From IMG/VR virus record IMGVR_UViG_3300045988_114765, positions 1-64,000 of that record: a DNA stretch of 64,000 nucleotides. One strand, given 5' to 3'. Both the position numbers and the translations under genes were made by a program. The stretch is from a virus. The notes beneath the pieces are model-generated. The model had not been told where the DNA came from. It did no database searches and saw only the letters and a program-made list of their open reading frames with translations. Positions within the stretch are counted from its first letter, which is position 1. The number at the start of each line of letters is the position of its first letter. Below are positions 1-64,000 of this stretch, piece by piece.

Positions 1-38
1 AATCCAACCCCCTATCAACAAAATTCAACTCCCTACCC

Positions 39-135
39 ACAAAATTCAATAGATAAGCGTTTTAAAACAGCATTATGTATATCATTTCCACAAAATTCAA
101 TATGATAAGCGTTTTAAAACAGCATTATATAGGTT
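39..135. repeat. Two tandem ~50-bp direct repeats (CACAAAATTCAATAGATAAGCGTTTTAAAACAGCATTAT...), plus a partial third copy at 19-38
   Basis: Near-identical 38-nt cores at 39-76 and 90-127. The CAAAATTCAA(T/C) motif occurs three times. Confidence 0.7.
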
Positions 136-212
136 CCTTCCAACAGATTAAGGGTAGAGGACTGCATTATGTGAGTATTTTTTTTTTAAGCGGGATGTTT
201 AACAATTAAAAT

Positions 213-413
213 ATGGATGGTATGAACGTATATGACTTTGCGCCTGACTTAGATTTGAGTAAGGAGGTAGAAGGTTCTATTTTCGGGGTAAAAGGAATAG
301 AAGGCAGTGATGGTATAGTATATGCTAAGGTAGTTAGCTGTGTAGACGTTAAGGATTACAGTTGTGATAGGTGTATTTTTTATGATTGTTATAAGGATAA
401 ATGTTTATTATAG
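213..413 (+). CDS. hypothetical protein (66 aa, Cys-rich C-terminus)
   Basis: ORF only; ATG at 213. Confidence 0.35.
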   Translation: MDGMNVYDFAPDLDLSKEVEGSIFGVKGIEGSDGIVYAKVVSCVDVKDYSCDRCIFYDCYKDKCLL

Positions 414-591
414 CGTAGTGATAGTTGTATAGATGGAGATTTGGGTTTGTAGGTACGAACAGGCTGCCATAGAGGGGGAGTAGGCGGCGCCTTGGGCTAA
501 GGCCTGCGGTTGTAGGTGGAACGTAGGTCGGAGCAGAGCCGGAACAGTTTATTGTGGAACTAAAAAAAAATAAAAAGGAGGAGATAGCGAT

Positions 592-672
592 ATGAAAAAG
601 GCATTTAAGATATTTTCTATTATGTTTGTCATAGAAATAGTGCTGATAGCTATTTTAGATGCTATGGCGTAA
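592..672 (+). CDS. small hydrophobic peptide (26 aa, MKKAFKIFSIMFVIEIVLIAILDAMA)
   Basis: Strong SD (AAGGAGGA) 9 nt upstream of the ATG; lies inside a GC-rich non-coding leader. Confidence 0.3.
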   Translation: MKKAFKIFSIMFVIEIVLIAILDAMA

Positions 673-771
673 GTGAGAAAAATTTCTTCATTAATTTTCT
701 TATGCTTTAGACAGAATGCTCCCATCTGCGAAGATCGGAGCATTTGCTTTATGGGATTCATGGTGCAGCAA

Positions 772-810
772 GTCGGTTCGATTCCGGCGATCTCACACAA
801 CATTAAAATA
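772..810 (+). ncRNA. tRNA T-arm/acceptor-like element (GTCGG-TTCGATT-CCGGC + GATCTCACACAACATTAAAA); a full cloverleaf could not be reconstructed
   Basis: Canonical GGTTCGATTCC T-loop with a 5-bp stem. A near-identical motif recurs at 2011-2050. Confidence 0.3.
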
Positions 811-819
811 GGGAAGAAC

Positions 820-1224
820 ATGTTAAAAGAAGAATTTGAAGAACTGATTAAAAGGGAGGTAAACGAAAATCAGTATAAAAACATAGAAACGGCATACGAG
901 GCTTTGCCGGAGTATATGGATAAGATGTATTTAGCAAGTGCTATTTCAAATGATATTGGGAAAGCTATTAATGTCTTATCGTTTTTAGGATCGCATATAA
1001 GCGAGTTAATGGGTTCGATAATAATCGAAAGGCAAAAGGTGGAATCATGTGCCTATGATTTAATAAACAAATCGCATGAGGAGGATGACTTGAAAGCAAG
1101 AGAGATTGCCGTGCGATTAATAGGAGAGAGGGAAACAGTGGCATACACAGTAAAAGAAGGGCTGCCATTGTGGAAACAAGATAAAAAGTTTATAATAGAA
1201 TTAATAAAGGAGGATAGAAAATGA
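820..1224 (+). CDS. hypothetical protein (134 aa; start moved from GTG 673 to ATG 820)
   Basis: The upstream part of the ORF overlaps the structured RNA motif; ATG 820 (MLKEEFEEL) is in frame. Confidence 0.5.
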   Translation: MLKEEFEELIKREVNENQYKNIETAYEALPEYMDKMYLASAISNDIGKAINVLSFLGSHISELMGSIIIERQKVESCAYDLINKSHEEDDLKAREIAVRLIGERETVAYTVKEGLPLWKQDKKFIIELIKEDRK

Positions 1225-1568
1225 AAGACGGTATTGTATTGCATCCAGAGTATGGGTTGAATCCATCCATAGAACTATGCATAGTATGCGGTGAAGAGAT
1301 GGGGATTGCTTTATTAGGGAATAACATCAAAGGGCAGGCGCCGCATCATATATGCACGGGAGAAATATGTGACAATTGCAAAAAGATAATAGATGACGGA
1401 GGTTGTTTTATTATCGAAGTTGAGGATGGATCAGATCAAAAGAATCCGTATCGTACAGGAAGATATTGCGCGATAAAGAAAGAAGCAGCAAAGAAAATAC
1501 TTGGACAGGAGCATAGTATTGTGTACATGGAAAAGTCTGCGTACAGTCAAATAATACCACAAAAATAA
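1221..1568 (+). CDS. hypothetical Cys-rich (zinc-ribbon-like) protein, 115 aa
   Basis: AAGGAGG SD upstream; CxxC...CxxC pairs; ATGA overlap with the upstream gene. Confidence 0.55.
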   Translation: MKDGIVLHPEYGLNPSIELCIVCGEEMGIALLGNNIKGQAPHHICTGEICDNCKKIIDDGGCFIIEVEDGSDQKNPYRTGRYCAIKKEAAKKILGQEHSIVYMEKSAYSQIIPQK

Positions 1569-1624
1569 AGAAAGATATGTTTACAAAAGAAGAGCGATTA
1601 TTCATATGAAAAAAGGTATATGAG

Positions 1625-1891
1625 ATGATTGATAGGTTAGAGGATGGGGAATACATATGTGTTGCGTTAAGAAATGTAGTGTTTATGTATTTCAAAACAC
1701 ATAAAAATATCTATGAGTTTCGTTCAGACGAAATGGTGAGAATATATTTCCCGGAATTGGAGGAGAAGATAAGTATGGCCACAGAACCAGAGGAAACAAG
1801 AACGTTTTATGGGTGGTTTGGTTGTCTTAGTCCAGAAACGAAGGAGGTAAGGCTGAATATTGTGAAAGATATTATAAAAGAATTAGAATAG
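1625..1891 (+). CDS. hypothetical protein, 88 aa
   Basis: ORF only. Confidence 0.45.
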   Translation: MIDRLEDGEYICVALRNVVFMYFKTHKNIYEFRSDEMVRIYFPELEEKISMATEPEETRTFYGWFGCLSPETKEVRLNIVKDIIKELE

Positions 1892-2010
1892 TATTTTTGT
1901 TAATCTATTTTATTCATCAAATTAAGTTTTGGGTTTTGGCATGTCGGTTCGTGAGGATAGGCATGCCTATTTCTGCATCATAGAGGGGATGACGCGGCGT
2001 GCCGGTGCGT

Positions 2011-2050
2011 ATGTGCCGGTCCTGGTTCGATTCTGGGCATCTCACAAACA
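2011..2050 (+). ncRNA. second tRNA T-arm/acceptor-like element (CCTGG-TTCGATT-CTGGG + CATCTCACAAACAATAAAA) within a GC-rich structured region spanning 1921-2040
   Basis: Motif shared with 772-810. Preceded by a 14-bp palindrome ATAGGCATGCCTAT at 1947-1960. Confidence 0.3.
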
Positions 2051-2066
2051 ATAAAACAAAAAAGTT

Positions 2067-2300
2067 ATGAGAATATATAAGAATGATATTATAAAGGCGT
2101 CAGCAATAAGCACCGGAGCCGACAGAGGCGTGTTGCTGTGTTCAATAACAGATTCAGGCTTTACGTCTATAGCGGGCGTAATATCGGCTGCTAAGGATAG
2201 GTTACCAAACGAAGATCACAAGAAGATGGTTTTTGAAATCTTGAATGATACGAAAAAAGAGTACGGAAGATATAATAATTGCGGAACAAAAGTATTGTAA
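2067..2300 (+). CDS. hypothetical protein, 77 aa
   Basis: ORF only. Confidence 0.4.
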   Translation: MRIYKNDIIKASAISTGADRGVLLCSITDSGFTSIAGVISAAKDRLPNEDHKKMVFEILNDTKKEYGRYNNCGTKVL

Positions 2301-2419
2301 TAAAGAGTAGAAAACAATATGTTTATGTAATATTAGTTTTTTCATTTTTATTGAAAGGAGCGCCGGCCTGTGAAGGTATGCGCTCTTTGTATTTGTATAA
2401 TGCATAAAACAATAATAAT

Positions 2420-2674
2420 ATGACAGAGAATAGTATAGACGTAAATATCGTACCTGTAAAGAATGGTATGAAACGTGTTGTGGTATCATATTACCATTAT
2501 TCACGCAAGGAGAAAGATCGCATGAGTTCCCAAACGGATTACGTTTGGGAAACAAAGAATGAAGAAATGTTTAAATACTTTGAGGCCAGGAGGACAAAAG
2601 TATTTTATAGTCAGATTCGTGCCATGTGTAGATTCTATGGCAAGAAAAATGTACGTAAATACAAAAAGTTATGA
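2420..2674 (+). CDS. hypothetical protein, 84 aa
   Basis: ORF only; ATGA overlap with the next gene. Confidence 0.4.
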   Translation: MTENSIDVNIVPVKNGMKRVVVSYYHYSRKEKDRMSSQTDYVWETKNEEMFKYFEARRTKVFYSQIRAMCRFYGKKNVRKYKKL

Positions 2675-3480
2675 TATTAAAAACGACAACCAACGAGTTT
2701 TGTTTCATTAACGTAAGTTTCTACGAAACAATAGCAGATCCTCGTTATTTCTTTGAACAGGATTATGAAGAGATGCCAGAATATGAGGAGGAATCGGATT
2801 TTGATTTTGATTCTTATTGCAATAAGTTTATTCCTTTTGTACAGGAATGGGCGAATGAGGTAAGTGAACGCCTTTACGGATATGGCGTGAATAGTATAAA
2901 GGTAACATCGGTCGGATATCCGAAAGAATATAATTATGGTACTGATTGGATGAACGTAGAGGTAGAGTTTTGTGATGAATGGAGGCAAAAGATGTTATCT
3001 AACATTAGTAAGATTGTCAATGATGATAAATGCAAGAAGTATGCGGAGACTAATTACCGGTCGGTATCAGGATACATCTTTTTAGGACCTGAAGATTTAA
3101 AGGAATTTGAAAAGGAAATAATAGAAAGAAAGTCGGATTCCGGATATGATGTAACAATATTATTAAATATGTATCTAACTTTGGCTTTTGTAAAAGAATT
3201 TGGATTTAAAGCCGGAGAAGCATGGAGTGAAATAACAGAATATGCTTACGAATGTTTATTGTATTCCGATTTTGCAACAACAGAGATGCTTATACCGGAA
3301 GGTTCGGAGCATTTATTCAAAGACGTTTACACGGCAAAGGCCGACGAATTATATCATCATGTCCTGGATAAATTCGGATGGGCGTGGCGTGATCCGAAAT
3401 ATAAGTCAGAAACAGAATTATGCGCGATGCTAAAGTGGGCAAAAGAAAAAGGCTTGACCATTGAAGAGTTAAGTATTTAA
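2671..3480 (+). CDS. hypothetical acidic protein, 269 aa
   Basis: Long ORF with an acidic N-terminal stretch. Confidence 0.6.
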   Translation: MILKTTTNEFCFINVSFYETIADPRYFFEQDYEEMPEYEEESDFDFDSYCNKFIPFVQEWANEVSERLYGYGVNSIKVTSVGYPKEYNYGTDWMNVEVEFCDEWRQKMLSNISKIVNDDKCKKYAETNYRSVSGYIFLGPEDLKEFEKEIIERKSDSGYDVTILLNMYLTLAFVKEFGFKAGEAWSEITEYAYECLLYSDFATTEMLIPEGSEHLFKDVYTAKADELYHHVLDKFGWAWRDPKYKSETELCAMLKWAKEKGLTIEELSI

Positions 3481-3543
3481 TTGTTAAACATAAGGCAGTA
3501 GTGGTGCGTGAGTATAGGTGCTGCCGTTAAAATATTTTATAAG

Positions 3544-3792
3544 ATGAAAAAAGAAGAGATTCAAACTATTTTATACACAATCAAAGAAGGAGACAGTATT
3601 AAAATCAAAGTACAAGACAAAAGTGAAGAGATAAGACTGCGGGATCATGTAAGAAGAGTACAGAAATACGGATACAGGTTTTGTTTGTCTCATTTACATG
3701 ATGGAATTTTCTATCTGGAGAAGTTGAAAGAAGGGGATAAGGATAAATACTATAGAGTAATAAACAGAGGAAATGGAAAGACCGGAGTATAA
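3544..3792 (+). CDS. hypothetical protein, 82 aa (start moved to ATG 3544)
   Basis: ORF only. Confidence 0.45.
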   Translation: MKKEEIQTILYTIKEGDSIKIKVQDKSEEIRLRDHVRRVQKYGYRFCLSHLHDGIFYLEKLKEGDKDKYYRVINRGNGKTGV

Positions 3793-4066
3793 TAAGCTAC
3801 GCAAAATGGCTAAGACTACTCCAGGTCTGATAGTGGACGAGGTGCAAAACATGATGCGTGTATTGCTATACGATAATGGGGAACTTAAGAAGGTGGTAGT
3901 AGTAATGAAATGCGATTCTTTTTTACAGTCAAAAAGTAACATAGAAAAGATAATGTTATTATCATCTTCTATAGAAGATAGAAAAAACAAAGAAAAAAAT
4001 AAAACAAAATCAGAAAATGAACAGAATAACAAAAATAAGAGAAGAAATAGGAGGAAAACAGGTTGA
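3773..4066 (+). CDS. hypothetical protein with Lys/Asn/Arg-rich tail, 97 aa
   Basis: ORF only. Confidence 0.4.
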   Translation: MERPEYNKLRKMAKTTPGLIVDEVQNMMRVLLYDNGELKKVVVVMKCDSFLQSKSNIEKIMLLSSSIEDRKNKEKNKTKSENEQNNKNKRRNRRKTG

Positions 4067-4400
4067 TTTGACCTTTTACGGGCGCTTTTGCAGCCTTATC
4101 GAAGGTGATAGGAAGATAATACTAAGGGCAATAAAAAACGGTCGTAAAAAAGGCGTAATCGGGGCCATTCAGCCTGGGAGACATGACAGAATTTGGACCA
4201 CATGGTCTATTGCTTTTGATGATCTGAGGGTAGGGGATACGGTAGAGTTCAGTACATCTGGAAAATACAATCCCGGATTTCATGCTACGGAAAAGTATGT
4301 AGGGTGTGTAGAATGGATAAAAGGGTCGGAATGTGCGATAAAAACCGGTAAGGGAATAGCAGTGGTATTAATTAAACACATAGAAAGGGTGGTAAAATGA
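4017..4400 (+). CDS. hypothetical protein, 127 aa
   Basis: ORF only. Confidence 0.5.
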   Translation: MNRITKIREEIGGKQVDLTFYGRFCSLIEGDRKIILRAIKNGRKKGVIGAIQPGRHDRIWTTWSIAFDDLRVGDTVEFSTSGKYNPGFHATEKYVGCVEWIKGSECAIKTGKGIAVVLIKHIERVVK

Positions 4401-4681
4401 TGGGGTTGAGAGAATTTGTAGAACTTTTTGACAAGAATGAAGTAAAGAATTTGTTTAATGCATTGTCTTCATGTATAGAATACGTAAGGATAGATTTGCA
4501 TGTATTTAATATAGGTGCCTATGTTACGTGCCTGTACAGTAATGATCTTGAATCGCTTTCACAGACAGAAGGTTGTAATGTGAATATGATAATAGAGGTA
4601 CCACACTTATTCGAAGCATTCATGGAATACGCTTCACCGGAAATGAAGTTGTATTACGAAAAACTAACAGAGACAGTATAA
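4397..4681 (+). CDS. hypothetical protein, 94 aa
   Basis: ATGA-coupled ORF. Confidence 0.5.
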   Translation: MMGLREFVELFDKNEVKNLFNALSSCIEYVRIDLHVFNIGAYVTCLYSNDLESLSQTEGCNVNMIIEVPHLFEAFMEYASPEMKLYYEKLTETV

Positions 4682-4682
4682 T

Positions 4683-5156
4683 ATGAAAGAGGAAGTAGAA
4701 CGGATAAAGAAGTTGGTTGGCATAGATCATAATAGATGGGAGCAGCCTTGTACATGTGATAAATGCAAGAACATGTGTGAGGTTCCTTGTATTGGTACGC
4801 CAAAAGACATAGAAGCTATCATAGATGCCGGATACGTTGACAGGCTAAAAGAAACAATGTGGATGGTAGGGTATCTTGCAGTGAAAGAAAAACCAATGGC
4901 GATGATCCAACCAACAGAGAAAGACGGGTGGTGCGTGTTCCGCCGGCCAGACGGTCTCTGCGAGCTGCATGACCGTGGACTAAAGCCGACTGAAGGAGTT
5001 CTGGCTTCTTGTAAGGTGGTTAAAGAAGACAATGTCCCAACATATGAAACGTCTGTACTTAGAGCAGTAGCTCATGAGTGGGTTAAGGTAGAGAACTTCG
5101 CAACTATAATGAGGGTCGTTTTTAAATTTTTGCATGAAAATGAACGTAGAAAATAA
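4683..5156 (+). CDS. hypothetical Cys-rich protein, 157 aa
   Basis: CxC...CxxC...C cluster. Confidence 0.55.
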   Translation: MKEEVERIKKLVGIDHNRWEQPCTCDKCKNMCEVPCIGTPKDIEAIIDAGYVDRLKETMWMVGYLAVKEKPMAMIQPTEKDGWCVFRRPDGLCELHDRGLKPTEGVLASCKVVKEDNVPTYETSVLRAVAHEWVKVENFATIMRVVFKFLHENERRK

Positions 5157-5544
5157 ATTAGATAAAGTGGTTAATATCCTAAAAGAAAAAGGATTTGTAG
5201 TATATAGAAAGGGCGGGAAGGAGCCAGGTGTGTTTTACGCTAAAGAAGGTGACAGCCGGATAGGATTCGTTTATCCCAACAACGGATATATATATGATAG
5301 AATAAAAATGTGGTCTTTTTCAAGGATATATAAACCACATAAGAAAACCGGGTCTTCGTGTTTAATGAGCGTCAGCGACGAATTTACGATAGAGAATGCG
5401 ATTAAGAACATAGAGGATAGACTGTGGGTGAATTATATAAAAGATGATAACAGAAAACGACCAGAAGAATATAAAAATATAAGAGAATTTGTTGGTAGCT
5501 TCACTAAATTCTACAACTCTGTAGAATTAGTTGAGGTTAAGTAG
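5134..5544 (+). CDS. hypothetical protein, 136 aa
   Basis: ORF only. Confidence 0.5.
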   Translation: MKMNVENKLDKVVNILKEKGFVVYRKGGKEPGVFYAKEGDSRIGFVYPNNGYIYDRIKMWSFSRIYKPHKKTGSSCLMSVSDEFTIENAIKNIEDRLWVNYIKDDNRKRPEEYKNIREFVGSFTKFYNSVELVEVK

Positions 5545-5564
5545 TTTTCCATGCGAGTTAGTTG

Positions 5565-5601
5565 CCGGCACTGGTCTGTGAAGATAGGTGCCGTTTTTTT
5601 T
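5565..5601 (+). terminator. rho-independent terminator (CGGCAC...GTGCCG + T8)
   Basis: 6-bp GC stem followed by TTTTTTTT, 20 nt after the stop of 5134-5544. Confidence 0.6.
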
Positions 5602-5622
5602 ATTCAAGAAAGGAGGACAAAG

Positions 5623-5763
5623 ATGGGAAAAAGAGACAAGGAGATACCTTATGAGGTAGTCATACAGGATAGAAAAAGAGTGGATTTATACGGTAACGTA
5701 GTGTATTATATCTATTGGTTTGATAAATATGGGTACAATATCACAAACGAATGGAAATTCTGA
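5623..5763 (+). CDS. hypothetical protein, 46 aa (MGKRDKE...)
   Basis: AAGGAGG SD 6 nt upstream; follows the terminator. Confidence 0.45.
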   Translation: MGKRDKEIPYEVVIQDRKRVDLYGNVVYYIYWFDKYGYNITNEWKF

Positions 5764-5870
5764 AGCAAGGGTCCGAAAAAGAAATACGATAGAGTCAATC
5801 GTTATCTAACAGATAGTTGGTTGAAGGAATACTGTAAGAATAACAATTTGAAGATAAGTAGAATAAAGGA

Positions 5871-6203
5871 ATGAAAAAGATAAAAGTAGACAAAGTGATA
5901 TTATATTACATGGATCGGGTAGACCCTGACGGGAACCTATACCGGTTCTATGTATATAAAGACATGGCATCTGAAATAGAATACTTTTGCACGGAAGAGA
6001 CAGGTAATATGACTATACCAATCGGAGAAGGAAAGTATATTGAAATCGTGCCAAGGGAAATAGTGAAAATACCGGTAAGGGGATATAGGAAGCTTACTGG
6101 AATATGGAATCGTGAAACATGCAACGGGAAGGGATGGTATAGGCTTTTTAATTATTTCAAATACAAGCCGACCCTATGTTATTTTAAAAAAAGCTGGACA
6201 TGA
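5871..6203 (+). CDS. hypothetical protein, 110 aa
   Basis: ORF only. Confidence 0.5.
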   Translation: MKKIKVDKVILYYMDRVDPDGNLYRFYVYKDMASEIEYFCTEETGNMTIPIGEGKYIEIVPREIVKIPVRGYRKLTGIWNRETCNGKGWYRLFNYFKYKPTLCYFKKSWT

Positions 6204-6387
6204 TGAAAATGGGAACACAAGATACGAAATATCATTATTTAATAGCATTATAAATGTGACAAGATATTTTAATCTGTGGAGAATGAAGCCAGGAAAGTAT
6301 GTTATGGTAACAAACGAGTGTGGAGCCTTGGATGTTATAAAAGAAAAATTTGACAACATAAATATAGTGGAATATGGATCTGAATGA
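6112..6387 (+). CDS. hypothetical protein (overlaps the previous ORF; the true start is probably internal)
   Basis: ORF only. Confidence 0.25.
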   Translation: MKHATGRDGIGFLIISNTSRPYVILKKAGHDENGNTRYEISLFNSIINVTRYFNLWRMKPGKYVMVTNECGALDVIKEKFDNINIVEYGSE

Positions 6388-6545
6388 ATTGTACAAAGAA
6401 ATAGAAAAAGCAGAGATTGATCTGAATGCAAAAAGATTAAAGTACATCAAAGAGGCATTAGTGGAGAACGGTGGAAGTATAAAGCTAAAATTTAAAAAAA
6501 TGGGGAGAAGATAATAATGCGTTTGACTTTGATGATCAGTTTCCG

Positions 6546-6734
6546 GTGATAATAGAAATTGCTGGGATTCCTATGTTTTTAACGGAGGTGTATGTCAAAA
6601 AAAACGGTTTTCGTATGGTTCTGCTGGATTATGATGATATGACTTTAGGTGATTTTGATAATACAGGGGAAAATGAACAGGTTGCTTATTTTATTAACTA
6701 TTGTTTAAATCAAGACAAAGATGGGAAAGAGTAG
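6546..6734 (+). CDS. hypothetical protein, 62 aa (GTG start)
   Basis: ORF only. Confidence 0.3.
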   Translation: MIIEIAGIPMFLTEVYVKKNGFRMVLLDYDDMTLGDFDNTGENEQVAYFINYCLNQDKDGKE

Positions 6735-6909
6735 AAAGGATTATGAAAAGTATCTTAACTCCATATCTCCAGATAGAGACGATGAGGCATGGATCATTGG
6801 AGGAAAGAACAGGTATTGCGGTAGAGAGAATTATGGCACTATGATCAAAAGGTATGATCCTATTGGTTTTAATGTAGGATACAGGGAGTGGGTAGAACAG
6901 CCAGAGTAA
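6721..6909 (+). CDS. hypothetical protein, 62 aa
   Basis: ORF only. Confidence 0.4.
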   Translation: MGKSRKDYEKYLNSISPDRDDEAWIIGGKNRYCGRENYGTMIKRYDPIGFNVGYREWVEQPE

Positions 6910-6937
6910 GGCGGCGCCTGCCCTGCCATGAGGTCGG

Positions 6938-6957
6938 CCTGGCTGTCTGTGGCCAGG
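6938..6957 (+). terminator. GC hairpin (CCTGGC-tgtctgtg-GCCAGG) in a GC-rich spacer; possible terminator, no T-run
   Basis: Inverted repeat seen directly in the sequence. Confidence 0.3.
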
Positions 6958-7011
6958 ACCGTACATTAGTCAGATAGTGAACGACGAAAACAATACAAAT
7001 GTTTGTTAATT

Positions 7012-7482
7012 ATGAGAGTAGAAGATTTAACGAAGTTTGAAGGAGAATGTCCTAACATAGTCGTATTTGGTACATATATGGATATTAGGGTTCCATTAAC
7101 GAAGAAATGGAAGAAAATTATTAACGAGAGAGGAGATAAGCCAAACACGTATCATAACTGTTTGATTAGTTATATCTCAGAGCAGATCGCGTTGTCCGGA
7201 TTCAACATGAAAAGCATCGGGAACCTGTTAATAAAGGGAATCGTTTTCAATCAAAACGATTACTATAAGTATAACGACGTAGGAGGATTCCCGGCAACTA
7301 TCAACGATTTGGGATATTGGGATAAAAACAGGGTAGAGCCAAATGAAGATTTTCACACTGTTAGGCTGTTTAATACAGTAAGTGTATATGGATTGATGTT
7401 TGGGCCCATAAAACAAAATAATTTCATTACGTTGGAAAACGATATAATGCAGATTAATGTTGGCAGCATAACTTACATCTAA
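7012..7482 (+). CDS. hypothetical protein, 156 aa
   Basis: ORF only. Confidence 0.55.
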   Translation: MRVEDLTKFEGECPNIVVFGTYMDIRVPLTKKWKKIINERGDKPNTYHNCLISYISEQIALSGFNMKSIGNLLIKGIVFNQNDYYKYNDVGGFPATINDLGYWDKNRVEPNEDFHTVRLFNTVSVYGLMFGPIKQNNFITLENDIMQINVGSITYI

Positions 7483-7493
7483 AGAGATAAATC

Positions 7494-8249
7494 ATGAAGC
7501 TATTATATTTAGTAGAGTCAGGAGAATCGAAGTTCCTTGTCTTTGACGAAATGCCTGATAAAATTAGCACAAAGTACGGAGATGATACCATTATTGGAAG
7601 GATAGGAGGTATATTCTATGATTTCCTTGCAAAGAGAAATGAGCGAAGAGAAGCTTTCGGAGGTAGAAAGTTCGATATCGTACTTGACAACGGGGAGATA
7701 GAGAAGTGTGAAGGGCAATGGTGGGATGCGGCGACAGACAGAGCAAGAGAAGAATTGGAAAAAGAGGGAAATCCACTTTCTAAAATGGTACTGATTGGTG
7801 TTTCTTCGGTAGATAGATTATTGGATTGCTATGTGTATTATGGGCTATGGGCATCCGAAAGTAAGATTGAAGAAATGATAGCTGACTACAAAGGTCGTAT
7901 ATATGAGTATTACGAATTTAAGGAAGAGGTCATTAATAAGATAAATGAGACCCTTAGAAAATCATATATTCAATCTTGGAAAGAACGGATAATACGATCT
8001 GGGATGAGACAGAAAGGGAAAGACGTGTTTGAATCACCGGATGGATTGTATATTGAGATGGTATATGAGAACAAAGCGTTTGTGCCATATAGACCTATAA
8101 AAGAAATCCAGGATTTACCTATAGATGCAAAGTATATACCGCTTCTTACAAGGATATTTGGAAAGAACATACTTGCGGAGATAGGAGGAGATAAGATATT
8201 TATAACTACTGGGAAATATGCTGTGAATTTTTGGTGCTGGAAAAAGTAA
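7494..8249 (+). CDS. hypothetical protein, 251 aa
   Basis: ORF only. Confidence 0.6.
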   Translation: MKLLYLVESGESKFLVFDEMPDKISTKYGDDTIIGRIGGIFYDFLAKRNERREAFGGRKFDIVLDNGEIEKCEGQWWDAATDRAREELEKEGNPLSKMVLIGVSSVDRLLDCYVYYGLWASESKIEEMIADYKGRIYEYYEFKEEVINKINETLRKSYIQSWKERIIRSGMRQKGKDVFESPDGLYIEMVYENKAFVPYRPIKEIQDLPIDAKYIPLLTRIFGKNILAEIGGDKIFITTGKYAVNFWCWKK

Positions 8250-8283
8250 GCATAATGTAAAAAGAAGATTAAAATAATAGCTT

Positions 8284-8598
8284 ATGACATTTCGAGAATT
8301 TATGCAGGAGAACGGCTATGACCGGATAACTACCTTTTGGGAAGATTTCAGCATAGCCGACAAGTATGGTGTAGCAGGTGTCAAAGATACCTACAAACGT
8401 GCATTCAGTGAATGGAAAGATGATTATAAGTTTTTCACGGAATTAACGCTCGTATTGAATCATAAAATCTGGCAGCATTATGACAGCAATCGTGAACTGG
8501 CTGCACTGTATGACCGGTTGTGGCGGGAAGCTGACGAGTATGCCATGAACAACTTTAAGGGAGAGGAACTTGATTATTATTATAAAATAACAGATTAA
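8284..8598 (+). CDS. hypothetical protein, 104 aa
   Basis: ORF only. Confidence 0.5.
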   Translation: MTFREFMQENGYDRITTFWEDFSIADKYGVAGVKDTYKRAFSEWKDDYKFFTELTLVLNHKIWQHYDSNRELAALYDRLWREADEYAMNNFKGEELDYYYKITD

Positions 8599-8602
8599 TA
8601 TT

Positions 8603-8878
8603 ATGACAGCAGCAGAAAAATTGCGTATGGAAATAGCGCAAGAAGCACCATTTAGTAAGGACGAATTTATTAGTAAAATCTCTCGTCTAATTAAGGCGTA
8701 TGGATATGCAAGTTTTATTTGCGACAAGCATATTCGAGAAGCCGATGTATCGCCTAACGGTAACACGATTCGTATGGCACATGAACAGGTGGCAATTGAT
8801 TTTGCTCGTTCTGAGGGTTTCTCGGTATCATACAAACATAACAGTTATGGCGTCAGATACATAGTATTTACTTTGTAA
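8603..8878 (+). CDS. hypothetical protein, 91 aa
   Basis: ORF only. Confidence 0.5.
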   Translation: MTAAEKLRMEIAQEAPFSKDEFISKISRLIKAYGYASFICDKHIREADVSPNGNTIRMAHEQVAIDFARSEGFSVSYKHNSYGVRYIVFTL

Positions 8879-8883
8879 TTTAA

Positions 8884-9060
8884 ATGTGTATGAAAACAGA
8901 AAGTGTATATGTAACCGTCAAAATCGACATAGAATGCCCTTCTGATATGACATATTCAGAAGTAGAAGAACTGGTAAACGACATGGGTTATAATTTTTCC
9001 ATTCCGGTTTATCATGAGAGTAAGGTGATTGATATGGAAATATGTGGAGTCAATGAGTAA
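8884..9060 (+). CDS. hypothetical small protein, 58 aa
   Basis: Below the ORF-track length cutoff; its stop overlaps the next start (ATGAGTAAAATG). Confidence 0.3.
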   Translation: MCMKTESVYVTVKIDIECPSDMTYSEVEELVNDMGYNFSIPVYHESKVIDMEICGVNE

Positions 9061-9520
9061 AATGGTTATGAAAAACACGATTGTAACAGACAACTTGATA
9101 ATATTCAGTGACGGATTTGTTTGGAAAAGATTGTCCAACGAAAAAGCCTACAAGATATGGGTGTCGGCAGAAAATGAAGATTTTGAGTTATACAAGGTGA
9201 GGGTAGATGATGAGTATGAGTCATTAATAGAGAATCTTGAAGACTTGCAGGATGCCTTTAAACAAGGTCATTATGTATGCATAGAAGTAGGTAAGCTACC
9301 ATATAGCATAGATTTGAATTACTTACGAAATCTACAAGAGTTATCGGTGGAAGCTGTGGATTATCTATCAGGACTAAAAGAATGTAGCAGAGAAGAGTCA
9401 TTTAACATCATTCAAGAGTGGGCTAAAGAGTTTACGGAAAAATATGAAAATTATGATTTTAATGGTTCATACTATGATGTAATAGATGCATTTATTGATG
9501 AGAAGTTAAAAACTATTTAA
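9053..9520 (+). CDS. hypothetical protein, 155 aa
   Basis: ORF only. Confidence 0.5.
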   Translation: MSKMVMKNTIVTDNLIIFSDGFVWKRLSNEKAYKIWVSAENEDFELYKVRVDDEYESLIENLEDLQDAFKQGHYVCIEVGKLPYSIDLNYLRNLQELSVEAVDYLSGLKECSREESFNIIQEWAKEFTEKYENYDFNGSYYDVIDAFIDEKLKTI

Positions 9521-9532
9521 AATATAAAAAAC

Positions 9533-10504
9533 ATGGAAGACAGACTTATTACAACAAAAGAAGTAGGGAATTATCGTATAAAAATATACTATGATACCGA
9601 CAGTATATGTCCTTGTGAAAGTTGGGATATGGCAGCATGTTTCTTATGGGAATGTATCTATTCACCTCGACTGCAAGATGTGTGCGATTGGAGAGAAGTG
9701 TTTGGTAAATACGGAGATAGTCGGCACTCACTTATAGATGCACTACATAAACTTATTAGTGAATATGTTAAATGGAAAGACTTGCTGAATTATTTTAAGA
9801 AAGGCAAGATTGACGGTTGTCGACTGAGATATGATAACCATGATAAAATGTGGTATTATAAAGAAATTTTTAGCATTTCTCCATCAGATCTTTACACGTA
9901 TGATTATACGTATGAATTTACAGAAGACTTAGGATGTGAAGAATTGATTCAGATTCTTTCAGACTTAGGCAAGGATATATTTGTCAAAGAATGGTCCACA
10001 ACAGGATACAGTCAAGGGGATTATGTTAAAGGTATAGCTTTCTGTACAAAGGAGAGGTACACAAAAATGGTTAGTAATAATACTTCCGATTGGAAAACCC
10101 AAATTGACAAATTGATTGATGATGAAGTGAAATCCATAGGTATGTGGATATGGGGAGATGTAAAGGGGTACGTGCTTGAAAAGAAAGTGAAATTTGTCAA
10201 GAAATACAAAGATAAATCCAGGGAGGATGAAGAGGGAGAAGAATGGGAAGAGGTTGATTCCTGTTGGGGTTATTATATGGAAACAGACGAATTGATAGAA
10301 GAAATAATGAAAGAACATAATCTGAAAAATAAGGAGATGGGGGGGGGGATCATGAGGGTGTATTATCAGAAAGAACACCAAAGAATTACAAATAATACTG
10401 ATTCAGGTCAACGGCTGATAGTGACGGACGCCACAGGAGACAGGTGGGGTAAAGTGCGAAGAGCTCCGGTTCAGGGGAGACGCGGGCTGCATCACATGGC
10501 GTAA
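9533..10504 (+). CDS. hypothetical protein, 323 aa; contains a G10 homopolymer at 10339-10348
   Basis: Long ORF; its C-terminal 55 aa depend on the length of the G-run. Confidence 0.55.
   Translation: MEDRLITTKEVGNYRIKIYYDTDSICPCESWDMAACFLWECIYSPRLQDVCDWREVFGKYGDSRHSLIDALHKLISEYVKWKDLLNYFKKGKIDGCRLRYDNHDKMWYYKEIFSISPSDLYTYDYTYEFTEDLGCEELIQILSDLGKDIFVKEWSTTGYSQGDYVKGIAFCTKERYTKMVSNNTSDWKTQIDKLIDDEVKSIGMWIWGDVKGYVLEKKVKFVKKYKDKSREDEEGEEWEEVDSCWGYYMETDELIEEIMKEHNLKNKEMGGGIMRVYYQKEHQRITNNTDSGQRLIVTDATGDRWGKVRRAPVQGRRGLHHMA
10339..10348 (+). repeat. G10 homopolymer immediately after AAGGAG-ATG, inside CDS 9533-10504
   Basis: AAGGAGATGGGGGGGGGGATCATG. Confidence 0.8.
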
Positions 10505-10549
10505 GGTTACAGTAGATGAAATTATTGAACATTTTAAAAGAAGATAATT

Positions 10550-10963
10550 ATGGGATATATATGTACAAGATGTGGTGGAACAAAGGTTGCTTGTAAAGCC
10601 ATAGTAAATCCGAATACCAGAGAAATAATAGATTATTTTGATGGATCTTTCGCGCATGCTATTTGCGGGGATTGTGAAAATGAGGTAATAATATCTAACG
10701 TTGAAGAAGTCAAACATGAAATTGATTTAAGATTTCATGAATTTGTAGAAAGAACAGGTAGGGAGCCTGAATACGTAGAATGTCAGATTGTATGGAAGGA
10801 GACAGGAGACGATAAAAGAGCGACAATCAGACTATCGCTGAGTATCAACGATGATGATGATGATGATGTTTTTTATTATTGTAATGGGATAGAATCATTT
10901 AAGCAACTTGCTGAATACGGGATGGGAGAATTTATCGTAACATTTTGTTGGAGTTTCTTTTAA
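10550..10963 (+). CDS. hypothetical zinc-ribbon protein with a poly-Asp stretch, 137 aa
   Basis: CxxC...CxxC; DDDDDD run. Confidence 0.5.
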   Translation: MGYICTRCGGTKVACKAIVNPNTREIIDYFDGSFAHAICGDCENEVIISNVEEVKHEIDLRFHEFVERTGREPEYVECQIVWKETGDDKRATIRLSLSINDDDDDDVFYYCNGIESFKQLAEYGMGEFIVTFCWSFF

Positions 10964-11001
10964 GAAATACATTCAGTTATCATTTTTTAATAACATATCT
11001 T

Positions 11002-11394
11002 ATGAAAACACAAGAAGAATATGCCCATGAAATTGACGAAATCGTTCGCCGGGATGTAGAGAGCTGCCAGAGTGACCGGTTTATAATCGACAAGGAGATA
11101 TTTATGCAGCCAGAGAATAAGAACAAGGCATTTATTTTGGGAACAAGAAAGACCGGGTGCGATATGATCGTACTTGGAGGTACTAATTGCAGTGGATCCA
11201 ATATGGATTGGCTTTTCGGTTGCCTTGGCAATGAAAACTTCTATGTATGCCAGCCAGTATCTTTCTATAAATCACAACAAGAAATCCAGAAAGTAAATCC
11301 GCTTTATGCTTTCAAGGTGGCCACTGCTTATTTTAGAGAACAAGGGAAGGTTCCGGTATTTGAAGATAGTAACTGTAGATTAATAAAACTATGA
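11002..11394 (+). CDS. hypothetical protein, 130 aa
   Basis: ORF only. Confidence 0.45.
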   Translation: MKTQEEYAHEIDEIVRRDVESCQSDRFIIDKEIFMQPENKNKAFILGTRKTGCDMIVLGGTNCSGSNMDWLFGCLGNENFYVCQPVSFYKSQQEIQKVNPLYAFKVATAYFREQGKVPVFEDSNCRLIKL

Positions 11395-11798
11395 GCATAA
11401 AAGTAATAAGATACAGGTTGCCATCTTGTTGGGCTTGTCCGTTAATCAATGATGATTACACTGGATTAACGGATGAAGAATGTGAGGAAATCCATAAAAT
11501 ACAAGATATGGAAAGATTGAATTTTGAAACATTGTTTCGTATCGTAAGATGGGATTACAACCGTTGCTTTAAGGATGAATCACTGGACAAGGATTTGTTC
11601 GTAGAAAAATACGGACGGGTAATAGGTGAACATTATTATAACAAGTTTGTCCATGAATTTGACGGAAATATTCTGAAGATGGTTGATTACTTCAGAGGTT
11701 CCGAAAAAGAGGGGCAAGTCTTCTGCGATATGATAACCGAACGTATTGAAAAATACGAAAAGAGAATGTCATATGATAAAGGTAAGTTAAACAATTAA
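11391..11798 (+). CDS. hypothetical protein, 135 aa
   Basis: ORF only. Confidence 0.55.
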   Translation: MSIKVIRYRLPSCWACPLINDDYTGLTDEECEEIHKIQDMERLNFETLFRIVRWDYNRCFKDESLDKDLFVEKYGRVIGEHYYNKFVHEFDGNILKMVDYFRGSEKEGQVFCDMITERIEKYEKRMSYDKGKLNN

Positions 11799-11810
11799 AA
11801 AGATATTTAT

Positions 11811-12872
11811 ATGAACAATTCAATAGTCGCTCACTTGTGGGCTCATGAACAAGAAGAATCAGCATCAGGGAGCAATTTCTTCTTTGAAGGTACAAGTATT
11901 TATTCTTATGGGCATCACCTTGAAGTCGGGAGAATAGTAAAAAACAAACAAGGGAAGAAAGCATACCTGATAAATGAAGATTATTATTCTGTTACCACGA
12001 GCAAACATCAATGCTATGTTCGTAATGCGATACCAACTTGGGCAATGGTTTTCAGTGTAGGGGATAATATGTCGGATACTGGTAATATGAGGTTTGTTAC
12101 CAGCAAACTGGAATCAATTAAGAAGTCTATTGAAAAATACAAAAGAGCTAAAACAGAATTATCTTATACAGATATTTGGGGCGCTTTTGGGAATATGATG
12201 GATTACATTCAGTTCTTTAACATGGGGACTGCTAAGAGTATCCTTAAAAAGAGTGCTAATGATTGGCTTGGAACCAATCATGAATTATCCAAGAGCGGAG
12301 ATAGTATCAAGCGTAAGCACGTACATGAATTAAAACGCATCTTTCAAATTTTATTGGATCATCAAGGATTAAAAGTGTTAGGGACCGTAAATGTGATTGT
12401 TGATGAAGTTTGCGGGGAAGGTACATGGATTAAGTATTCAGAAAGATCTGAAAGATGGAGAAAGAGTGAGGAAGAAAGAGAAAGAATAAAATTAGAGAGA
12501 TTAAGAAAGGAAGAAGAAGCCCGTTACAAGGATTTTGATGAAAAACTGGAAGAGTGGAAGTCAGGAGAAATCAATTTCTTGAATACACCTTTATATATTC
12601 CTGATGAAAAACCTAACGCCTGGATTCGTATAAAAGGAGATATTATTGAGACAAGTAAACAGATAAAGATTGGAATAGCAGAAGCCAGAAAACTGTGGCG
12701 GGCTGTGTCGGCAATGCACCGGGGCGCCGAGTTTCGGCACGGTCTGGTGGAGGACATCACCGGTCACCAGTGGAGTCTAAATCGGTACGAAAACGATTTG
12801 CTAACCGCTGGATGTCATAGGATAGCATATAACGAAATGGAGAGAATAGCAAAACAACTGGGATGGGTTTAA
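11811..12872 (+). CDS. hypothetical protein, 353 aa
   Basis: ORF only. Confidence 0.6.
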   Translation: MNNSIVAHLWAHEQEESASGSNFFFEGTSIYSYGHHLEVGRIVKNKQGKKAYLINEDYYSVTTSKHQCYVRNAIPTWAMVFSVGDNMSDTGNMRFVTSKLESIKKSIEKYKRAKTELSYTDIWGAFGNMMDYIQFFNMGTAKSILKKSANDWLGTNHELSKSGDSIKRKHVHELKRIFQILLDHQGLKVLGTVNVIVDEVCGEGTWIKYSERSERWRKSEEERERIKLERLRKEEEARYKDFDEKLEEWKSGEINFLNTPLYIPDEKPNAWIRIKGDIIETSKQIKIGIAEARKLWRAVSAMHRGAEFRHGLVEDITGHQWSLNRYENDLLTAGCHRIAYNEMERIAKQLGWV

Positions 12873-12929
12873 GTAACCCATCTTGTTTTATTGATTACAT
12901 AATTAAAAATAAAGGTAATTATATACCAT

Positions 12930-13007
12930 TTTACACCATCTATATAAAACAGAAGCCGGATATACGTTAATCATTATCTGGCTTCTGTTTTATATAGATG
13001 GTGTAAA
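12930..13007. repeat. perfect 28-bp inverted repeat (TTTACACCATCTATATAAAACAGAAGCC / GGCTTCTGTTTTATATAGATGGTGTAAA) with a 22-nt loop
   Basis: Verified base by base; sits in an intergenic position. Confidence 0.85.
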
Positions 13008-13235
13008 GTTGTATATAATCACCTTAAATTTAATGGCCCATTATATGAACGAACTAAACAAAGCATTCACTTATGTTTCGGCATCTCCCCTCTCCTCGAC
13101 GTGGTATTGGTCCAGTACTGAGAGCAGCCAGGCCGTCGCGTGGTACGTGGTCTTCTCCAGTGGCCTCACGGGCACCGGCAACAAGCACATCGGAGACATG
13201 GTTCGGGCGGTAATTGATTTTTAAAAAGGATTACA

Positions 13236-14042
13236 ATGATAACATCAGTAAAAATAAAAGACAATACAAAAACTCCTTTTGAATATGCTTCTGACATAGA
13301 AGCGTTTGAAAATAGTAGAGAATTTATTTTCAAGCCAGGAGTGAATGTGATTGTAGGTAAAAACGGTAGTGGAAAATCAACTTTGCTTAACATCATATCA
13401 ATGTATGCGTTATGCGAGAAATCCATGTGCTCTGAAATACCGATCGAGGCACTGGATTTTCCACCTATATTTGATGATGATGATAAGGTTTTTGATGGGA
13501 TTGATATATCATCCGATTATGCAGGGAAAGTATTCCGTTTATTGCCATCGGCGGAGATGAATCGAGATAGCGTATTGAAAAACATCAGCAACTTAGATTT
13601 GTATGTGAATAATATTAGAAGATCTTATGGAGAGAAAGTGGTGTTATCATTGGAATCACTTTTCAATTTAATGTTCGGTCAAAAGGATTATACGTTTCCA
13701 ATACAAGATCTTGTAGAATACAAGAAAAAATCAAATGCGTTTTGGATTAAAAGGATTGATAGTCTGTTGAAGTATTATAAAAGAAACCGCATAACATTAG
13801 CAGAAAGCAGTTTTGAATACACGGTTCTCATGGATGAGCCAGACAGGAATCTTGACATTGACAATATAATGCAAATTTATAATGTATTATCATTCCATAA
13901 ACCACAAACACAAATTATAGCCATAGTACACAATCCGGCATTGATTTACAAGTTAAGCAAATTAGATTGTGTGAATTTCATAGAGATGACAGAAGGATAT
14001 CTAAAGGATGTTGTCAATTTCATAAGTGAAACAAATAAATGA
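13236..14042 (+). CDS. ABC/SMC-type P-loop ATPase (AAA_15/AAA_21-like), 268 aa
   Basis: Walker A (GKNGSGKST); Walker B (VLMDEPDRNLD). Confidence 0.7.
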   Translation: MITSVKIKDNTKTPFEYASDIEAFENSREFIFKPGVNVIVGKNGSGKSTLLNIISMYALCEKSMCSEIPIEALDFPPIFDDDDKVFDGIDISSDYAGKVFRLLPSAEMNRDSVLKNISNLDLYVNNIRRSYGEKVVLSLESLFNLMFGQKDYTFPIQDLVEYKKKSNAFWIKRIDSLLKYYKRNRITLAESSFEYTVLMDEPDRNLDIDNIMQIYNVLSFHKPQTQIIAIVHNPALIYKLSKLDCVNFIEMTEGYLKDVVNFISETNK

Positions 14043-14168
14043 AAGAGAATAAGAAAAGAACTGAAAATAATAGGATCAAGAGATCGGCACGTATTTACAG
14101 CGACATTCATTCGTTTTGGATTCAGGGATGGGTATAAAGGACCTGTAAAGACAATACTTTTACAAGAC

Positions 14169-14402
14169 GTGTTACTCGATGGTAAAATAGTAACAGATCA
14201 TTTGTGGTTTGATTTGACAAAAGGATTCGAAAGCGCCGATTTATTACCAGGCGATGTGGTTGAGTTTTGTGCAAGGGTTAGTATTTACGAGAAAGGATAT
14301 AAAGGATATAGGAATGACGTATTCGATAGGCCGATAGAAAAGGATTATCGATTGTCAAGACCAACAAAGATTAAAAAGATTGGGAAGAAATCAATAGATT
14401 GA
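14169..14402 (+). CDS. hypothetical protein, 77 aa
   Basis: ORF only. Confidence 0.35.
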   Translation: MLLDGKIVTDHLWFDLTKGFESADLLPGDVVEFCARVSIYEKGYKGYRNDVFDRPIEKDYRLSRPTKIKKIGKKSID

Positions 14403-14470
14403 CATACTACCGCGAACTTTAGGTGTGGGAGTATGTCAAAGAGATGACAGAAGGGCATCTTAGTAAAACT

Positions 14471-14478
14471 TGTATATT
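14471..14478 (+). promoter_or_regulatory. Bacteroidota-type -7 promoter element TAtaTTTG
   Basis: Matches TAnnTTTG, about 25 nt upstream of ATG 14503. Confidence 0.4.
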
Positions 14479-14502
14479 TGTGTCTAATTAATTAAAGGTG
14501 AG

Positions 14503-14817
14503 ATGAACTGGAAGAAATTCAAAGAGGAAAAACCTTCAGAGGGAGAAGAAGTGTTGGCTTATCACCCAAGTTGGATAGATGAAGATTTCAACCCAAGAGG
14601 TATAAGAATAGGGTTTTGGAATGGAGGAGACGATTTTAAATCGGCTCATTGGTGGGATTATCAAGATTGTTATATCACAATCTCTCATTGTGATTGTGAT
14701 GATAATTCTCTTTTCAGTGATAGAATAAAAAACAGCATAGAGCCAGAGTTATGGATATCACTTGATGTTATTACAAATTACTTACCTGATATAAAACAAA
14801 ATCACTTATCACAATGA
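14503..14817 (+). CDS. hypothetical protein, 104 aa
   Basis: ORF only. Confidence 0.55.
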   Translation: MNWKKFKEEKPSEGEEVLAYHPSWIDEDFNPRGIRIGFWNGGDDFKSAHWWDYQDCYITISHCDCDDNSLFSDRIKNSIEPELWISLDVITNYLPDIKQNHLSQ

Positions 14818-15197
14818 GCTATTTTATATTAATGGGAAGAAGAATCCCCAAGCAAGCCATAACAGGCTTCAAATTTCAAAATGAAACAGATAACATTCGT
14901 CCTTTCTTGTCAATCAGGATAAGGGGAAAAGACGAAATTATACCTTTCAAAGATAAAAAGGAGATACAGTCTGTAAAAGCGCATCTGTGTTCTATCTTTT
15001 CTGGGTTTGTAAAAATAGGTGACTGGTATCTCAAGATGTCGGAAGTTAAGGAATATAAGCCGGTGACTGCCGAAGATATGAACCCCTACATCTTGTTTAA
15101 GACATCTAAGTTTGGAAATATAAAAGTTCGTTTCCCGAAAGATGAAGATATGAATGCGGAATTGTTGGTGTTAGATCAGCTTTTTGATGTAGAATAA
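14814..15197 (+). CDS. hypothetical protein, 127 aa
   Basis: ORF only. Confidence 0.55.
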   Translation: MSYFILMGRRIPKQAITGFKFQNETDNIRPFLSIRIRGKDEIIPFKDKKEIQSVKAHLCSIFSGFVKIGDWYLKMSEVKEYKPVTAEDMNPYILFKTSKFGNIKVRFPKDEDMNAELLVLDQLFDVE

Positions 15198-15221
15198 ACT
15201 ATTAATCATCTTTTAAAAATC

Positions 15222-15473
15222 ATGACCTGGAAAGAATTGAAAGACAAAATATCCCTTATGACGGAAGAAGAGCAACGACAAGAAGTTGCAGTATGGGGAG
15301 AAAATATGAATCTAATGAAAGATTGTTCCTTGGAAAAAACAAACGAGGATATGTACTACAACTCTGAATGGGATTATACTCGTGAAGAGAGCGAATTGGA
15401 ACCGGAAGACAAGAATGACCCTGATATACATAAGGTGTATGAAGCAGGAATGCATTATATTTATTCGAATTGA
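15222..15473 (+). CDS. hypothetical acidic protein, 83 aa
   Basis: ORF only. Confidence 0.5.
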   Translation: MTWKELKDKISLMTEEEQRQEVAVWGENMNLMKDCSLEKTNEDMYYNSEWDYTREESELEPEDKNDPDIHKVYEAGMHYIYSN

Positions 15474-15491
15474 TTTTAAAAAGATCTGATT

Positions 15492-15683
15492 ATGGCAGCA
15501 TTAACAACACTAAATATAACGGAAAAGAACGCTAATAACAGTTTGTCTGTAACTGTTAAAGTGAATGTCACCAAAGAAGGAGTGTTTACCACTACCTTGT
15601 CAAAAGAAGATGTGGACAAGATTCATTCTTATGGGATCAAATTACCTACAAAACAGATTAGGCAACGAAGGATATTTCAATAG
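15492..15683 (+). CDS. hypothetical protein, 63 aa
   Basis: ORF only. Confidence 0.4.
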   Translation: MAALTTLNITEKNANNSLSVTVKVNVTKEGVFTTTLSKEDVDKIHSYGIKLPTKQIRQRRIFQ

Positions 15684-16239
15684 TATAGCACTTTCTGATT
15701 TGGAAAGTCAAATCAGGGAAGTTCTGAAGAGATGTTTGAGTTATAAAATAGTAGAAGAAGTGCCTGTTATTAAGTATCAACTGGAAACGAATTGCACGTT
15801 TTCCTATGACAAAAACGGAAATATTGTCCCTAACCCCTCTAAGGAATGGACAGGAGGCGATGAAAATGGAAAATGGAGAGATGGAACTTCCCGTTTAGAT
15901 GCCTTAAACACCCAACCTTTCGGTTTTAGTGTTTATGCAAAACCATTTCTAAAAAGAGTAATTGAATATGGAAATGGAGAGACAAAAGTAGAATACGGCA
16001 GGTTAAATACAGAAAAAGGAACTTATGCGCACTGGCTGAATTGTGTAACGAGCATATCATACAATAGACATAAACAGGTAATGGAAGTGGAGTGTAACGA
16101 ATGTACCTCGAAATTATTCGTTGATATGATCAAGTCCATTTGTAATATAAGCGAACAAGTTAAGAGTTTTGTCAATCCAGAACAAATAAAAGCAATTGCG
16201 GAGTCAAATGAACCGATTTTGCTTTTATCTAACAACTAA
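15631..16239 (+). CDS. hypothetical protein, about 202 aa (start uncertain; overlaps the previous ORF by about 50 nt)
   Basis: ORF only. Confidence 0.5.
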   Translation: MGSNYLQNRLGNEGYFNSIALSDLESQIREVLKRCLSYKIVEEVPVIKYQLETNCTFSYDKNGNIVPNPSKEWTGGDENGKWRDGTSRLDALNTQPFGFSVYAKPFLKRVIEYGNGETKVEYGRLNTEKGTYAHWLNCVTSISYNRHKQVMEVECNECTSKLFVDMIKSICNISEQVKSFVNPEQIKAIAESNEPILLLSNN

Positions 16240-16245
16240 AAAATC

Positions 16246-16458
16246 ATGAGGTATGTATGTGTTTTTATCTGCTTTCTGTTATGGCTTATTTTTACATTGT
16301 TATTATCATCAACTGTCATAGGATTGGTTATAAGCGTCATGGCTTCAGGAAATGAAATCATACTTGAATGGAACGGTTCAGAAATGAATGCGAATGAGAT
16401 TATAGACCGTATGGAATCAGTAGGATATATAACTCCCGATGATTTTATTGGAGGTTAG
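16246..16458 (+). CDS. small membrane protein, 70 aa
   Basis: N-terminal hydrophobic helices. Confidence 0.45.
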   Translation: MRYVCVFICFLLWLIFTLLLSSTVIGLVISVMASGNEIILEWNGSEMNANEIIDRMESVGYITPDDFIGG

Positions 16459-16578
16459 ATTAAAGTATAAAATTATGAAAAGAGAAGATATTGAAAAAGC
16501 AGCAAAGATTTATCAAGAACAAGAAAAAGATCATGATATCTGGGCAGGTAAAGACTTAAGAAGAAAATATGAAAGGTT

Positions 16579-16782
16579 ATGACCGACAGAGAACTTCTTG
16601 AAGAAAACAATAAGATGTTAAAGGAAATTCTAAGTTTTGTGAGAAAAGTTGATTCTGCTGAATACAGGGATCATCAAAACTTTATGGAATTTCTTAGAAA
16701 TGTGGCAGCCGATATATGGGTTGAATATACGGAGACCGAACAAAGAGGTAGATTGTTTAATTTAATAAATAAAAAGAAATGA
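16579..16782 (+). CDS. hypothetical protein, 67 aa
   Basis: ORF only. Confidence 0.4.
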   Translation: MTDRELLEENNKMLKEILSFVRKVDSAEYRDHQNFMEFLRNVAADIWVEYTETEQRGRLFNLINKKK

Positions 16783-16924
16783 AAACAGTTTTTTGATTTA
16801 AGCAGAGATGAGATTGTGTCATTGACATGCAAAGAGATATATCTGTATATAGACAAAGAGCTTGCTGGTAAAGGTATTCCAATTGAAGCTAAAAACTGGA
16901 ATATAAAGAACAAAAAAAGAAGTC

Positions 16925-17227
16925 GTGTATCCAAGAACTGGAGTTCCAGTATTTATGTTAAAAGATATCGGCATCGGTTTTAGAACCATAGAAGGTGCAA
17001 CAGAGGTGGCTAATTTGCTTATTAAATATAATGCATTTAAAATGGAATCAAAGTTTCTGATAAGATCGTATGAGCAGTTTTGGATCATAAATGGAAGTGT
17101 TTGCCCAGCCATTACAGGAGAAGCGGGATATAGCAAGGAAGAGTTTGATAAGGTAAACAAGGAAAACAAAGATCCAGAATTGGAAAGTATAAATTCTTTC
17201 AATGATACTGTGAAAAAAAGCCAATGA
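16925..17227 (+). CDS. hypothetical protein, 100 aa
   Basis: ORF only. Confidence 0.45.
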   Translation: MYPRTGVPVFMLKDIGIGFRTIEGATEVANLLIKYNAFKMESKFLIRSYEQFWIINGSVCPAITGEAGYSKEEFDKVNKENKDPELESINSFNDTVKKSQ

Positions 17228-17243
17228 AATCAAAGACAGGGTA

Positions 17244-17450
17244 TTGAAATACGTGTACAACATAAAACAAGAACGTTCATACAACAATGACCTGGTTGGT
17301 ATCTTTGAAAGGTATAAAGATATAGCAGACGGTGACATGGAGGTAGCTATGAATTTTATCGAGGAGGCCTATCCATTCAATGAAGAAACAGAGTCGTTTA
17401 TCAGAAAAAAGTTTGACATGCCTATACCGGACGAATCAAAAGAGCAGTAA
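17244..17450 (+). CDS. hypothetical protein, 68 aa
   Basis: ORF only. Confidence 0.4.
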   Translation: MKYVYNIKQERSYNNDLVGIFERYKDIADGDMEVAMNFIEEAYPFNEETESFIRKKFDMPIPDESKEQ

Positions 17451-17507
17451 TTAAGCTAAATTAAATCATTTTGAATCTTTTTTATTATCAAAAGACATAT
17501 AAAAGAC

Positions 17508-17515
17508 ATATCTTT
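17508..17515 (+). promoter_or_regulatory. Bacteroidota-type -7 promoter element TAtcTTTG
   Basis: Matches TAnnTTTG, about 19 nt upstream of ATG 17534. Confidence 0.4.
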
Positions 17516-17533
17516 GTCCAAAAAACAAACAGA

Positions 17534-17788
17534 ATGGAAGAAAAAGAGATAAAAGAAGCTATGATTGAAGCCCTGACGCACTTAGAGGGGTGTAAGTATT
17601 TCGTGGCTACGATAGTAAATGAAGAGGAAAGAAGATTTGATATGAGCCAAAGAATGTCACAGTATCAATTGGCGTTAGTTATAAAAGGCATCTTATCTAA
17701 TAATGAAATGATGATGATGGACGTTTTGCAGTGGTGTTCTGAAAGATTTAAAAATAGTATAGAGAAAGGAAAGAAATTAACTAATTAA
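17534..17788 (+). CDS. hypothetical protein, 84 aa
   Basis: In-frame ATG downstream of the promoter motif. Confidence 0.5.
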   Translation: MEEKEIKEAMIEALTHLEGCKYFVATIVNEEERRFDMSQRMSQYQLALVIKGILSNNEMMMMDVLQWCSERFKNSIEKGKKLTN

Positions 17789-17799
17789 ATATTAATACA

Positions 17800-18270
17800 A
17801 TGAATCGCTGGTTTGAAATTACGGTAAAAGCCGAGATTGATAATATCGAGAACGGCAAAAAAAAGAAAGTAACTGAAAAGTATTTGGTAGATGCCTTATC
17901 TTATACAGAGGCAGAATCAAGATCTTTAGAGATTTTCAAGGATTTATTTCAAGTGTTCGACATTGTTAAAATAAATCCTATTAAAGTGTCGGAAATCTTC
18001 TTCAACGGAGAAGCTGAGTACTGGTATAAGTGTAAGGTAAATTACATTACACTGGATGAAAAGAAAGGTAGAGAAAAGAAAACTCCATGCTATATGTATG
18101 TCCAGGCCGGCAATCCCAAGGATGCCGAAGCTGTGTTGACTAAAGGCATGCAGGGTACGTTGGGCGACTGGAATTGCGAAGCTATTGCTGAAACGAAGAT
18201 CATTGACGTATTCAAATATGATCTTCAGAAGGGAGCTGAAAAATTAGGCGAGAAGAAGAGTGAAGAGTAA
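17800..18270 (+). CDS. hypothetical protein, 156 aa
   Basis: ORF only. Confidence 0.55.
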   Translation: MNRWFEITVKAEIDNIENGKKKKVTEKYLVDALSYTEAESRSLEIFKDLFQVFDIVKINPIKVSEIFFNGEAEYWYKCKVNYITLDEKKGREKKTPCYMYVQAGNPKDAEAVLTKGMQGTLGDWNCEAIAETKIIDVFKYDLQKGAEKLGEKKSEE

Positions 18271-18499
18271 GGCTGATGTAGTTTCCAACATAGCGCTTGT
18301 TGTGGCGATAATATCATTGCTTTTAGCAGGCGCTTTCCTTCTGATAGTGATTAAGACAGACGAGGTGTCTAAATTATTAATGAACATACCTTATCTACTG
18401 GCTTCAGTGGGATTGTTCTTTTCAATAATATCATTATTATTCGAATGGAAAGCAAGGAAAAGAAGCTATACGTCTGCGAACGATGCGGACGAAAAGTGA
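18260..18499 (+). CDS. two-TM small membrane protein, 79 aa
   Basis: Two hydrophobic helices. Confidence 0.45.
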   Translation: MKSKADVVSNIALVVAIISLLLAGAFLLIVIKTDEVSKLLMNIPYLLASVGLFFSIISLLFEWKARKRSYTSANDADEK

Positions 18500-18966
18500 T
18501 GATAAGAAGTCATGGCTTATGCCAGGCTTGCAGGAGCAAAGAGTTGACTCCGAAGAAAAAAAACAGAATTACATCCATTAAAAACAGCAGCAAGAAGAAA
18601 AAGTTAGAGAGCCCGGATTTATCCGGGTTTTTTCGTCTTATGCTGGAAGAGTTGAATACTATTCGAATGTCTATGACCGGTAAGGCTATTCATTTTCCTA
18701 CAGTATGTAACGTCTGTCACATACTTCCGAAAAGGATATATAAGTCGGTTGCTACTTGCAGGGATAATATAGTTTTCCTTCATGAATCGGAGCATACGGT
18801 ATTCGACATGTATCTTGACCGGATGGAATTTGATAAACTTGAAACAGAATTTCCTTTTGTATGGAAATATGCAGTAAATAAGGTACTGGATATGGAAAGC
18901 AGGGGAATGATTAAAGAAAGAGGTAGGTTGATTATTGAAATAATTGACAGATATAACCCCAAATAG
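18445..18966 (+). CDS. zinc-finger protein with an HNH/NinG-like signature (CxxC...CxxC; CNVCH...N...H..EH), 173 aa
   Basis: Spacing of Cys/His/Asn residues. Confidence 0.35.
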   Translation: MESKEKKLYVCERCGRKVMIRSHGLCQACRSKELTPKKKNRITSIKNSSKKKKLESPDLSGFFRLMLEELNTIRMSMTGKAIHFPTVCNVCHILPKRIYKSVATCRDNIVFLHESEHTVFDMYLDRMEFDKLETEFPFVWKYAVNKVLDMESRGMIKERGRLIIEIIDRYNPK

Positions 18967-19048
18967 TATTTGAGAAAGCAGCCACAGATATTGATAAGAC
19001 TGTAACTGTGTTGTATTATGTTAAAGAGGAATTAATTGAGAAATTGCG

Positions 19049-20371
19049 ATGATAGAGCAGAAAATAAAAATATTGACAGATTTAGGGTTTGTACCTATGG
19101 TGGAGGGAAAAGGAAATACGTTGTTTAGAATGAACGATGTTGTGATGTCGGTGTCAGATCCTAATCAAACACCGGAGCAATTGAGAAAGGAAGTTATGTC
19201 TTTAATAAAAAACAAAGACATAGCGGAAAGAGGTGGACAGGTTCCAGTAGTTAAAGAGCCGGCGCCTGAGCCAGAGCAGACCCAGAAGGAGGAGGAACCG
19301 GAAGCTCCGGCAGAGGAAGCAGATCCTAACCCTGGAGAAGAGGATTCGAATCCGTTTACAGAAAATCAGGAAACGTTAGAACCGTTTTATATCTGTGATG
19401 AGTTAAAGAAGATCGAGACTCCCAAATTCGTAAGATTGACATTAGACGGTAATCGTTTTTATGTAAGAAAGATGGACGATGGAACAGCCAAGATATATGC
19501 TTCGGTAACAACCATGATCAGAGACGGATTCGTAGATGACAAGACGGCTCTTCAAGAATGGAGACAGGAGATGAGGATGATTGGTCGCAACCCGGAAGAA
19601 GTATCAGAATATGATGCAGATAAAGGAACGATCATGCACTACCTATATGGATTGTACTTGACAGGTAGAGATATGGTCTTAAATCGAAGTTTTATAGTTA
19701 AGACAGTGCAAGAAGGCAAGCTGAAGATATCGAAAAAGAATCTTGACAAATTCTTTGGTAGCATAGATGATCTTGACGATATGATTGTCAGAGTTATGAA
19801 GTTTGCTAAGTTTTGTTCGGAGTATAAGGTTAAGCCGATGATGATTGAAAGAATATTGTCATTAGAAGATTATTTGGTAGCTACTCCAATAGATGCGATG
19901 GTTAAAATGACATTCAAATACAAAGAAGAAGGTTATTTTGGAGCCGTGTATCAAAGGGCTACGGGGCAGTTCAAAAAAGGCGATCCGAAGAAGGAAGTGA
20001 GAGAAGTGGAGAAAGAAGAGATTGTTATCTTAGATTTTAAATCAGGTGACATACGAAATGAACATGCTTTTCAATTGGAGGCTGAAAGGAGAATGGTTAA
20101 AAACTGGTACGGAATTGATGCACGTATTATGAATTTTTCTCCAAAAAGCACGAACAGTAAAGGTTATACGCTAAAAGAATGGTCTGATAAAAATGCTGCT
20201 ATGGAGAAAGCGGACTGTGTGTTCCAACAAGGGATGTTGAATCATATCAGAAAAGACAAGAGGTTCAAAGTGAGAAAAGGAGTGCTGAATATCAATAAGC
20301 CGTACAATGAAGAGGATCATACGGTCGTGTATGATATTGCAGAGGAAATGTCTAAAAGATTTATAATATGA
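19049..20371 (+). CDS. hypothetical protein with an acidic Pro/Glu linker and a possible PD-(D/E)xK-like motif (..PID....ILDFKSG), 440 aa
   Basis: Long ORF; motif similarity is weak. Confidence 0.6.
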   Translation: MIEQKIKILTDLGFVPMVEGKGNTLFRMNDVVMSVSDPNQTPEQLRKEVMSLIKNKDIAERGGQVPVVKEPAPEPEQTQKEEEPEAPAEEADPNPGEEDSNPFTENQETLEPFYICDELKKIETPKFVRLTLDGNRFYVRKMDDGTAKIYASVTTMIRDGFVDDKTALQEWRQEMRMIGRNPEEVSEYDADKGTIMHYLYGLYLTGRDMVLNRSFIVKTVQEGKLKISKKNLDKFFGSIDDLDDMIVRVMKFAKFCSEYKVKPMMIERILSLEDYLVATPIDAMVKMTFKYKEEGYFGAVYQRATGQFKKGDPKKEVREVEKEEIVILDFKSGDIRNEHAFQLEAERRMVKNWYGIDARIMNFSPKSTNSKGYTLKEWSDKNAAMEKADCVFQQGMLNHIRKDKRFKVRKGVLNINKPYNEEDHTVVYDIAEEMSKRFII

Positions 20372-20597
20372 GCGATGTTATTATTCCTGAAGGAGATTTT
20401 GTGGAAATTGTAAAACCGATACATATCAACCCTTTTGGTGATTGTTTTATTAACATCGAAAGGGGTTAGAAATTAAGATTATCGAAAGATTTGAGAATAG
20501 GAGATAAATATGCAATATGCGTACTTACATCTTATAAGAAATATGGCAAGACCATTGAAACAATAATGCCTATACTGGTCAGAAATACAAGAAGAGT

Positions 20598-20948
20598 ATG
20601 AAGAGAAAAATTAAAAGAACAGGAGAAATAATAGACGTAATCACTTTCAGTAGCTCAACTATAAGAAGCGACCATGACAGAATACAGTTCTATGGTGATA
20701 ATGGGAATGTGATAAGTGAGAGTTTAAATTTTTATCTCGATACCCTTCCTGTAAATGACGAAAACAAAGATGTAGACTGGGAGCAACGTAGATTCGATCT
20801 TATCAAGGCTTATTCTATTGAGTTTGTTAAAGCACAAAATAGAAAAGGTGAAATAGATTGCGGAGTATATGTACCAGATGTGGTGTCATGGTCTATAACT
20901 ATAGCAGATAGAATCATAGAGGCGATGAGAGGAGTTAAAAATGCTTGA
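20598..20948 (+). CDS. hypothetical protein, 116 aa
   Basis: ORF only. Confidence 0.5.
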   Translation: MKRKIKRTGEIIDVITFSSSTIRSDHDRIQFYGDNGNVISESLNFYLDTLPVNDENKDVDWEQRRFDLIKAYSIEFVKAQNRKGEIDCGVYVPDVVSWSITIADRIIEAMRGVKNA

Positions 20949-21954
20949 TTTTAGAAAATACGAAAACGTACCTCGGTTTCAACTTGACCGCAGGCCGGGC
21001 AGGAGCCGACTGAAGCTAACCTGCCCGGCTTGCGGGAAAAGCCGGTGCCTCACTCCTTATATTGATGTGGCAACAGGTCAGGTTGTTGGCAACGAGTTCG
21101 GAAGATGCGATCATGAACGGACTTGCGGTTACGATAAACGACCTACTGGTAAGGATGTAGGTGACAAAGATCTTTGGATTTCGGGAAACAAGTGTATAAG
21201 AGCTTATCGTCCTCCTGTAAATCCTGACGTTGTAAATTACATACCTTTTAGCGAGTTTGAGAGGACTGTGGTTCCAGACGACAGAAACACCGTATTTAGA
21301 TTTTTATCGTCTCTATGGGGAAAGGAAAGGGTATCTGATGTATTCAGGAGGTATCATGTCGGAACAATGGACTTATGGGGATGGAAAGGATGTTGTATAT
21401 TCTGGCAGATAGATAAGGACTTTGTATGTAGAACCGGCAAGATCATGGACTTTTATATAAAGACCGACAGCCAGGGGAATGAGATTGATGTAAAAAGAGT
21501 GAAAGAAAAAGACGGTGACAATGAGCGGCCTCATGTTATGTTTTATCACTCGTTGCATGCAAGGGACTTCTTGTTTAGACAATGCCTGTTCGGAGAGCAT
21601 CTTCTAAGCCAGTATCCGGATAAGGTGGTTAATTTGGTGGAATCAGAAAAGACGGCTATTATATGTGCCGTGAATAAACCGGATGAGTTATTTGTAGCTA
21701 CCGGTGGGTTGCAGAACCTAAGGCCGGAAGTGATAGATGTTTTAAAAGATAGAAAGACTGTAGCTTTTCCGGACAAAGGACAAGCATTTGAGACATGGAG
21801 TAAAAAGATAGATGGGATGATGATGAAGTCAAGGATAAAAGTATCAGACTATCTTCAAAATGTTGAAAATGTAGGAGACGGAGATGATGTGGCAGATTTG
21901 ATAATTAGTAACAAGGTAAAAGAAAAACAGTATGAGCCTGGACGTTTATATTAA
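20941..21954 (+). CDS. DNA primase-like protein (N-terminal zinc ribbon; TOPRIM-like C-terminal region), 337 aa
   Basis: Zinc ribbon CPACGKSRC...CDHERTC; acidic E/D motifs in the C-terminal part; sits next to the DnaB helicase. Confidence 0.45.
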   Translation: MLDFRKYENVPRFQLDRRPGRSRLKLTCPACGKSRCLTPYIDVATGQVVGNEFGRCDHERTCGYDKRPTGKDVGDKDLWISGNKCIRAYRPPVNPDVVNYIPFSEFERTVVPDDRNTVFRFLSSLWGKERVSDVFRRYHVGTMDLWGWKGCCIFWQIDKDFVCRTGKIMDFYIKTDSQGNEIDVKRVKEKDGDNERPHVMFYHSLHARDFLFRQCLFGEHLLSQYPDKVVNLVESEKTAIICAVNKPDELFVATGGLQNLRPEVIDVLKDRKTVAFPDKGQAFETWSKKIDGMMMKSRIKVSDYLQNVENVGDGDDVADLIISNKVKEKQYEPGRLY

Positions 21955-22285
21955 AAGTAAGAAGAAAGAAGAGGATCGTGAATGGGTTGCAAACATCACC
22001 CACAACATGAACAAGATGGCACAAAGAATATTCGTATCAGAAAATAAAGAAACGCTGTACGATTATGTTTGGAGACCAGAAGAATTGTATAGAGAAATAT
22101 ATACCAATGAGATGAAGAATGTACTTACAAAAGGTATATGTATTATGATCTCCAAGAGAAAAAGTCTTTTGAAATACGAGCCGGAAAACGGATGGGGGCC
22201 TTATGATTCATTTCTTAAGTTTCTTATCGAATATAAAGAGGCGTGTGAAGATCATCCGGGTTATATAATTGAAGCAAGTAGATAA
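21932..22285 (+). CDS. hypothetical protein, 117 aa
   Basis: ORF only. Confidence 0.5.
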   Translation: MSLDVYIKSKKKEEDREWVANITHNMNKMAQRIFVSENKETLYDYVWRPEELYREIYTNEMKNVLTKGICIMISKRKSLLKYEPENGWGPYDSFLKFLIEYKEACEDHPGYIIEASR

Positions 22286-22547
22286 CAACATGGAAAATTA
22301 TAAAAACACTTTAAACGAGGTAGTGGTGATCGAATCGTCACCAGAAACGTATTTTGTTTACGCTATTCGTAATGCTATTCGTATCTCTAAATGTGCGTAT
22401 CCGACAGCCAAGAAAGTAATTTTCAAAAGAGAGGACGTAGAGGTAGAGATCTCAGAAATGGAAACTGAAAGCAGTTTGTATGAAAAGTTTAAAGAAAAAC
22501 AAAAGAATAGGGTATGGAACTTAATGAGCGCCAACAACGGGTTTTAA
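22269..22547 (+). CDS. hypothetical protein, 92 aa
   Basis: ORF only. Confidence 0.45.
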   Translation: MKQVDNNMENYKNTLNEVVVIESSPETYFVYAIRNAIRISKCAYPTAKKVIFKREDVEVEISEMETESSLYEKFKEKQKNRVWNLMSANNGF

Positions 22548-23080
22548 GAGGCGAAATTTGTCCTTATTGCGGAAGAGAAACCGAGCTGGTAAATGCCGAT
22601 AAAATATATAGCAGAAAAGGCTTAGGGATGGTTATGATGTGTAAACCATGCAATGCTTATGTCGGTGTTCATGAATCAGGGCCGAATAAGGGAAAAGCTA
22701 AAGGCCGGCTTGCGGGGCCATCACTGAGGTCTCTTAAGATAAGAGTCCATGCCGAACTTGACAGACTATGGTCTACGCCGGAGGAACGGAAAAGGATGTA
22801 TAAAGATTTATCTGAATTTCTCTCTATACCGGAAGAATACACACATATAGGTATGTTCGGCGAGAAGACGATGGGAAAAGTCTTTCAGTTCTGTCATGTA
22901 AACAAAGAGCGATCAGGTTCGAGAATAGAACGGCATAAGCCTGGAGATAAGTGCCCTAATAAAAACAATCAAATAGTGTCAGGCAGTAGCGCATGTAGAG
23001 GATGTCCTGAGTATCTTCATGATGAGAAAGACGGATATGTCTGGTGTGATCCTGATATGAGCTACGGCAGGTTGAAATAG
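22514..23080 (+). CDS. phage zinc-ribbon protein (DUF3268-like), 188 aa
   Basis: CPYCG...CKPCNAYVGVH motif typical of this phage family (from memory). Confidence 0.55.
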   Translation: MELNERQQRVLRGEICPYCGRETELVNADKIYSRKGLGMVMMCKPCNAYVGVHESGPNKGKAKGRLAGPSLRSLKIRVHAELDRLWSTPEERKRMYKDLSEFLSIPEEYTHIGMFGEKTMGKVFQFCHVNKERSGSRIERHKPGDKCPNKNNQIVSGSSACRGCPEYLHDEKDGYVWCDPDMSYGRLK

Positions 23081-23094
23081 GGCGCGAATTGCCT

Positions 23095-23102
23095 ACCTTT
23101 GT
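23095..23102 (+). promoter_or_regulatory. Bacteroidota-type -7 promoter element TAccTTTG
   Basis: Matches TAnnTTTG, about 30 nt upstream of ATG 23133. Confidence 0.4.
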
Positions 23103-23132
23103 GCTATTATTAATCAAAAAAAATATAAGCAC

Positions 23133-23411
23133 ATGGGCAGATCAACAGAGTACTACAGGACTCATCCCGAAGCCAGGAAGAAAAAGGCTAAAAAGGACAA
23201 GGAGATAAATGCCAGACCGGAACAGAAAGCCAAACGCCGAGAGCTTGGTCGTAAAAACTACGAAACGGACAAGAAGAAGGGTAAGGGCTGGAGGAAAGGC
23301 AAGGATTGTTCTCATACCAAGAACGGTCTTAGATATAAATCAGTAAAAGCTAATAGGGGATCCAAATCGGATACAAAAGGTGACAAAAATGCACGAGGAG
23401 ATAGCAAATAG
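23133..23411 (+). CDS. highly basic Lys/Arg-rich small protein, 92 aa
   Basis: Amino-acid composition. Confidence 0.45.
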   Translation: MGRSTEYYRTHPEARKKKAKKDKEINARPEQKAKRRELGRKNYETDKKKGKGWRKGKDCSHTKNGLRYKSVKANRGSKSDTKGDKNARGDSK

Positions 23412-24513
23412 GATAGATATAAGAAGGATATTCAAAACCTCCAAACAGGTTATGGAAGAGGCGTATGAGAATATCTTAAAATACAGGCGGGGAGAGCTTA
23501 TCCCCGCTAAAACCGGATACGATTATATTGATGAGGCTTTGCTTGGAGGTATTTTCCCTCAGCATGCTATTGCCATAGGGGCTCGGCCATCTGTGGGTAA
23601 ATCGTATGTGGCCCAAAAGATATTGGAAAATGTGATGAATCCGATGATCAACCCACAAGCAGAAGATTATTTTCTTGTCAATTGCGAGTTCGAAATGAAT
23701 CCTCAAGATCTTCTTCTTCGCAGAATGAGTCAGGATATGAAAAAACGGGCTCCTGAAATATTAAGAAGGCAAGATTCTAATACAGTAGAAGAGATGAGGA
23801 TGTTTGAAATCCTTCAAGGTGAAATCAGAAATAATATAATATACATCGACGCTCCGTGTACGGTAAAAGAGTTTGAGGCGGCTGTATATCATATAGCTAC
23901 TAAGCATAAAGACAAACGTCTTATAATATTTAAAGTCGATCATATTGCTTTGATAAAAAGAATAGGATTGGATCCTAAGTCGGCTATAGATGATTTGGTG
24001 GCGGTTATGAACGAGGCTAAATTAGTATATAAAAACATATTTTTCCTCATCATATCCCAATTCAACAGAGATATAGAAGGAAGGATAAAAAGCCCTCAAG
24101 AGCAGCCTCCCCGTCTTTCTGACTTTTATCAGTCTGATACGCTGGGGCAACTATGTACGTTAATGATAGGTTTGCATAATCCTCGCAGATACGGGCTGGA
24201 CAAGTATATGATATTTGGGAAAGACTGGTATCAGACTCTTGACCGGTTTAAAACTGAAAACAAAACATCATTCAGGACAGCCGGACTGGTGTTTCATCAT
24301 ATACTGAAGGTAAGGCAAGTTAGTATGGAAGAGCTTACTAATACAATCCACCCAGAGATCCTGCCGGGGCATGGATGGATGTACGGGGAGGGAGGGACGA
24401 AGTTCGTGAACCCCAACCAGCCGCCGACGCCGCCCAAGCTCTATACTGTGGAAGACGTTACGAACAATCAAGATCAAGAACAAGAGGTAAAGGAAGAACA
24501 GTCAGTATATTAA
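23380..24513 (+). CDS. dnaB: DnaB-family replicative DNA helicase (RecA-fold C-terminal domain), 377 aa
   Basis: Walker A (GARPSVGKS); H2-like motif (IIFKVDHIALI); SQxNR motif (IISQFNRDIEGR). Confidence 0.8.
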   Translation: MTKMHEEIANRIDIRRIFKTSKQVMEEAYENILKYRRGELIPAKTGYDYIDEALLGGIFPQHAIAIGARPSVGKSYVAQKILENVMNPMINPQAEDYFLVNCEFEMNPQDLLLRRMSQDMKKRAPEILRRQDSNTVEEMRMFEILQGEIRNNIIYIDAPCTVKEFEAAVYHIATKHKDKRLIIFKVDHIALIKRIGLDPKSAIDDLVAVMNEAKLVYKNIFFLIISQFNRDIEGRIKSPQEQPPRLSDFYQSDTLGQLCTLMIGLHNPRRYGLDKYMIFGKDWYQTLDRFKTENKTSFRTAGLVFHHILKVRQVSMEELTNTIHPEILPGHGWMYGEGGTKFVNPNQPPTPPKLYTVEDVTNNQDQEQEVKEEQSVY

Positions 24514-24525
24514 AAAAAGAAACGT

Positions 24526-25128
24526 ATGAGACTTACCGTAGAAGAAAACGAATACCTGATAAGTAAGTTCCTTTTGGTTCTTACTGAGTTCGCAGGGGAT
24601 GAAAGAGAGATGTTTTTAATCAACTCCATACATGATAAAGCAGTAGCGGATATGAATTATCGTCTTCCGTCTTTAATAAGCAGAGAACGCAAAAGACGAG
24701 TCATTGAGCTCCTTAAAGAAGGAACCAGAATAATCAAGGACTTTTCCGGCTATGCAGGTGATATGGGTATGATTAACGAATACGATCGTCTAAAGAAAGA
24801 AATAGGTACCGTCCAAGACCAGCTTGGTGACGTAGAAGGTCAACTTCGGGCAGCAGGAGAAGTTATTAAAAAAGAACTTGATATGATTGCTGACCGGATC
24901 AAAGAAGACCTTCTCGACCGAGAGCTGGCTAAAAGTAATGCCGAGGCTGAAAGAAAAGCCAAAGTGGATCCAAGATACGAAGTGGCTTTAGGTGATTACA
25001 AGGAGATGCTGGAAGTTATTTTTACAACCAGAAACAAGTATTCTACGGTAGATTCTGTACATGATGATCTCCGTCAGTCGGTGTCTACCGGTAGAAATTC
25101 GATTATCAAAGAAGGGTACAACGGTTAA
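24526..25128 (+). CDS. hypothetical protein, 200 aa
   Basis: ORF only. Confidence 0.5.
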   Translation: MRLTVEENEYLISKFLLVLTEFAGDEREMFLINSIHDKAVADMNYRLPSLISRERKRRVIELLKEGTRIIKDFSGYAGDMGMINEYDRLKKEIGTVQDQLGDVEGQLRAAGEVIKKELDMIADRIKEDLLDRELAKSNAEAERKAKVDPRYEVALGDYKEMLEVIFTTRNKYSTVDSVHDDLRQSVSTGRNSIIKEGYNG

Positions 25129-25143
25129 AAACAAGGAGGAAAT

Positions 25144-25350
25144 ATGGAAAAGAAGGAATTTAAAGTAGGAGAAGTGTTTGATGCCGGACTTGTGAGATTA
25201 AAATGTGTGGAACCTACGGCGCCAAATGCAGGATGTGAAGGATGTATATTTAATTACTTTACATGCGGGGCAGTGCATGTGATTGCAGGTCCGTGTAGTC
25301 ACGCGGAGAGGGAGGATAATAGAGATGTTATTTTCATTAAAGCTGATTAG
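25144..25350 (+). CDS. small Cys-rich protein, 68 aa
   Basis: CxEP...CEGC...C...C pattern. Confidence 0.4.
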   Translation: MEKKEFKVGEVFDAGLVRLKCVEPTAPNAGCEGCIFNYFTCGAVHVIAGPCSHAEREDNRDVIFIKAD

Positions 25351-25352
25351 GA

Positions 25353-26066
25353 ATGTACATCAATTTCAGACAACTTACAGCATCAGACATGACTCCTAAT
25401 GATCTCGCTAATCTTCTTGCCATAAGACAGAAGGATTCGGTTATGATCGAAGCCATGCAGGAAGAAGATGCTGGTAGATATATAGAGCTTGGCCTGGTTG
25501 AGAAATTAAAATCAGGCGTGATGAGATTGACCAACAAAGGAACGTCTTTTGTGAATTATATAGAGACACCGGAAATGACAGACGAGGTTCTGGAAACGTT
25601 GAAGATTATGATAGGAATGTACGAATCATATTCAAAAGACATAGGTGTCAGCAGAAAAGAAGCGGAATCCAGATTGTGTTGGTTTATGGGTAATACTTCA
25701 TTTAAGAAAGAGGTCATACTTCAAGTAACGGAATCTTATATAGCAGAGTCAGGAGATTACACAATGAGCTTATGTAACTTCATATGGAAACCGCCTTCTC
25801 AGGCTTTTTCAGTCCATATGAACCTTAAAAACTCAAAGCTCTTTGACTTAATAGCTGAAAAATTTAAGATCGCTACCGAGCCTTATTTGGAGCCTAAGAA
25901 GAATAAGGAAATGGATTGGTTGTTTGCCGTATCTAAATTGCCTACGCCGCCGGATAAAGGCAATCCGGATTATTTGTTTACCGGAAGTGCGGAAACAGAC
26001 AAAGAACGATTGAAAAACATAAAAACATATTTATTTAACAAAATTAGAAAGCAATGGAAAAAGTAA
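25353..26066 (+). CDS. hypothetical protein, 237 aa (first gene of the ACP/NfeD/flotillin operon)
   Basis: Overlaps the start of the ACP gene. Confidence 0.5.
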   Translation: MYINFRQLTASDMTPNDLANLLAIRQKDSVMIEAMQEEDAGRYIELGLVEKLKSGVMRLTNKGTSFVNYIETPEMTDEVLETLKIMIGMYESYSKDIGVSRKEAESRLCWFMGNTSFKKEVILQVTESYIAESGDYTMSLCNFIWKPPSQAFSVHMNLKNSKLFDLIAEKFKIATEPYLEPKKNKEMDWLFAVSKLPTPPDKGNPDYLFTGSAETDKERLKNIKTYLFNKIRKQWKK

Positions 26067-26305
26067 GAATTAGAAAGATAATAGAGGATATAATTATTAC
26101 TCAGTTTCTTAATTCGGAAATGGATATAGTTCATGAAGAAGATGTGTCGTTTAAAGAACTTGGATTAGATTCTATTGATCGAATTGAGCTTGATGCGATA
26201 GTGGAACAAAAATTCAATATCGTTATTATTGATTATGATACAGAATCCATCAAAGATATGACTGATCTTGTTTACAAAATAATAACAGAAGGATATGGGA
26301 GATGA
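26054..26305 (+). CDS. acyl carrier protein-like, 83 aa
   Basis: GLDSIDRIELDAIVEQKFNI matches the ACP phosphopantetheine-attachment motif (DSL/DSI); acidic 4-helix-sized protein. Confidence 0.6.
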   Translation: MEKVRIRKIIEDIIITQFLNSEMDIVHEEDVSFKELGLDSIDRIELDAIVEQKFNIVIIDYDTESIKDMTDLVYKIITEGYGR

Positions 26306-26789
26306 TATAATTTTATGCATGGCTTTAATAGCGTCATTTGCTTTTGTTATACAGTTTTTGTTGTCGATATTAGGATCTGATCTGGATACGGATATTGACA
26401 TTGACAGTGCTTCTGATTTAAGTATGTCTTTGTCGGACATTATATCATTCAGGGGCATAACACATTTTATTCTTGGATATAGCTGGACTACCTACTTTTC
26501 GGGTTCCCATTTAGTAGGGGTTGTGATAGGGTCGCTTTTCTTTATCGTTTTGTTTTACGTATATAAGTTACTTTTTAAGTTAGAGCAAGAAATGGTGTAC
26601 GAATGTCCGGAAGATTTAAATGGCAGAGAGGTGGAGATAGTGTTTAGATCAGGGAAGAATCATTATATGGTAAATATTTCGAAAAATGGAAGACAAGAGC
26701 AAATGAGAGTAAAATGCTTGTCTGGAAAAACCTACAAAAACGGTGACAAGGTGAATATAAAATATGAAGAAGGAGAATTAAGTATCTAA
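26295..26789 (+). CDS. NfeD/YqiJ-like membrane protein (TM helices, acidic patch, C-terminal OB-fold-like domain), 164 aa
   Basis: Domain architecture and adjacency to the flotillin gene. Confidence 0.55.
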   Translation: MGDDIILCMALIASFAFVIQFLLSILGSDLDTDIDIDSASDLSMSLSDIISFRGITHFILGYSWTTYFSGSHLVGVVIGSLFFIVLFYVYKLLFKLEQEMVYECPEDLNGREVEIVFRSGKNHYMVNISKNGRQEQMRVKCLSGKTYKNGDKVNIKYEEGELSI

Positions 26790-26820
26790 TTTTTTTATCA
26801 ACAATTAAATTTTAAAAGTT

Positions 26821-28521
26821 ATGACAACAATCATGCACGTGTCAGCTATCTTAGCCGTAGTGATTATTTTGGCAATCATCGGAGTCTTATCAGGGTATCG
26901 TAGATGTAAACCTAATCAGGTCTTGGTCGTTTACGGTAAGACAGGTGGGGAAAAGAAATCGGCGAAATTATATCATGGTGGAGCGGCATTTGTCTTGCCT
27001 ATTATTCAAAGCTATGATATTTTGTCTATGGAGCCTATGCAAATAGATTGTAGGCTCACCGGTGCTTTGTCGTCTCAAAATATCAGAGTGGATGTACCTA
27101 CTACTATTACAGTAGCAATCAGCACAAATCCTGAAATTATGCAGAATGCAGCAGAAAGGCTTTTGGAGATGGATACTGAATCTACTGAAAATCTTATTAC
27201 GGATATTGTTTATGGCCAAATGCGTTTGATCATTGCTGGAATGACGATTGAAAAACTTAATTCTGACAGGGATGAGTTTTTGGATAAGGCAAGAAAAAAC
27301 ATTGATAACGAACTTAATAAGTTAGGTCTTTACCTCCTAAATATCAACATCAGTGACATCAGAGACGAAGCCGGCTATATCATGAATCTTGGCAAAGAAG
27401 CTAAAAGTAAGGCCCTGAACGAAGCACAGGCTAATATCGAAGAACAGGAAAAGCTGGGTGCTATTAAGATTGCTGTACAGCAAAAGGAAAAAGAAACGGC
27501 TGTAGCTAATACCCAAAAAGAGCAAGAGATTCAAATTGCCTATACTGAAAAAGAAAAGGAAACGGTAGTAGCTGAAACAAAGAAAGAAAAAGAAGTAGCT
27601 TTGGCTTTAACCGATAAAGAAAAACAGATCGGTGTAGCTCAAGCCGATAGAGATAGGGCTGCGGTTATTGCAAAGACTTTGGCTGATAAGGAATCAGCGA
27701 TCGCAAAATCTAAGGCAGAACTTGAAGTAAACAAAGCTGAAGCCGAAAGAATGGAAGAAGTCGGGAAGAATAAAGCTGAAGCTGATAAACAGGCAGCTAT
27801 AGCAATCCAAGATTCCGAAGCTCAGATCAAGAAAGCTGAAGCTGAGAAAAACGCATCTGTGGGTTATAACAATGCCCAGAAAGAGGTTGCTGTATCAGAA
27901 TCAGAGCTACAGGTTATCAAAGCTCAATCAGAAAAGAAAGCCGGAGAAGAGAGAGTTAAATCGGAAGCGGCTGTGAAAACGGCAAAAGAGCTTGCTGATA
28001 AAGAAGTGGAAGAAGCTAAAGCTAAGAAGGTTCAAGCTGCGCTTAAAACTGAAAAGATTGTGCCGGCTGAAATTCAGAAGCAGGAGGCTATGTTGCAAGC
28101 TGATGCTGAAGCTGAGAAAATCAAACGTCGGGCTGATGCCGAAGCAGCAGCACATTTGGCAAAAGCAGAAGCGGAAGCAAAAGCTATTCAGATGAAGCTG
28201 GAGGCAGAAGCCGAAGGTAAGAAAAAGTCGTTGATGGCAGAAGCCGACGGATTTAAGGCTATGGTGGAAGCAGCAGAATCCAATCCTCAGATAGCCATCC
28301 AGTACAAGATGGTTAATCAGTGGAAAGAAATTGCTGGAGAACAGGTTAAGGCGTTCGAGCACATTAACCTCGGAAATATCATGGTATTTGACGGCGGTCA
28401 GAACAGTACCGGTAATTTCCTTAACAATGTTGTTAAGACCGTCGCTCCGGCATTGGGAGTCATTGATCAGCTTCCGATTGCAGATATTTTAAAGAAGCTA
28501 AAAGGAGATGACAAAAAATAA
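26821..28521 (+). CDS. flotillin/YqiK-like SPFH (band-7) protein with a long Ala/Glu/Lys coiled coil, 566 aa
   Basis: N-terminal TM helix followed by YRRCKPNQVLVVYGK...GGAAFVLPIIQSYDILS, which matches the YqiK/flotillin core; coiled-coil repeats. Confidence 0.8.
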   Translation: MTTIMHVSAILAVVIILAIIGVLSGYRRCKPNQVLVVYGKTGGEKKSAKLYHGGAAFVLPIIQSYDILSMEPMQIDCRLTGALSSQNIRVDVPTTITVAISTNPEIMQNAAERLLEMDTESTENLITDIVYGQMRLIIAGMTIEKLNSDRDEFLDKARKNIDNELNKLGLYLLNINISDIRDEAGYIMNLGKEAKSKALNEAQANIEEQEKLGAIKIAVQQKEKETAVANTQKEQEIQIAYTEKEKETVVAETKKEKEVALALTDKEKQIGVAQADRDRAAVIAKTLADKESAIAKSKAELEVNKAEAERMEEVGKNKAEADKQAAIAIQDSEAQIKKAEAEKNASVGYNNAQKEVAVSESELQVIKAQSEKKAGEERVKSEAAVKTAKELADKEVEEAKAKKVQAALKTEKIVPAEIQKQEAMLQADAEAEKIKRRADAEAAAHLAKAEAEAKAIQMKLEAEAEGKKKSLMAEADGFKAMVEAAESNPQIAIQYKMVNQWKEIAGEQVKAFEHINLGNIMVFDGGQNSTGNFLNNVVKTVAPALGVIDQLPIADILKKLKGDDKK

Positions 28522-28582
28522 ATACAATGGCCCAAGGTTACACTTGGGTCTAATTGAAGAAATAAAAGCAGCATTCATAGAT

Positions 28583-28598
28583 TTCCTGCCGGCAGGAA
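28583..28598 (+). terminator. GC palindrome TTCCTGCCGGCAGGAA followed by a T-rich tract; candidate terminator after the flotillin gene
   Basis: 16-bp perfect palindrome. Confidence 0.35.
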
Positions 28599-28719
28599 CA
28601 GTGCTTTACTAATTACGATATTTTTAACATGGATTTTGGACAAGATTTAGAACCAGAAGAACTGACCAAGCATTATGATCAGTATTATGGAATTGATTTT
28701 GAAACAGAAGAAGAGGAGG

Positions 28720-29034
28720 ATGAAGAGTATGACTGACGAGGAATTTGTATTGGATAATAAGAAAAGGGTTGTTGTAAGAAAAAGAATGTCTTATTTAAGC
28801 AAAGGGGATAAAGTGTGGATTGTGTCTTCCGAAGGGTATCTGCTACACACGGACGTGGTTAGAGCCGACCGCGGCCGATCTTATGTGGATATAGACGGTA
28901 TCCTGTATTGGAAACGAGGATTGGATGGCAAGCATCGTAATCGTAATAACTACATGCAGTTTGCCATGACACCAGAAGACGGTAAGAAGTATGTCGTATA
29001 TTACCCAGAAGGATTTAAAGACAATGACTTATGA
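28720..29034 (+). CDS. hypothetical protein, 104 aa (start moved to ATG 28720, which has a GAGGAGG SD)
   Basis: ORF plus SD. Confidence 0.45.
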   Translation: MKSMTDEEFVLDNKKRVVVRKRMSYLSKGDKVWIVSSEGYLLHTDVVRADRGRSYVDIDGILYWKRGLDGKHRNRNNYMQFAMTPEDGKKYVVYYPEGFKDNDL

Positions 29035-30050
29035 TGGTCCCGGAAACGCATTTGCTATATAAGGAGTTTAATGGTGTGAAACGTCTTGCCATATCTTATT
29101 CCCAGATAGATACGTTTCTTACCTGTCCAATGAAATGGTATAAAACTTACGTAGAGGGCAAAAGGTCTACAGAAAAACAAGAAGCTACATCTTATGGTAC
29201 GGTTATCCATAAGACACTGGAATACTTCTTTAAGAACGGAAGACAGCCTTCTGGTAAAGACCTTGGAGAAGCAATAAGTTACTATGCTTACCAAGAAGAC
29301 ATACCTTGGCAATCACCGGAAAATATGATGATAGCCATGAAACAATCTGGGGAGCTTCTTGCTTGGATTGTGGATCTGTTTAAAAAAGACGGGAATAAGT
29401 TTATGATAGCTGATAGTGATCTTAATCCCTGCGAGAAACTTATCAGACACGGTGCTATAGTTGGAGTCGAAGAAGATTTTGTGCTACCATACCGTCTTCC
29501 TAAGCCTGTTGATATAAATGGTGACGTTCATACTCATGTGTACATAGTAGGATCGGTGGATCTTCATCTGGCTATAAAAAGCAAGAACGTAGTTCACCAT
29601 TATGTCATAGATTGGAAATCAGGAAATAAGGTTTTTGATTCTAAGAAATTGGAAACGAATTTACAGCATCCTATATATTCATTTTACATCTATAGAAAAT
29701 ATGGTGGAGTTCTGCCAGATATGAACATCTATTTCTTTACCAGAACCAGGCAGTACCAAAAGGTTAAGGTAAATGAAGAGCGTAAAACAAAATCTATAGA
29801 AATGCTAAATGACACTTTATCTAAAATGTATGATTTTGAAGATAATAGTGTAAAAACATTTCAGGCATACATCCAGGGAGCAGAAGGAGCCAGGTATAGC
29901 AAGCGGCGTGCCACCCTAAGCCAGCCTGTTTCGCAAAACAAGCTACCCTGCCCGTCAGCACTGTGTTATTATTGTGACTTTGGATTACATAACAAAAACG
30001 AATGCCCTTTCTCTTCGGATTGGGATCCGTCTAAAAAGATAAAACGATGA
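29031..30050 (+). CDS. Cas4/RecB-family PD-(D/E)xK exonuclease with an Fe-S Cys cluster, 339 aa
   Basis: N-terminal SYSQIDTFLTCPMKWY; motif II GSVDL; motif III VIDWKSG; C-terminal CPCPSALCYYC. Confidence 0.75.
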   Translation: MMVPETHLLYKEFNGVKRLAISYSQIDTFLTCPMKWYKTYVEGKRSTEKQEATSYGTVIHKTLEYFFKNGRQPSGKDLGEAISYYAYQEDIPWQSPENMMIAMKQSGELLAWIVDLFKKDGNKFMIADSDLNPCEKLIRHGAIVGVEEDFVLPYRLPKPVDINGDVHTHVYIVGSVDLHLAIKSKNVVHHYVIDWKSGNKVFDSKKLETNLQHPIYSFYIYRKYGGVLPDMNIYFFTRTRQYQKVKVNEERKTKSIEMLNDTLSKMYDFEDNSVKTFQAYIQGAEGARYSKRRATLSQPVSQNKLPCPSALCYYCDFGLHNKNECPFSSDWDPSKKIKR

Positions 30051-30220
30051 AATACAAGGACGTTCAAAAGTTAAGAACAAAATACCGGCAAGATCCGGAA
30101 GTTATAAACGTAGAATACATGAGAGACGTTGCTGTAAGATGTGGGAATTTCAAGAAAGCATTTGAACTTCAGGAGAAGCTGGAGGATATATGGTTTAACT
30201 ACTTAAAGGGAGTCCAATGA
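30047..30220 (+). CDS. hypothetical small protein, 57 aa
   Basis: ATGA overlaps at both ends. Confidence 0.3.
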   Translation: MKYKDVQKLRTKYRQDPEVINVEYMRDVAVRCGNFKKAFELQEKLEDIWFNYLKGVQ

Positions 30221-30525
30221 AAGAAGATCTAATATGTGGAGTAGCGATCCTTTTGTATTTAGTTTTATTATACTTGCTCACGACAGCTTTCATAAAAACA
30301 GGTAGAGCAGTAGATCGTTATAAGATGAAGAAGAAAACTGACAAAATCAAAGTAGGTCAAAGATACGAACATAAGAACTACTTTGAGGATCCATTTGAAA
30401 GAGGCAAGCATGTGATTAAGATATTAGACATAAAAGAAGGGTACGTTCTATATGAGTACGAAGAAAAACCATATATACGTTCTTCTGTGAGTCTTGAAGA
30501 TATTGTTAAAAAAAATACATTTTAA
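30217..30525 (+). CDS. N-terminally anchored membrane protein, 102 aa
   Basis: N-terminal hydrophobic helix. Confidence 0.5.
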   Translation: MKEDLICGVAILLYLVLLYLLTTAFIKTGRAVDRYKMKKKTDKIKVGQRYEHKNYFEDPFERGKHVIKILDIKEGYVLYEYEEKPYIRSSVSLEDIVKKNTF

Positions 30526-30551
30526 TTACTGATGTTAAACACAAGTAAGTC

Positions 30552-30929
30552 ATGAAAAAAGAAGTCACAATCAAGGAAGATATGGCCGTGCTTTATAAAA
30601 ATACAGGAAAAGAACTATGGATTTATAACGGACTTTTCAGAAACAAGGTGTTGTCTATAAAAAAAGATAAAGCCATTATCATGTGTGAAACTGATGCTGA
30701 ATATGCTGTACTGATAGAAGATAATCAGTTTATTGCCGTAGCAAAAAACATGGATTATGATTACTGCTGCGCATTCACATTAGGTAATGCCGAGGCTTAT
30801 GGGGATCGTATGGGCATATCGTGCAGTGTATGCTTGCTTGAAGATAACGAAGATAAAGCAAGGGAGATGTTGAAAGAGGCGATAATAGAACTTTCAAAAA
30901 ACAGTAAAATAGATTGCGATGGGCTTTGA
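30552..30929 (+). CDS. hypothetical protein, 125 aa
   Basis: ORF only. Confidence 0.5.
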   Translation: MKKEVTIKEDMAVLYKNTGKELWIYNGLFRNKVLSIKKDKAIIMCETDAEYAVLIEDNQFIAVAKNMDYDYCCAFTLGNAEAYGDRMGISCSVCLLEDNEDKAREMLKEAIIELSKNSKIDCDGL

Positions 30930-32340
30930 ACTTAGACCTTACCAAAAAGAGGCAGTAGATGCCGGGCTTAAGTTCCTTACAGGAAGATCTAAGAAGCCTG
31001 GCATAGAAGTCTTGCCGTGTGCAGCGGGGAAGTCTTTGATAATTAGCAAGATAGCTCATGAATTAAAAAGACCTATCCTTGTATTACAGCCATCTAAAGA
31101 GATTCTGGAGCAGAATTATGCGAAGGCTGTATCATTCGGTTCTAAACCTACCATATATTCTGCTTCATGTAAAAAAAAAGAGTTATCGGCTATGACTTAT
31201 GCTACACTTAAAAGCATAAAGAAAGACGTAGCAAGGTTGAAAGATATAGGGATAGACACATTATTGATAGATGAGGCGCATAGCGGGTATTCTCCTGAAG
31301 AAGGTTCTGAATTTATGGAGTTTATGAACAGGTTCCCAGAGGCGAAGGTGCTGGGCTTCACCGCCACTCCCTGCCGCCTCCGAACCTACAGTTCCATGCT
31401 GGAAGGAAACTACAGCAAGCTCAATATGCTGACGAAAGACGAGCATAATTTCTTCAAGAAAATAGTTCATGTGACTCAAATACAAGAATTAACTTCTCAA
31501 GGGTTTTGGTGTCCACTTAAGTACGAACGATGGTCTTTTGATGAATCGGCTCTGATGTTGAACAGCACCGGAGCTGAATACACCAACGAATCTATTAAAG
31601 AAAGTATTGTACGAAATGGCTTAAACAACTCTATCTACAAGCGCCTTCTTCAACTTATGAACGAACGTAAAGCCATTTTGGTTTGCATGGATTCTATTGA
31701 ATCATGTAATAGAATATCAGAGTTCATGAATGCCAAGATGGGAGCCATAACCGGTGTCGTAACATCGCTAACAACCAAAAAGAAAAGAGAACAAATCATA
31801 TCCGATTTCAAAGAAGGCAAGTTGAAGGTGGTTTTTAATTATTCAACGCTTGCTACCGGATTTGACTTTCCTGAACTTGACTGTGTGATGTTTGGGCGTC
31901 CAACATTCTCATATTCAGTATTTTACCAGATTGTAGGCCGTGCCGTTCGCATCCATCCTGACAAGAAAGAGGCACTGATAGTTGATTGCTGCGACAACAT
32001 GAGACGCTTTGGTCGGATAGAAGACCTGACAATCGAGCAATTCCCTTCTAAGGGCTGGTGTATGTTTGCCGGCGATCAACTTCTGTCCAATATAAGGATG
32101 GGTGATATTATTACCAAAGACGAAATCCTTCGCCGGGCAGCCTCGCTTAAATCTGTGAATGGAGATGGTAGGAGAGAAGACGATCTTGACAGTATAATAA
32201 TGTGGTTTGGAAAATATGAAGGAATTAGATTCAAGGACATACCGGTGTCGTATTTTAGGTTCTTGGCTGAGAATATGGCAGTAAAACCAGGAGATAGAAA
32301 AGAAAAGATTATCGAATATTATAATAGAATAAAAGCATGA
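30919..32340 (+). CDS. SF2 DEAH-box DNA helicase (UvsW/ERCC3/type-III-res-like), 473 aa
   Basis: Motif I PCAAGKS; motif II LIDEAH; motif III FTATP; motif VI QIVGRAVR. Confidence 0.85.
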   Translation: MGFELRPYQKEAVDAGLKFLTGRSKKPGIEVLPCAAGKSLIISKIAHELKRPILVLQPSKEILEQNYAKAVSFGSKPTIYSASCKKKELSAMTYATLKSIKKDVARLKDIGIDTLLIDEAHSGYSPEEGSEFMEFMNRFPEAKVLGFTATPCRLRTYSSMLEGNYSKLNMLTKDEHNFFKKIVHVTQIQELTSQGFWCPLKYERWSFDESALMLNSTGAEYTNESIKESIVRNGLNNSIYKRLLQLMNERKAILVCMDSIESCNRISEFMNAKMGAITGVVTSLTTKKKREQIISDFKEGKLKVVFNYSTLATGFDFPELDCVMFGRPTFSYSVFYQIVGRAVRIHPDKKEALIVDCCDNMRRFGRIEDLTIEQFPSKGWCMFAGDQLLSNIRMGDIITKDEILRRAASLKSVNGDGRREDDLDSIIMWFGKYEGIRFKDIPVSYFRFLAENMAVKPGDRKEKIIEYYNRIKA

Positions 32341-32693
32341 ACAACAAGAGAAGAAAAAAAATATTGGGTGTTATTAAAAACGTAGATAAGTATAAAACAG
32401 ATTTTGAATACATCAAATCAAAGTTATCGGAGTTGAAGTATAACATAAATTCAGCCAAAGATGATGTTGATATGATTTTAGACGAAGAGACTGAGGCGAG
32501 AGATAATATACCGGAATCGTTACAAGACTCAGAAAAATATTGGGAATCAGATCAGGCTGTAGCTAATATGGAAGAGGTGGTTGATGACATGGAAGGCATT
32601 ATAAACGATTTAGATGATGTGATTTCAACCATAGATGGGAGCATTAAAACTATAAATGGTTCTATTAAAGTAAATTTGGAAGGAATAATATAA
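32337..32693 (+). CDS. hypothetical acidic protein, 118 aa
   Basis: ORF only. Confidence 0.5.
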   Translation: MNNKRRKKILGVIKNVDKYKTDFEYIKSKLSELKYNINSAKDDVDMILDEETEARDNIPESLQDSEKYWESDQAVANMEEVVDDMEGIINDLDDVISTIDGSIKTINGSIKVNLEGII

Positions 32694-32999
32694 ATGGAAA
32701 CAAGTGAATTAAGGGAAATATTTAAATTGTATGGTCTTCAACATGATGTTGTTATCAACAAAAGTTCAAGAAGGTATTCTATTATCTTAGATAATAACAT
32801 AATAGGAACCGATCACGCTAAAGAGAGGGTGGTTGTGTTCCGTCCTATACCGGAAGGGAAAAACACATTCTGCATGGAGCGAGATAGGTTCTACACGGAG
32901 TTTGAAGAAGCTTTTGATGACGATAAAGCCATAGAAGCCGTAAGACAATATTTTGAAAACAATAAAACAGAAAGTCATGAACGAAAACGAAATATTTAG
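32694..32999 (+). CDS. hypothetical protein, 101 aa
   Basis: ORF only. Confidence 0.5.
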   Translation: METSELREIFKLYGLQHDVVINKSSRRYSIILDNNIIGTDHAKERVVVFRPIPEGKNTFCMERDRFYTEFEEAFDDDKAIEAVRQYFENNKTESHERKRNI

Positions 33000-33324
33000 G
33001 TTGAAGGGCAGAATAGCCATATCTAACCTATCACGTGAGGATAAGAACATGATAAATAGCATCCTTGATGGTGTCAACAAAAAGGATGAAGAGGAAAAAG
33101 GATATGTCTATACCGTGAGAGTAAAACTAAACAACGGAAAGGTTGTACATGCTACTTTATTTTTTAAAAGCAAGACAGGTTCCACATTTGAAGAATTAAA
33201 GAAGGAGCTTGATGATATGGGAGTTAAAGATGATGATTATAGCAATAGCGGCATAATTATCATTAACCGCATTGTTATGAGCGGAGAAGAATTTGATCGC
33301 TTTATAGGCGAAGAAGAAAAATAA
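32953..33324 (+). CDS. hypothetical protein, 123 aa
   Basis: ORF only. Confidence 0.5.
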   Translation: MKTIKQKVMNENEIFRLKGRIAISNLSREDKNMINSILDGVNKKDEEEKGYVYTVRVKLNNGKVVHATLFFKSKTGSTFEELKKELDDMGVKDDDYSNSGIIIINRIVMSGEEFDRFIGEEEK

Positions 33325-33368
33325 TGGACTATATCATTATACTAATTGATTAAAACAACGATAAAACG

Positions 33369-33935
33369 ATGGAAAAAATGGACAATAATACTAAAAACAT
33401 CCTTTATCCAAAAGGATCTATTTTTCAAACACTGAAAGATGATAAGATAGATAAAAACACTATAATATACAAAGGATCTTTAGTGACTTCAGCAACAAAC
33501 ATAAAAGAAAATGACAAGTTTGCTGAAGTTTATTACAATGGAGACGCAATTATTATAGAAACAGACATTATGGAACTTATTCGTGTAGGAGATCCAGAAA
33601 AAAGTACTTCAATAAAATCAGTGAAAAATGACATCATTGACGACAAACTACGATGGGATTTGCTTCCGATGGAAGAAATTGAGGACATTGTAAAAGTCTA
33701 TCATGCCGGAGCCAAAAAATATGGGTCTAATAATTGGCAGAATCTTGACAACGGATTTGAGCGGTATCGAGCTGCAATGTTTCGACACCTGATGGAATAC
33801 ATGAAAGGAGAAAGAGTGGATTCCGATACAGGATGTTTTCATCTTGCACAATGTGCATGGAACTGCATAGCTATGCTGTGGTATGACAAGCATGGAAAAG
33901 GGTTGATACCATTAAATAAGGAGGAAAAGAAATGA
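33369..33935 (+). CDS. hypothetical protein whose C-terminal domain resembles the dATP/dGTP pyrophosphohydrolase N-domain (DUF5664-like), 188 aa
   Basis: WDLLP...VKVYHAGAKKYGSNNW motif (from memory). Confidence 0.4.
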   Translation: MEKMDNNTKNILYPKGSIFQTLKDDKIDKNTIIYKGSLVTSATNIKENDKFAEVYYNGDAIIIETDIMELIRVGDPEKSTSIKSVKNDIIDDKLRWDLLPMEEIEDIVKVYHAGAKKYGSNNWQNLDNGFERYRAAMFRHLMEYMKGERVDSDTGCFHLAQCAWNCIAMLWYDKHGKGLIPLNKEEKK

Positions 33936-34240
33936 CAATAGAACAACTAAATTATTTATTAAGAAAAGAGCTTTATGCTATAAAAAAACATAAAGACAAT
34001 ATTGATAGAATCAAAAAAGAATATTTTGATTCCAATTATGGGTTAAAAGAAGGAGATAAGATCCGTATTTTACACGAAACAGGAGATGAAATGATAGGCT
34101 TCTTGAAAAAAGTTGAAGTATGTGAAGACGGAGATCTGTACTTGACAATCCAAAAACAAAACGAAAAAGGTGACAAAGGCAGAGGAACATGGAATATGTA
34201 TCTATCATCAAAATCAATTAAAATTGAAAAATGTGTATAA
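33932..34240 (+). CDS. hypothetical protein, 102 aa
   Basis: ORF only. Confidence 0.5.
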   Translation: MTIEQLNYLLRKELYAIKKHKDNIDRIKKEYFDSNYGLKEGDKIRILHETGDEMIGFLKKVEVCEDGDLYLTIQKQNEKGDKGRGTWNMYLSSKSIKIEKCV

Positions 34241-34244
34241 TGTC

Positions 34245-34928
34245 ATGAGAGTGTTAAGTTTATTTGACGGAATGTCATGTGGTCAAATAGCGTTAAAAGA
34301 AATAGGGATCACGCCTGAAGTATATTATGCGTCAGAAATAGATAAGTTCGCTATTAAACAAACGCAATTAAATTTTCCTAAAAAGAATAAAAGAATCATG
34401 ATTAGAGCAAGATTTTACATTAAAAAATCCGACTGCGGTAACGACTACCGTCCAGTCAAATGGCCTATAAAATATCCATATTGGTGTAGTGCAGAATCCA
34501 GTAATTCATTTGTATTGGTGGCGTATGCTGAAGATGAAGACAGCATAAAAGAACTGTGGCCGGAGGCGTATGATATTAATGTCTTAGAGAAAGATACCGA
34601 AATTAGATTCACATTAAGATTTCCTAAACCAGAATGGTATGAATTGCACGAAAGGGAATTAGAAGAATGTGATAGGTTTATATGGATTACAGATGCGTGC
34701 ATGAGAGACGGTGTAATAAGAAAAGTAAAAGCTAAAATAGAAGAGTATGGTGGTCTTTTGTTAGCCGACATTCCTGACAGGATCACTCCTTATGAAATAG
34801 GAAGGGATGCTTTTGAGAGCAAAGAAGAAGCTTTAAAACATGCAGAGAAACGGAGAACGTACCTGATCGAGTCTACTAAGAAACAATTGAATGAACTTGA
34901 AAATCTAAAATTTAAATGCGATGATTAA
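34245..34928 (+). CDS. protein whose N-terminus carries C5-cytosine methyltransferase motif I/II-like sequence but lacks the PCQ/ENV catalytic motifs; 227 aa
   Basis: VLSLFDGMSCG (FxGxG) and ASEID...NFP, with no catalytic motifs in any frame. Confidence 0.45.
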   Translation: MRVLSLFDGMSCGQIALKEIGITPEVYYASEIDKFAIKQTQLNFPKKNKRIMIRARFYIKKSDCGNDYRPVKWPIKYPYWCSAESSNSFVLVAYAEDEDSIKELWPEAYDINVLEKDTEIRFTLRFPKPEWYELHERELEECDRFIWITDACMRDGVIRKVKAKIEEYGGLLLADIPDRITPYEIGRDAFESKEEALKHAEKRRTYLIESTKKQLNELENLKFKCDD

Positions 34929-35634
34929 CTACGCGGCAAAAGCCAGAAAAGCTTATTTGATAAACAATTTCGATAAGATTCTTAACAGTCTCAACACGCT
35001 TCATTCAACGGTTGAAACCATGACGTTGTTCGTAAACGACCAGGCTTATAATTACATTCTTAAGCTAAAGGAAGTAATTAAAACCAGTCCTATGTATAAG
35101 CACAATATCAAGCGTCTTTTAAATGATATGGACAAAGAGATAAAGAGGTACAATGCTTCTATCTACTACATAAATAAAGAGCGTAGTGAGGTTATAGCTG
35201 ATATAACACAAGCGATGGAAGATTGCCTCATGCCATACATAGACGACCTGGCCGGCGCTATAAGGGCAGCCGTGCGGTCGAAGGGTGTGTCCGAGGAGTG
35301 GACGGAAGCGGCGGTACTGTCCCTAATCGTATCCTCCTTGGCCATGACATCAGGCAGACTTATTTCAGGTGGATATCAGATCATGAAAGAAATGGGTGGT
35401 GGCTGGGGTGGTAATCCATTTACGTTTATGAGCATTGATAAGATAAGACACTTATCTACATCATTATCTGATGCTATTACCGGTGGAGAAATAGCTCTTG
35501 AAAAAAAAGAAGCCAATGACATAACTAAGGCAATGGATGTTTTTATTGAGAAAATGTCTGATTCGGATATTGTTGATAAGGTAATTAGCATACTCGAAGA
35601 GGCAGAATCTAAAAACAAGGAGGAGCGATCGTGA
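34921..35634 (+). CDS. hypothetical protein, 237 aa
   Basis: ORF only. Confidence 0.5.
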   Translation: MINYAAKARKAYLINNFDKILNSLNTLHSTVETMTLFVNDQAYNYILKLKEVIKTSPMYKHNIKRLLNDMDKEIKRYNASIYYINKERSEVIADITQAMEDCLMPYIDDLAGAIRAAVRSKGVSEEWTEAAVLSLIVSSLAMTSGRLISGGYQIMKEMGGGWGGNPFTFMSIDKIRHLSTSLSDAITGGEIALEKKEANDITKAMDVFIEKMSDSDIVDKVISILEEAESKNKEERS

Positions 35635-35822
35635 ATTATTTGGATAGGTATGTAGAAGAAGTTCTTTCCGAGCCGTACTATGATGATTACGGCTCTGGGA
35701 TTTTTAGGTGGTGGGTGGAAGTGTCTTACGTTTGTGAAGGAATAGGAGCTGTCACTACCTTAATGTTTGATACGAGAGAAGAAGCAGAGGCAGTAAAACC
35801 AGGTTACAAATTTTTATGTTGA
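35631..35822 (+). CDS. hypothetical protein, 63 aa
   Basis: ORF only. Confidence 0.4.
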   Translation: MNYLDRYVEEVLSEPYYDDYGSGIFRWWVEVSYVCEGIGAVTTLMFDTREEAEAVKPGYKFLC

Positions 35823-35829
35823 AAATAAT

Positions 35830-36063
35830 ATGAAGTATTTTATTTTATTGATGACATTAGTATTATCATCATGTTCAAATAATCATCAGGTTAATGACGG
35901 ATGGGTTATATATGATCTACGTCCTTTACAGGGTGGACGTGTGATGTATTATGCTGAAGACGAAAGAATTTCAATATTTAAACATAATAGAATCATAAAA
36001 TTCGTTGGACACCAAGGGGAATACAATATCGGAGATTCTATTAAGATCGTGAAAGTAAAATAA
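35830..36063 (+). CDS. putative lipoprotein, 77 aa (signal peptide with lipobox LSSC)
   Basis: MKYFILLMTLVLSSC. Confidence 0.5.
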   Translation: MKYFILLMTLVLSSCSNNHQVNDGWVIYDLRPLQGGRVMYYAEDERISIFKHNRIIKFVGHQGEYNIGDSIKIVKVK

Positions 36064-36064
36064 T

Positions 36065-36553
36065 ATGGAAAATAATTTAAAACTCGTATGTCCAAAATGT
36101 GGCACCCCTCACCAGCCTCATTCTCTGCACACGATGGATGCAGATGGATTTGAAAGGAGTGAGATAAGAACTGTCATGGAAGACAGGGGATGGTGCTACG
36201 AATGCTCTTTTTGGCAAAACTTGTACGACAAGCACAAAGACGATCCTGGATGGGTTAGGATAGACGGTGAAAGCTGGGTGCTTAAGCCTATGGCGGAAAA
36301 CGTACCGAGCGGATGGAACAGCCTTGGATGTGGTGGAAGAAAAATGTATATCAATATCGAAGGGGAAGGCATTGTTACATCAAATAACTGCTGGTGTCAA
36401 GGTGATGTTTCGGACGCATTCAAGGATCTGATGCCTGATAATGCTACTTGGGCTACGAAGGAGGAATTTGACAAAGCTCCTGTAGTAGGACATATTATAG
36501 AAGGTATTGGTTTAGTTTTCACGGATAGGGGAGGTCATGAAGTTAATGCTTAG
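36065..36553 (+). CDS. hypothetical Cys-rich protein, 162 aa
   Basis: ORF only. Confidence 0.55.
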   Translation: MENNLKLVCPKCGTPHQPHSLHTMDADGFERSEIRTVMEDRGWCYECSFWQNLYDKHKDDPGWVRIDGESWVLKPMAENVPSGWNSLGCGGRKMYINIEGEGIVTSNNCWCQGDVSDAFKDLMPDNATWATKEEFDKAPVVGHIIEGIGLVFTDRGGHEVNA

Positions 36554-36597
36554 AAACTTATTTCATGTTCTGCTTATACAAGAAAAGATGGTAACTA

Positions 36598-36642
36598 CAA
36601 CAATCCCCAACCATACAATAGGCGTACGGTTGGGGATTGTTG
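36598..36642. terminator. 15-bp perfect-stem hairpin (CAACAATCCCCAACC / GGTTGGGGATTGTTG) at the convergent junction of the plus and minus blocks
   Basis: Inverted repeat lying between the stops at 36553 (+) and 36643 (-). Confidence 0.5.
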
Positions 36643-37200
36643 TCATATCGTAAAATTAAGTGTTTTTTCTAATATCAGATATTCAGTATGAACTTTACTT
36701 CCGCCATCATCTATCAAGTCCAAATTAATATAAGCTGTATATGATACATGATGATCACCAGGAGTAAGACGTTTCATTTCTGATAAGAACATAGAATTTA
36801 AACCTTGGCCAGACCATGATTCTGGATATGGCAAAGGTGTAAAGTCGGCATCTGTACATCTTATAGCCCAAGTAAAATTAGGATCTGCCCTAACTATTCT
36901 ATCATGAGGTCCATCAATTACAAGATCTGACATCTCATATTGGTAACTATCATAATTAAGGACAATAGGATCACTAAAGTTTACACCGTATATAGCAGCA
37001 GGTGGAGTAAAGCTTGTTATTAAAAAGGTTCTATTAATCCTATTGGTTGTTCTTAGCGTAAACTCATCAGGTGCTATCACACTTACTCTAAATCCATAAT
37101 AAGGAGAGGTTGTTAAAGCAATAGCAAGAACCACCGAATCCTGTTCAAGCAATTCCTCTGTCGTATCAACCTGACTATCGATCTCTTGCCTATCTTCCAT
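36643..37200 (-). CDS. hypothetical protein, 185 aa as annotated; the frame stays open upstream through a C9/G9 tract to 37320
   Basis: ORF; a one-base change in the G-run would fuse it to ATG 37308. Confidence 0.5.
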   Translation of the reverse strand: MEDRQEIDSQVDTTEELLEQDSVVLAIALTTSPYYGFRVSVIAPDEFTLRTTNRINRTFLITSFTPPAAIYGVNFSDPIVLNYDSYQYEMSDLVIDGPHDRIVRADPNFTWAIRCTDADFTPLPYPESWSGQGLNSMFLSEMKRLTPGDHHVSYTAYINLDLIDDGGSKVHTEYLILEKTLNFTI

Positions 37201-37307
37201 TGGAACACCGCCTTGGACACTTATGGAATCCAGCCGTTCTTTTTTAGACAGAAAGATAAATTGCCCGCCCTGTGGAATGGTGCCTACTTTCTTTCCTTCT
37301 ACGATTA

Positions 37308-37316
37308 CCCCCCCCC
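37308..37316 (-). repeat. G9 homopolymer (C9 on the plus strand) immediately after an ATG; frame-determining tract
   Basis: ATGGGGGGGGGTAATCG on the minus strand. Confidence 0.8.
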
Positions 37317-37555
37317 ATCCCTATTTGAAATCTTCGTCTCATGATTTTTGTTTGCAAGATAGCAATAATTGACAACATAAAAGAAACCGGTTCTCTATCA
37401 TCTCTGACTGAGAACCGGTAAGAAAACAATTTAAGAAAAAATTAAACCTACATAATCTTTCAAGTAAGAACAAAAAACGTACAATCTACTCTTTGACGAT
37501 GCTAATATAACATATTGGAATCATACAAAAACAATGCAAGTCCGATATTCTTCGT

Positions 37556-40500
37556 CTATTTGTAACTAACGTCATCGTCTCCTTCCGAATCAGGAGTAGC
37601 GCCGATGAAGAACATCATTGACTTGTTGTTTGTCTGCTGCCACCAATTATAGGCGCGCGCTACGTCTTCCGGCGTCTTGATATTATACCATTGTTTGATA
37701 AACGTCTGTTTGGCAAGTTGCCTAAATAACTTAGACTCTCCTTTGTATGTGCCGGATGTTACTTTATCAAGTGAGTAATTCCTAAGATCAGTAAGATCCT
37801 TCAACTTCCGCCCCATGACAAACGGGTCGTTAATGATATCTACAACGTTAAGCTCCATAATAAACGGCATCTGTGAAGCTATTTCGTTTATGGTTCTGAA
37901 TCCGACATAGGATCCAAATTGAGTAAGCCAACTTTCTTCGTTTTCATCATCATCACGCCATCCGGCAAGAAGCATGGATACGGCTTGCATGATAAGGAAC
38001 GTGCCGGCATAGACACTGAGACGTTTTATATTGGTTTTCTCTACCTCATTCATATTGTCTTTATTTTCGTTCCAGGCATCTATGATGTTTTTCATACCAG
38101 ACTCGGAAGCTAAGCTAAATGTTTTGGCTATCATATTCTTTAACGTAATTGACAGTCCTTCCTCTTCTTGCATTGTCTGGAAATTGAAGCCACGTCTTTT
38201 CCACAGACGTTGAGCCGCCAGCACCAACCATCCTCGGTGGGCGGTCATGAACCTGGCTATCCAGTTGCGCGATGCGGCAGTTCGGTTTTCTTCATTCAAA
38301 GATCCGCTACATATCTGCGACAAGCTACGAACTTGATTTCTGGTTATAGCCATCTGGGTTTCAACTTCCTCAACAGTAACACCCGATCCGGGCTTTACAA
38401 CCACCTTCCCATCCACGACATCTACCATACTCCATAAAGTACGATCTTTTAATGCATTCCATTCTCTTTTTATGGTACTCTGTTCTTTATTGCGTTCTTT
38501 TTCCATCTTGAAATCTTGGAACGTGTAGAACCGACCTTTGTAATAACGAACATTGTCCATAGTAGCAATCATAACCTGCGGATCAAGAGGGTAGTTCAGG
38601 ATTTCCATAAAAGCATACATAGGTGAACGCATTAAGGTCCTGGCCGCTCTATTGTATCCGGCACCATACATTCTGTTTCGTATGTTGAAAATCCCCATTC
38701 TCTCACCTATGACATATAATTTGCTTTTCCTATCTATGTCTCCGGTTTCTGCTATACAAGATGGCGCAAGACGTGAAAACTCAGCCGATGCGTATTTAAG
38801 GGAATCTTTGCTTATATACTGTCCTACGGCAGATTCCATGATGAGGTTAATATGACCTGTTAAGGCGCCAGTAGCTGCCACAAACGGGGACAGCGCCAGG
38901 TTCATGACCGACATAAATCTTTCAACGGCCATCATTATCCTGGTAAGGTCTACTGTGTACCCACCGATGTTTACCGTCAGTTTCTTGGTGTTCATCCTAA
39001 TGCCATAATAATGATCGTTGAAGAAGTCCCTGAACATCTGATATGCTTGGGTTGCTTCAGCCTTCTTACCGCCTTCAAATTGTTTGTTCAGCAACATCTG
39101 CTCCAGTCCTTGGGCAAGCTCTATAGACTTCTGCTTTTCGTTGTATAACGATGACTGCATCATAAGCATCGAATAAGAGTAGCCAAAATCGTGAGATACA
39201 TCATCTTGGTTCTCCAATTCATATATGTAGTATTTAGGTATAGATCTAAGTCTGTCTTCCGGATCATATACTTCCCCTTGCCTGGTTTTACCGTATAGAG
39301 AATCGTCTACTCTATCCAGGCACAGATCTGATACAAAATTACGAACCGTATTTTTGAAGTTAATACCCAATCCTTCTACACGTTCTATGTCTTGTTTGGA
39401 TATCTGTGGAATAGCATACAGGTTCGGACTCTGCTCTTTGTATAGATCAAGGGATTGTCTTTTTATTTCCTTGAGTTTTTGAATCATATTCCACTGCTCT
39501 ACGTTTTTAGTAGCAACTTCATTACCGTCAGCATCATACTTGATACCAAAGTCATTGAAATACGATTCATCACGATACAGGCTTTTCTTAGGCATTCGAT
39601 GACCATACCCATGATCTTTTACAAAATCAGGATTACGGCCGCTATTTTCGGCTTCAGATTCAGCCACCCATGCCCTTGCAGGGTCGAAAGACAAGTACGA
39701 TATGTCCATGCCATAATCTTGGGTGGATGTACCGTTTTGTACGTCCTTAACCATTTGCGCCACATCTATCTCACCTCGACCGATTTTGTCGATCATAGCT
39801 GCATATCCGGTAGGCGCCATGCGTTTATAGTACGAAAAAACCTGGCTTCTGGCAAATTCATTAACAATAGCATTGGTCTCTTCTATGCCCTCTTCTCTTG
39901 TATTATTTAAAAACAAGCTGGCCATCTTAGCATTAACAGCATTCCTAAAATCTCTACCGTCTAATTCCTTGCTTATACCAAGCTTTTCTGACAGGTAGTT
40001 GGTTTCAGATACGGTAAACAGATATCGGTTATCAGCAGCCTTAAATAGCTTATCCCTTAAAGCCTGAATCCTTTTTGCTTTCTTCGCCGTAGTATGACGT
40101 TGTACGAACTTCCATTCCACTTCCTTGGAGTCAGCAAGAGCATTTAAATAAGACTGATTGACTTCGTTTTCAGCTTTACTGCTTTTAGTAAGGTATTTAT
40201 CAATATCTTCAAGACCCACCATCTTAGCATAATCTATTAAGATAGCGTAATCGGTTTCAATAGCTTCAGATGCGGCCCTAAAAGCATCTCTTTCGGATGA
40301 GGTAAATGTCGCTTCGTTAATTTCTCCGATATCAGCCACATCGCGATTGTTTCCGATTATTTCCTTGATAATGGCCTTATTTTTTTCTATATCTTTTACA
40401 ACAGAATCCACGTCAGTCGCATCTCTATCACTTATCGTAGAACTAATGATATCATGCGCCATTTTGAGATACGAAGCCTTGTTATTTGATTCGGTACGTG

Positions 40501-43500
40501 CCGACTGTTCCGATTCTACATCATTCCAAAACCGATCATTAAATGACAGGTGACCTCCCAACATAAGTGTCTTCAGCGCAGCTTCTCCTCCCGACTCGTT
40601 CTGAATCGTTCTCAATTTTTGCAAAAACGATTCTGATACGGCATTAGTAACATTATTTGATTCCTTTCTCCAAACTTCATTTATAGCTTGTATTTCTTTG
40701 GCCATCTTAAGTTGGTCGCCGGTTTTTTCCACTCTCCTGGTTCCTACATATATGTATTCTGAAGCTGCTTCCTTACGTTGTTTACGAAGCAGTCCTTCTT
40801 CTTCGTAATTGCTGCTTTTAAAATAGGCAACTTCATCAAAATTACCACCGCTATCAATAAAAGGCTGCCTCAATATCCGTTTTTGCCTGGATAGAGCATT
40901 AAGGTATTCTTTGGTTGTTTGAGAAACCGGATGCCCTAATTCTTCTTCAGCCTTTTTGTATATGGATTCCATTCTTGTGGCATAACTTTCGCTAAATTCC
41001 AGTTCCGAATTTTCAGCATCCCACTTTTCCATCTGTTCCGTATAGATCTTTTCCTGCTCGATGGTAAAAATATCGGTATTAACCCTATCAGACGATGGCT
41101 TAAATTTAGCGTTTTCAGTAACCGTATTTCCATCCTTGTCAACTACTTCTCTTTTAAATACGTAATTACGGTTATTGTCAACCACATCACCAATTTCTTC
41201 TTCTGATATCTCTATGTTCATGGCAGTCGCAAACGCTCGCATCTGCGCCAGCTTCTTATTACGATCGTATTTAGCCATATCAAGAGCACTACGAAGGTAA
41301 TTGGAAGTTTTGCCGTCTACTTTCTGAAGCAGTTTTTCAAATTCAGATTTGTTAAAACCATGCTTTTTAGCATATGCCAGGAAGTCGGATATGGCGGGCT
41401 GGGCATTCACCATCGCATTGTAATTGTCTTTGGCAATCATAGCTCCAAGAGCGTTATTGAACGGACTGGAAGAATGCTCTAATATACCGAACCACCTACT
41501 TATCCAAGAGACATCATGTTGAACTTTGTCAAAAAATTCTTTTACTCTCTTTACCTTATCTGCCGGCACATGAAGTTCGTTCATTAACTTATCAAGCAAC
41601 GTACTTTCATCAAGGTCTTGTACTGATTTAATATCAGATTGAATACCATTAATGTCGGCAATGACGGTATTGATCCTATTTGTATAATCCTGCTTTTCAC
41701 GTTCATCAAATTCGGTACTTCTGTTACGGATATATCCTCGAAGATCGTTCATGATCGGAAGAACCTGATTGTTGATAATATCTACGTTCTTTCGATCATT
41801 GGTATTGAAGTGAAGCTTACCGTCTTTGGTATCACCATGAAGGATGGTGTTTACCACATTGCTTAAGTATCTGACCTGGGCTTCGGCTGTGGAGATCATG
41901 CTGTTCATGGCAGCCGCCATCTCATTCTTGTCTATTTCGGTCTCTACTTTATTTATCTTATCTTCTATGGTCTTAAGCTGCTCAAGGGTCATAGACGTAG
42001 TTACAGCCCTATCAGAGCTTATCTGACGTAAGTCTCTTAATGTTTTTCTTAGTGATCTGATCTTAGACTCAAGAAACTTGTTCTTGTTCATAGAAGAAAG
42101 GGAGTATAATGTAAAGTCATTATCCTTTAACAGAGAGGTGTCAAATCCTTTATCTATGTCAGTAATGGCAAGATCACGAATGTTTTTAATAACGTTATTC
42201 AAATCTTGTCTTTGGGTTGATAAAGCTGATTTAAGCCAGCTTACTATTCCAGAGAGAAGCTGCCGGACGCGCCCCAGGAAGGAGGTGGGCTCTACCGGCG
42301 CCTGCGCTGTGCCGGTCTGCATCTCCCTGGCGAGGATCTTTCCAAGAATTTCCCTCCTAACAGCATTATCAAGCTCGGCTCCTTCATATACTTTACCGTA
42401 TGTATTATAATACTGACCTGCATACTGGTTCCACTCTTCTGTGCCTTCTACATCTTGCAGAACAGCCTCAACAGCATTCTGATCTCTGTATGCCTCTACA
42501 AGGAAGTGGGCTGTTTCTTCTACTAAATCAGATAAAGTAGCATCTTCACCAACTGCTATTACGTTATTGGCAATATCCGCCAATGCCTTAGCAGAAGGTT
42601 CATGCCCGTATTTGGTTTGGTACTTCTCTATATAATCGGTCATACCTATGACACTAACGCCAAGCGTTTTCAGTATCTCGACAATAGAATTTCGTTGATC
42701 ACGTTCCTGCCTGCTATAATCTGATACGATCTTAGCTTTAGTATCAGCATAAAGATCGTTGTCTTCTAATATGAATGAAACTACAAGCGCATCAAAATGA
42801 TCGTACTTGGCGTCCAATTCATTGTATCTTCCTGACTTGAGATCGTTCTTTATCTGCTCTTTGCTAACCCTTTCCGTTCCTCCGGTGGCGAGCCTCATAG
42901 TTACCTTACTATTATCCAACGAGCTTATGGTTATCATACCCTGGTCGTTCATGGAAACATCTGAACCAAAATGATTACGGAGCTCGGTGTAGGATAAGGC
43001 TGAATTGAAAAGTCTAATTTGTCCTGTATGACCTTCTCCTGCAAGATAATAGCTTCTTGTTTCAGGATCGAATATCTTAGATCCGGACAAAAGACCTTTC
43101 TTTATAAGGTAGTTAATTATACCACCTTTTGTTGATAAAGAAGTAGAAGCAGAAGCGGTCATGACCGGTATAAAAGACTTGGGATTATTAAGAACATACT
43201 TTCCAGCTTTGTAAGTAATGTCTGCCACGCCATCCACGGCAGATTCTTGAACGGTGCCGGATAAGAATCCTATTCTAATATCATTCCCTCCAGAGCGAAG
43301 AGCTTCTCCGTAATCTTCAAATAATTGACTACGATCGTTCATGAAAAACAAACGAGGCTCTCCGGTCTGATACGTTACACCCACAGGATTAGAATCTGTC
43401 TGTGGTAACTCTTCTGGGCTAAATATCTTAAGACCGTCTTTTATAACCATATAATTAACACCCTTATCCTGTACCATAGATACGGGAGTAAAGTCCGAAG

Positions 43501-43978
43501 ATATAGCATCTTGTAGATACTGCCCGGCGTCTATTCCAGGTCCTTCCGGTACGGAAATGCTTGACGTAACCATAGCATCCACCAACATAATATTATCACC
43601 CAGATTTTGGCTGTAGAATCCAAAGCCCGATTCTTGGATTTCATAAGGTGCATCTGATTTTGACACAAGAACAGGGTTACTCATCTTAGACGCCTTATCC
43701 AGCACCCTTTCTCTATAGGCTTCTGGGATAAGGTCGATGTTAGATTTTACCTTATTATAAGCCTGTTTATTAACAGGTACATTCCTTCTCCAGTCACCAA
43801 AAGCCTTTAAGAACTTATTAGAAAATACGGTTTTAAAAACAGTAGTAGCCCGTTCCCTATTCTCCATAAGAGGAATAGATGCTATTTTATCAAACAACAT
43901 AGACCTATCCCCTGATCTGGTAGAGACAGAAACAACTTTCTTTTTATTATCTCTTTTAATAATACACGTTGATGTCAT
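37556..43978 (-). CDS. giant virion-associated protein (2140 aa), function unknown
   Basis: 6.4-kb uninterrupted ORF at the end of the minus-strand block. Confidence 0.85.
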   Translation of the reverse strand: MTSTCIIKRDNKKKVVSVSTRSGDRSMLFDKIASIPLMENRERATTVFKTVFSNKFLKAFGDWRRNVPVNKQAYNKVKSNIDLIPEAYRERVLDKASKMSNPVLVSKSDAPYEIQESGFGFYSQNLGDNIMLVDAMVTSSISVPEGPGIDAGQYLQDAISSDFTPVSMVQDKGVNYMVIKDGLKIFSPEELPQTDSNPVGVTYQTGEPRLFFMNDRSQLFEDYGEALRSGGNDIRIGFLSGTVQESAVDGVADITYKAGKYVLNNPKSFIPVMTASASTSLSTKGGIINYLIKKGLLSGSKIFDPETRSYYLAGEGHTGQIRLFNSALSYTELRNHFGSDVSMNDQGMITISSLDNSKVTMRLATGGTERVSKEQIKNDLKSGRYNELDAKYDHFDALVVSFILEDNDLYADTKAKIVSDYSRQERDQRNSIVEILKTLGVSVIGMTDYIEKYQTKYGHEPSAKALADIANNVIAVGEDATLSDLVEETAHFLVEAYRDQNAVEAVLQDVEGTEEWNQYAGQYYNTYGKVYEGAELDNAVRREILGKILAREMQTGTAQAPVEPTSFLGRVRQLLSGIVSWLKSALSTQRQDLNNVIKNIRDLAITDIDKGFDTSLLKDNDFTLYSLSSMNKNKFLESKIRSLRKTLRDLRQISSDRAVTTSMTLEQLKTIEDKINKVETEIDKNEMAAAMNSMISTAEAQVRYLSNVVNTILHGDTKDGKLHFNTNDRKNVDIINNQVLPIMNDLRGYIRNRSTEFDEREKQDYTNRINTVIADINGIQSDIKSVQDLDESTLLDKLMNELHVPADKVKRVKEFFDKVQHDVSWISRWFGILEHSSSPFNNALGAMIAKDNYNAMVNAQPAISDFLAYAKKHGFNKSEFEKLLQKVDGKTSNYLRSALDMAKYDRNKKLAQMRAFATAMNIEISEEEIGDVVDNNRNYVFKREVVDKDGNTVTENAKFKPSSDRVNTDIFTIEQEKIYTEQMEKWDAENSELEFSESYATRMESIYKKAEEELGHPVSQTTKEYLNALSRQKRILRQPFIDSGGNFDEVAYFKSSNYEEEGLLRKQRKEAASEYIYVGTRRVEKTGDQLKMAKEIQAINEVWRKESNNVTNAVSESFLQKLRTIQNESGGEAALKTLMLGGHLSFNDRFWNDVESEQSARTESNNKASYLKMAHDIISSTISDRDATDVDSVVKDIEKNKAIIKEIIGNNRDVADIGEINEATFTSSERDAFRAASEAIETDYAILIDYAKMVGLEDIDKYLTKSSKAENEVNQSYLNALADSKEVEWKFVQRHTTAKKAKRIQALRDKLFKAADNRYLFTVSETNYLSEKLGISKELDGRDFRNAVNAKMASLFLNNTREEGIEETNAIVNEFARSQVFSYYKRMAPTGYAAMIDKIGRGEIDVAQMVKDVQNGTSTQDYGMDISYLSFDPARAWVAESEAENSGRNPDFVKDHGYGHRMPKKSLYRDESYFNDFGIKYDADGNEVATKNVEQWNMIQKLKEIKRQSLDLYKEQSPNLYAIPQISKQDIERVEGLGINFKNTVRNFVSDLCLDRVDDSLYGKTRQGEVYDPEDRLRSIPKYYIYELENQDDVSHDFGYSYSMLMMQSSLYNEKQKSIELAQGLEQMLLNKQFEGGKKAEATQAYQMFRDFFNDHYYGIRMNTKKLTVNIGGYTVDLTRIMMAVERFMSVMNLALSPFVAATGALTGHINLIMESAVGQYISKDSLKYASAEFSRLAPSCIAETGDIDRKSKLYVIGERMGIFNIRNRMYGAGYNRAARTLMRSPMYAFMEILNYPLDPQVMIATMDNVRYYKGRFYTFQDFKMEKERNKEQSTIKREWNALKDRTLWSMVDVVDGKVVVKPGSGVTVEEVETQMAITRNQVRSLSQICSGSLNEENRTAASRNWIARFMTAHRGWLVLAAQRLWKRRGFNFQTMQEEEGLSITLKNMIAKTFSLASESGMKNIIDAWNENKDNMNEVEKTNIKRLSVYAGTFLIMQAVSMLLAGWRDDDENEESWLTQFGSYVGFRTINEIASQMPFIMELNVVDIINDPFVMGRKLKDLTDLRNYSLDKVTSGTYKGESKLFRQLAKQTFIKQWYNIKTPEDVARAYNWWQQTNNKSMMFFIGATPDSEGDDDVSYK

Positions 43979-44119
43979 AGTAAAACATTTTTGTTATGAA
44001 ACAAAGGTAGTTAAAAATCAAGCATATCATAGAAAATAAAGCCATCTAACTTCTCAGTCTGATGGCTTAAAAATAATATGAAAAAAAATATAATCTGACG
44101 AAAAATCGTCAAGTTCAGC

Positions 44120-44443
44120 TTATATGTAATGCATGTACCCATCTCGGTGTATAAACCTTCCCGATTCAAAGCGCTCAATATCTTCAGGGCAAATAGGGCC
44201 CGAATCCTCTCTCCTGGCTTCAAACCAAAGCCCCGGCTTACGAAGTCGGCAAGTTATGATATAATTGAAGCAATTGTGCGTAAAATGGAAAACAGATCCT
44301 ACAGGGAAATACCTATCAGCTTGAAATACGATTCTTTTTCGTTTAGTATCAAACGTGATATCTCCTACTATCTTAGCCACGTAATAGCTTCTGCCATTTA
44401 ACGTTTCATCTGTTTGTGGTATCCAATAATAACCTCTTGCCAT
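44120..44443 (-). CDS. hypothetical protein, 107 aa (start moved to MARGYYW, downstream of the terminator)
   Basis: ORF only. Confidence 0.45.
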   Translation of the reverse strand: MARGYYWIPQTDETLNGRSYYVAKIVGDITFDTKRKRIVFQADRYFPVGSVFHFTHNCFNYIITCRLRKPGLWFEARREDSGPICPEDIERFESGRFIHRDGYMHYI

Positions 44444-44452
44444 GCCACAAAT

Positions 44453-44488
44453 ATATAAAAAAAGTCGGACAAGACACATGTCCGACTT
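44453..44488 (-). terminator. rho-independent terminator (AAGTCGGACA-loop-TGTCCGACTT + TTTTTTTATATATTT on the minus strand)
   Basis: 10-bp stem plus a T7 run. Confidence 0.65.
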
Positions 44489-44492
44489 TATA

Positions 44493-44663
44493 TTACTTTG
44501 ATTCATTTTCAAACCGCTTTATAAGAGAAGCAATATCATCACCACAAACAAACATCATTCGACGTTCTTCTTTTGGTTTATGAGACACTGGGATGGTTTT
44601 GTTTATCTTAATCTGATTCGCCAGACCTCTGCCTAAACGAATATCAACTTTTTTACCTTTCAT
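44493..44663 (-). CDS. hypothetical small basic protein, 56 aa (MKGKKVDIRLGRGL...)
   Basis: Below the ORF-track cutoff; its start overlaps the stop of the upstream gene; the terminator follows it. Confidence 0.35.
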   Translation of the reverse strand: MKGKKVDIRLGRGLANQIKINKTIPVSHKPKEERRMMFVCGDDIASLIKRFENESK

Positions 44664-44970
44664 GAATTATTTGTTTAAACAGACCAATTCCATCTATTAT
44701 AATATGACCGCTTTGCATACGACCATTATTAGGATTATGTAGAAAATTGAAACCACTTTCTTTTTCCTGTCTTTCAAAAGAACTGATATCCTTTCCTCTA
44801 CGGGCTCTTTCAAAAGCTTTCTTGAACAACTTGCCTCTAAAGGTCTTGACGAGGATCTTGGTAGCGTTATTGCCGGCTTTTACCATTGCTTTCCTTGCCT
44901 GGTCCTCCGAGACAAAACTGCTTCGGAAAATATACGATGCTGCTGCTTGTATGTCCTGCTTGGTAATCAT
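44653..44970 (-). CDS. hypothetical protein, 105 aa
   Basis: ORF only. Confidence 0.5.
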   Translation of the reverse strand: MITKQDIQAAASYIFRSSFVSEDQARKAMVKAGNNATKILVKTFRGKLFKKAFERARRGKDISSFERQEKESGFNFLHNPNNGRMQSGHIIIDGIGLFKQIIHER

Positions 44971-45317
44971 ATGATAAACATTTCTTTCAGAATACTGATC
45001 TTTATTCCGTATATCAATTTCATCTCATCTCTATCATATACGTCAAAAAAGGATTCACTGGGGTCCTTTGGATTTACGTTCAATTGAATTATGCAATTAC
45101 CGGTATAAACCTTAATTCCGTAATTATCAGAGTATATATCCTGCATAGTCTCAAATGTCTTAATTAAATTTTCAACAAGTACTCTGTTAAATGAAAAAGA
45201 TTCTTTACCATCACCTTTAAATGTGATATGATCTAAATCCCTGTTGTCAAATTCATACTTTAATTGATTGCCGTCCATCATATCATAAGATATTGACTTT
45301 CTGATTATAAATCCCAT
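44967..45317 (-). CDS. hypothetical protein, 116 aa
   Basis: ORF only. Confidence 0.5.
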   Translation of the reverse strand: MGFIIRKSISYDMMDGNQLKYEFDNRDLDHITFKGDGKESFSFNRVLVENLIKTFETMQDIYSDNYGIKVYTGNCIIQLNVNPKDPSESFFDVYDRDEMKLIYGIKISILKEMFII

Positions 45318-45334
45318 ATTGTTTTATTTTTTAG

Positions 45335-45640
45335 TTAATATAGATCTTCTGAATACAATTGTTCTCTAATGGCATTCCTATCTACTACCATTTCCTGATT
45401 ATTGTTTCTAACAAGTTCAGATGCCTCCTCTCTTGTTAAAAACCGATTCTTGCTTGTCAAAAATCCTTGAACACTGCGGTTTTTATGGGCTATACCGTAT
45501 GCCGCAAGTTGAGATAGTATAGAGGGGTGTCTCAATCCACAGAACACGGTGCCGGATGGTATATTGGTGGGCTGATAGGGACGCTTCTTGCCGTCCTGCA
45601 CCCAGATGGCAGCGCATATCACGATTTCTTTATTGCACAT
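45335..45640 (-). CDS. hypothetical protein, 101 aa
   Basis: ORF only. Confidence 0.5.
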   Translation of the reverse strand: MCNKEIVICAAIWVQDGKKRPYQPTNIPSGTVFCGLRHPSILSQLAAYGIAHKNRSVQGFLTSKNRFLTREEASELVRNNNQEMVVDRNAIREQLYSEDLY

Positions 45641-45642
45641 GA

Positions 45643-45918
45643 CTATAAATTTAATATTCCGTTTTTACCAATATGTTTCTTTTCTTCTTCAGTAGGCCAT
45701 TCTTTCTTGAACTTACCATGCCACGTTCCAGGAACTACCACCACTTCGCCTCCCTTACTATATTCAATAGCGGCACATTCAGAACAAAGAGGCTTGCCTT
45801 CATATCCCTTTAGCGACTTATCGTAAATACGATTCTTACAAGGTCTTATAAGAGCCCAGTAATATGATGTGGCTGGATTATCTATACAGACACAATTTTT
45901 ACATACAAACAAGCTCAT
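45643..45918 (-). CDS. zinc-ribbon protein, 91 aa
   Basis: CxxCxC...C...CxxC. Confidence 0.5.
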   Translation of the reverse strand: MSLFVCKNCVCIDNPATSYYWALIRPCKNRIYDKSLKGYEGKPLCSECAAIEYSKGGEVVVVPGTWHGKFKKEWPTEEEKKHIGKNGILNL

Positions 45919-46694
45919 TCCGCAATCTCCCAGTCATTAGACATAATATCATGTTCGGTTGGATTCCAATTTGATGCTACTTTTTGACCTGTATCTATCA
46001 TCAATATATTTACGTCAAACATACAGATATACTTTTTACCCCAATCGATTCTTTTTATCTTACGACCTAATTTAAGCCGTTCTAAAGCCTGTTCGAATGT
46101 CATGCCACGACGAGGCAGTTTGAGATACTTTTTAAGTCTGTCGGCGGCTTCATCTGGTGTATGGCCATCGTATTCGAAAGCGGTTTCTCTTTCAGGAACA
46201 TCAAACAAATCCCAGTATTTGCTTTCATAGTGATTAGATACCTGACCGGTAGGTAGAATCGCCATCACAATAAACCAATCATCAGAACCGAAGCATTTTT
46301 CTCCGTCGCTGTGTCTCCTTGATTTGCAAACTTCAACCTGTCCGTTTCTGGCTAATAGATTAAAGAAGGCAGCGTTATACAACATGCAGTACCGATACAA
46401 TTCATTGAAAGTATGGTATCCATCAGAGACTTCTCCCACGTCTACAGGCTTCTTGTTTTGAATACTACCCAAAATCTTCTCTACATAGAGCTGTATTTTA
46501 TACAGACCCATTTCGGTGTGGCCGTATTTGTTCAAGATCTTATTGACATCGTATTGTATATTAAAATCTTTTTCAAATTCTACTTCAGGATGATTAGGAT
46601 AGCAGTAGTCCACTGATGCTTCTAACACAGACTTTATGTGTTCTATTATCCTCGCAACATCATCATGTTTAAAAAAAATGCTTAAATCTTTCAA
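45915..46694 (-). CDS. two-domain protein with an unknown N-terminal domain and a C-terminal DUF2829 (Tad2-like) domain, 259 aa
   Basis: C-terminal MTFEQALERLKLGRKIKRIDWGKKYICM matches the DUF2829 signature. Confidence 0.55.
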   Translation of the reverse strand: MKDLSIFFKHDDVARIIEHIKSVLEASVDYCYPNHPEVEFEKDFNIQYDVNKILNKYGHTEMGLYKIQLYVEKILGSIQNKKPVDVGEVSDGYHTFNELYRYCMLYNAAFFNLLARNGQVEVCKSRRHSDGEKCFGSDDWFIVMAILPTGQVSNHYESKYWDLFDVPERETAFEYDGHTPDEAADRLKKYLKLPRRGMTFEQALERLKLGRKIKRIDWGKKYICMFDVNILMIDTGQKVASNWNPTEHDIMSNDWEIAE

Positions 46695-46806
46695 CGAATT
46701 TAATATCTTCGTTGATTGCTGATTCGAACTCTTCTTTTGTCATCACTCTAATTACATCTTTTTTTTAAATCGTCTAATCCCATGATTTATTTTAAATTAG
46801 TTGTTA

Positions 46807-47439
46807 TTATACTTTTTTTATCCTACAATACAAATCCAATAAGAACTCAGCAGAAAAACCATCCCATGCATTATTCTGCCAAATATCTACTTTGTTAATA
46901 AACCAAGACCATGTAGGACCATCATATGAAGAATCAGATGATGATCCCAATCCGATTTTCTCCATTTCATTCGCCACATCAGAATAAGGATCTAAATCGA
47001 CTCCCCTAATCATGTTAATAATATCACCCTTGTCTAATGTAAATTGAAACCGCTCCTTGTTAGTAAGCGAATCTTGATTCAATTTACCAGTCGCAAGCCA
47101 TTCTCCATCATGATACAATTCGGCAAGTTTCTTTACCTTATTTTTAAGAAAAGAATACTCTTGTGTGACTTCTATAAAATCAGCTTCGTTAGCTTCACCC
47201 TCTATGAAGATAACGGTTTTGCTTCCAGGTCTATGATCGTCTAAGCTTGCCGGGATTCCCAATATCGTCCATCCTTTAAACTCAGCTATCTTAAAACGCA
47301 TGACATCAAACACCTTATAGAAATCATCACAATCTACAGATTCTATTACCTTAATATCCTCTTCTGTGAATTTACCTCGTATTGGAATAACGTGATGACC
47401 GGGGCAGCCATCGGTTCCGAAATATGCGATTCCAACCAC
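46807..47439 (-). CDS. hypothetical protein, 210 aa
   Basis: ORF only. Confidence 0.5.
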   Translation of the reverse strand: MVGIAYFGTDGCPGHHVIPIRGKFTEEDIKVIESVDCDDFYKVFDVMRFKIAEFKGWTILGIPASLDDHRPGSKTVIFIEGEANEADFIEVTQEYSFLKNKVKKLAELYHDGEWLATGKLNQDSLTNKERFQFTLDKGDIINMIRGVDLDPYSDVANEMEKIGLGSSSDSSYDGPTWSWFINKVDIWQNNAWDGFSAEFLLDLYCRIKKV

Positions 47440-47459
47440 GATATTTACAATATTTTAAT

Positions 47460-47675
47460 TTATTTTGCTAAAACATTCATATAACATGGCACATCTACCA
47501 CATCTCTTCTACGAAGTCCCTTATCAAAATAGGAAACCATATAAGTATTTTTACCTTCGTGATCAGGTCTGGGATCAAAACATTCAAAAACGAATCTTGT
47601 TGTACCTTCCAAATGACCAAGCATGAAAACAAATTCGCCACTGTATCTTTTATTAGCCAATTCTTCTACAGTCAT
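47460..47675 (-). CDS. hypothetical protein, 71 aa
   Basis: ORF only. Confidence 0.45.
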   Translation of the reverse strand: MTVEELANKRYSGEFVFMLGHLEGTTRFVFECFDPRPDHEGKNTYMVSYFDKGLRRRDVVDVPCYMNVLAK

Positions 47676-47899
47676 AATCTGTCCCCTCCTAATCCTGAAT
47701 TGATGCTAACGTACTTAACACGGACATCATTTCCACGTCCAAGCTGACCCCAGCCGGGCGATGGCGTTCCCTTGGCCGGAGCAGGGACAGCCCTAAGCCG
47801 AGACCAGTCCTGCTTTTGCCTCATGGCTTCAGCCTCTTTGTAATACCGGTTACACAGTTCTTGATCTTCGTAACCAACGTAATCTTCCTTATTTTCCAT
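47672..47899 (-). CDS. hypothetical protein, 75 aa
   Basis: ORF only. Confidence 0.45.
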   Translation of the reverse strand: MENKEDYVGYEDQELCNRYYKEAEAMRQKQDWSRLRAVPAPAKGTPSPGWGQLGRGNDVRVKYVSINSGLGGDRL

Positions 47900-48026
47900 A
47901 TAGAATACTTTTTCAACAAAAGTACGACATTCATGAATTAATTAGATTTAAAATGAAACAATATGAATTAAAATAAAAACCCGATACGTTAAAATCGCAT
48001 CGGGCCCGGTATTGAAAAAAATAGGT

Positions 48027-48203
48027 TCAGATCTTGGGTAAAGATTCGAGCCAATTTTTAACATCTTTATATTTAGGGTCTTTGTCTATTCTATCTTTCA
48101 GTTCATGCAATGCTGAGTCCATAACCGTATTCGGTACGCCAATCAACTCTCCTATTAAATACAAGGGGGTTTTATTCGATTTAGATTCATGTGCTATATT
48201 CAT
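48027..48203 (-). CDS. hypothetical small protein, 58 aa (MNIAHESKSNKTPLYLIGEL...)
   Basis: Below the ORF-track cutoff; the plus-strand ORFs in this region look antisense. Confidence 0.3.
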   Translation of the reverse strand: MNIAHESKSNKTPLYLIGELIGVPNTVMDSALHELKDRIDKDPKYKDVKNWLESLPKI

Positions 48204-48366
48204 ATCCCAAAAAAGTTATGTGAAACAAACCGGCCACGGGTATTCTATTGCCCGCCGACCGGTATAATATTTTTATTCCTTTTTTTCCAAACGGGAAAAA
48301 CGGGAATGCGGGAATCATATTTTTTACTATGGCTCCCGCACCACCGGAAGGACCTGGATCTGGATC

Positions 48367-48660
48367 TCAGGTCAGATCCTTCCAGTTTATTTTTTCGCCG
48401 AGGTAATCTTGCACGGCAAGCCATCTTATAAAGGCTACTCCTTCGGGAGCATCCGGATCATCCAAATACATTAACGTAGCTTTCACCAACTCGTTCTCAC
48501 ATTTGAAGACCTTCGGAAAACCATCCGAATAGTACATTGCAAAGACATATTGGACATCGCCCCATGTCGCTTTATCCGGCTTCTTCGCTCCGCACTTTTC
48601 AAAAATATCTTTTATTTCCGGCTGCTTCCAGATCCTCTTGGATCCATCGACGTTGACCAT
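48367..48660 (-). CDS. hypothetical protein, 97 aa
   Basis: ORF only. Confidence 0.45.
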   Translation of the reverse strand: MVNVDGSKRIWKQPEIKDIFEKCGAKKPDKATWGDVQYVFAMYYSDGFPKVFKCENELVKATLMYLDDPDAPEGVAFIRWLAVQDYLGEKINWKDLT

Positions 48661-48753
48661 CTTCTTTACCGCCTCATCAGCGAGAGCATTAGAAAAATGG
48701 TAGCCGTAAGTATCTACATATTTCTGATAAGCTGGATCCTCTGCGTCTGCTCC

Positions 48754-49122
48754 TCAATAAGAACGACCTCTGCCACGTCCGCGACCTCTACGCATCTGAG
48801 GTCCGTCACCGTAGTATCTGTCGTCTCCATAGTAATCGGTCGGGTAGGATTCGTAACCCATCCTCCGGTATTCCCGGTCCTCCATTTCATGACGACGTTC
48901 GCGCTCTTCGAGCCTTCTTTCCCTTTCTTCCAGCTCGTTTTCGCGCTCTTCCATTTCTTTCATCTTCTCATGCATACCGTAATGGTCGTAAATACCACCA
49001 CCATACCCCATGTACGTCCCATCAGAACGCCGGCTTCTGCCTCTGCCTCCACCTCGTCTGTCTTCTATCTCGTCATATCCAGGATATTCTCTGTGTCCTG
49101 AATTTAAATCATATACTATCAT
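48754..49122 (-). CDS. low-complexity protein with RGG/RGRGRG ends and an (ERE)n coiled central region, 122 aa
   Basis: Amino-acid composition. Confidence 0.4.
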   Translation of the reverse strand: MIVYDLNSGHREYPGYDEIEDRRGGGRGRSRRSDGTYMGYGGGIYDHYGMHEKMKEMEERENELEERERRLEERERRHEMEDREYRRMGYESYPTDYYGDDRYYGDGPQMRRGRGRGRGRSY

Positions 49123-49129
49123 ATTATAC

Positions 49130-49624
49130 TTATTTCAAACGTTCTACAATTAACTTCTTTAAATCTTCGAATGAATCAGTAAGGTCATTCACCTTATTTT
49201 CTATACCAGCTATTTTACGATCCTGCTCTCTCGTTTGCTTGAATGCCGGATTGATATCTTCTAATATAGATTCACAAGCCTCTATCTTGGCACGATGGGC
49301 ATCTACGCTGTCTATTATTTCCTGACTGGTGCTTTTTATGGCATTCAGCTCGTTCATAATCGGATCTATGCTGGTAGATAATGTTATGCCCATAGCCTTA
49401 GCCACATTCTGGGATTCCGGGACCGTATAGGTCTTGGTTTCGCCAGTGAGCTCTACCGTCAGATCCACCACGCGGGTCTGCATCGCCTGATACTGACCTG
49501 GCTGAGGAGGAAGATACCTGGGTTCGGATACGGCTACTACCTTTCCCAATTCATATTTAGGTACTGTATTAGTATCAAGGGTATGTACCTGAAACCCTTT
49601 CTTCAAATCTGAAAACATGATCAA
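49130..49624 (-). CDS. hypothetical coiled-coil protein, 164 aa
   Basis: ORF only. Confidence 0.55.
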   Translation of the reverse strand: MIMFSDLKKGFQVHTLDTNTVPKYELGKVVAVSEPRYLPPQPGQYQAMQTRVVDLTVELTGETKTYTVPESQNVAKAMGITLSTSIDPIMNELNAIKSTSQEIIDSVDAHRAKIEACESILEDINPAFKQTREQDRKIAGIENKVNDLTDSFEDLKKLIVERLK

Positions 49625-49644
49625 AATATTAGTTAGGTGAAAAT

Positions 49645-49667
49645 AGGGTGATGATCTCCATCACCCT
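49645..49667 (-). terminator. hairpin AGGGTGATG-atctc-CATCACCCT followed by ATTTT on the minus strand; candidate terminator or attenuator
   Basis: 9-bp stem. Confidence 0.4.
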
Positions 49668-49824
49668 ACTGAAATCATTTACCTGCTTTAACTTCAGACG
49701 CCTGGGCTGCCGCTACTGGAACACAGCAATCCATTAATCTTAACACGCCACGAACTTTATTGAAGTACAGAAGGCGTTCTGTGCCATTTACCATAGCAGC
49801 ACCCGTGACAGCTACGGCATTATC

Positions 49825-50775
49825 TCAGCAACCTCCTCCGAATACCTGTCCCCAAGTATAAGCCTGGTAAGGAGAACAAGAGGGGTAGGCCGGGACGGCC
49901 GTCGGGCGTAATTGACCAACGATATTCTGGGTTTGTTGCTGAGATAATGCCGAAGCTGTCAAAGCCGCTTTTTCTTCACGAAGTTGAGCAATAGTGTTCT
50001 GCATCTCCCTCATTTCCAACTGACAGAATTTGTCGTTGATCACAACGGTTTGGGCGTCAAGTTTCGCAGACAAGATATTGAATTGGCTTGTAGCTTGCTC
50101 ACGATTGTTAGCCAGACCTTGGTTGAGACCGTTCTGCAAGATATTGGTTTGTTCCAACGTGCGAAGCTGGTTATCAAAACCTTGCTGAGTAATCATTCCC
50201 TGAGTCTGGCAAGTGCTTTGATTGATCAACGAACTCAGATTGCAGCAGCAAGAGCTGATTTGATTTCCTATTTCACAACCTTGTTGTTGAACTGCGTTGA
50301 TAACAGCCTGAGAAGTCATACCTACCTGACCAGCTACTTTATCAATAGCACCCTGTACGTTGCAGATAGCGTTCTGAAGTTGAGTAGTAGAACAGTTCAA
50401 AGCAGAAGCAATCTGATCTATGGCGCTACGATTACCTTGAATTGCCTGCATCAAAAGTTCACGACCGTAATCGTTATTCAACTGAGCCGGCAAACCATTG
50501 GCACAACAATCACCGCCATTTCCAAAACCGTTACCGAAGCCGCGTCCACCCCACAGCCAGAACAAAACAATTATCCAGAGCCACCAACCGTTAGCCCCAC
50601 CGAAACCGTCCTGGTTGTTACGACCGTTCATCAAAGCCGCCACCAGATTCGGATCCATTTTATTACCACCTATCAAATTAGCAAACATGCCGGGAATCAT
50701 TGAAAGAAGACCGTTAGTGGCTGCACCACCGTTAGCCCCGGCTCCATCTAAAAGGACGATTTTATCACCACCCAT
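49825..50775 (-). CDS. Gly/Asn/Gln/Cys-rich membrane protein (Trp-rich TM helix WWLWIIVLFWLW), about 316 aa from MGGDK
   Basis: Amino-acid composition and a TM helix. Confidence 0.5.
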   Translation of the reverse strand: MGGDKIVLLDGAGANGGAATNGLLSMIPGMFANLIGGNKMDPNLVAALMNGRNNQDGFGGANGWWLWIIVLFWLWGGRGFGNGFGNGGDCCANGLPAQLNNDYGRELLMQAIQGNRSAIDQIASALNCSTTQLQNAICNVQGAIDKVAGQVGMTSQAVINAVQQQGCEIGNQISSCCCNLSSLINQSTCQTQGMITQQGFDNQLRTLEQTNILQNGLNQGLANNREQATSQFNILSAKLDAQTVVINDKFCQLEMREMQNTIAQLREEKAALTASALSQQQTQNIVGQLRPTAVPAYPSCSPYQAYTWGQVFGGGC

Positions 50776-51110
50776 AATTTTATAGTATTTAATTGTTAAA
50801 CATACGTGCATGAAGCACGTAACAAAGATCATGATTGCAGGGTGGAACAAGGCTGAGTTTGTTTCCGATAAAATGGAAGGATTTTCAGTAAAAACGGAAA
50901 TATAATATACAACGAGTAGTTTTCCCCATTTATGGGTAAAAATTGATAATCAGCAACTTTCGCTTTTCCTTTTTTGGGTAAAGCGCTGTAAATCAAAACA
51001 GGATCCGCATCACTGCGAATCCTGCCTCAACTAATCTAAACTAAATACCATGAAAAACTTTTTCCCTACTAGAACTAAAGAACGAACAAATGTATGAAAA
51101 TATATGCTTT

Positions 51111-51308
51111 TCACAAAGAATCCGTATCCTGTTCTTTGGTATGGTTAAGTACATGGGATATAGTTCTGATACTTAATCCGGTTTGATTTTGTATCAGATT
51201 ATAAATATAGGATTTTGAAACTACAGTTCTTAATTGACCTAAATCATTCATAATGTTTTTATACATAAGATGAATGCTGTTGTTACGTTTGATGGTACTG
51301 ATTCTCAT
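51111..51308 (-). CDS. hypothetical protein, 65 aa
   Basis: ORF only. Confidence 0.35.
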   Translation of the reverse strand: MRISTIKRNNSIHLMYKNIMNDLGQLRTVVSKSYIYNLIQNQTGLSIRTISHVLNHTKEQDTDSL

Positions 51309-51459
51309 TTCCTACTGTTATTAGTTACGTTCGGTTCTTACTTTTTCCTTATTTCCATAATCCCTTCCTGAAACTAATATCGCAAAATCAATAAAAATAA
51401 TCCATAAACGACGAAAGTCTAACTTTTCTTGTATGTTATTGATATACGTGCATATGCAA

Positions 51460-51490
51460 GAAAAGTGAGACTTTCACAAGCCTCACTTTC
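51460..51490 (-). terminator. hairpin (AAAGTGAG...CTCACTTT) followed by a T-rich tract, downstream of the 759-aa gene on the minus strand
   Basis: 8-bp stem. Confidence 0.4.
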
Positions 51491-51533
51491 CAAATCGTAA
51501 TTATGAAAAAACTATATTATATATATACAAAAA

Positions 51534-53813
51534 TTACCTGCATTCCAATTTATTAAGATCATCCAATTCAGACTTGCTTACGGTCATGTCTTGCGTCAAG
51601 CCAGATCTGTTTTGGTATGGAGCGTAATCAGTTTCTACCGTCTTAGCCTTCTGAGTAGAATCGTATTTCACCTCCGATTCGGTTCCTGTCAGATTTTGGT
51701 AGATAGAGCCGGAACTACTCTCGCTTACTTTAGACCATATCTTATTACCTACTCTTATAAAATTATCATAAATACCTTCTGCTGTTATAACACCATCTTG
51801 CTCTACGATATTAGAACCCGATTTTTCTTTTAACAAATACGGGTGCCTGGTGTAAAAATAGTGTTCAAAATCATTCCCAGCATACGAAGGGTCATACCTC
51901 TCCAAATAAAACAATTCTGATAAAGAAGGGTCGGTACTGGTCATGCTATAATCAAACAACATCAACCTGTCTTTTCCAGATAAAGATAATTCTATTGATT
52001 TCAAAATATCAGGATCATCAGAAATAAGACCCAAAGATGGACCAGGTTTGAAGTCAAGATACTTATAGGCATTATCATATAATTTTGTTTTATGGAGTTT
52101 GTTGTCAAGGTAAGATTGGTATAAATCGAATAAGGATAATGGGTTTTCGCTATCTTGTTTTTTGTTCATGTATCGACTATACTCCCGATCCACATCCACG
52201 TAAGGAACGTCAAGTACCGCAGGGTGCCTAAACGCCATCCTGGTCATTATCATGTCCTCTGTGTTCTGAGAATCCATGAACGATCTGACGTATTTTTTAA
52301 TGGAAGCCATGAGCGTATTATTATCTACGTTCCGTACTTTCTCTTTATCCAAAACGCCGTTCTTAAAACAAGATTCAGGATATATTTTAGTAGAAAAATG
52401 AGTTAGGTTGTGCTTGGCTAATACTGTTGATATTTGATACATCTCGTTAAGATCATCTTTGCTGATCCTTTGATATAGATTATCTCCTACCTTAAGCAAT
52501 GAATGTTTCTCAAATGCCTCTACTGGGTCTATATCGGATTCAGAATAAACGATATTCAAATTATCCATATACTCCGGCAATAATCCAAAATAATAGTCTG
52601 TACTATCACCAAGAACATCATCTATAGAAGATGCCAGCGTTGGAGCATAATTTACATCATTATGCCTGGCCACATAAATATCAAGATCCAGCATCAAATT
52701 ATCTATCTTATTCAAAGATTCTTCTGTGCCATCATAAGTTTCCGATGTCCCTATTATATCTATGCCAAACCACGTACAAGCCTCTTCTATATCCCATATC
52801 ATGCTTCTTAAATCGGATTCGGTGTCGGCATTAGCCCTATGTAAATAAGCTGATATACGAGCTCTTAGGAACTCTATTTTGCCAGGATTGTAATAAGACA
52901 GATCTTGTAGCTTAGACAAGGATCTTCTCTTGCCTTCTACCACATCATTCCCTTCTATGTTTATTACCGGAATCTTATTCGTAGATGAGAACTCATCAAA
53001 CATAGATTCGGCAAATTCTTTATCAGAAACGAATTTCTCAACCAGTTCAGGGTATGAGTTTCTCAACGATTCAAAAGCAGATGAAAATTCAGAAAAGTTT
53101 TTTATGCCGGCTACTGTTTTGCCCATAGCCCAATAAAGCTCAGAAGGATTATATGGTACTTTTTTACCAAATTGGTTAAACACTCCCTCCTTGTAAACAA
53201 TAGGACCATACTGATAGTCAACAGACATAAAATAATTATCCTTTTCCCTATCATGTTCGTTAATAGAAGAATCTATTAACTTTCTCATGGAAGTCGAAAC
53301 CTCGTTTAAAACAGAAGGATCGGATAAAATACGACTTATTTCTGTTTCATCATACAAACCGGATCTCCTTAATTTCTGCTCATTCAGTATCAAACTGCCA
53401 TCTACATAAAAATCGAAGAGAATAGCATTAGACAATGAAGACGCATTGAAAAAATAATGAGTAGACAAAAGGAAATCCCTTACATCCTTAACATCCTGAG
53501 CCGTTAAAGGATCAGCAAAATAAGTCTGACGCTTCATATACGACAGCACATCTTCTAAAAGAGGTTCGCCATTGGGATCGGTGTTAAACATCTCCCCTGG
53601 AGCCGGGTTATTCCAATGACCGTAATACGACAAAAAACCAGGAGTGTAAGCCTTAGCCCATACCTGAAGGGCCCGCTCGCTGTTTCCTAATACTTTTAAA
53701 GCACTTTCGTAAAGAACGGAAGGCTCCCCGTTAGGAGTCTTAACCCGTTTTATTTCATTTTCCTTTTTTTCTATCTGACATTTGACACCCATAGTGATAA
53801 ATATTTTAGACAA
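51534..53813 (-). CDS. large hypothetical (virion?) protein, 759 aa
   Basis: Long ORF. Confidence 0.8.
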   Translation of the reverse strand: MSKIFITMGVKCQIEKKENEIKRVKTPNGEPSVLYESALKVLGNSERALQVWAKAYTPGFLSYYGHWNNPAPGEMFNTDPNGEPLLEDVLSYMKRQTYFADPLTAQDVKDVRDFLLSTHYFFNASSLSNAILFDFYVDGSLILNEQKLRRSGLYDETEISRILSDPSVLNEVSTSMRKLIDSSINEHDREKDNYFMSVDYQYGPIVYKEGVFNQFGKKVPYNPSELYWAMGKTVAGIKNFSEFSSAFESLRNSYPELVEKFVSDKEFAESMFDEFSSTNKIPVINIEGNDVVEGKRRSLSKLQDLSYYNPGKIEFLRARISAYLHRANADTESDLRSMIWDIEEACTWFGIDIIGTSETYDGTEESLNKIDNLMLDLDIYVARHNDVNYAPTLASSIDDVLGDSTDYYFGLLPEYMDNLNIVYSESDIDPVEAFEKHSLLKVGDNLYQRISKDDLNEMYQISTVLAKHNLTHFSTKIYPESCFKNGVLDKEKVRNVDNNTLMASIKKYVRSFMDSQNTEDMIMTRMAFRHPAVLDVPYVDVDREYSRYMNKKQDSENPLSLFDLYQSYLDNKLHKTKLYDNAYKYLDFKPGPSLGLISDDPDILKSIELSLSGKDRLMLFDYSMTSTDPSLSELFYLERYDPSYAGNDFEHYFYTRHPYLLKEKSGSNIVEQDGVITAEGIYDNFIRVGNKIWSKVSESSSGSIYQNLTGTESEVKYDSTQKAKTVETDYAPYQNRSGLTQDMTVSKSELDDLNKLECR

Positions 53814-53832
53814 AATACTATAAAAATAGAAA

Positions 53833-54420
53833 TTATGAAACTTCTATTTCATAATGCGAAGCCTTTGTTTCAACTATTAATCTTCTCTCTCCTTCAAACT
53901 CAACGCTATTATCTCCTGGACCAGTAACAAAAGGGAAATCAGATACGGATGTTACATAATCTTTATCACCACCAGAAAAAGACTGACTTTTACTTTGTTT
54001 GTAATTGATAGTCAATTGTGTTTTACCTATCTGAAGAGTTCCAGATAAATTTTTAGTATAAGTGGTGGTAGTTGTAATATCCCCATTTTTATAACAATAC
54101 ATTATAAAGGTGGTAACCGGACTCTTTTTTATATTACTATCCGGACCTGCATGATAAGATTCATTTCCTCCAAATATGCTATAAATGTGACAATAGGGAC
54201 CGACTCTTTTACTTAAAGTTTTAGCCTTATCCTCGACTCCTTTCAAAGATATAGTAACTTTGCTCTTGTATTCAATATCCTTCCAATTGCAGACTCCTTC
54301 ACTTACGTTTCCAACAAACCTGTCATCAACATAAACCTCTATATTCCCCTGCTGATTGGTCTTCAACTGATACTGAACAAGACCTGAAACATCTTCGTAT
54401 CTCCTTTTCATACTCAACAC
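53833..54420 (-). CDS. hypothetical protein, 195 aa
   Basis: ORF; overlaps the stop of the upstream giant gene. Confidence 0.6.
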   Translation of the reverse strand: MLSMKRRYEDVSGLVQYQLKTNQQGNIEVYVDDRFVGNVSEGVCNWKDIEYKSKVTISLKGVEDKAKTLSKRVGPYCHIYSIFGGNESYHAGPDSNIKKSPVTTFIMYCYKNGDITTTTTYTKNLSGTLQIGKTQLTINYKQSKSQSFSGGDKDYVTSVSDFPFVTGPGDNSVEFEGERRLIVETKASHYEIEVS

Positions 54421-57400
54421 TCTTTATTTAACTCATTTATCGAATCCGAATTATCAGAACCTTCTACGAGATTCTTATTCCTGTCTATCTCTTCCTGGCT
54501 CATATTACTCATCATATTTTGTATTTTTCTACCAGATTGAGATAAAGAGCGGATGAATGCACTGGAACTTATCTTAACTCCAAGATTCGGTTTTGCCCTA
54601 AACGCTTCACCGGTACTGATATTATACAAATCATACACACCTGAGTTCATATAGAATTTATATATCCAGTTTCCACCAGCTTTTTTGTACCCTAATTTGG
54701 TTAGCTCGACTACACTCATACCAAATTTAATACCATTACGACCCATTATCTTCTCCGGTATAGGTTCTACTTTAGCCGGAACAGATGTATATGCTTCGTC
54801 ACCGCCGTACAGGAAATAAGGGGTTGTCACCCTTGATATGTGAGTAAGCGACTCTTCGGATATACGAGGTTCGTCTTTCGCAGCCTTAGATCCTTTCCTT
54901 AGATTGGATATTCTAATAAAAGGATCGTATGTCAAAAAGGTTAAGCCGTATTCTACTTTATAACCTGATACGCCGTTAAGGTCCCTTATAGCCTTAGTCG
55001 TATGCGAGTGATTGATGGTGTCTATACCATACCTTGATTCCATATCGGTCATAATACTATTAACCTCATCTCCCTCTACATAAACCTCTTCTCCTTCCGG
55101 GATAGAGGTTATGCCGGCAGCCCTTCTAAGTAGCCATAAAGTAACTTCAGCAATGTCAGAGAACTTATCTCCGTTCTTCCTATAGTTATCTACTCTTCCT
55201 TCTTCAGATCCAGGTAATTCGACATTTCTTTCAACTTCGACATTTGTTCTGGATTGTCCTTTGCCTTCTCCATCTCCCTTTTTATCGCCATCTTCCTCAG
55301 TGCGTACTGCACCGCCTTCTGCACTTCCTTCTTTTCCATCATTTAAAATATTATCTGATTCTGACTCTATAGACTCCACAACAGCATCATACTCTGGTAT
55401 GCCGCTAAGGAAATCTGCTACGTTATTCAAAAACTCTATTTTTTCCTCGTTTGTCATATCAAGGCTTTCCACGGGCTCCCATATGGCAGGCAAGTTGTTT
55501 GATTTTATTGCAGTAGAAACATCTTCTATAGTTTTATTATCCACCGTAGGCAAAACTTTAGAAACCAAACTATTGATATCAGATTCCATTTTTTCTACTT
55601 CCTCTTTTGTGCCATATTCTTTTAGGGTATCCATGCCATTGACTCTAAGAGAATAATTCAAAGCCTTGCTTGGAACAAAATTAATATATTTCAAAAAGTT
55701 TTTCAACTCTGATATAATTTGTTCATCATATCTTGGCCCAACATAATCAACCACCACCTGATCTGTTTGAGAACGAAGCCAAGAAACATATTCTTCTAAA
55801 GTCTTACCACCTTTACTGGAAGGAGTGGATATTTTATCACCTACTGTTCCTTTAGGTTCTAATCCCATTTCTTCCTTAAGGCTTTTAGGATTACCTCTCT
55901 CACGAAGAAACCTCAAATCACCTCCTACAATCTTCCTTGCTATAAAATCAAAAATATTAGCATAAGACGGCAATCCTTCTTTTTCTATATGAGATTCTAT
56001 TTCGTTTAACATAAGAGAGAAGTTTTTCCTGGAGGTACGCTTCTTGCCAGGTAAAGACCGAGCAGCTTGTGCCGCAGGAGTCGGCTGAGCTAATGGCGCC
56101 GGCTGAGTCTCCCGGACAGCCCCTTCCTCTGGCATTTCCTCTTCATAAACATCCACGTCTTCTTTAGAAGTAACGGTCTTACCCTCATCAGAGAAAGGAA
56201 GATCATCCTCTATAAGTGATTTAGGTCTGGAAGATGATTTACCAAACTGAATCCTGATCTTAGGAGCAACAAACATCTCACCTTCGAAATCTATTCCAGA
56301 TTCTACTTCAGACGTCACAATGTCTTTCACACTCCTACTTCCATCTTCTACCCACTTAACAACATCAGGAACTGTAGATAATTCTTCTATAGCCTCACGA
56401 GCTTTTCTAAGACCTGAAATAGGATTCAAATACGATACTTGATACGAAGCCGGATCAAGACCTAACTTGGTTAGATACGCATTAAGATCTTGTATATCAT
56501 CTTGACCCATCTGTAGCAATTCAGAATCACCGGATTCAAGCAGCATATCTATAAAAGACATCCATTTCCGCCCTTCCTCTGATTCCACAGAACGTAGGCT
56601 AACTGGGAAAAGATAATTAAGACCGTTTTTACCTTTGATGACAACTACCGGAACTCTTACATTTTTGTAATTATTCCCCTTGTCATTTAATATAGAATAA
56701 GCAAATGGGAAGCCTGTGTATTTAGATCCGTTCTTAAGCACGACTTTGCCATTTAATACATATCCGACATCAGATACTTTTTCAGCACCTTTTTCGGTAA
56801 TAGGGAGATTTTCTACCTGGCCATATCCTTGACCGTTCACCTTCATGTTAAACACCGGTCTTCCGGGAAGGGTCTGGGCAACAACATGCGTGCCGACGCC
56901 GATGGTAGCCGACCGGCCGGCGTCCTTCTTCCACTTGTTGAAAGCCGTTCTTCTTATCTTACTTATACCATCTATGCCTCCTGTATCAGCTTTTACAACA
57001 GAAACGAATCTGTTCCCACTCATGACCTTGATAACCATATTGGATACCAGTTTATTCTCAGCAGATTCTATTCTTTTTTTATCGCCGGACTGAACAGCGT
57101 CATTGTATTCGGCAAAAAGAGACTGATTATAGGTATCATTTACATCTATTTCGAGATTAACCCTATCTCCTTTTTTCAAAGAAGATAATGCTTCCTGATC
57201 TATTTTATCTACCTCATTCTCTCCGAATCCGACACCTGTTCTGTACGGAACCAATTCATCTGAATCAAGACGCTTATAAACCAAAGAATAGGAATTACCC
57301 ACGTCCTGAATAGACACGTCTGTGTAACGGTTAAGAACACGAGCCGATTCTTTGTCTATAGACCATCTCGCATGATAAGGCAATTCAATTATAGTAGCCG

Positions 57401-60400
57401 TTTCTCCACCTATATTAAGAGAATACCTTTTAGTGCCATTAGCGTTCGTTTCAGAGCTTATTTGAATAGGAACCAATGATTTTATAGAAGATATAAATTT
57501 ATCGGCTCTAAGACCTGCAATTTCATACCTTTCGTTGCCATCGTTGGATATTCTTCTAACCATCAACGTCTCTGGATTCTGGGCGCTATCTATGTTAGCT
57601 CCAGGCGTATTATCGGATTCATCTAACTCATTTACAAGAGAATCTATATTGGTATCATCTTCCCCAAAATTACTTAACGTAGATTCGGAAATACGACCTT
57701 TATCAATAATTCTGTTTTGTTCGATATAAGGAAGGAGATCTGTGATGTTTCCAACCTGGCCAAGATCTTCTATGGTAAATACCGAATCGGCAAGCTTATC
57801 TTCGTCAACCTTCTCCCCTTTATCCCGTCTGTTCATTATATCAACATACGAAGAAATAGCATCATCAAGTTCCTTCCTTTGATCTGGTTCTAAATTGGAT
57901 TTAGCCATATCAATAATAGCTTTATTATCCTCATACACAGGTCTCGGACTTGTAAGCCTATCAGCCTTCTCAGATAATGATTTTATGAGATTAACAGGAC
58001 TGTCACCCAAAGATGATACATAATCATCAAAATCTTGTTTGTATTTATCATACACATCTTTTTCTCTCGCAGTAAGAAGATCGGCATTGCCTGTATATAG
58101 TTTATCAATTATAGACCGCCTTACGGCCGGAACCATAATAGAATTATCCATAGCAGCCTCATAATCTTCATCCGATACAGACTCCGTAAGCGGTGACTCT
58201 TTTATATCATCTTCTGCTTCCTTCATCCTATCTTCCCTTACTTTATCAAGAGCATGCATAAAAGCCTTGATAGTCCAAGCTTCGTCTTCCGAAATCTTAC
58301 CTTCTGACACAGCTTGATCTACTACCTCATCAGTATCATATTCACCAACTTTATTAGGCTCTGCAAAATCAGGAACCTTATCATCCCCCTTATAAGGAGT
58401 AGACCATAGAGAAGACAGCGCTTTTGAAAATCCCCTGTTTTCCTCAGCTAAGAATCTTTTATCAAGCATCTTGGACAAGAAGTTATTCATATTCCTATAG
58501 TCCATCAAACTCCTTCGGTATTCATTTACCAAGGATCTCATGGCTTTGTCTTTGGCTGTAAACTTCTTTTCCTGTCTTGATTTTACATTAAAATAATCAT
58601 CAAAAGCCACAAGCGTATCATAGGCTTCTATCACATCTTGTGAACTTATGGGAGAAAGAGGAGATGATAAAACAGATTCGGTTTTACTTACCAGCTCTTC
58701 TATCGGAAACTCTTTTCCTATTAACGTTGATAACTCAGACAACGAATTGTTGTAATTGGTTCTAAGGCTTTCCAATTCTTTGGTTTTTCGTTGTATGGAT
58801 TCAGCTTGTGGATCTTTCCCTTCTACGTTGCGAGGGCGGGTAGCAAGATCTTCTATTTCGGATTCAAGTTCTTCTATTCTTGACCGTATGCCACGGATAG
58901 CCATCGCCCGCTCCCTTGCCCTGTCCGACAGCCGGGAGAACGTACTTATAGCATCCGCCACGCGAGGCTGCCCCGAAAGCGTTTCTATGACAGAAGCTAT
59001 GCCTTTCATTCTTGATTCCGATTGAAGACCAAGAAAAGCATTACGAGCCACGTATTTTCTAAACTCAATCTTAGAATCATCACCTATAAGATCTTCGGCA
59101 AAACTCTGGGCAGATCTGAAATCCGAAAGACGATTATTATAATTATCAATAATAGAATCCTTGTATTTCTTTGCCTCTTCCAAAGACATTCCGTTGGCTT
59201 CGGCTATTTCCGAAATAGGCATCATATCAACCATCTGCCTGAAATTTTCAGCCGAATCCTCTAAGGTTCCCATTTGGTTGTCAATCGACATCTTTTCAAA
59301 CATTGCATCATCAAGCTCCTTGCCGGTCATAGACCGAGCATAGGAACGAACTTGAGGCCCTAAACTCATTGACTTTTTCAACGTATTCAAAGCCGCCGTA
59401 TTAAGATTAGAAGATGCTTTGTTATATTCATTTACTTGCCTTTCCAGCAATATCTGATTATTACTATACTCTTTCACTCCAAAGAAGCCTTCCCTCATAC
59501 CAAACAAAGAACCGATAATAGCACCGATTCCTATTTCAGTCCATCCTTCTTTAGACGTATATTGTTTTTTAAATCCTTCAGAAATAGCATCAAGAACATC
59601 AACGGCTCCGTTCATGGCTACATTATCATATCTTGACTTAACATATTCCTCAGCCGTATTCTGAACAGCACCTTGAGATCCTTCTTCCCATAAGCCTTCG
59701 GATACAGGTCTTTTCATGATATTGAAAACATTGCCTGCTATCTTCTGTCCTATATTAGGATTGGTTATTTTAATAGCCATCTCTCCCGGCTTCGCAACTT
59801 CCGTCCCTAATCCAAATAAATGCTTGTTGAGCCTCTTTTCCAACCCAGGTATAGCCTTTCCTTCTAACCCTATATACTTACCAAAAAGAAGCCAGTTAGA
59901 TAATCCTACTATACCCATATTGGCGGCAAATATAGCACTACCTACATCAGCATTAGAATTACGAAAAACAGCCATTTCCTCTGCATTGGGATCACGACCA
60001 TAAATCTTACGATAATAATCCTTGAAATCAGACTCGGATTGCTTCATAAAAGAATTTGCTTCAACCGATGACTCGAATCCGGCACTGGTAGCCAACAACG
60101 TCATGGTCTTAGCCGCCTCCCCTACATTTCTTCCGGTAGCAACTCCTTTTCTTACATAGTCGTTAAACACACCTTTAAGGCTTCCTATGCCCCTATTGGC
60201 AGCTTGCCTTGCTGCTAACTTAGCTCCGATTCTTCCACCTAATTTAGCACCTATATTGCCCAATGATCCAACTCCAAGTCCTCCGGTCATGTACGCTGAT
60301 ATCATGGCTCCTACGGTAAAAGACATACCATTACCAAGGACATCATTCCATAAGAAATTACCGGTATCCTTAAAAAGCTTCTGACCAAAATTATAATCTT

Positions 60401-61055
60401 CTACCTCTTTCTTGTAATAATGAGGAAGAAGCATGTCTATTTGCTGGTCAAGATCACCTACAAACTTATCCATGTTAGTGTTTAACGCAGCTTTATAACT
60501 TCCCTCAGATGCCATATTGATAAGTTTGTCAGGCAATGACACAACTCCTTGTGCACCGTACAATGCAGACTTTAAAGCGAATTTGCCTACACCATTCCAA
60601 AACTTACTCCATCCGCTCTGTCTCCTGGCATAATAATCCTCATTGTTTATACCCGGAATATAGTTGGGATATTTTGTACGCCATACCCCATCATTACCCA
60701 TCTGATGACTTTCACGGATACTTACCTTTGGTCCATAGGGATTAAGAGGCGGCGGGGCAGGTGTAGCCCCCCTGTAGCTGTTACGAGCCAGTGCCTCCGA
60801 GTAGCTGTTGCTTATCTCCTTGGCTATATACGGTTCTTCGTATTCGGCAGCAGCTATCCTTGATGCGTAATCCGGAAATTTAGGTTGGGCATACACACCT
60901 TCACCAGGCATATAATTAGGAACCAGAGGCGTTGTCGTCTCTGGTAGTGTAGCCGGAGTATAATTCTCTTCTTCGGCTAATTTTCTTTGCCTTGCCACAT
61001 CTTCGTAAGTGGTTTTAGCAGCAGGATTATATCTATCTATATTATTGTCAGCCAT
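54414..61055 (-). CDS. giant virion-associated protein (2213 aa) with a Gly-zipper N-terminal region; function unknown
   Basis: 6.6-kb ORF. Confidence 0.85.
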   Translation of the reverse strand: MADNNIDRYNPAAKTTYEDVARQRKLAEEENYTPATLPETTTPLVPNYMPGEGVYAQPKFPDYASRIAAAEYEEPYIAKEISNSYSEALARNSYRGATPAPPPLNPYGPKVSIRESHQMGNDGVWRTKYPNYIPGINNEDYYARRQSGWSKFWNGVGKFALKSALYGAQGVVSLPDKLINMASEGSYKAALNTNMDKFVGDLDQQIDMLLPHYYKKEVEDYNFGQKLFKDTGNFLWNDVLGNGMSFTVGAMISAYMTGGLGVGSLGNIGAKLGGRIGAKLAARQAANRGIGSLKGVFNDYVRKGVATGRNVGEAAKTMTLLATSAGFESSVEANSFMKQSESDFKDYYRKIYGRDPNAEEMAVFRNSNADVGSAIFAANMGIVGLSNWLLFGKYIGLEGKAIPGLEKRLNKHLFGLGTEVAKPGEMAIKITNPNIGQKIAGNVFNIMKRPVSEGLWEEGSQGAVQNTAEEYVKSRYDNVAMNGAVDVLDAISEGFKKQYTSKEGWTEIGIGAIIGSLFGMREGFFGVKEYSNNQILLERQVNEYNKASSNLNTAALNTLKKSMSLGPQVRSYARSMTGKELDDAMFEKMSIDNQMGTLEDSAENFRQMVDMMPISEIAEANGMSLEEAKKYKDSIIDNYNNRLSDFRSAQSFAEDLIGDDSKIEFRKYVARNAFLGLQSESRMKGIASVIETLSGQPRVADAISTFSRLSDRARERAMAIRGIRSRIEELESEIEDLATRPRNVEGKDPQAESIQRKTKELESLRTNYNNSLSELSTLIGKEFPIEELVSKTESVLSSPLSPISSQDVIEAYDTLVAFDDYFNVKSRQEKKFTAKDKAMRSLVNEYRRSLMDYRNMNNFLSKMLDKRFLAEENRGFSKALSSLWSTPYKGDDKVPDFAEPNKVGEYDTDEVVDQAVSEGKISEDEAWTIKAFMHALDKVREDRMKEAEDDIKESPLTESVSDEDYEAAMDNSIMVPAVRRSIIDKLYTGNADLLTAREKDVYDKYKQDFDDYVSSLGDSPVNLIKSLSEKADRLTSPRPVYEDNKAIIDMAKSNLEPDQRKELDDAISSYVDIMNRRDKGEKVDEDKLADSVFTIEDLGQVGNITDLLPYIEQNRIIDKGRISESTLSNFGEDDTNIDSLVNELDESDNTPGANIDSAQNPETLMVRRISNDGNERYEIAGLRADKFISSIKSLVPIQISSETNANGTKRYSLNIGGETATIIELPYHARWSIDKESARVLNRYTDVSIQDVGNSYSLVYKRLDSDELVPYRTGVGFGENEVDKIDQEALSSLKKGDRVNLEIDVNDTYNQSLFAEYNDAVQSGDKKRIESAENKLVSNMVIKVMSGNRFVSVVKADTGGIDGISKIRRTAFNKWKKDAGRSATIGVGTHVVAQTLPGRPVFNMKVNGQGYGQVENLPITEKGAEKVSDVGYVLNGKVVLKNGSKYTGFPFAYSILNDKGNNYKNVRVPVVVIKGKNGLNYLFPVSLRSVESEEGRKWMSFIDMLLESGDSELLQMGQDDIQDLNAYLTKLGLDPASYQVSYLNPISGLRKAREAIEELSTVPDVVKWVEDGSRSVKDIVTSEVESGIDFEGEMFVAPKIRIQFGKSSSRPKSLIEDDLPFSDEGKTVTSKEDVDVYEEEMPEEGAVRETQPAPLAQPTPAAQAARSLPGKKRTSRKNFSLMLNEIESHIEKEGLPSYANIFDFIARKIVGGDLRFLRERGNPKSLKEEMGLEPKGTVGDKISTPSSKGGKTLEEYVSWLRSQTDQVVVDYVGPRYDEQIISELKNFLKYINFVPSKALNYSLRVNGMDTLKEYGTKEEVEKMESDINSLVSKVLPTVDNKTIEDVSTAIKSNNLPAIWEPVESLDMTNEEKIEFLNNVADFLSGIPEYDAVVESIESESDNILNDGKEGSAEGGAVRTEEDGDKKGDGEGKGQSRTNVEVERNVELPGSEEGRVDNYRKNGDKFSDIAEVTLWLLRRAAGITSIPEGEEVYVEGDEVNSIMTDMESRYGIDTINHSHTTKAIRDLNGVSGYKVEYGLTFLTYDPFIRISNLRKGSKAAKDEPRISEESLTHISRVTTPYFLYGGDEAYTSVPAKVEPIPEKIMGRNGIKFGMSVVELTKLGYKKAGGNWIYKFYMNSGVYDLYNISTGEAFRAKPNLGVKISSSAFIRSLSQSGRKIQNMMSNMSQEEIDRNKNLVEGSDNSDSINELNKEC

Positions 61056-64000
61056 AAATTTTCTGCAAAAAATCGTTCAACTTACTAAACTTGTCATTCA
61101 TGTTAGGCGTGATATTTATTCCTCTCATATACGGATCCCTCATCTGATCAAGACGTTCTTGAACAGCCTCCTTCACGTATTTTACAAAGAAGTACTGAGG
61201 ACACTTCTGGTGAATGCTATTCCAGTAATCCGCATACTCATCATTACCTGGATCCAAAGGAACAAAATCCGAGAACAACAATGCAGGATTTTTAGAATTT
61301 TTAGTCCTTTTGTCATAGAAATTGACCGCTACCTCTCTTGAACCCCTATCGTCCATTCCCTCCAACTGAACTGATATATTATCAGACATGTCAATAAAAT
61401 TATCAACAAGGGCTTTAACAGCATTCATTTCTTCTGGCTTAAGGTAAGAACCATGAACCTTTACTATATCATAAAGATCATTCTTAACATCAGTCTTAGA
61501 AGCCAAACGAGGAAGGCCATTACGTATAAGATACTTATCATAAGAATAACCTTCCTTCTTTCCGGTATCTACAAAATCACAGGTTTCAAAACTTGATTTG
61601 TAGCCATCTACCGGATAATTGCGCTCCTCGACCGAAGGATCTATACCCGCCTTAAGAAGCTCGTCATTCGTAATCTCAACCCTTTCTGTAACATAAGAAT
61701 TTTTACCGGAACCTACTTGAGCAGTCAAGAATCTTCTAACGGTGCCATTATCTATCTCGGCATCCATATTAATGGCATTAACAGCAGTAGGATCCAGATT
61801 ATTTACCTTTCCTGCCATGTAACCAGACAATCTTCTAAACTGAGCCTTCTGCAAAGACTTTTCCGGCGAATCGGCATTCCAATTGTATCTTTTGTAAGAA
61901 TCAAGGTAATGATACTGAGATAACTTATCAGAAATCTGATCGGGAGATACAGACATTTTTATCTCATCCTGCATCTGACTTGCTATCATATCAGACACCC
62001 TACTGCTTTTCTCAGCACATCTTAGCTGGGTAATAGTCAATGGTTCACCTTCCTGATAATCTTTTAAATCTATATCACCATCCTTATCTATGGTCATATA
62101 ATCAGATATATTAAAATCAGGATCGCCATTGAGTTTCTTCATTCCATTAATAAGAGCCAATGTACCAGTAGAAGAACCATTATTCTCGCTTGTAATAGCA
62201 TCAGATATGTTTTTCCCCAACTTGCCGGCACTCACCTTAGCTCCTAATGACGGAGATATAGAACTAAGAATATCTATTCCTCTTGAAGGATCCATCATGT
62301 ATTCTCTGAACCCTACGGCATCAGATACACCAGTTGTTATGGCTGTGGCGAGCAGGAAGGCTCCAGCCTTATCATCTGTATTGGTAAGATCCATAAAAAA
62401 ATTTCCTTTCGTAAACTTAGCATTACGAACTTTCCTGATAATATCCTTATTTTTTTTAGTAACTATATTATCTATTTGATAATCAGTTATGTTATTTATA
62501 GCCTTTGCAGCTCCATTTGCCTTAGAATCAGAAAGAAGTAAAGCATCATAAGCTTCAGACAATCTGTTATTTCCTTGTCCGAAATATCCGTTTTTCTGAC
62601 CTCCATTATTTTTTAAATAAGAATATATCCGTTCTTCAGGAGTCATATTAGCATACAATCCTGGGTCAGTTTTTTCTTCTTCGTATGATGCTGCAACGAT
62701 ATTGTCTCTGTCTGTAGGAGATAATGAATTATATAATTTCAATAAATTTGCTCTACGCTCTGTGGAAGAAGATGTGAGTTGTTCATAAGGGATATTAGCC
62801 AAATTAACAGATCCTATCTTACCCGTTCCAGAATTGATAGCCGTAGGCCCGTCCATAGGAGCCATCGGCACTCCTACACCGCCTGCTCCTCTTGTGCCTC
62901 CGGATGAGCTTTCAGTGCCCATCTTGGAACCGTAAGTACGCATGTATTCGGTTTCAATCTTAGCCTGAGCAAGCTGCTCATTCGCCAATGATATTTCAAC
63001 CATAGACTTGGCATTGTCAGTCAAAAACTTTTGCTGAGCCCTATCCTCTGCCAACCTTGCAAAATAAAGATCATCTTTCTTCCTTTCAAAACTTGTATTG
63101 TCGTATCTCCATGCATCAACCATCTTATCGAAAAGATTATTGGTAACAACAAAATTAGCAGCCGCTACCGGATCTGATGAAGCTATTATCATATCTGCCT
63201 CCCTCTTGGCTTCTGCTTTCTGATTTTTAGCTTCCTGTATCTGACTGTCAATACGATCAATAATATCCTTATTATCCCCTACTGATTTCTTTTTTGCTTC
63301 CAATGCTCCTATATGCCTATCGTATCTTTCGACATAAGACCCAATGTATTGACTAACCAAATCCGGATTACTGAACACCGGATTGGTAGCTGCCATGTAT
63401 GATGCTTCTATTCTCATCTGATTCCTCATGTTTTCAGATAAGTTAGCAGACACAAAATTCCTTATCTGGGAATCAGTAAGCTCATCTACGTTGACTTCTA
63501 TGATTCCACCAGTAGGATTACCTTTAACATCATATTCTGTTGTCTGAATCTTCTTGCCTTCGTTGTTTTTCCTAAAGTCACTAACCAGCTTATTTATCTC
63601 CTTAGTATAATCAACATAAGGAGAATAATGAAGACCTCCCAACCTTGATCCTGCTTTACCATCTGACCTCCATTTGTAATAAGGGTCCAAAGCATGCCAT
63701 TCATTAATAGGAGAATAAAGTTCAGGATGATTCTGTTTTATAGATTCTATTTCCTTCATAACCCTCCTGCCTTCTTTTGTGCCGGCAATAGCGTTAATGA
63801 CCGTATCATCCAACACCGAACTGATCTCTCCTTGTATGGCTCTCGTAACACCATCAGAAGAAAGATCCACGCCTTTGAATTTTTGATTGATGTTAGCAAT
63901 CACACCTGACATCTTATCTTCCATATAAGCGCGGGCTTCAGGCTTATCTATCTCTTGACCCATAAGATAATCTACCTGGGTATAGATCTTTTCACGAGCA
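61048..64000 (-). CDS. large protein of at least 983 aa, truncated at the window edge; the frame is open beyond 64000
   Basis: No stop between 63963 and 64000 on the minus strand. Confidence 0.8.
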   Translation of the reverse strand, partial: AREKIYTQVDYLMGQEIDKPEARAYMEDKMSGVIANINQKFKGVDLSSDGVTRAIQGEISSVLDDTVINAIAGTKEGRRVMKEIESIKQNHPELYSPINEWHALDPYYKWRSDGKAGSRLGGLHYSPYVDYTKEINKLVSDFRKNNEGKKIQTTEYDVKGNPTGGIIEVNVDELTDSQIRNFVSANLSENMRNQMRIEASYMAATNPVFSNPDLVSQYIGSYVERYDRHIGALEAKKKSVGDNKDIIDRIDSQIQEAKNQKAEAKREADMIIASSDPVAAANFVVTNNLFDKMVDAWRYDNTSFERKKDDLYFARLAEDRAQQKFLTDNAKSMVEISLANEQLAQAKIETEYMRTYGSKMGTESSSGGTRGAGGVGVPMAPMDGPTAINSGTGKIGSVNLANIPYEQLTSSSTERRANLLKLYNSLSPTDRDNIVAASYEEEKTDPGLYANMTPEERIYSYLKNNGGQKNGYFGQGNNRLSEAYDALLLSDSKANGAAKAINNITDYQIDNIVTKKNKDIIRKVRNAKFTKGNFFMDLTNTDDKAGAFLLATAITTGVSDAVGFREYMMDPSRGIDILSSISPSLGAKVSAGKLGKNISDAITSENNGSSTGTLALINGMKKLNGDPDFNISDYMTIDKDGDIDLKDYQEGEPLTITQLRCAEKSSRVSDMIASQMQDEIKMSVSPDQISDKLSQYHYLDSYKRYNWNADSPEKSLQKAQFRRLSGYMAGKVNNLDPTAVNAINMDAEIDNGTVRRFLTAQVGSGKNSYVTERVEITNDELLKAGIDPSVEERNYPVDGYKSSFETCDFVDTGKKEGYSYDKYLIRNGLPRLASKTDVKNDLYDIVKVHGSYLKPEEMNAVKALVDNFIDMSDNISVQLEGMDDRGSREVAVNFYDKRTKNSKNPALLFSDFVPLDPGNDEYADYWNSIHQKCPQYFFVKYVKEAVQERLDQMRDPYMRGINITPNMNDKFSKLNDFLQKIYG

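What the first reader, a model, noticed from the sequence alone, without database searches (positions are those of the whole stretch)
745..2050. Two copies of a tRNA T-arm/acceptor-like 34-nt motif in GC-rich structured leaders upstream of early genes
GGTTCGATTCCGGCGATCTCACACAACATTAAAA (774-810) and GGTTCGATTCTGGGCATCTCACAAACAATAAAA (2014-2050) share a canonical T-loop plus an acceptor-like 3' strand. Each lies at the 3' end of a GC-rich non-coding stretch (420-545 and 700-800; 1921-2035), in an otherwise roughly 35% GC genome. Each is followed within 25-35 nt by a gene start. I could not complete a canonical cloverleaf. The first copy can form a T-arm plus a 7-bp acceptor 'minihelix' (TGGGATT at 752-758 pairing with GATCTCA at 789-795). 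Candidate explanations are degenerate or unusual tRNAs, tRNA-3'-half attP-like remnants, tRNA-mimic regulatory RNAs, or a phage-specific promoter/processing signal. A 26-aa SD-led hydrophobic peptide (592-672) sits in the same leader.
Basis: seen in the sequence. Interest (0 to 1): 0.6.

Follow-up and report, generated by a model that had tools for sequence, protein, structure and literature searches.

The report
tRNA-like half-molecules between phage genes
Two conserved RNA elements in a human-gut phage copy only the top half of a tRNA and sit where the phage's real tRNAs would sit between genes, so they most likely make the host's tRNA-trimming enzymes cut the phage's long messenger RNAs into pieces.

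Summary
A 23-nt T-loop/acceptor motif occurs exactly twice in the window (775-797 and 2024-2046, + strand; 0 expected by chance).

Each copy belongs to a tRNA-like 'top half': an acceptor stem, a T-arm with a canonical GGUUCGAUUC loop and a conserved GG in the linker. There is no anticodon arm and no encoded CCA. The elements span 752-796 and 1985-2045.

Each is preceded by a hairpin capped by a GNRA tetraloop (714-745, 1938-1967). Each is followed by a 21-23-nt A-rich leader and a start codon.

Neither is a tRNA, tmRNA, YrlA or any Rfam family, and no bacterial tRNA shares the 3' half, so the attP idea fails.

The unit is conserved in more than 100 related gut-phage contigs, and substitutions keep the pairing. 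The two copies differ by compensatory stem changes. An unrelated freshwater phage has the same layout.

The phage's true tRNA cluster has the same arrangement: the same hairpin, 6 nt, the tRNAs, then 17 A-rich nt and an ATG.

Best reading (about 0.45): these are tRNA-derived processing signals, like plant-mitochondrial t-elements, cut by RNase P and RNase Z. No transcript data exist. The function is inferred, and the thermodynamic support is weak.

The parts
714..745 (+). P1 hairpin of unit 1: 9 bp, 1x1 internal loop, 4 bp, GCGA tetraloop. It is terminator-like but followed only by GCUUUA.
   Evidence: Fold. Three pairs show compensatory double changes across 35 distinct homologs, with 98.7% of cells paired. 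It has the same shape as the hairpin upstream of the phage's real tRNA-Met.
752..796 (+). tRNA-like element 1 (45 nt). Acceptor 5' strand 752-758 (UGGGAUU); linker 759-771 (CAUGGUGCAGCAA, with an invariant GG); T-arm 772-788 (GUCGG-UUCGAUU-CCGGC); acceptor 3' strand 789-795 (GAUCUCA); discriminator C796. No CCA.
   Evidence: the MFE structure is the minihelix. The T stem stays 100% paired with one-sided changes, and the acceptor is invariant. None of the 20 columns 777-796 varies, against 17-48% at neighbouring third codon positions.
797..819 (+). A-rich trailer/leader of unit 1 (ACAACAUUAAAAUAGGGAAGAAC) up to the ATG at 820. Whole-gene presence/absence polymorphisms start 12-13 nt into it.
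   Evidence: It is similar to the trailer of unit 2.
1938..1967 (+). P1 hairpin of unit 2: 8 bp, 1x1 internal loop, 4 bp, GUGA tetraloop.
   Evidence: Fold. All cells are paired, and 5 pairs vary on one side only via G-U. It is missing in one relative, L013.
1985..2045 (+). tRNA-like element 2 (61 nt). Acceptor 5' strand 1985-1991 (GGGGAUG; position 1 faces A); linker 1992-2000 (ACGCGGCGU); optional 8-bp hairpin with a GUAU loop 2001-2020; T-arm 2021-2037 (CCUGG-UUCGAUU-CUGGG); acceptor 3' strand 2038-2044 (CAUCUCA); discriminator C2045. No CCA.
   Evidence: 99.1% of cells are paired with 18 extra pair types. T-stem variants are CCUGG/CUGGG, UCUGG/CCAGG and CCCGG/CCGGG. The inner hairpin is deleted in L041 and L074. 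Relaxed ARAGORN calls it only at 70% threshold, among obvious false positives.
2046..2066 (+). A-rich trailer/leader of unit 2 (AAACAAUAAAACAAAAAAGUU) up to the ATG at 2067. In csAssE-Sib and about one third of relatives an extra gene is inserted here.
   Evidence: The inserted gene is a paralog of window ORF 213-413.
2356..2387 (+). Related hairpin of the same family (8 bp, 2x2 internal loop, 4 bp, GUGA). No tRNA-like module follows it. A U-rich tract and an ATAAAACAA..ATG leader like that of unit 2 come next.
   Evidence: Hit of the copy-1 covariance model at E=3.5e-4. Fold. Repeat D6.
5567..5592 (+). Related hairpin (6 bp, 1x1 internal loop, 4 bp, GUGA) followed by U8. This member of the family is a canonical intrinsic terminator.
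592..672 (+). 26-aa hydrophobic ORF with an AAGGAGG Shine-Dalgarno site, just upstream of unit 1. It is context only and probably a real small gene.

Best explanation
The two elements are paralogous, tRNA-derived mimics of the top half of a tRNA, transcribed on the + strand as part of a multi-gene early or middle transcript. They keep what tRNA end-processing enzymes recognise. That is an acceptor stem stacked on a T stem, a canonical T-loop, and a GG in the linker that can take the place of G18-G19 at the elbow. They have lost the anticodon arm and encode no CCA.

Inferred mechanism: host RNase P cuts at the 5' side of the acceptor stem (before 752, and before about 1985/1986). This leaves the upstream mRNA ending 6-18 nt after a stable GNRA-capped hairpin, which would protect its 3' end. 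An RNase Z-type activity cuts after the discriminator (C796, C2045). This frees the downstream mRNA with a short A-rich leader of 21-23 nt before its start codon. A 45-nt and a 61-nt tRNA-like RNA are released and could receive CCA. The elements thus punctuate the transcript in the way the phage's genuine tRNAs must, because those tRNAs sit in the same slot.

As conserved sequence islands at gene boundaries, the elements also act as recombination points for gene gain, loss and deletion.

What is shown: the anatomy, the conservation, the pair-preserving variation, the shared layout with real tRNAs, and the recombination junctions. What is inferred: transcription across the elements, and cleavage by RNase P and RNase Z.
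For: (1) The motif occurs twice against 0 expected. A structural scan for a T-arm plus acceptor minihelix finds only these two credible sites in 64 kb.
(2) More than 119 related gut-phage contigs carry both copies, and the phage is widespread in human-gut assemblies.
(3) Variation keeps the pairing. Copy 1 has 99.3% of cells paired, with 3 compensatory pairs in P1. Copy 2 has 99.1% paired, with 18 extra pair types. All 7 differences between the window and csAssE-Sib within copy 2 preserve pairs.
(4) Many helix positions are G-U, which pairs only in + strand RNA.
(5) Between the paralogs the T-loop and acceptor 3' strand are identical, while the T stem between them differs with compensation. 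Pair 49-65 is G-C in one and C-G in the other; pair 7-66 is U-G in one and G-C in the other. This argues against simple gene conversion and for selection on structure.
(6) The core of copy 1 has 0 of 20 variable columns, against 17-48% at neighbouring third codon positions.
(7) An unrelated, roughly 50% GC freshwater phage (L035, L178, L192, L194) has hairpin, 2 nt, GGGAUG, 31 nt, T-arm, UAUCUCA, then 30 nt and a gene start.
(8) The phage's real tRNA cluster has the same syntax. A hairpin of 9 bp/1x1/4 bp/GUGA is followed by 6 nt and then tRNA-Met-Gln-Arg-Cys. After 17 A-rich nt comes the ATG of the next gene, on the same strand, and no CCA is encoded.
(9) The copy-1 linker CAUGGUGCAGCAAG resembles the D-loop and 3' D-stem of tRNA-Met, AGUGGUGAAAGCAAG.
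(10) Plant-mitochondrial t-elements were found by the same GGTTCRANYCC motif and are associated with mRNA ends attributed to RNase P/Z (PMC1920247). A tRNA-like YrlA with a 7-bp acceptor stem is cut by RNase P and receives CCA (PMC4201824).
Against: There are no transcript or cleavage data. Folding energy is no better than shuffled sequence for the isolated elements (z about 0). In the MFE structure of copy 2 the weak T stem, which has two G-U pairs, is not formed. In the longer context of copy 1 an alternative hairpin competes with the acceptor stem.

Most variation is one-sided through G-U. The shuffle control for copy 2 therefore does not separate structure from relatedness. The copy-1 acceptor never varies, so it says nothing either way.

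The related contigs are close, at least about 85-90% identical, so part of the conservation is simply recency. Copy 2 has a G.A or A.A at position 1:72, and some variants have G7.A66. The discriminator is C.

The P1 hairpins belong to a terminator-like family. If they terminate efficiently, the elements would be transcribed only by read-through. The copy-1 covariance model detects copy 2 only weakly (10.4 bits, E=7.5).
Confidence: 0.45

Rival explanations
1. The released tRNA-like RNAs are the point. They act in trans as tRNA mimics that bind a tRNA-recognising factor. One possibility is a decoy for a host immune effector that attacks tRNA acceptor ends or elbows. Another is a ligand for the phage's own RNA toolkit (Ro60, PNK/phosphatase, CCA-adding-like enzyme). 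A third is alanylation through G3:U70. Processing would only be the way they are made.
For: The closest complete genome encodes Ro60 with a YrlA-like RNA next to it. It also encodes PNK/3'-phosphatase, NrnA and a poly(A)/CCA-type nucleotidyltransferase, so this lineage invests in tRNA and RNA-repair biology. G2-C71, G3-U70 and G4-C69 are invariant in copy 1 and present in the freshwater analog. Two copies with different linkers are retained in nearly all relatives.
Against: G3-U70 becomes A3-U70 in some copy-2 variants. The discriminator is C, not A. No partner protein is adjacent, and the neighbouring ORFs have no known family. Ro60 lies about 75 kb away and has its own candidate Y RNA. The CCA-adding-like gene is missing from the window's genome. 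Nothing here tests binding or charging.
Confidence: 0.2
2. They are decaying tRNA pseudogenes: remnants of tRNA genes that lost their anticodon arms and have no present function. They look conserved only because the sampled phages are closely related.
For: The acceptor and T-loop match genuine phage tRNA-Gln (UGGGAUA...UAUCUCA). The copy-1 linker resembles a D-loop. The elements sit where tRNAs sit. Thermodynamic support is weak. Internal deletions still occur in L041, L074 and L013.
Against: The two paralogs have diverged strongly elsewhere, yet they keep an identical T-loop, an identical acceptor 3' strand and compensated stems. High-frequency substitutions in the stems all keep pairing. The core is as constrained as, or more constrained than, first and second codon positions nearby. 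The same top-half-only design occurs in an unrelated phage.
Confidence: 0.15
3. The conserved blocks work at the DNA level. They would be promoter or boundary cassettes, like the promoter-early stem-loop (PeSL) modules of T4-type phages, that drive expression of the next small gene and mediate shuffling of gene cassettes. On this reading the tRNA resemblance is historical.
For: Whole-gene presence/absence polymorphisms start 12-13 nt after each element. L102 is a copy1/copy2 hybrid that lacks the genes between them. The AT-rich 46 nt upstream of P1 in unit 2 is very conserved, with 3 of 46 columns variable. A third unit, hairpin plus leader without a tRNA-like part, exists at 2356-2419.
Against: Promoter-like sites are no more frequent than in shuffles, and none lies in the elements. 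The substitution pattern follows RNA pairing rules, including G-U, on the + strand only. Recombination at conserved islands is expected whatever their function, so this reading is compatible with the best explanation rather than exclusive of it.
Confidence: 0.1
4. They are attP-like copies of the 3' half of a host tRNA gene, used for site-specific integration.
For: Phage attachment sites often duplicate the T-arm-to-3'-end segment of a tRNA gene (established knowledge).
Against: A degenerate 22-mer covering both copies hits only 6 places in one genome each of 185,579 species. None is a tRNA, and one is the phage itself on a 3.9-kb contig of a metagenome-assembled genome. Both acceptor strands are present, not just the 3' half. 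No integrase is annotated in the closest complete genome. Two different copies 1.2 kb apart do not fit an attP.
Confidence: 0.02

Closest known systems
t-elements of plant mitochondria (Forner et al. 2007, PMC1920247)
   Same: They are tRNA-like structures with non-canonical cloverleaves. They were found through the conserved T-arm motif GGTTCRANYCC and lie next to protein-coding genes. Their ends coincide with mRNA 5' and 3' termini attributed to RNase Z and RNase P. Copy 1 matches that motif exactly; copy 2 matches except for the last base.
   Different: The setting is different: a phage of gut bacteria rather than an organelle. Here a GNRA hairpin precedes the element, and no transcript ends have been mapped. 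There is no sequence homology, so the relationship is analogy, not family membership.
mascRNA / MEN-beta tRNA-like elements at the 3' end of MALAT1 and NEAT1 (from my own knowledge, not checked here)
   Same: A tRNA-like module lies directly downstream of a stabilising RNA structure. RNase P cleavage creates the mature 3' end of the upstream RNA. RNase Z and the CCA-adding enzyme then finish the small tRNA-like RNA.
   Different: Those are eukaryotic nuclear lncRNAs. The stabiliser there is a triple helix, not a hairpin. mascRNA keeps a cloverleaf-like fold with an anticodon-arm analog.
Bacterial and phage Y RNA-like YrlA (Chen et al. 2014, PMC4201824; Rfam RF02553)
   Same: It is a non-coding RNA with a tRNA-like T-arm, found in bacteria and phages. 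The M. smegmatis YrlA, which has a 7-bp acceptor stem, is cut by RNase P and receives CCA. The same phage lineage encodes Ro60.
   Different: In YrlA the RNA ends form a Ro60-binding stem and the acceptor is closed by a loop. YrlA keeps a D-arm and is encoded next to rsr. The elements here have normal tRNA strand order and no D-arm. They give no YrlA hit and lie about 75 kb from Ro60, which has its own candidate YrlA.
Genuine phage tRNA-Gln(UUG), e.g. in L160/L162/L172/L189
   Same: The acceptor is UGGGAUA/UAUCUCA with U1-A72 and G3-U70, and the T-loop is GGUUCGAUUCC. This is the closest real tRNA to both elements.
   Different: Those are full 74-nt cloverleaves with D and anticodon arms and are called by ARAGORN. 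The elements are 45 and 61 nt, lack an anticodon loop, and are not called.
tRNA-like domain of tmRNA
   Same: It has an acceptor stem with G3-U70, a T-arm, an unstructured D-loop analog, and another helix in place of the anticodon arm.
   Different: The elements have no mRNA-like domain or pseudoknots, no A73-CCA, and no ARAGORN tmRNA call. Rfam matches only the 17-nt T-arm, at E=4.
PeSL (promoter-early stem-loop) cassettes of T4-type phages (from my own knowledge, not checked here)
   Same: They are short conserved stem-loop-containing blocks that flank small ORFs in a plastic genome region. They mark the junctions of gene gain and loss.
   Different: PeSL contains a sigma-70 early promoter and no tRNA-like module. 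No promoter could be shown here.

Membership tests
tRNA (RF00005 / ARAGORN) | Cloverleaf with D-arm and an anticodon arm bearing a 7-nt loop | tested here: not met
   ARAGORN finds 0 genes in the window. Rfam shows no tRNA hit even at E<=10. Relaxed ARAGORN calls copy 2 only at the 70% threshold, as a 64-nt 'tRNA-Thr' alongside false positives in coding sequence, and never calls copy 1. The inner hairpin has a 4-nt loop, varies, and is deleted in some relatives.
tRNA (RF00005 / ARAGORN) | 7-bp acceptor stem stacked on a 5-bp T stem with a UUCRANY T-loop | tested here: met
   Copy 1 has 7 bp plus 5 bp with UUCGAUU. Copy 2 has 6 bp (plus G.A) plus 5 bp with UUCGAUU.
t-element (plant-mitochondrial type) | GGTTCRANYCC T-arm motif within a non-canonical tRNA-like fold next to a gene | tested here: met
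   Copy 1 is GGTTCGATTCC and copy 2 is GGTTCGATTCT. The definition is taken from PMC1920247.
t-element (plant-mitochondrial type) | Element ends coincide with mapped mRNA termini; cleavage by RNase P / RNase Z | not testable with these tools
   No transcript-end or enzymatic data are available.
YrlA / Y RNA (RF02553) | Match to the family covariance model | tested here: not met
   No YrlA hit at E<=10 in window 1-3000. A separate sub-threshold YrlA hit lies elsewhere in the related genome (28.5 bits).
YrlA / Y RNA (RF02553) | Encoded next to a Ro60 (rsr) gene; RNA ends form the Ro60-binding stem | tested here: not met
   Ro60 lies at 73091-74725 of OR575929 and the elements at about 148-150 kb. 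Strand order is that of a normal tRNA, not the YrlA arrangement (for the definition).
tmRNA | tRNA-like domain joined to an mRNA-like tag ORF and pseudoknots; A73-CCA end | tested here: not met
   ARAGORN finds no tmRNA. Only the 17-nt T-arm matches beta_tmRNA, at E=4. The discriminator is C and no CCA is encoded.
attP / tRNA 3'-half integration site | Sequence identity with the 3' part of a host tRNA gene | tested here: not met
   The genome-contig scan gave 6 hits, none in a tRNA.
attP / tRNA 3'-half integration site | Integrase gene in the phage | tested here: not met
   No integrase appears among the 206 annotated features of OR575929. This relies on the depositor's annotation only.
Intrinsic terminator (for the P1 hairpins) | GC-rich hairpin immediately followed by a U tract | tested here: inconclusive
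   The consensus scan finds none in 1-3000. P1 is followed by GCUUUAU in unit 1 and UAUUUCU in unit 2. The sister hairpin at 5567-5592 has U8.
PeSL-like boundary cassette | Stem-loop plus promoter at junctions of variable small genes | tested here: inconclusive
   Hairpins and gene-indel junctions are present. No promoter signal rises above background.

The most novel reading that the evidence does not exclude
The excised 45/61-nt top-half tRNA mimics are matured with CCA. They then act as trans-acting decoys or cofactors. They might soak up a host anti-phage effector that recognises the tRNA acceptor end or elbow. They might be charged by AlaRS through G3:U70. They might work with the phage's Ro60/PNK/nucleotidyltransferase toolkit. 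Any of these would be a new class of phage-encoded tRNA-mimic RNAs.
Probability: 0.12. Interest if true: 0.85.

Novelty: new variant of a known kind. Interest (0 to 1): 0.55.

Why it matters
If correct, this extends tRNA punctuation to bacteriophages. In that mechanism tRNA-shaped signals recruit RNase P and RNase Z to cut polycistronic RNA. It is known from mitochondria, from plant-mitochondrial t-elements and from MALAT1. The phage version is a stripped-down tRNA top half that no tRNA finder or Rfam model reports.

The finding yields a candidate RNA motif for annotating phage intergenic regions: a GNRA hairpin, then an acceptor/T-arm minihelix, then an A-rich leader. It also gives a concrete hypothesis for how a widespread family of roughly 150-kb human-gut phages sets the ends and stabilities of mRNAs for its small genes. 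Finally it explains why gene cassettes are exchanged exactly at these points. It is directly testable with gut metatranscriptomes and simple in-vitro cleavage assays.

Tried and rejected
Standard tRNA/tmRNA detection found nothing. Rfam found nothing at gathering thresholds or at E<=10; the only hits were a 17-nt T-arm fragment and a chance BTnc231 match. Relaxed ARAGORN is uninformative because it also calls false positives in coding sequence.

A T-loop variant pattern (GGTTCRAAYC...ATCTCAC) in viral contigs gave only chance hits and reverse strands of giant-virus tRNA-Leu genes.

The host-tRNA/attP idea was tested and rejected.

The covariance model built from copy 1 detects copy 2 and the L035 analog only weakly, at E of about 0.7-7.5. 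It could not be used to define a joint family, although it did reveal the related hairpin at 2356-2387.

The promoter/terminator consensus scan showed no enrichment and no site in the elements.

The GC-rich segment 440-560 has no Rfam match. It shows no covariation and is replaced by unrelated sequence in about a third of relatives, so it is not part of the tRNA-like unit.

Neighbouring ORFs have no Pfam family, and their PHROGs matches have unknown function.

I tried looking for transcript-derived contigs through exact-protein look-up. It returned only metagenome DNA assemblies.

Literature searches found no description of such elements in phages. This is absence from the held library only.
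Full report
**Observation**

The window opens with a one-directional array of small + strand ORFs. The motif GGTTCGATTCYGGSSATCTCACA occurs at 775-797 and 2024-2046 and nowhere else in 64 kb, even with 3 mismatches allowed. Shuffles give 0. The two copies are 79% identical over 33 nt. Default ARAGORN and Rfam find nothing in the window. At E<=10 Rfam reports only a 17-nt T-arm fragment.

**Anatomy**

Each motif is the 3' part of a small tRNA-like fold.

- Copy 1 spans 752-796. It consists of UGGGAUU, a 13-nt linker, GUCGG-UUCGAUU-CCGGC, GAUCUCA and then C. That makes a 7-bp acceptor stem and a 5-bp T stem with a textbook T-loop. This fold is the MFE structure of the isolated segment.
- Copy 2 spans 1985-2045. 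It has a 6-bp acceptor stem (GGGAUG/CAUCUC), a 9-nt linker, an extra 8-bp hairpin and the T-arm CCUGG-UUCGAUU-CUGGG.
- Both linkers contain a conserved GG that could replace G18-G19 at the tRNA elbow. This is an inference.
- Neither copy has an anticodon loop or an encoded CCA.
- A custom scan for any T-arm plus acceptor minihelix finds only these two credible sites in the window.

Each element is preceded by a hairpin of one design: 8-9 bp, a 1x1 internal loop, 4 bp and a GNRA tetraloop. These lie at 714-745 and 1938-1967. Each element is followed by a similar A-rich stretch of 21-23 nt and a start codon.

**Relatives**

The closest deposited genome is phage csAssE-Sib (OR575929, human gut, 151 kb), 96.8% identical over this region. 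A pattern scan of IMG/VR returned at least 119 loci. Nearly all belong to one family of 80-250-kb human-gut phage contigs that carry both copies 850-1250 nt apart. The phage is common in gut assemblies.

*Copy 1.* Among 35 distinct versions, 99.3% of pair cells are standard pairs. The P1 hairpin has three pairs with compensatory double changes. The T stem varies on one side only, and the acceptor stem never varies.

*Copy 2.* Among 40 versions, 99.1% of cells are paired. There are 18 additional pair types, all reached through G-U. Because of that, the shuffle control cannot separate structure from relatedness. T-stem states include CCUGG/CUGGG, UCUGG/CCAGG and CCCGG/CCGGG.

Many consensus pairs are G-U, so the helices exist only in + strand RNA.

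*Between the paralogs.* The T-loop and the acceptor 3' strand are identical. The T stem that lies between them differs with compensation (pair 49-65 is G-C versus C-G; pair 7-66 is U-G versus G-C). That is hard to explain by gene conversion and easy to explain by selection on the fold.

*Constraint.* The core of copy 1 shows 0 of 20 variable columns, against 17-48% at third codon positions of the neighbouring genes.

*Independent occurrence.* An unrelated freshwater phage lineage with about 50% GC (L035, L178, L192, L194) has the same plan. A hairpin is followed by 2 nt, GGGAUG, 31 nt, GGUGG-UUCGAUU-CCACC and UAUCUCA. A Zn-ribbon gene starts 30 nt later.

**What it is not**

- *A decoding tRNA.* There is no anticodon arm. 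The inner hairpin of copy 2 has a variable 4-nt loop and is deleted in L041 and L074. Relaxed ARAGORN calls copy 2 only at a threshold where it also calls 'tRNAs' inside genes.
- *An attP-like host tRNA half.* A degenerate 22-mer hits 6 places in 185,579 species genomes. None is a tRNA, and one is the phage itself. No integrase is annotated in csAssE-Sib.
- *tmRNA or YrlA.* See the membership table.

**The key context**

The phage lineage has genuine tRNAs. Met, Gln, Arg and Cys lie about 9 kb upstream on the same strand; Tyr and Lys lie elsewhere. The Met-Gln-Arg-Cys cluster is embedded in the gene array exactly as the elements are.

| Feature | Real tRNA cluster | Copy 1 unit |
|---|---|---|
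| Upstream hairpin | 9 bp/1x1/4 bp/GUGA | 9 bp/1x1/4 bp/GCGA |
| Spacer after the hairpin | 6 nt (UUUUAA) | 6 nt (GCUUUA) |
| Next | tRNA-Met G1 ... tRNA-Cys | tRNA-like element |
| A-rich spacer to the next ATG | 17 nt | 23 nt |

The hairpin and spacer of the real cluster come and the 17-nt spacer. None of these tRNAs encodes CCA.

The copy-1 linker CAUGGUGCAGCAAG resembles the D-loop and 3' D-stem of tRNA-Met. The acceptor and T-loop are closest to genuine phage tRNA-Gln(UUG) genes from other phages. The simplest history is therefore a tRNA gene in this slot that lost its lower half.

Sister hairpins of the same family occur at 2356-2387, with no tRNA-like module, and at 5567-5592, followed by U8, a canonical terminator. 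P1 therefore belongs to a terminator-like hairpin family.

**Mechanism proposed**

Real tRNAs embedded in this operon must be excised by RNase P and a 3' endonuclease, and that excision necessarily cuts the mRNA. The elements keep exactly the parts these enzymes read. It is established knowledge, not tested here, that the acceptor/T-arm minihelix and the elbow suffice for RNase P, RNase Z and the CCA-adding enzyme.

I therefore infer that they are retained as processing signals. RNase P would leave the upstream mRNA ending just after a protective hairpin. RNase Z would give the downstream mRNA a short A-rich leader. This parallels plant-mitochondrial t-elements, which were found by the same GGTTCRANYCC motif (PMC1920247). 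It also parallels the RNase P-cleaved, CCA-tailed tRNA-like YrlA of M. smegmatis (PMC4201824).

My confidence that these are selected, tRNA-derived RNA structures is about 0.8. My confidence that punctuation is their function is about 0.45.

**Side effect at the DNA level**

Whole genes are present or absent starting 12-13 nt after each element. The extra gene that follows copy 2 in csAssE-Sib is a paralog of window ORF 213-413. L102 is a copy1/copy2 hybrid that lacks the genes between them. The conserved islands thus serve as recombination points.

**Weaknesses**

- There are no transcript data.
- Folding energies are not better than shuffles, and the copy-2 T stem is not in the MFE structure.
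- Most covariation is one-sided.
- The sampled relatives are close to one another.
- If the P1 hairpins terminate efficiently, the elements would be reached only by read-through.

**Rivals**

The rivals are a trans-acting mimic or decoy, a dead pseudogene, a DNA-level cassette and attP. They are weighed in their own sections.

The trans-acting reading gains some colour from the lineage's RNA toolkit. csAssE-Sib encodes Ro60 with a candidate YrlA, PNK/phosphatase, NrnA and, in that genome only, a CCA-adding-like enzyme. Nothing links these genes to the elements directly.

**Verdict**

The feature is real and conserved and is not reported by standard tools. It is best described as a phage version of a tRNA-like processing element. 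I rate it a new variant of a known kind and of moderate interest.

Noticed in passing
window 1-150: There are tandem-like direct repeats at the window start: 21-nt units at 1-42, CCACAAAATTCAATA at 37-51 and 88-102, and a 46-nt unit at 52-97 and 104-149. They lie near the end of the deposited linear genome and could be promoters, an origin or terminal-repeat features.
   Followed up: no
window 440-560 and 6909-6960: There is a conserved GC-rich (0.61) ORF-free segment with repeated GTAGG/ATAGA motifs upstream of the 26-aa ORF. About a third of relatives have unrelated sequence there. It has no Rfam match and no covariation. The 11-mer AGGCGGCGCCT recurs at 6909 in a second GC-rich intergenic hairpin region.
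   Followed up: partly
window 2356-2387 and 5567-5592; L002 545-576: A family of intergenic hairpins shares one design: a GC stem, a small internal loop, a 4-bp stem and a G(U/C)GA tetraloop with the consensus YCUGYGAAGR. One is followed by U8, and one sits 6 nt upstream of the real tRNA-Met.
   Followed up: partly
L211 8571-10725 (OR575929 72571-74725): csAssE-Sib encodes a Ro60 ortholog. It is preceded by tRNA-Tyr, tRNA-Lys and a sub-threshold YrlA (Y RNA-like) match (28.5 bits, local E=2.8e-4). The YrlA-like RNA and both tRNAs each follow a repeated GGTGATGG...(G)TTACTTCG(A/G) motif. This lies outside the window.
   Followed up: partly
L212 23063-23725; window 13024-13221: csAssE-Sib has a 220-aa poly(A) polymerase/CCA-adding-type nucleotidyltransferase. 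The window's genome lacks it: a deletion leaves only the last 66 codons of the neighbouring DUF3988 gene. All the phage tRNAs and both tRNA-like elements lack encoded CCA.
   Followed up: partly
L190 2615-4409: Polynucleotide kinase/3'-phosphatase and NrnA-like phosphodiesterase genes lie between the tRNA cluster and the genome end. They suggest an RNA-repair capacity of the kind used against anticodon nucleases (depositor's annotation only).
   Followed up: no
L159 about 10950-11650 (- strand); also L157, L163, L167, L169, L174, L181, L187: Another group of roughly 100-kb gut phages has an ORF-poor region of about 900 nt. It contains a 76-nt, tRNA-length element (UGAGAGU, 44 nt, ACUGG-UUCGAUU-CCAGU, GAUCUCA, G). 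ARAGORN and Rfam do not call it. It may be part of a larger structured RNA.
   Followed up: partly
L160, L162, L172, L189: Genuine phage tRNA-Gln(UUG) genes have a G3-U70 wobble in the acceptor stem (UGGGAUA/UAUCUCA). In E. coli that pair is the major alanine identity element.
   Followed up: no
L210 31751-33816, 44986-46125; L211 190-1413: The csAssE-Sib annotation lists a diversity-generating retroelement (VR/TR/IMH plus reverse transcriptase) next to a tail-fibre gene. It also lists two TnpB genes.
   Followed up: no
L125 (Veillonella sp. MAG HRGM_Genome_0346, 3.9-kb contig): A contig binned into a Veillonella metagenome-assembled genome is simply this phage's copy-1 region. It is a weak hint about the host at best and may be a binning artefact.
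   Followed up: no

Follow-up and report, generated by a model that had tools for sequence, protein, structure and literature searches.

A hairpin in an epsilon crAss-like gut phage is very probably an IS1595-family relic that marks a deletion of about 4.8 kb

Introduction

Insertion sequences (ISs) of the IS1595 family are recognized by a set of common features, namely 8-bp target duplications, a DDE_Tnp_IS1595 domain in the transposase, an N-terminal zinc finger, and ends that start with GG (PMC8101967; PMC12561309). Some of these elements carry passenger genes in addition to the transposase (ISfinder family; Siguier, Gagnevin and Chandler 2009, as cited in PMC12561309 and PMC8101967). On a smaller scale, MITEs and mobile insertion cassettes are short, non-autonomous units, mobilised in trans, that are non-coding, bounded by the terminal inverted repeats (TIRs) of an IS, and able to form long hairpins. 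ISs also reshape the DNA next to them: adjacent deletions are classically described for IS1 and for the ends of IS10 and IS50, with loss of neighboring DNA, a breakpoint that falls exactly at the IS end, and a lost target duplication.

A literature search for IS1595 elements or MITEs in crAss-like phages found nothing. The crAssE-Sib phage (OR575929, where the GenBank record bears the name csAssE-Sib) has been described in PMC11054128, and this published genome analysis makes no mention of an IS1595-family element, of its miniatures, or of their reshaping of the early-gene region.

Here, we discuss a locus in a stretch of 64,000 nucleotides, referred to in its entirety as the window. The window belongs to an epsilon crAss-like gut phage, and its first 25 kb align to crAssE-Sib with 92.5% identity over 70% of their length. 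Between a gene for a 353-residue protein (11811-12872, the counterpart of crAssE-Sib WOZ57385) and an ATPase gene (13236-14042, AAA_21/SMC_N, the counterpart of WOZ57375) lies a long hairpin, for which the initial annotation had offered four readings: a cruciform or origin-like element, an RNase III processing site, a recombination site, or a strong attenuator. The reading that we favor, with a probability of roughly 90%, is that the hairpin is a 110-bp relic of an IS1595-family IS, composed of both TIRs and the IS's own terminator-like hairpin, and that it marks a deletion of about 4.8 kb.

The hairpin and its surroundings

The perfect inverted repeat of 28 bp that was first noticed here has its arms at 12930-12957 (TTTACACCATCTATATAAAACAGAAGCC) and 12980-13007, and it begins 58 nt past the stop codon of gene 11811-12872, just as had been described. 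The structure is in fact larger. Inward, the arms gain five further pairs (GGATA/TATCT, one of them a G-T pair) before they close on a 12-nt loop at 12963-12974. Outward, they continue into an imperfect palindrome with 57-nt arms (12906-12962 and 12975-13031) and a complementarity of 89%. The initial annotation had suggested computing the RNA fold, which turned out to be very stable with -70 kcal/mol, compared to -20.3 +/- 3.4 kcal/mol in 200 shuffles, none of which equaled it (z = -14.8). The DNA fold reaches -40.9 kcal/mol (z = -14.9). Values this far beyond those of the shuffled sequences rule out a chance origin of the palindrome.

Two other identities were considered and dropped. A known RNA family was set aside because an Rfam search of the hairpin returned only sub-threshold matches to generic structures, that is miRNA-like and sRNA hairpins. 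A repeated promoter or regulatory motif was likewise abandoned, since the 23-nt arm motif has no further occurrence in the 64-kb window.

The features reported downstream of the hairpin, a GC-rich islet (GC 0.54-0.61), an ORF with a TTG start at 13009-13224, and the ATPase gene, are all present. The doubt that had been raised about the ORF was justified. Islet and ORF together are the C-terminal remnant of a 278-aa DUF3988/Lcl_C-like gene (13024-13224, plus strand), of which the last 66 codons and the stop are left, while the TTG start lies inside the right TIR. The 66 residues match the C-terminus of crAssE-Sib WOZ57377 (278 aa, annotated as DUF3988) with a single substitution, N14D, and the match starts straight after the right arm of the hairpin. 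Compared with Pfam Lcl_C, the remnant gives an E-value of 2.3e-5, which is below the gathering score.

Among relatives, the Lcl_C-like C-terminus is a hypervariable segment. Within window positions 13080-13215, 63 of 136 columns vary and 31 alleles are found in 80 loci; several of these columns show all four bases, while the ATPase gene next to it retains 92-99% identity. Such variation is reminiscent of a region diversified by a retroelement. A diversity-generating retroelement was nevertheless dropped as a candidate: no template copy of the Lcl_C-like segment was found in the window or in crAssE-Sib, and the template repeat annotated in crAssE-Sib is unrelated to it. The islet has no second copy in the window, and a lenient blastn search of crAssE-Sib gave only a 21-nt match at chance level. 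A second GC-rich patch lies at window positions 12650-12800, in the 3' part of the 353-aa gene, with a GC content of 0.55-0.59, where the genome as a whole has about 0.36.

The parent element

In each of 18 IMG/VR loci with 16 different flanking sites, one copy of the inner arm sequence CACCATCTATATAAAACAGAAGCC is present and forms the end of a bigger element. The clearest copy of this parent (L122:179-3331) spans 3153 bp and is flanked on both sides by the 8-bp duplication ATTTTAGT. Its TIR is the 25-bp GGTRATTATATACNNNTTTACACC motif, which begins with GG and is present at both ends. The element encodes a transposase of 307 aa on the minus strand (L122:448-1371) that matches Pfam DDE_Tnp_IS1595 (PF12762) with E = 4e-42 and NCBIfam transpos_IS1595 (NF033547) with 192.7 bits, well beyond the cut-off of 75 bits. 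The zinc ribbon PF12760 (Zn_ribbon_IS1595) scores 20.2 bits, under its gathering score of 25.4 bits. Among the passenger genes is one for a TRL-like lipoprotein.

On sequence grounds, the parent has the published features of the IS1595 family except for the zinc ribbon, which scores below threshold, and it shares with the passenger-carrying members a transposase of the DDE_Tnp_IS1595 type, TIRs with GG as their first bases, 8-bp duplications that are rich in AT, and passenger genes. Furthermore, GGTGATTAT fits 'ggnnatTAT', the ISfinder end consensus of the ISNwi1 subgroup. Homologous IS1595-type transposases (43-86% identity) with the same flanking TIRs are found in Bacteroidota genomes, for example in Mucilaginibacter (L220), where the 8-bp duplication reads AACTATTT. 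The IS-specific end seen in the window, on the other hand, is absent from 185,579 species-representative GTDB genomes. The differences from an IS1595-family IS are that the window holds a stub of 110 bp, with no transposase detected by tblastn in the window itself, and that the parent element lives in phage genomes.

In the full-length IS copies compared, the right end (IRR) follows a fixed order of TIR (25 nt), TCT, a hairpin, and an interior that begins with GGTTAAAA. The hairpin has 21-nt stems (ATATAAAACAGAAGCCGGATA and TATCCGGCTTCTGTTTTATAT) and a 12-nt loop, and the 3' end of the transposase gene adjoins it; in the intact IS it is thus placed between the transposase stop codon and the IRR. 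It is identical across all full-length IS-end copies compared, with the exception of one wobble-compatible change in L005.

Anatomy of the relic

The relic, 12914-13023, can be taken apart into pieces of this parent. At its left end lies an IRL-like TIR variant of 25 nt (12914-12938, plus strand, GGTAATTATATACCATTTTACACCA). Of the 25 positions of this left TIR, 3 are different in the right TIR, 2 in the IRL of the autonomous IS that L122 carries, and two to three in every IRL or IRR seen on the parent IS. A TIR in a Rikenellaceae genome (L224) is identical to it over 25/25 positions. The right TIR, an IRR, occupies 12999-13023 and is preceded by AGA, so that the minus strand of 12996-13023 reads GGTGATTATATACAACTTTACACCA. 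It is identical at 25/25 positions both to the IRR of the autonomous IS and to the left end of the TnpB cassette of crAssE-Sib that is discussed below. Across the window, the 25-nt motif GGTRATTATATACNNNTTTACACCA is found in these two arms only (plus strand, 12914-12938; minus strand, 13023-12999). Both TIRs are predicted to be binding and cleavage sites of the transposase.

The center is taken up by the internal IS hairpin (12942-12995), whose 21-nt stems at 12942-12962 and 12975-12995 enclose the loop of 12 nt. A single derived change from C to T at 12979 has produced a G-T pair. When the minus strand is followed from 13023 to 12942, it corresponds to nucleotides 1-82 of the IS with one mismatch, which accounts for 82 of the 110 nucleotides of the relic. 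Beyond IS nucleotide 82, the window has AGA and a second TIR in place of the IS interior.

What remains is the trinucleotide TCT (12939-12941) between the left TIR and the IS hairpin, which makes the palindrome unbroken. TCT stands at the same offset in the natural IRR, but the IS interior that adjoins the hairpin is GAATTTTAACC. The trinucleotide fits neither a simple internal deletion nor any IS end in IMG/VR, where an end of the left-arm type, reading ATATACCATTTTACACCATCTATA (TIR variant and TCT), was not found. The perfect stem of 28 bp is accordingly made up of 16 bp of IS hairpin, 9 bp of TIR-TIR pairing, and 3 new base pairs (TCT/AGA). Such a long palindrome needs no special function to explain it, since one TIR pairs with the other and the IS hairpin fills the space between them.

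A deletion between two TIR tips

The comparison with related phages reveals that the relic stands in place of a much longer stretch. The sequences that flank the hairpin are 4.79 kb apart in the closest relatives and 118 bp apart in the window; across 80 IMG/VR relatives the distance ranges from 1.2 to 5.4 kb, with a median of 4.1 kb. By this comparison about 4.8 kb of phage DNA is missing, which in crAssE-Sib holds seven genes, a poly(A) polymerase-like gene among them, and most of the DUF3988 gene. The body of the latter is contiguous with its C-terminus in 75 of the 80 IMG/VR relatives.

When the window is compared with the closest relatives, each of the two breakpoints coincides, to the base, with the tip of a TIR. 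On the left (12913|12914), phage sequence ending in ...TAATTAAAAATAAA abuts the first G of the left TIR exactly; at this position the relatives L174, L146, L165, L208 and L197 read on as AAGATATGGAAAATCC, the start of the next gene. On the right (13023|13024), the TIR tip ...ATAATCACC abuts TTAAATTTAATGGCCC inside the DUF3988/Lcl_C gene, where the relatives read ...CTCTTGGTCAA|TTAAATTTAATGGCCC. There is no 8-bp target duplication around the relic, as its flanks are AAAATAAA and TTAAATTT. In this light, the recombination site among the four original readings came close, with the outer 25 nt of the arms being TIRs and the arms lying on the breakpoints of a deletion of about 4.8 kb, while nothing was found in favor of the other three options.

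A contig from the metagenomes provides a second view of the right-hand side. In L237 (OJKP01004416.1), an IS end with an intact transposase gene abuts TTAAATTTAATGGCCC, which is exactly the right junction of the window. The contig covers the right end of the IS and the transposase, and the left end lies off the contig. Judged from these junctions, an IS once sat exactly at the right-hand junction inside the DUF3988/Lcl_C gene. A transposase-bearing IS at the identical position indicates that the stub decayed in place from a full IS and did not arrive as a miniature element.

This has a direct bearing on the idea that the 110-bp unit is an active MITE that transposed into an intergenic position. 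The unit is short, non-coding, bounded by IS TIRs, and forms a long hairpin, as MITEs and mobile insertion cassettes do. Its two TIRs are intact, and other miniatures with these TIRs clearly transpose, given that 15 of 22 elements below 500 bp have perfect 8-bp duplications among the matches listed. However, the copy in the window lacks a target duplication, whereas such duplications do flank its sister elements, which share the TIRs and measure 51-452 bp among the matches listed. The palindromic form is moreover confined to a single locus; the initial annotation had proposed to search other phage genomes for the repeat, and this yielded no matches in IMG/VR and none in the JGI metagenomes. 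Together with flanks that are kilobases apart in relatives and the IS at the same right junction in L237, this largely refutes a MITE, which we regard as very unlikely. A single copy, no duplication, and a junction shared with a full IS characterize the stub as a deletion derivative that formed in situ, not as a member of a multiplying MITE family.

Other relatives (L212, L140, L153, L154, L199 and L200) likewise contain this IS1595-family element, or truncated pieces of it, at various places in the variable region that separates the 353-aa gene from the ATPase gene, and in all those copies the IRR faces the ATPase gene. In L212, an IS fragment of 335 bp (L212:6890-7225) adjoins a different breakpoint in the DUF3988 gene. 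The presence of the IS at several positions identifies the region as an IS hotspot.

An inherited scar of one sublineage

Two further assemblies, ERZ1314531 from ENA and ERR321162 from Logan, share the hairpin and both junctions with the window. In the ENA sequence, an A-to-G change at window position 13007 abolishes the last base pair of the perfect 28-bp stem. Since two public assemblies besides the window contain the sequence, an artefact of one assembly is excluded. One could still imagine that two inverted IS copies were wrongly joined via the palindromic hairpin of the IS, whose 21-nt stems read the same in both orientations and might let an assembler working with short k switch paths. 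Yet the junctions agree in three assemblies that were made separately and from different sources, one of which has a SNP of its own, and the left-arm sequence of TIR variant and TCT is absent as an IS end from IMG/VR. We therefore give an artefact hardly any weight.

For the initial annotation, absence from close relatives would have spoken against the hairpin as a meaningful element. At this locus it is indeed absent from all 80 IMG/VR relatives, and the two other assemblies do carry the stub. Neither junction of the window was found in IMG/VR, and the right one was found once in metagenomes, in L237. With no copy of the palindrome elsewhere and neither junction in IMG/VR, the stub is best described as an inherited scar of one sublineage.

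The distribution among relatives also weighs on the idea of a replication origin, or of a structural element of the phage that forms a cruciform. Either would be in keeping with the length and AT-richness of the palindrome and with its strong predicted hairpin as DNA. Against both stand the absence from the 80 close relatives, the lack of iterons or other repeat families nearby, and a cumulative GC skew that climbs steadily through the hairpin; furthermore, IS parts account for every part of the sequence. The origin-like element or cruciform proposed at the outset is thus unsupported, and we consider it extremely improbable.

Could the relic instead have been co-opted as an RNA or DNA signal between the 353-aa and ATPase genes, be it an attenuator, an RNase III site, or a terminator or insulator that acts in both directions? 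With its A-tract, stem and UUUUAUAU, the core is shaped like a bidirectional terminator, the predicted fold has a very high stability, and the lineage that carries it is represented in three assemblies. The stem CAGAAGCCGGATA/TATCTGGCTTCTG, followed by TTTTATAT, lies between an A-tract and a T-tract and is terminator-like on both strands; with its place downstream of the transposase stop codon, the 21-bp center looks like a bidirectional intrinsic terminator. It differs from such terminators in its 12-nt loop and the AT-rich base of its stem, and in being a hairpin that belongs to the IS, located after the transposase gene as a putative terminator. A scan with a terminator consensus did not call it, owing to the loop of 12 nt.

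The upstream gene, however, already has a terminator-like hairpin of its own (12859-12885, plus strand), an 11-pair stem followed by TTTTATTGAT that overlaps the stop codon and is kept in relatives. This hairpin is phage sequence outside the relic, and it means that no terminator is needed at the relic. In addition, the 80 relatives do without the element at this locus, the SNP in one of three carriers breaks a pair of the perfect stem, and the Rfam matches remain sub-threshold and generic. Co-option as a signal is therefore unlikely in our view. Of the regulatory roles suggested earlier, an RNase III site finds no support, and neither does a strong attenuator.

How the relic may have formed

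How could an IS with its own transposase be reduced to 110 bp on the edges of a deletion? In the proposed scenario, a transposase-dependent event would have linked one end of the IS with a site at a distance of 4.8 kb. This step may have been an intramolecular transposition, that is an adjacent deletion, or a recombination between two IS copies. Breakpoints at IS ends and a lost duplication are the product expected of such an IS-dependent rearrangement. The window shares with IS-mediated adjacent deletions the loss of neighboring DNA, the breakpoint exactly at the IS end, and the lost duplication. In contrast to the deletions described for IS1, IS10 and IS50, the IS1595 mechanism would apply here by analogy only, and recombination between two copies gives the same product.

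A later internal deletion would then have taken out the transposase and the passenger genes. Derivatives by internal deletion are frequent in this TIR family, with sizes of 51, 272, 431, and 452 bp among the matches listed. The order of the two steps would be told by the IRL in L237. If it abuts ...TAATTAAAAATAAA, the 4.8-kb deletion would have come first and the stub would have arisen by internal deletion; if it abuts ...GGTCAATTAAATTT, L237 would represent a simple insertion and the deletion would have followed later. The TCT trinucleotide may stem from a templated quasi-palindrome correction, or from an IRL variant outside the sampled set.

In its present form, the stub is most probably neutral. 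Incidental termination of transcription on either strand is conceivable, as is mobilisation of the stub in trans by the transposase.

Other elements with the same ends

The TIRs of the relic, which are those of an IS common in epsilon crAss-like gut phages, are part of a larger family. A scan of IMG/VR for the 25-nt TIR motif gave at least 120 loci. Among the matches listed, inverted TIR pairs form two size classes, one of about 1.32-1.35 kb and the other of about 325-338 bp, next to odd-sized pairs of 51, 272, 431, 452, 833 and 947 bp, and perfect 8-bp target duplications, rich in AT, flank 23 of 54 distinct insertions with a TIR pair. Inverted 25-nt ends in combination with 8-bp duplications identify the motif as the TIRs of a cut-or-copy DDE transposon.

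A 1349-bp element of crAssE-Sib has this motif at both of its inverted ends and contains a TnpB gene only (L002:14111-15459, record positions 64111-65459; NCBIfam guided_TnpB, 183 bits). TnpB-only cassettes of 1.32-1.35 kb with IS1595-type TIRs are also present at no fewer than 29 distinct sites (loci L006-L120), with perfect 8-bp target duplications at 8 of 29 among the matches listed. TnpB is here the cargo of a DDE-transposon shell and does not follow the IS200/IS605 or IS607 architecture. Ends of the IS200/IS605 type had been considered, the motif having first been met beside TnpB, and were dropped in view of true TIRs with 8-bp duplications and no subterminal hairpins. The crAssE-Sib paper terms the TnpB genes 'transposases', without mention of TIRs (PMC11054128).

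The smaller size class is a family of MITEs of about 325-338 bp, exemplified by L013:2499-2835 and L051:886-1215 and represented by some 15 more loci among the matches listed, with these TIRs and perfect 8-bp duplications. What they keep of the TnpB cassette is a terminal stretch of roughly 90-125 nt (76-79% identity), which is possibly the guide-RNA end. The elements of 272, 431, and 452 bp are plain internal deletions of the TnpB cassette, and the smallest derivative seen, with 51 bp (L114:5924-5974), consists of two TIRs nearly back to back.

One MITE of about 335 bp is located within the first codons of the ATPase gene in crAssE-Sib (L001:6226-6555, equivalent to window 13236-13250). Its far TIR is truncated, and the leftover TIR sequence ATGATATATAAAG provides the annotated new start codon. 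In the window, the start of the ATPase gene is uninterrupted (ATGATAACATCAG).

Implications for annotation and for crAss-like phages

The hairpin, the GC-rich islet, and the doubtful ORF are best seen as three pieces of one event, the insertion of an IS and a subsequent deletion that destroyed the DUF3988/Lcl_C gene. The value of the finding lies mainly in correct annotation, in which none of the three should appear as an origin, a regulator, or a gene. The relic is an ordinary kind of genomic scar, neither an origin nor a regulatory device.

It is improbable, though worth spelling out, that the stub has been kept as a very stable bidirectional hairpin that shields the ATPase operon from transcription coming from upstream, or as a live TIR substrate for an IS1595 transposase from co-infecting phages. 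If the latter were true, further deletions or exchanges of modules in the hypervariable early-gene region would be conceivable. The TnpB cargo on the same TIRs is the more interesting side lead and perhaps worth a study of its own.

On a broader level, epsilon crAss-like gut phages host an active IS1595-family element together with miniature derivatives, and this element reshapes the hypervariable early-gene region. The IS, its miniatures, and TnpB cassettes with common ends are spreading through the genomes of these phages, and this wider picture may merit follow-up.

Follow-up and report, generated by a model that had tools for sequence, protein, structure and literature searches.

The locus considered here raises the question of why the replication region of a virus should carry genes for an acyl carrier protein (ACP), an NfeD-type membrane protein and a flotillin, and of whether these genes, together with the one immediately upstream, form a functional unit or are simply neighbours. 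The virus in question appears to be a crAss-like phage. Such phages rank among the most abundant human-gut viruses; to our knowledge their early and middle genes are mostly without a known role, and we know of no agreed mechanism for their long-term, non-lysogenic coexistence with Bacteroidales. The DNA analysed, referred to throughout as the window, is a stretch of 64 kb, and the features relevant to the question are as follows.

ORF1: 25353-26066, plus strand, 237 aa; probable winged-helix DNA-binding protein with a putative MarR-like N-terminal domain, phage-specific family
ORF2: 26054-26305, plus strand, 83 aa; fast-evolving orphan ACP-fold protein, Ser40 in GLDS
ORF3: 26295-26789, plus strand, 164 aa; putative short NfeD-type (NfeD2-like) membrane protein
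ORF3-ORF4 spacer: 26790-26820, 31 nt, AT-rich; a recurrent flotillin deletion has its left edge at the T-run here (26790-26796)
ORF4: 26821-28521, plus strand, 566 aa; SPFH2-type flotillin
Interval absent in about 24 distinct natural haplotypes: 26793-28622; the flotillin gene and 100 nt downstream

The phage and its four genes

All four ORFs are present on the plus strand with exactly the limits given in the first-pass annotation, and its supposition that the DNA is from a phage rather than a bacterial contig is borne out. Over 4 kb the window is 92.7% identical at the DNA level to the crAss-like phage csAssE-Sib, the record of which annotates terminase, portal, capsid (MCP), muzzle and ring proteins; its whole length shows colinearity with a phage genome of 151 kb, in which terminase, portal and capsid genes are present and no bacterial housekeeping genes were found. 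Giant ORFs of 2140 and 2213 aa are also present in the window, and these, together with the csAssE-Sib identity and annotation, point to a crAss-like phage, presumably one that infects Bacteroidales. The GenBank labels for the genes of interest in csAssE-Sib are “acyl carrier protein”, “transmembrane protein” and “flotillin family protein”, and among the GenBank phages searched it is the sole carrier of ORF1, the ACP and ORF3. A literature search returned nothing on csAssE-Sib, nor on flotillins or ACPs in crAss-like phages, while a promoter and terminator scan, the scope of which excludes Bacteroidales promoters, gave counts at chance level.

ORF1, probably a wHTH DNA-binding protein, is a conserved gene of the DnaB-exonuclease-helicase backbone, flanking the cassette and lying outside it. 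In five divergent lineages, found by searching for contigs that encode ORF1 relatives, the relative is placed between DnaB and an exonuclease or helicase, and in none of these does an ACP, NfeD or flotillin gene adjoin it. When divergent relatives were sought in IMG/VR, two scans with single proteins were empty and two with alignments returned the window's own clade only; a degenerate DNA pattern for such relatives gave only chance matches in IMG/VR, and one true locus in JGI metagenomes. The site 3' of ORF1 is occupied differently in other lineages: in L273 the occupant is an RlpA-like gene, in L162 there is an ACP-like gene without the serine, accompanied by one for a TM protein of 62 aa, and in L277 the site is empty. 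A HEARO RNA, which is mobile, adjoins the cassette site. A weak match of ORF1 to LmuC in PADLOC (E 0.0095) falls under any cut-off and was discarded.

The description of ORF2 as an ACP-like protein with a phosphopantetheine serine proved sound: it matches PF00550 at 24.4 bits (GA 20.8) and PHROG 5934 (“acyl carrier protein”) at 1.7e-7, its PDB sequence matches are ACPs in 60 cases out of 60, and the serine of its LGLDSIDRIEL motif aligns with the DSL serine of the PDB ACPs and of E. coli AcpP. A housekeeping AcpP it is not, as the corresponding models (TIGR00517 and NF002148-51) give about 28 bits against equivalog cut-offs of 66-106. The serine is retained in 48/49 variants; there is also a natural replacement variant that lacks it, reading LAFDFF. 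Polymorphic sites amount to 14/27 in helix II to helix III as against 7/35 in helices I and IV, with helix limits mapped from E. coli AcpP. Neither the 20 further window ORFs inspected nor the csAssE-Sib annotation contained a PPTase or lipid enzyme, and modification of the ACP would probably depend on the host AcpS. ORF2 is an orphan ACP-fold protein, probably inserted at a hot spot just downstream of ORF1.

For ORF3, which had been called NfeD/YqiJ-like, the outcome is divided. Membership by sequence has to be rejected, there being no NfeD or YqiJ match in Pfam, NCBIfam, PHROGs or PADLOC for ORF3 or its bacterial homologues: with the E-value limit relaxed to as much as 1-10, ORF3 and 38 members of its family still gave no match to NfeD (PF01957) or YqiJ (DUF1449), and hhalign gave a probability of 4% for the ORF3 family against E. 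coli YqiJ. The predicted fold, the architecture and the synteny, in contrast, do agree with the earlier description. In the predicted structure, three TM helices (residues 2-27, 52-69 and 72-100) are accompanied by a DxDxD loop of acidic character (29-47), and an OB-like β-domain (112-163) makes up the C-terminus; the best match of this structure is to NfeD C-terminal domains. Short NfeDs have three hydrophobic stretches and an all-β domain, occur in an operon with SPFH2 and show very low sequence similarity (PMC2636767); as defined by Hinderhofer et al. (2009), they have about 140-165 aa, three N-terminal hydrophobic stretches, a short hydrophilic linker and a soluble, all-β, OB-like C-terminus, and ORF3 falls within this class (NfeD2-type) both by architecture and by genomic association. 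It may thus be regarded, on grounds of fold, architecture and synteny, as a short NfeD-type protein, and with it the csAssE-Sib “transmembrane protein” and the 165-aa “hypothetical proteins” of Bacteroidales acquire a putative structural assignment of the same type. A weak match of ORF3 to P21-holin (E 0.073) was also under any cut-off and was set aside.

ORF4 had been identified as a flotillin (SPFH) protein resembling YqiK, and both parts of this hold: the match to Band_7 (PF01145) reaches 89.5 bits (GA 23.6, E 3.4e-25) over residues 30-211 (26908-27453), that to the Flot C-terminal domain (PF15975) 35.6 bits (GA 27, E 1.1e-8) over residues 450-559 (28168-28497), and the identity to E. coli YqiK is 23% (E 8e-17). 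Read directly from the sequence are an N-terminal hydrophobic anchor at about residues 5-25 and, in the middle of the protein, a long, Glu/Ala/Lys-rich predicted coiled coil of variable length, the flotillin length variants in the phage clade spanning 459-595 aa. As a FloT orthologue (NCBIfam NF058507) it was rejected, since 138.1 bits against an equivalog cut-off of 700 makes it a homologue only.

Origin, selection and natural loss

NfeD and flotillin genes form a bacterial operon pair, as the first-pass annotation recognised, and here they have demonstrably been taken up as a pair from Bacteroidales. In 81/82 Bacteroidales loci an ORF3 homologue lies directly upstream of the flotillin gene, whereas ORF1 and the ACP are absent from those 82 loci, in which the 4 kb around the pair contain no ACP gene. 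In NJ trees each of the two phage genes occupies one long branch, falling outside the Bacteroidales genera sampled. Judged from these comparisons, the bacterial pair was acquired en bloc, probably in a single, ancient capture from the chromosome of a member of the Bacteroidales. A sister phage subclade keeps the order ORF1-ACP-ORF3-flotillin, at identities of 82% for flotillin, 60% for ORF3, about 76% for ORF1 and only 34% for the ACP.

ORF3 and flotillin are under strong purifying selection, with dN/dS, calculated as pairwise NG86 means in a recombining population, of 0.03-0.06 (flotillin 0.033; ORF3 0.062, or 0.078 in haplotypes without flotillin); the value for ORF1 is 0.046, and those for the controls are 0.051 (DnaB), 0.048 (exonuclease) and 0.077 (helicase). 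For ORF2 it is 0.445, its protein evolution being about 10 times faster than that of the pair.

Flotillin is nonetheless often lost. A full-length-class flotillin segment is present in 70 of 106 distinct haplotypes (ascertained through ORF1 and mostly from one IMG/VR dataset), the gene is precisely missing from about 24, and in about 11 a different deletion removes ORF3 or the ACP as well; it is therefore missing or disrupted in about one third, although some deletion variants are possibly assembly artefacts. The junction of the recurrent deletion lies in short T-runs (26790-26796 and 28621-28625), and a search for repeats that might drive it found coiled-coil codon repeats only. ORF3 and the ACP are intact in all 24 flotillin-less haplotypes. 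That ORF3 should remain intact and constrained after loss of the phage flotillin suggests that it can also act with a host flotillin, while the dispensability of these genes in nature argues against an essential role in replication or assembly.

One operon or three units?

It might be supposed that the cassette is no more than neutral, hitch-hiking host DNA, or even that the window comes from a bacterial contig or from a prophage, given that the pair is host-derived and frequently deleted. However, the purifying selection on ORF3 and flotillin matches that on DnaB and the exonuclease, the pair has been kept in two subclades diverged to 60-82% identity, and the colinearity with the 151-kb phage genome extends over the entire window; we regard this explanation as extremely improbable, the genome context together with the dN/dS values indeed refuting it. 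A more elaborate proposal would make the four genes a single translationally coupled operon, in which acylated ACP feeds a flotillin-organised microdomain that acts as a replication or assembly compartment. The gene order common to the two subclades would fit this, as would the retention of the modifiable serine in nearly every ACP variant and the overlaps between the first three ORFs. Of the translational overlap formerly claimed for all four genes, that between ORF1 and ORF2 (13 nt) and that between ORF2 and ORF3 (11 nt) stand, but flotillin follows only after the 31-nt spacer; short start/stop overlaps are in any case common between neighbouring genes in this genome, and so constitute weak evidence of functional coupling. 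Then again, ORF1 is a backbone gene whose relatives in five other lineages do without the other three genes, in bacteria no ACP occurs within 4 kb of the NfeD-flotillin loci, no acyl-transfer enzyme or PPTase is encoded, and the genes are under very different selection regimes (dN/dS 0.45 for the ACP versus 0.03-0.06 for the pair). Finally, about one haplotype in three has a missing or disrupted flotillin gene while the ACP and ORF3 persist, which implies that no essential compartment depends on flotillin. A coupled operon of this kind is accordingly very unlikely. The earlier observation that genes for an ACP-fold protein, a membrane protein of NfeD type and a flotillin occur together in a phage replication region is correct, but the functionally coupled quartet built upon it is not sustained, and what was called “tight coupling” between the ACP and the pair reduces to adjacency. 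Nothing was found that ties the ACP functionally to the flotillin pair, though the conserved adjacency of the three genes in two subclades makes some link to the ACP possible.

Two further explanations concern parts of the cassette. The ACP by itself, unrelated to flotillin, could be a decoy or adaptor on a host ACP-dependent enzyme or some other partner, altering host lipid or cofactor metabolism. It is an orphaned carrier in a phage that has no partner enzymes for it, it scores far under the AcpP equivalog cut-offs, its polymorphism is densest from helix II to helix III, a serine-less replacement exists in nature, and it stays intact in flotillin-less haplotypes, all of which would be in keeping with such a role; but a dN/dS of 0.45 is equally to be expected from relaxed constraint, estimates for so short a gene are noisy, and a few haplotypes delete or truncate the ACP itself, so that the idea must be rated as unlikely. 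Similarly improbable, in our assessment, is that the pair, by itself or together with the ACP, constitutes a conflict module, responsible for superinfection exclusion at the membrane or for neutralising membrane-acting defence or Abi effectors, with its retention or loss tracking the competitors or defences present. This would accommodate the presence/absence polymorphism, with many independent deletions in an otherwise 96-100% identical population, the lineage-specific cargo downstream of ORF1 (L273, L162 and L277) and the mobile HEARO RNA adjoining the site, and the raised dN/dS of the ACP would fit an arms race. The values for flotillin and ORF3, however, are unlike those of typical arms-race proteins; no PADLOC defence model was matched except for the insignificant LmuC hit of ORF1; the literature search gave no link between SPFH proteins and phage exclusion or anti-phage defence; and about 65% identity to a housekeeping host protein suggests conserved biochemistry. 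A combination of the two, in which the whole ACP-NfeD-flotillin block would be a conflict cassette, remodelling the membrane against competitors or Abi effectors and deploying the rapidly diversifying ACP as a decoy whose arms race is with an ACP-binding protein of the host, is distinctly doubtful; were it true, the presence/absence polymorphism would represent fluctuating selection across host strains.

All things considered, the region is probably best described as three independent units side by side, namely the backbone gene ORF1, an orphan ACP and a host-derived NfeD-flotillin pair, the last of these being a presumed membrane scaffold or holdase. By analogy with distant Firmicutes homologues, from which the role is transferred, the pair would most likely provide an optional scaffold in the host membrane during infection; FloA and NfeD are described as stabilising unfolded proteins in membrane microdomains of S. 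aureus (PMC11222466). The phage flotillin would insert via its N-terminal anchor in the cytoplasmic face of the host inner membrane, and would oligomerise through its coiled coil and Flot domain, either by itself or in mixed assemblies with the host flotillin, to which it is roughly 65% identical. Working with its NfeD partner, it may have a scaffold or holdase role, keeping membrane proteins stable and the membrane intact, and might in this way boost or prolong productive infection under some host or environmental conditions. Such a pair would be a host-like accessory module, useful under certain conditions but not essential to the phage.

By itself the finding is one of accessory-gene capture, a known kind of event; what the analysis does is to separate the ACP and ORF1 from the NfeD-flotillin pair. 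A constrained pair carried by only about two thirds of circulating haplotypes amounts to a natural knock-out series, and comparing genomes with and without flotillin, across hosts and in time series, could reveal a role for a bacterial flotillin in infection. The same comparison could inform on Bacteroidales flotillins generally, the pair being near-universal there and unstudied.

Comparison with known systems

The phage ACPs of PHROG 5934 (“moron/auxiliary metabolic gene”) share with ORF2 a small four-helix ACP-fold and a DSx serine, but ORF2 is distinguished by having no accompanying fatty-acid or polyketide enzymes, by its dN/dS of 0.45 and by its serine-less natural replacement. Phage-borne SPFH genes are likewise known in Vibrio phage KIT04 (“flotillin family protein”) and in phage GIB1 (an SPFH lipoprotein). 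KIT04, a T5-like Vibrio phage, has a small three-TM ORF just upstream of its flotillin, but this has no OB domain, the flotillin is only 28% identical to ORF4 and there is no ACP; the KIT04 and GIB1 genes are separate acquisitions.

Among bacterial systems, E. coli YqiJ-YqiK is also an operon of a membrane protein and a flotillin, and ORF4 aligns end to end with YqiK; ORF3 shares with YqiJ an acidic DxDxD loop after TM1, but has 164 aa as against 209 and gives no YqiJ Pfam match. The pairs YuaF (NfeD2)-FloT (YuaG) of B. subtilis and NfeD-FloA of S. aureus belong to another phylum, whereas the phage pair is in a viral setting, and ORF3 has no detectable sequence similarity to NfeD profiles. Closest of all is the uncharacterised, near-universal chromosomal pair of Bacteroidales (Bacteroides, Phocaeicola, Parabacteroides and Prevotella), which agrees with the phage pair in gene content, gene order and domain layout, and in which the spacer is short. 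Its flotillins are 62-66% identical to ORF4 (69% over gap-free columns) and its 165-aa partner, annotated as “hypothetical”, is 37-41% identical to ORF3; the phage pair differs from it in forming its own long branch, in the length of the coiled coil and in its site in a replication module, beside an ACP.

Setting and identity of the genes

The four genes considered here lie on the + strand, inside a long co-directional gene block and at exactly the positions given by the first-pass annotation, which had proposed an operon of acyl carrier protein (ACP), NfeD and flotillin genes. They and the other principal genes are:

23380-24513, DnaB-like helicase, upstream of ORF1-ORF4
25353-26066, + strand, ORF1, 237 aa
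26054-26305, + strand, ORF2, ACP-like, 83 aa
26295-26789, + strand, ORF3, membrane protein, 164 aa
26821-28521, + strand, ORF4, flotillin, 566 aa
29031-30050, PD-(D/E)XK exonuclease, downstream
30919-32340, SF2 helicase, downstream
37556-43978, - strand, giant ORF, 2140 aa, matching a csAssE-Sib 'structural protein' gene
54414-61055, - strand, giant ORF, 2213 aa, likewise
61048-63963, - strand, large ORF, 971 aa, likewise

The description of all four genes as translationally overlapping holds for ORF1 to ORF3 (overlaps of 13 and 11 nt) but not for the flotillin gene, which follows ORF3 after a 31-nt AT-rich spacer. At ~36500-37600 gene orientation changes from the + to the - strand and the GC skew flips sign (+0.2 to -0.15). 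The early-gene block encodes a possible conflict-related ATPase of 268 aa (13236-14042, + strand), whose N-terminus has a P-loop of AAA_21/SMC_N type (AbiEii-like ATPase family, 9.5e-11).

The 4-kb region holding the four genes shares 92.7% identity with 'phage csAssE-Sib' (GenBank OR575929.1), a linear genome of 151 kb from the human gut. Since that record is annotated with terminase, portal, major capsid, 'muzzle' and 'ring' protein genes, as well as a DGR and TnpB genes, and lacks genes for bacterial housekeeping, the sequence match indicates that the window is DNA of a crAss-like phage, and its earlier reading as phage rather than bacterial contig is borne out. In csAssE-Sib, ORF1 to ORF4 are already labelled 'hypothetical protein', 'acyl carrier protein', 'transmembrane protein' and 'flotillin family protein'; a literature search found no paper on csAssE-Sib, nor on flotillin or ACP in crAss-like phages.

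Judged by its domains ORF4 is a flotillin, in agreement with the YqiK-like SPFH identity first suggested: the Band_7/SPFH domain (residues 30-211, 3.4e-25) and the flotillin C-terminal domain (residues 450-559, 1.1e-8) both exceed their Pfam gathering scores, and BLASTP aligns the protein over its whole length with E. coli YqiK (23% identity, E 8e-17). Residues 5-25 at the N-terminus are hydrophobic. The central part forms a coiled-coil region rich in Glu, Ala and Lys; it differs in length between phage variants, giving proteins of 459-595 aa. Assignment as a FloT equivalog was rejected (138 bits against an NCBIfam FloT cut-off of 700).

For ORF3, the proposed NfeD/YqiJ-like identity survives on predicted fold, architecture and synteny but not on sequence, and it is in that sense that the protein is called NfeD-type here. 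Neither ORF3 nor any of 38 members of its family is matched by an NfeD (including Pfam) or YqiJ profile, and hhalign against E. coli YqiJ gives a probability of 4%. The AlphaFold2 model, made from a 38-sequence alignment (pLDDT 73.8 overall, about 80-85 in the β-domain), predicts three transmembrane helices (residues 2-27, 52-69 and 72-100), a disordered acidic DxDxD loop (29-47) and a C-terminal β-domain of five to six strands (112-163). One bacterial homologue bears the JGI name 'membrane protein implicated in reg…', which we take to be the COG1585/NfeD name, a lead rather than a test. Hinderhofer et al. (PMC2636767) defined short NfeDs through this same architecture, and remarked that those NfeD2 proteins which partner SPFH2 flotillins resemble other NfeDs very little in sequence.

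The reading of ORF2 as an ACP-like protein with a DSI phosphopantetheine motif is upheld: it exceeds the gathering score for PP-binding (24.4 bits, GA 20.8), matches PHROG 5934 'acyl carrier protein' (1.7e-7), and has only ACPs among its PDB sequence matches (60/60), the serine of LGLDSIDRIEL aligning with the phosphopantetheine serine there and in E. coli AcpP. With ~28 bits against AcpP equivalog cut-offs of 66-106, it is a specialised and divergent carrier rather than a housekeeping AcpP. Neither 20 further window ORFs nor the whole csAssE-Sib annotation yielded a PPTase, an acyltransferase or any other lipid enzyme.

Origin of the ORF3-flotillin pair

Flotillin relatives of 61% identity occur on bacterial contigs amid housekeeping genes, each preceded by a 165-aa gene. 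When one genome was scanned for each species, 80 loci emerged; they belong to Bacteroides, Phocaeicola, Parabacteroides, Prevotella, Leyella, Xylanibacter and Tannerellaceae, and their flotillins share 62-66% identity with that of the phage. An ORF3 homologue (37-41% identical) lies directly upstream of flotillin in 81/82 bacterial loci, so that the two do form a bacterial gene pair, as had been supposed; tblastn of ORF1 and the ACP gave no match within 4 kb of the pair (82 loci). In NJ trees the phage flotillins form one long branch, as do the phage ORF3s, both outside the sampled genera, and identity to all of these genera is nearly equal (flotillin 69%, ORF3 38-40%, gap-free columns). The pair is host-derived, and the sequences are most simply read as the outcome of one ancient en-bloc capture, from a Bacteroidales genome, that preceded the split of the two phage subclades.

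Compared with other Bacteroidales flotillins, two bacterial ones on metagenome contigs, L003 (6001-7980, 659 aa) and L004 (6001-7869, 622 aa), have part of the SPFH/coiled-coil region duplicated internally; this may reflect genuine expansion of a repeat or an artefact of assembly.

Pairwise dN/dS (NG86, in a population that recombines) is 0.033 for flotillin, 0.062 for ORF3 and 0.046 for ORF1, with 0.051, 0.048 and 0.077 for the DnaB, exonuclease and helicase controls; in 24 flotillin-less haplotypes ORF3 gives 0.078 (dS 0.18). Purifying selection on the pair shows that, where present, it functions. The ACP follows another evolutionary regime (0.445), and this, together with its absence near the bacterial pair, tells against the tight coupling of ACP to pair that had been postulated.

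ORF1, the ACP and the variable site

In an exhaustive HMMER search, ORF1 relatives made up 116 representative clusters, with lengths near 230 aa and 175 aa; the AF2 model of ORF1 is very confident (pLDDT 95.1, pTM 0.82). ACP, NfeD and flotillin are absent near ORF1 in 5/5 divergent relatives:

Gene order around divergent ORF1 relatives (contig; ORF1 identity; order)
L277; 52%; DnaB - 200 aa - ORF1 - exonuclease - … - helicase
L278; 43%; DnaB - 200 aa - ORF1 - 118 aa - p119-like
L276; 31%; DnaB - ORF1 - helicase
L273; 37%; DnaB - 108 aa - ORF1 - RlpA-like 126 aa (read by eye) - helicase
L275; 43%; exonuclease - … - ORF1 - end of block

ORF1, previously counted in a coupled quartet, is thus an unrelated backbone gene outside the cassette, and the site 3' of it is therefore a variable insertion point, with the ACP-NfeD-flotillin block as cargo.

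With ORF1 as anchor, two IMG/VR scans recovered 160 loci in which both flanking anchors are present (all ORF1 copies at least 96% identical), comprising 106 distinct ORF1-to-exonuclease segments; this set is ascertained through ORF1, comes mostly from one dataset and may include assembly artefacts. Flotillin is present in a full-length-class segment in 70/106 (59 window-like, 10 enlarged by a ~355-nt insert, and one whose coiled coil is shortened by an in-frame deletion), about 24 have lost exactly 26793-28622, with the junction in short T-runs, and about 11 carry other, differing deletions. The haplotypes without flotillin are interspersed among those with it, and retain ORF3 and ACP intact (24/24). 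One deletion removes ACP, ORF3 and flotillin together (contig L248), and at L162:6702-7065 the place of the block is taken by a divergent ACP-like gene of 84 aa, with the serine-less motif LAFDFF, and after it a predicted membrane protein of 62 aa. The pair is dispensable.

ACP polymorphism is concentrated from helix II to helix III (14/27 sites vs 7/35 in helices I and IV), and the phosphopantetheine serine is retained in 48/49 variants; the sister-subclade ACP is 34% identical, against 82% for flotillin, ~76% for ORF1 and 60% for ORF3. A decoy or adaptor role is possible for the ACP; so is a mere relaxation of constraint.

Between flotillin (or the deletion scar) and the downstream 115/119-aa gene, 23/106 distinct haplotypes, flotillin-bearing and flotillin-less alike, carry a ~355-366-nt insert with no ORF, absent from the window (equivalent point ~28684-28687). 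At L094:9335-9573 (+ strand) it is a full-length HEARO RNA (Rfam RF02033, 112.9 bits vs GA 83, E 1.4e-24; MFE z-score -6.3), an orphan with no adjoining nuclease ORF; HEARO belongs to the IscB/IS605-type ωRNA class. A small ORF overlapping the flotillin stop codon has 50-52 aa in csAssE-Sib and other relatives and only 8 codons in the window (28527-28553), and just 3' of it, within the recurrently deleted interval, is a perfect 16-nt palindrome, TTCCTGCCGGCAGGAA (28583-28598). In the sister subclade (L249:14180-15707, L250:13880-15707) a NAMPT/NAPRTase-family gene (NAD salvage) lies ~7 kb 3' of flotillin, adjoined in one contig by a TnpB (OrfB_IS605/Cas12f-like) gene; nothing equivalent was observed in the matching stretch of the window.

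Possible role and related phage genes

By analogy with S. aureus FloA-NfeD (PMC11222466), flotillin and the NfeD-type protein probably work at the host inner membrane, serving there as scaffold or holdase, which would bring a conditional benefit during infection. ORF3 is probably able to partner the flotillin of the host itself (~65% identical), which would account for its being kept after loss of the phage flotillin. Since the locus behaves as a variable accessory island, a conflict role in exclusion or anti-defence is a rival to be taken seriously. The very low dN/dS of flotillin and ORF3 speaks against an arms race on those two proteins.

Host-gene capture by phages was already known, as were the GenBank labels; new here are the NfeD-type assignment of the csAssE-Sib 'transmembrane protein' and of the Bacteroidales 165-aa family, the en-bloc capture, the setting apart of ORF1 and ACP from the pair, and the natural presence/absence series. 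SPFH genes had previously been noticed, without explanation, in the T5-like Vibrio phage KIT04 (flotillin 28% identical) and in phage GIB1. Directly 5' of the KIT04 flotillin, KIT04_049 (L251:4680-4928, 82 aa) has three hydrophobic segments, a 'DLDD' motif after the first, and no β-domain; one possibility is a truncated NfeD/YqiJ-like partner that came with a separate acquisition by a phage.
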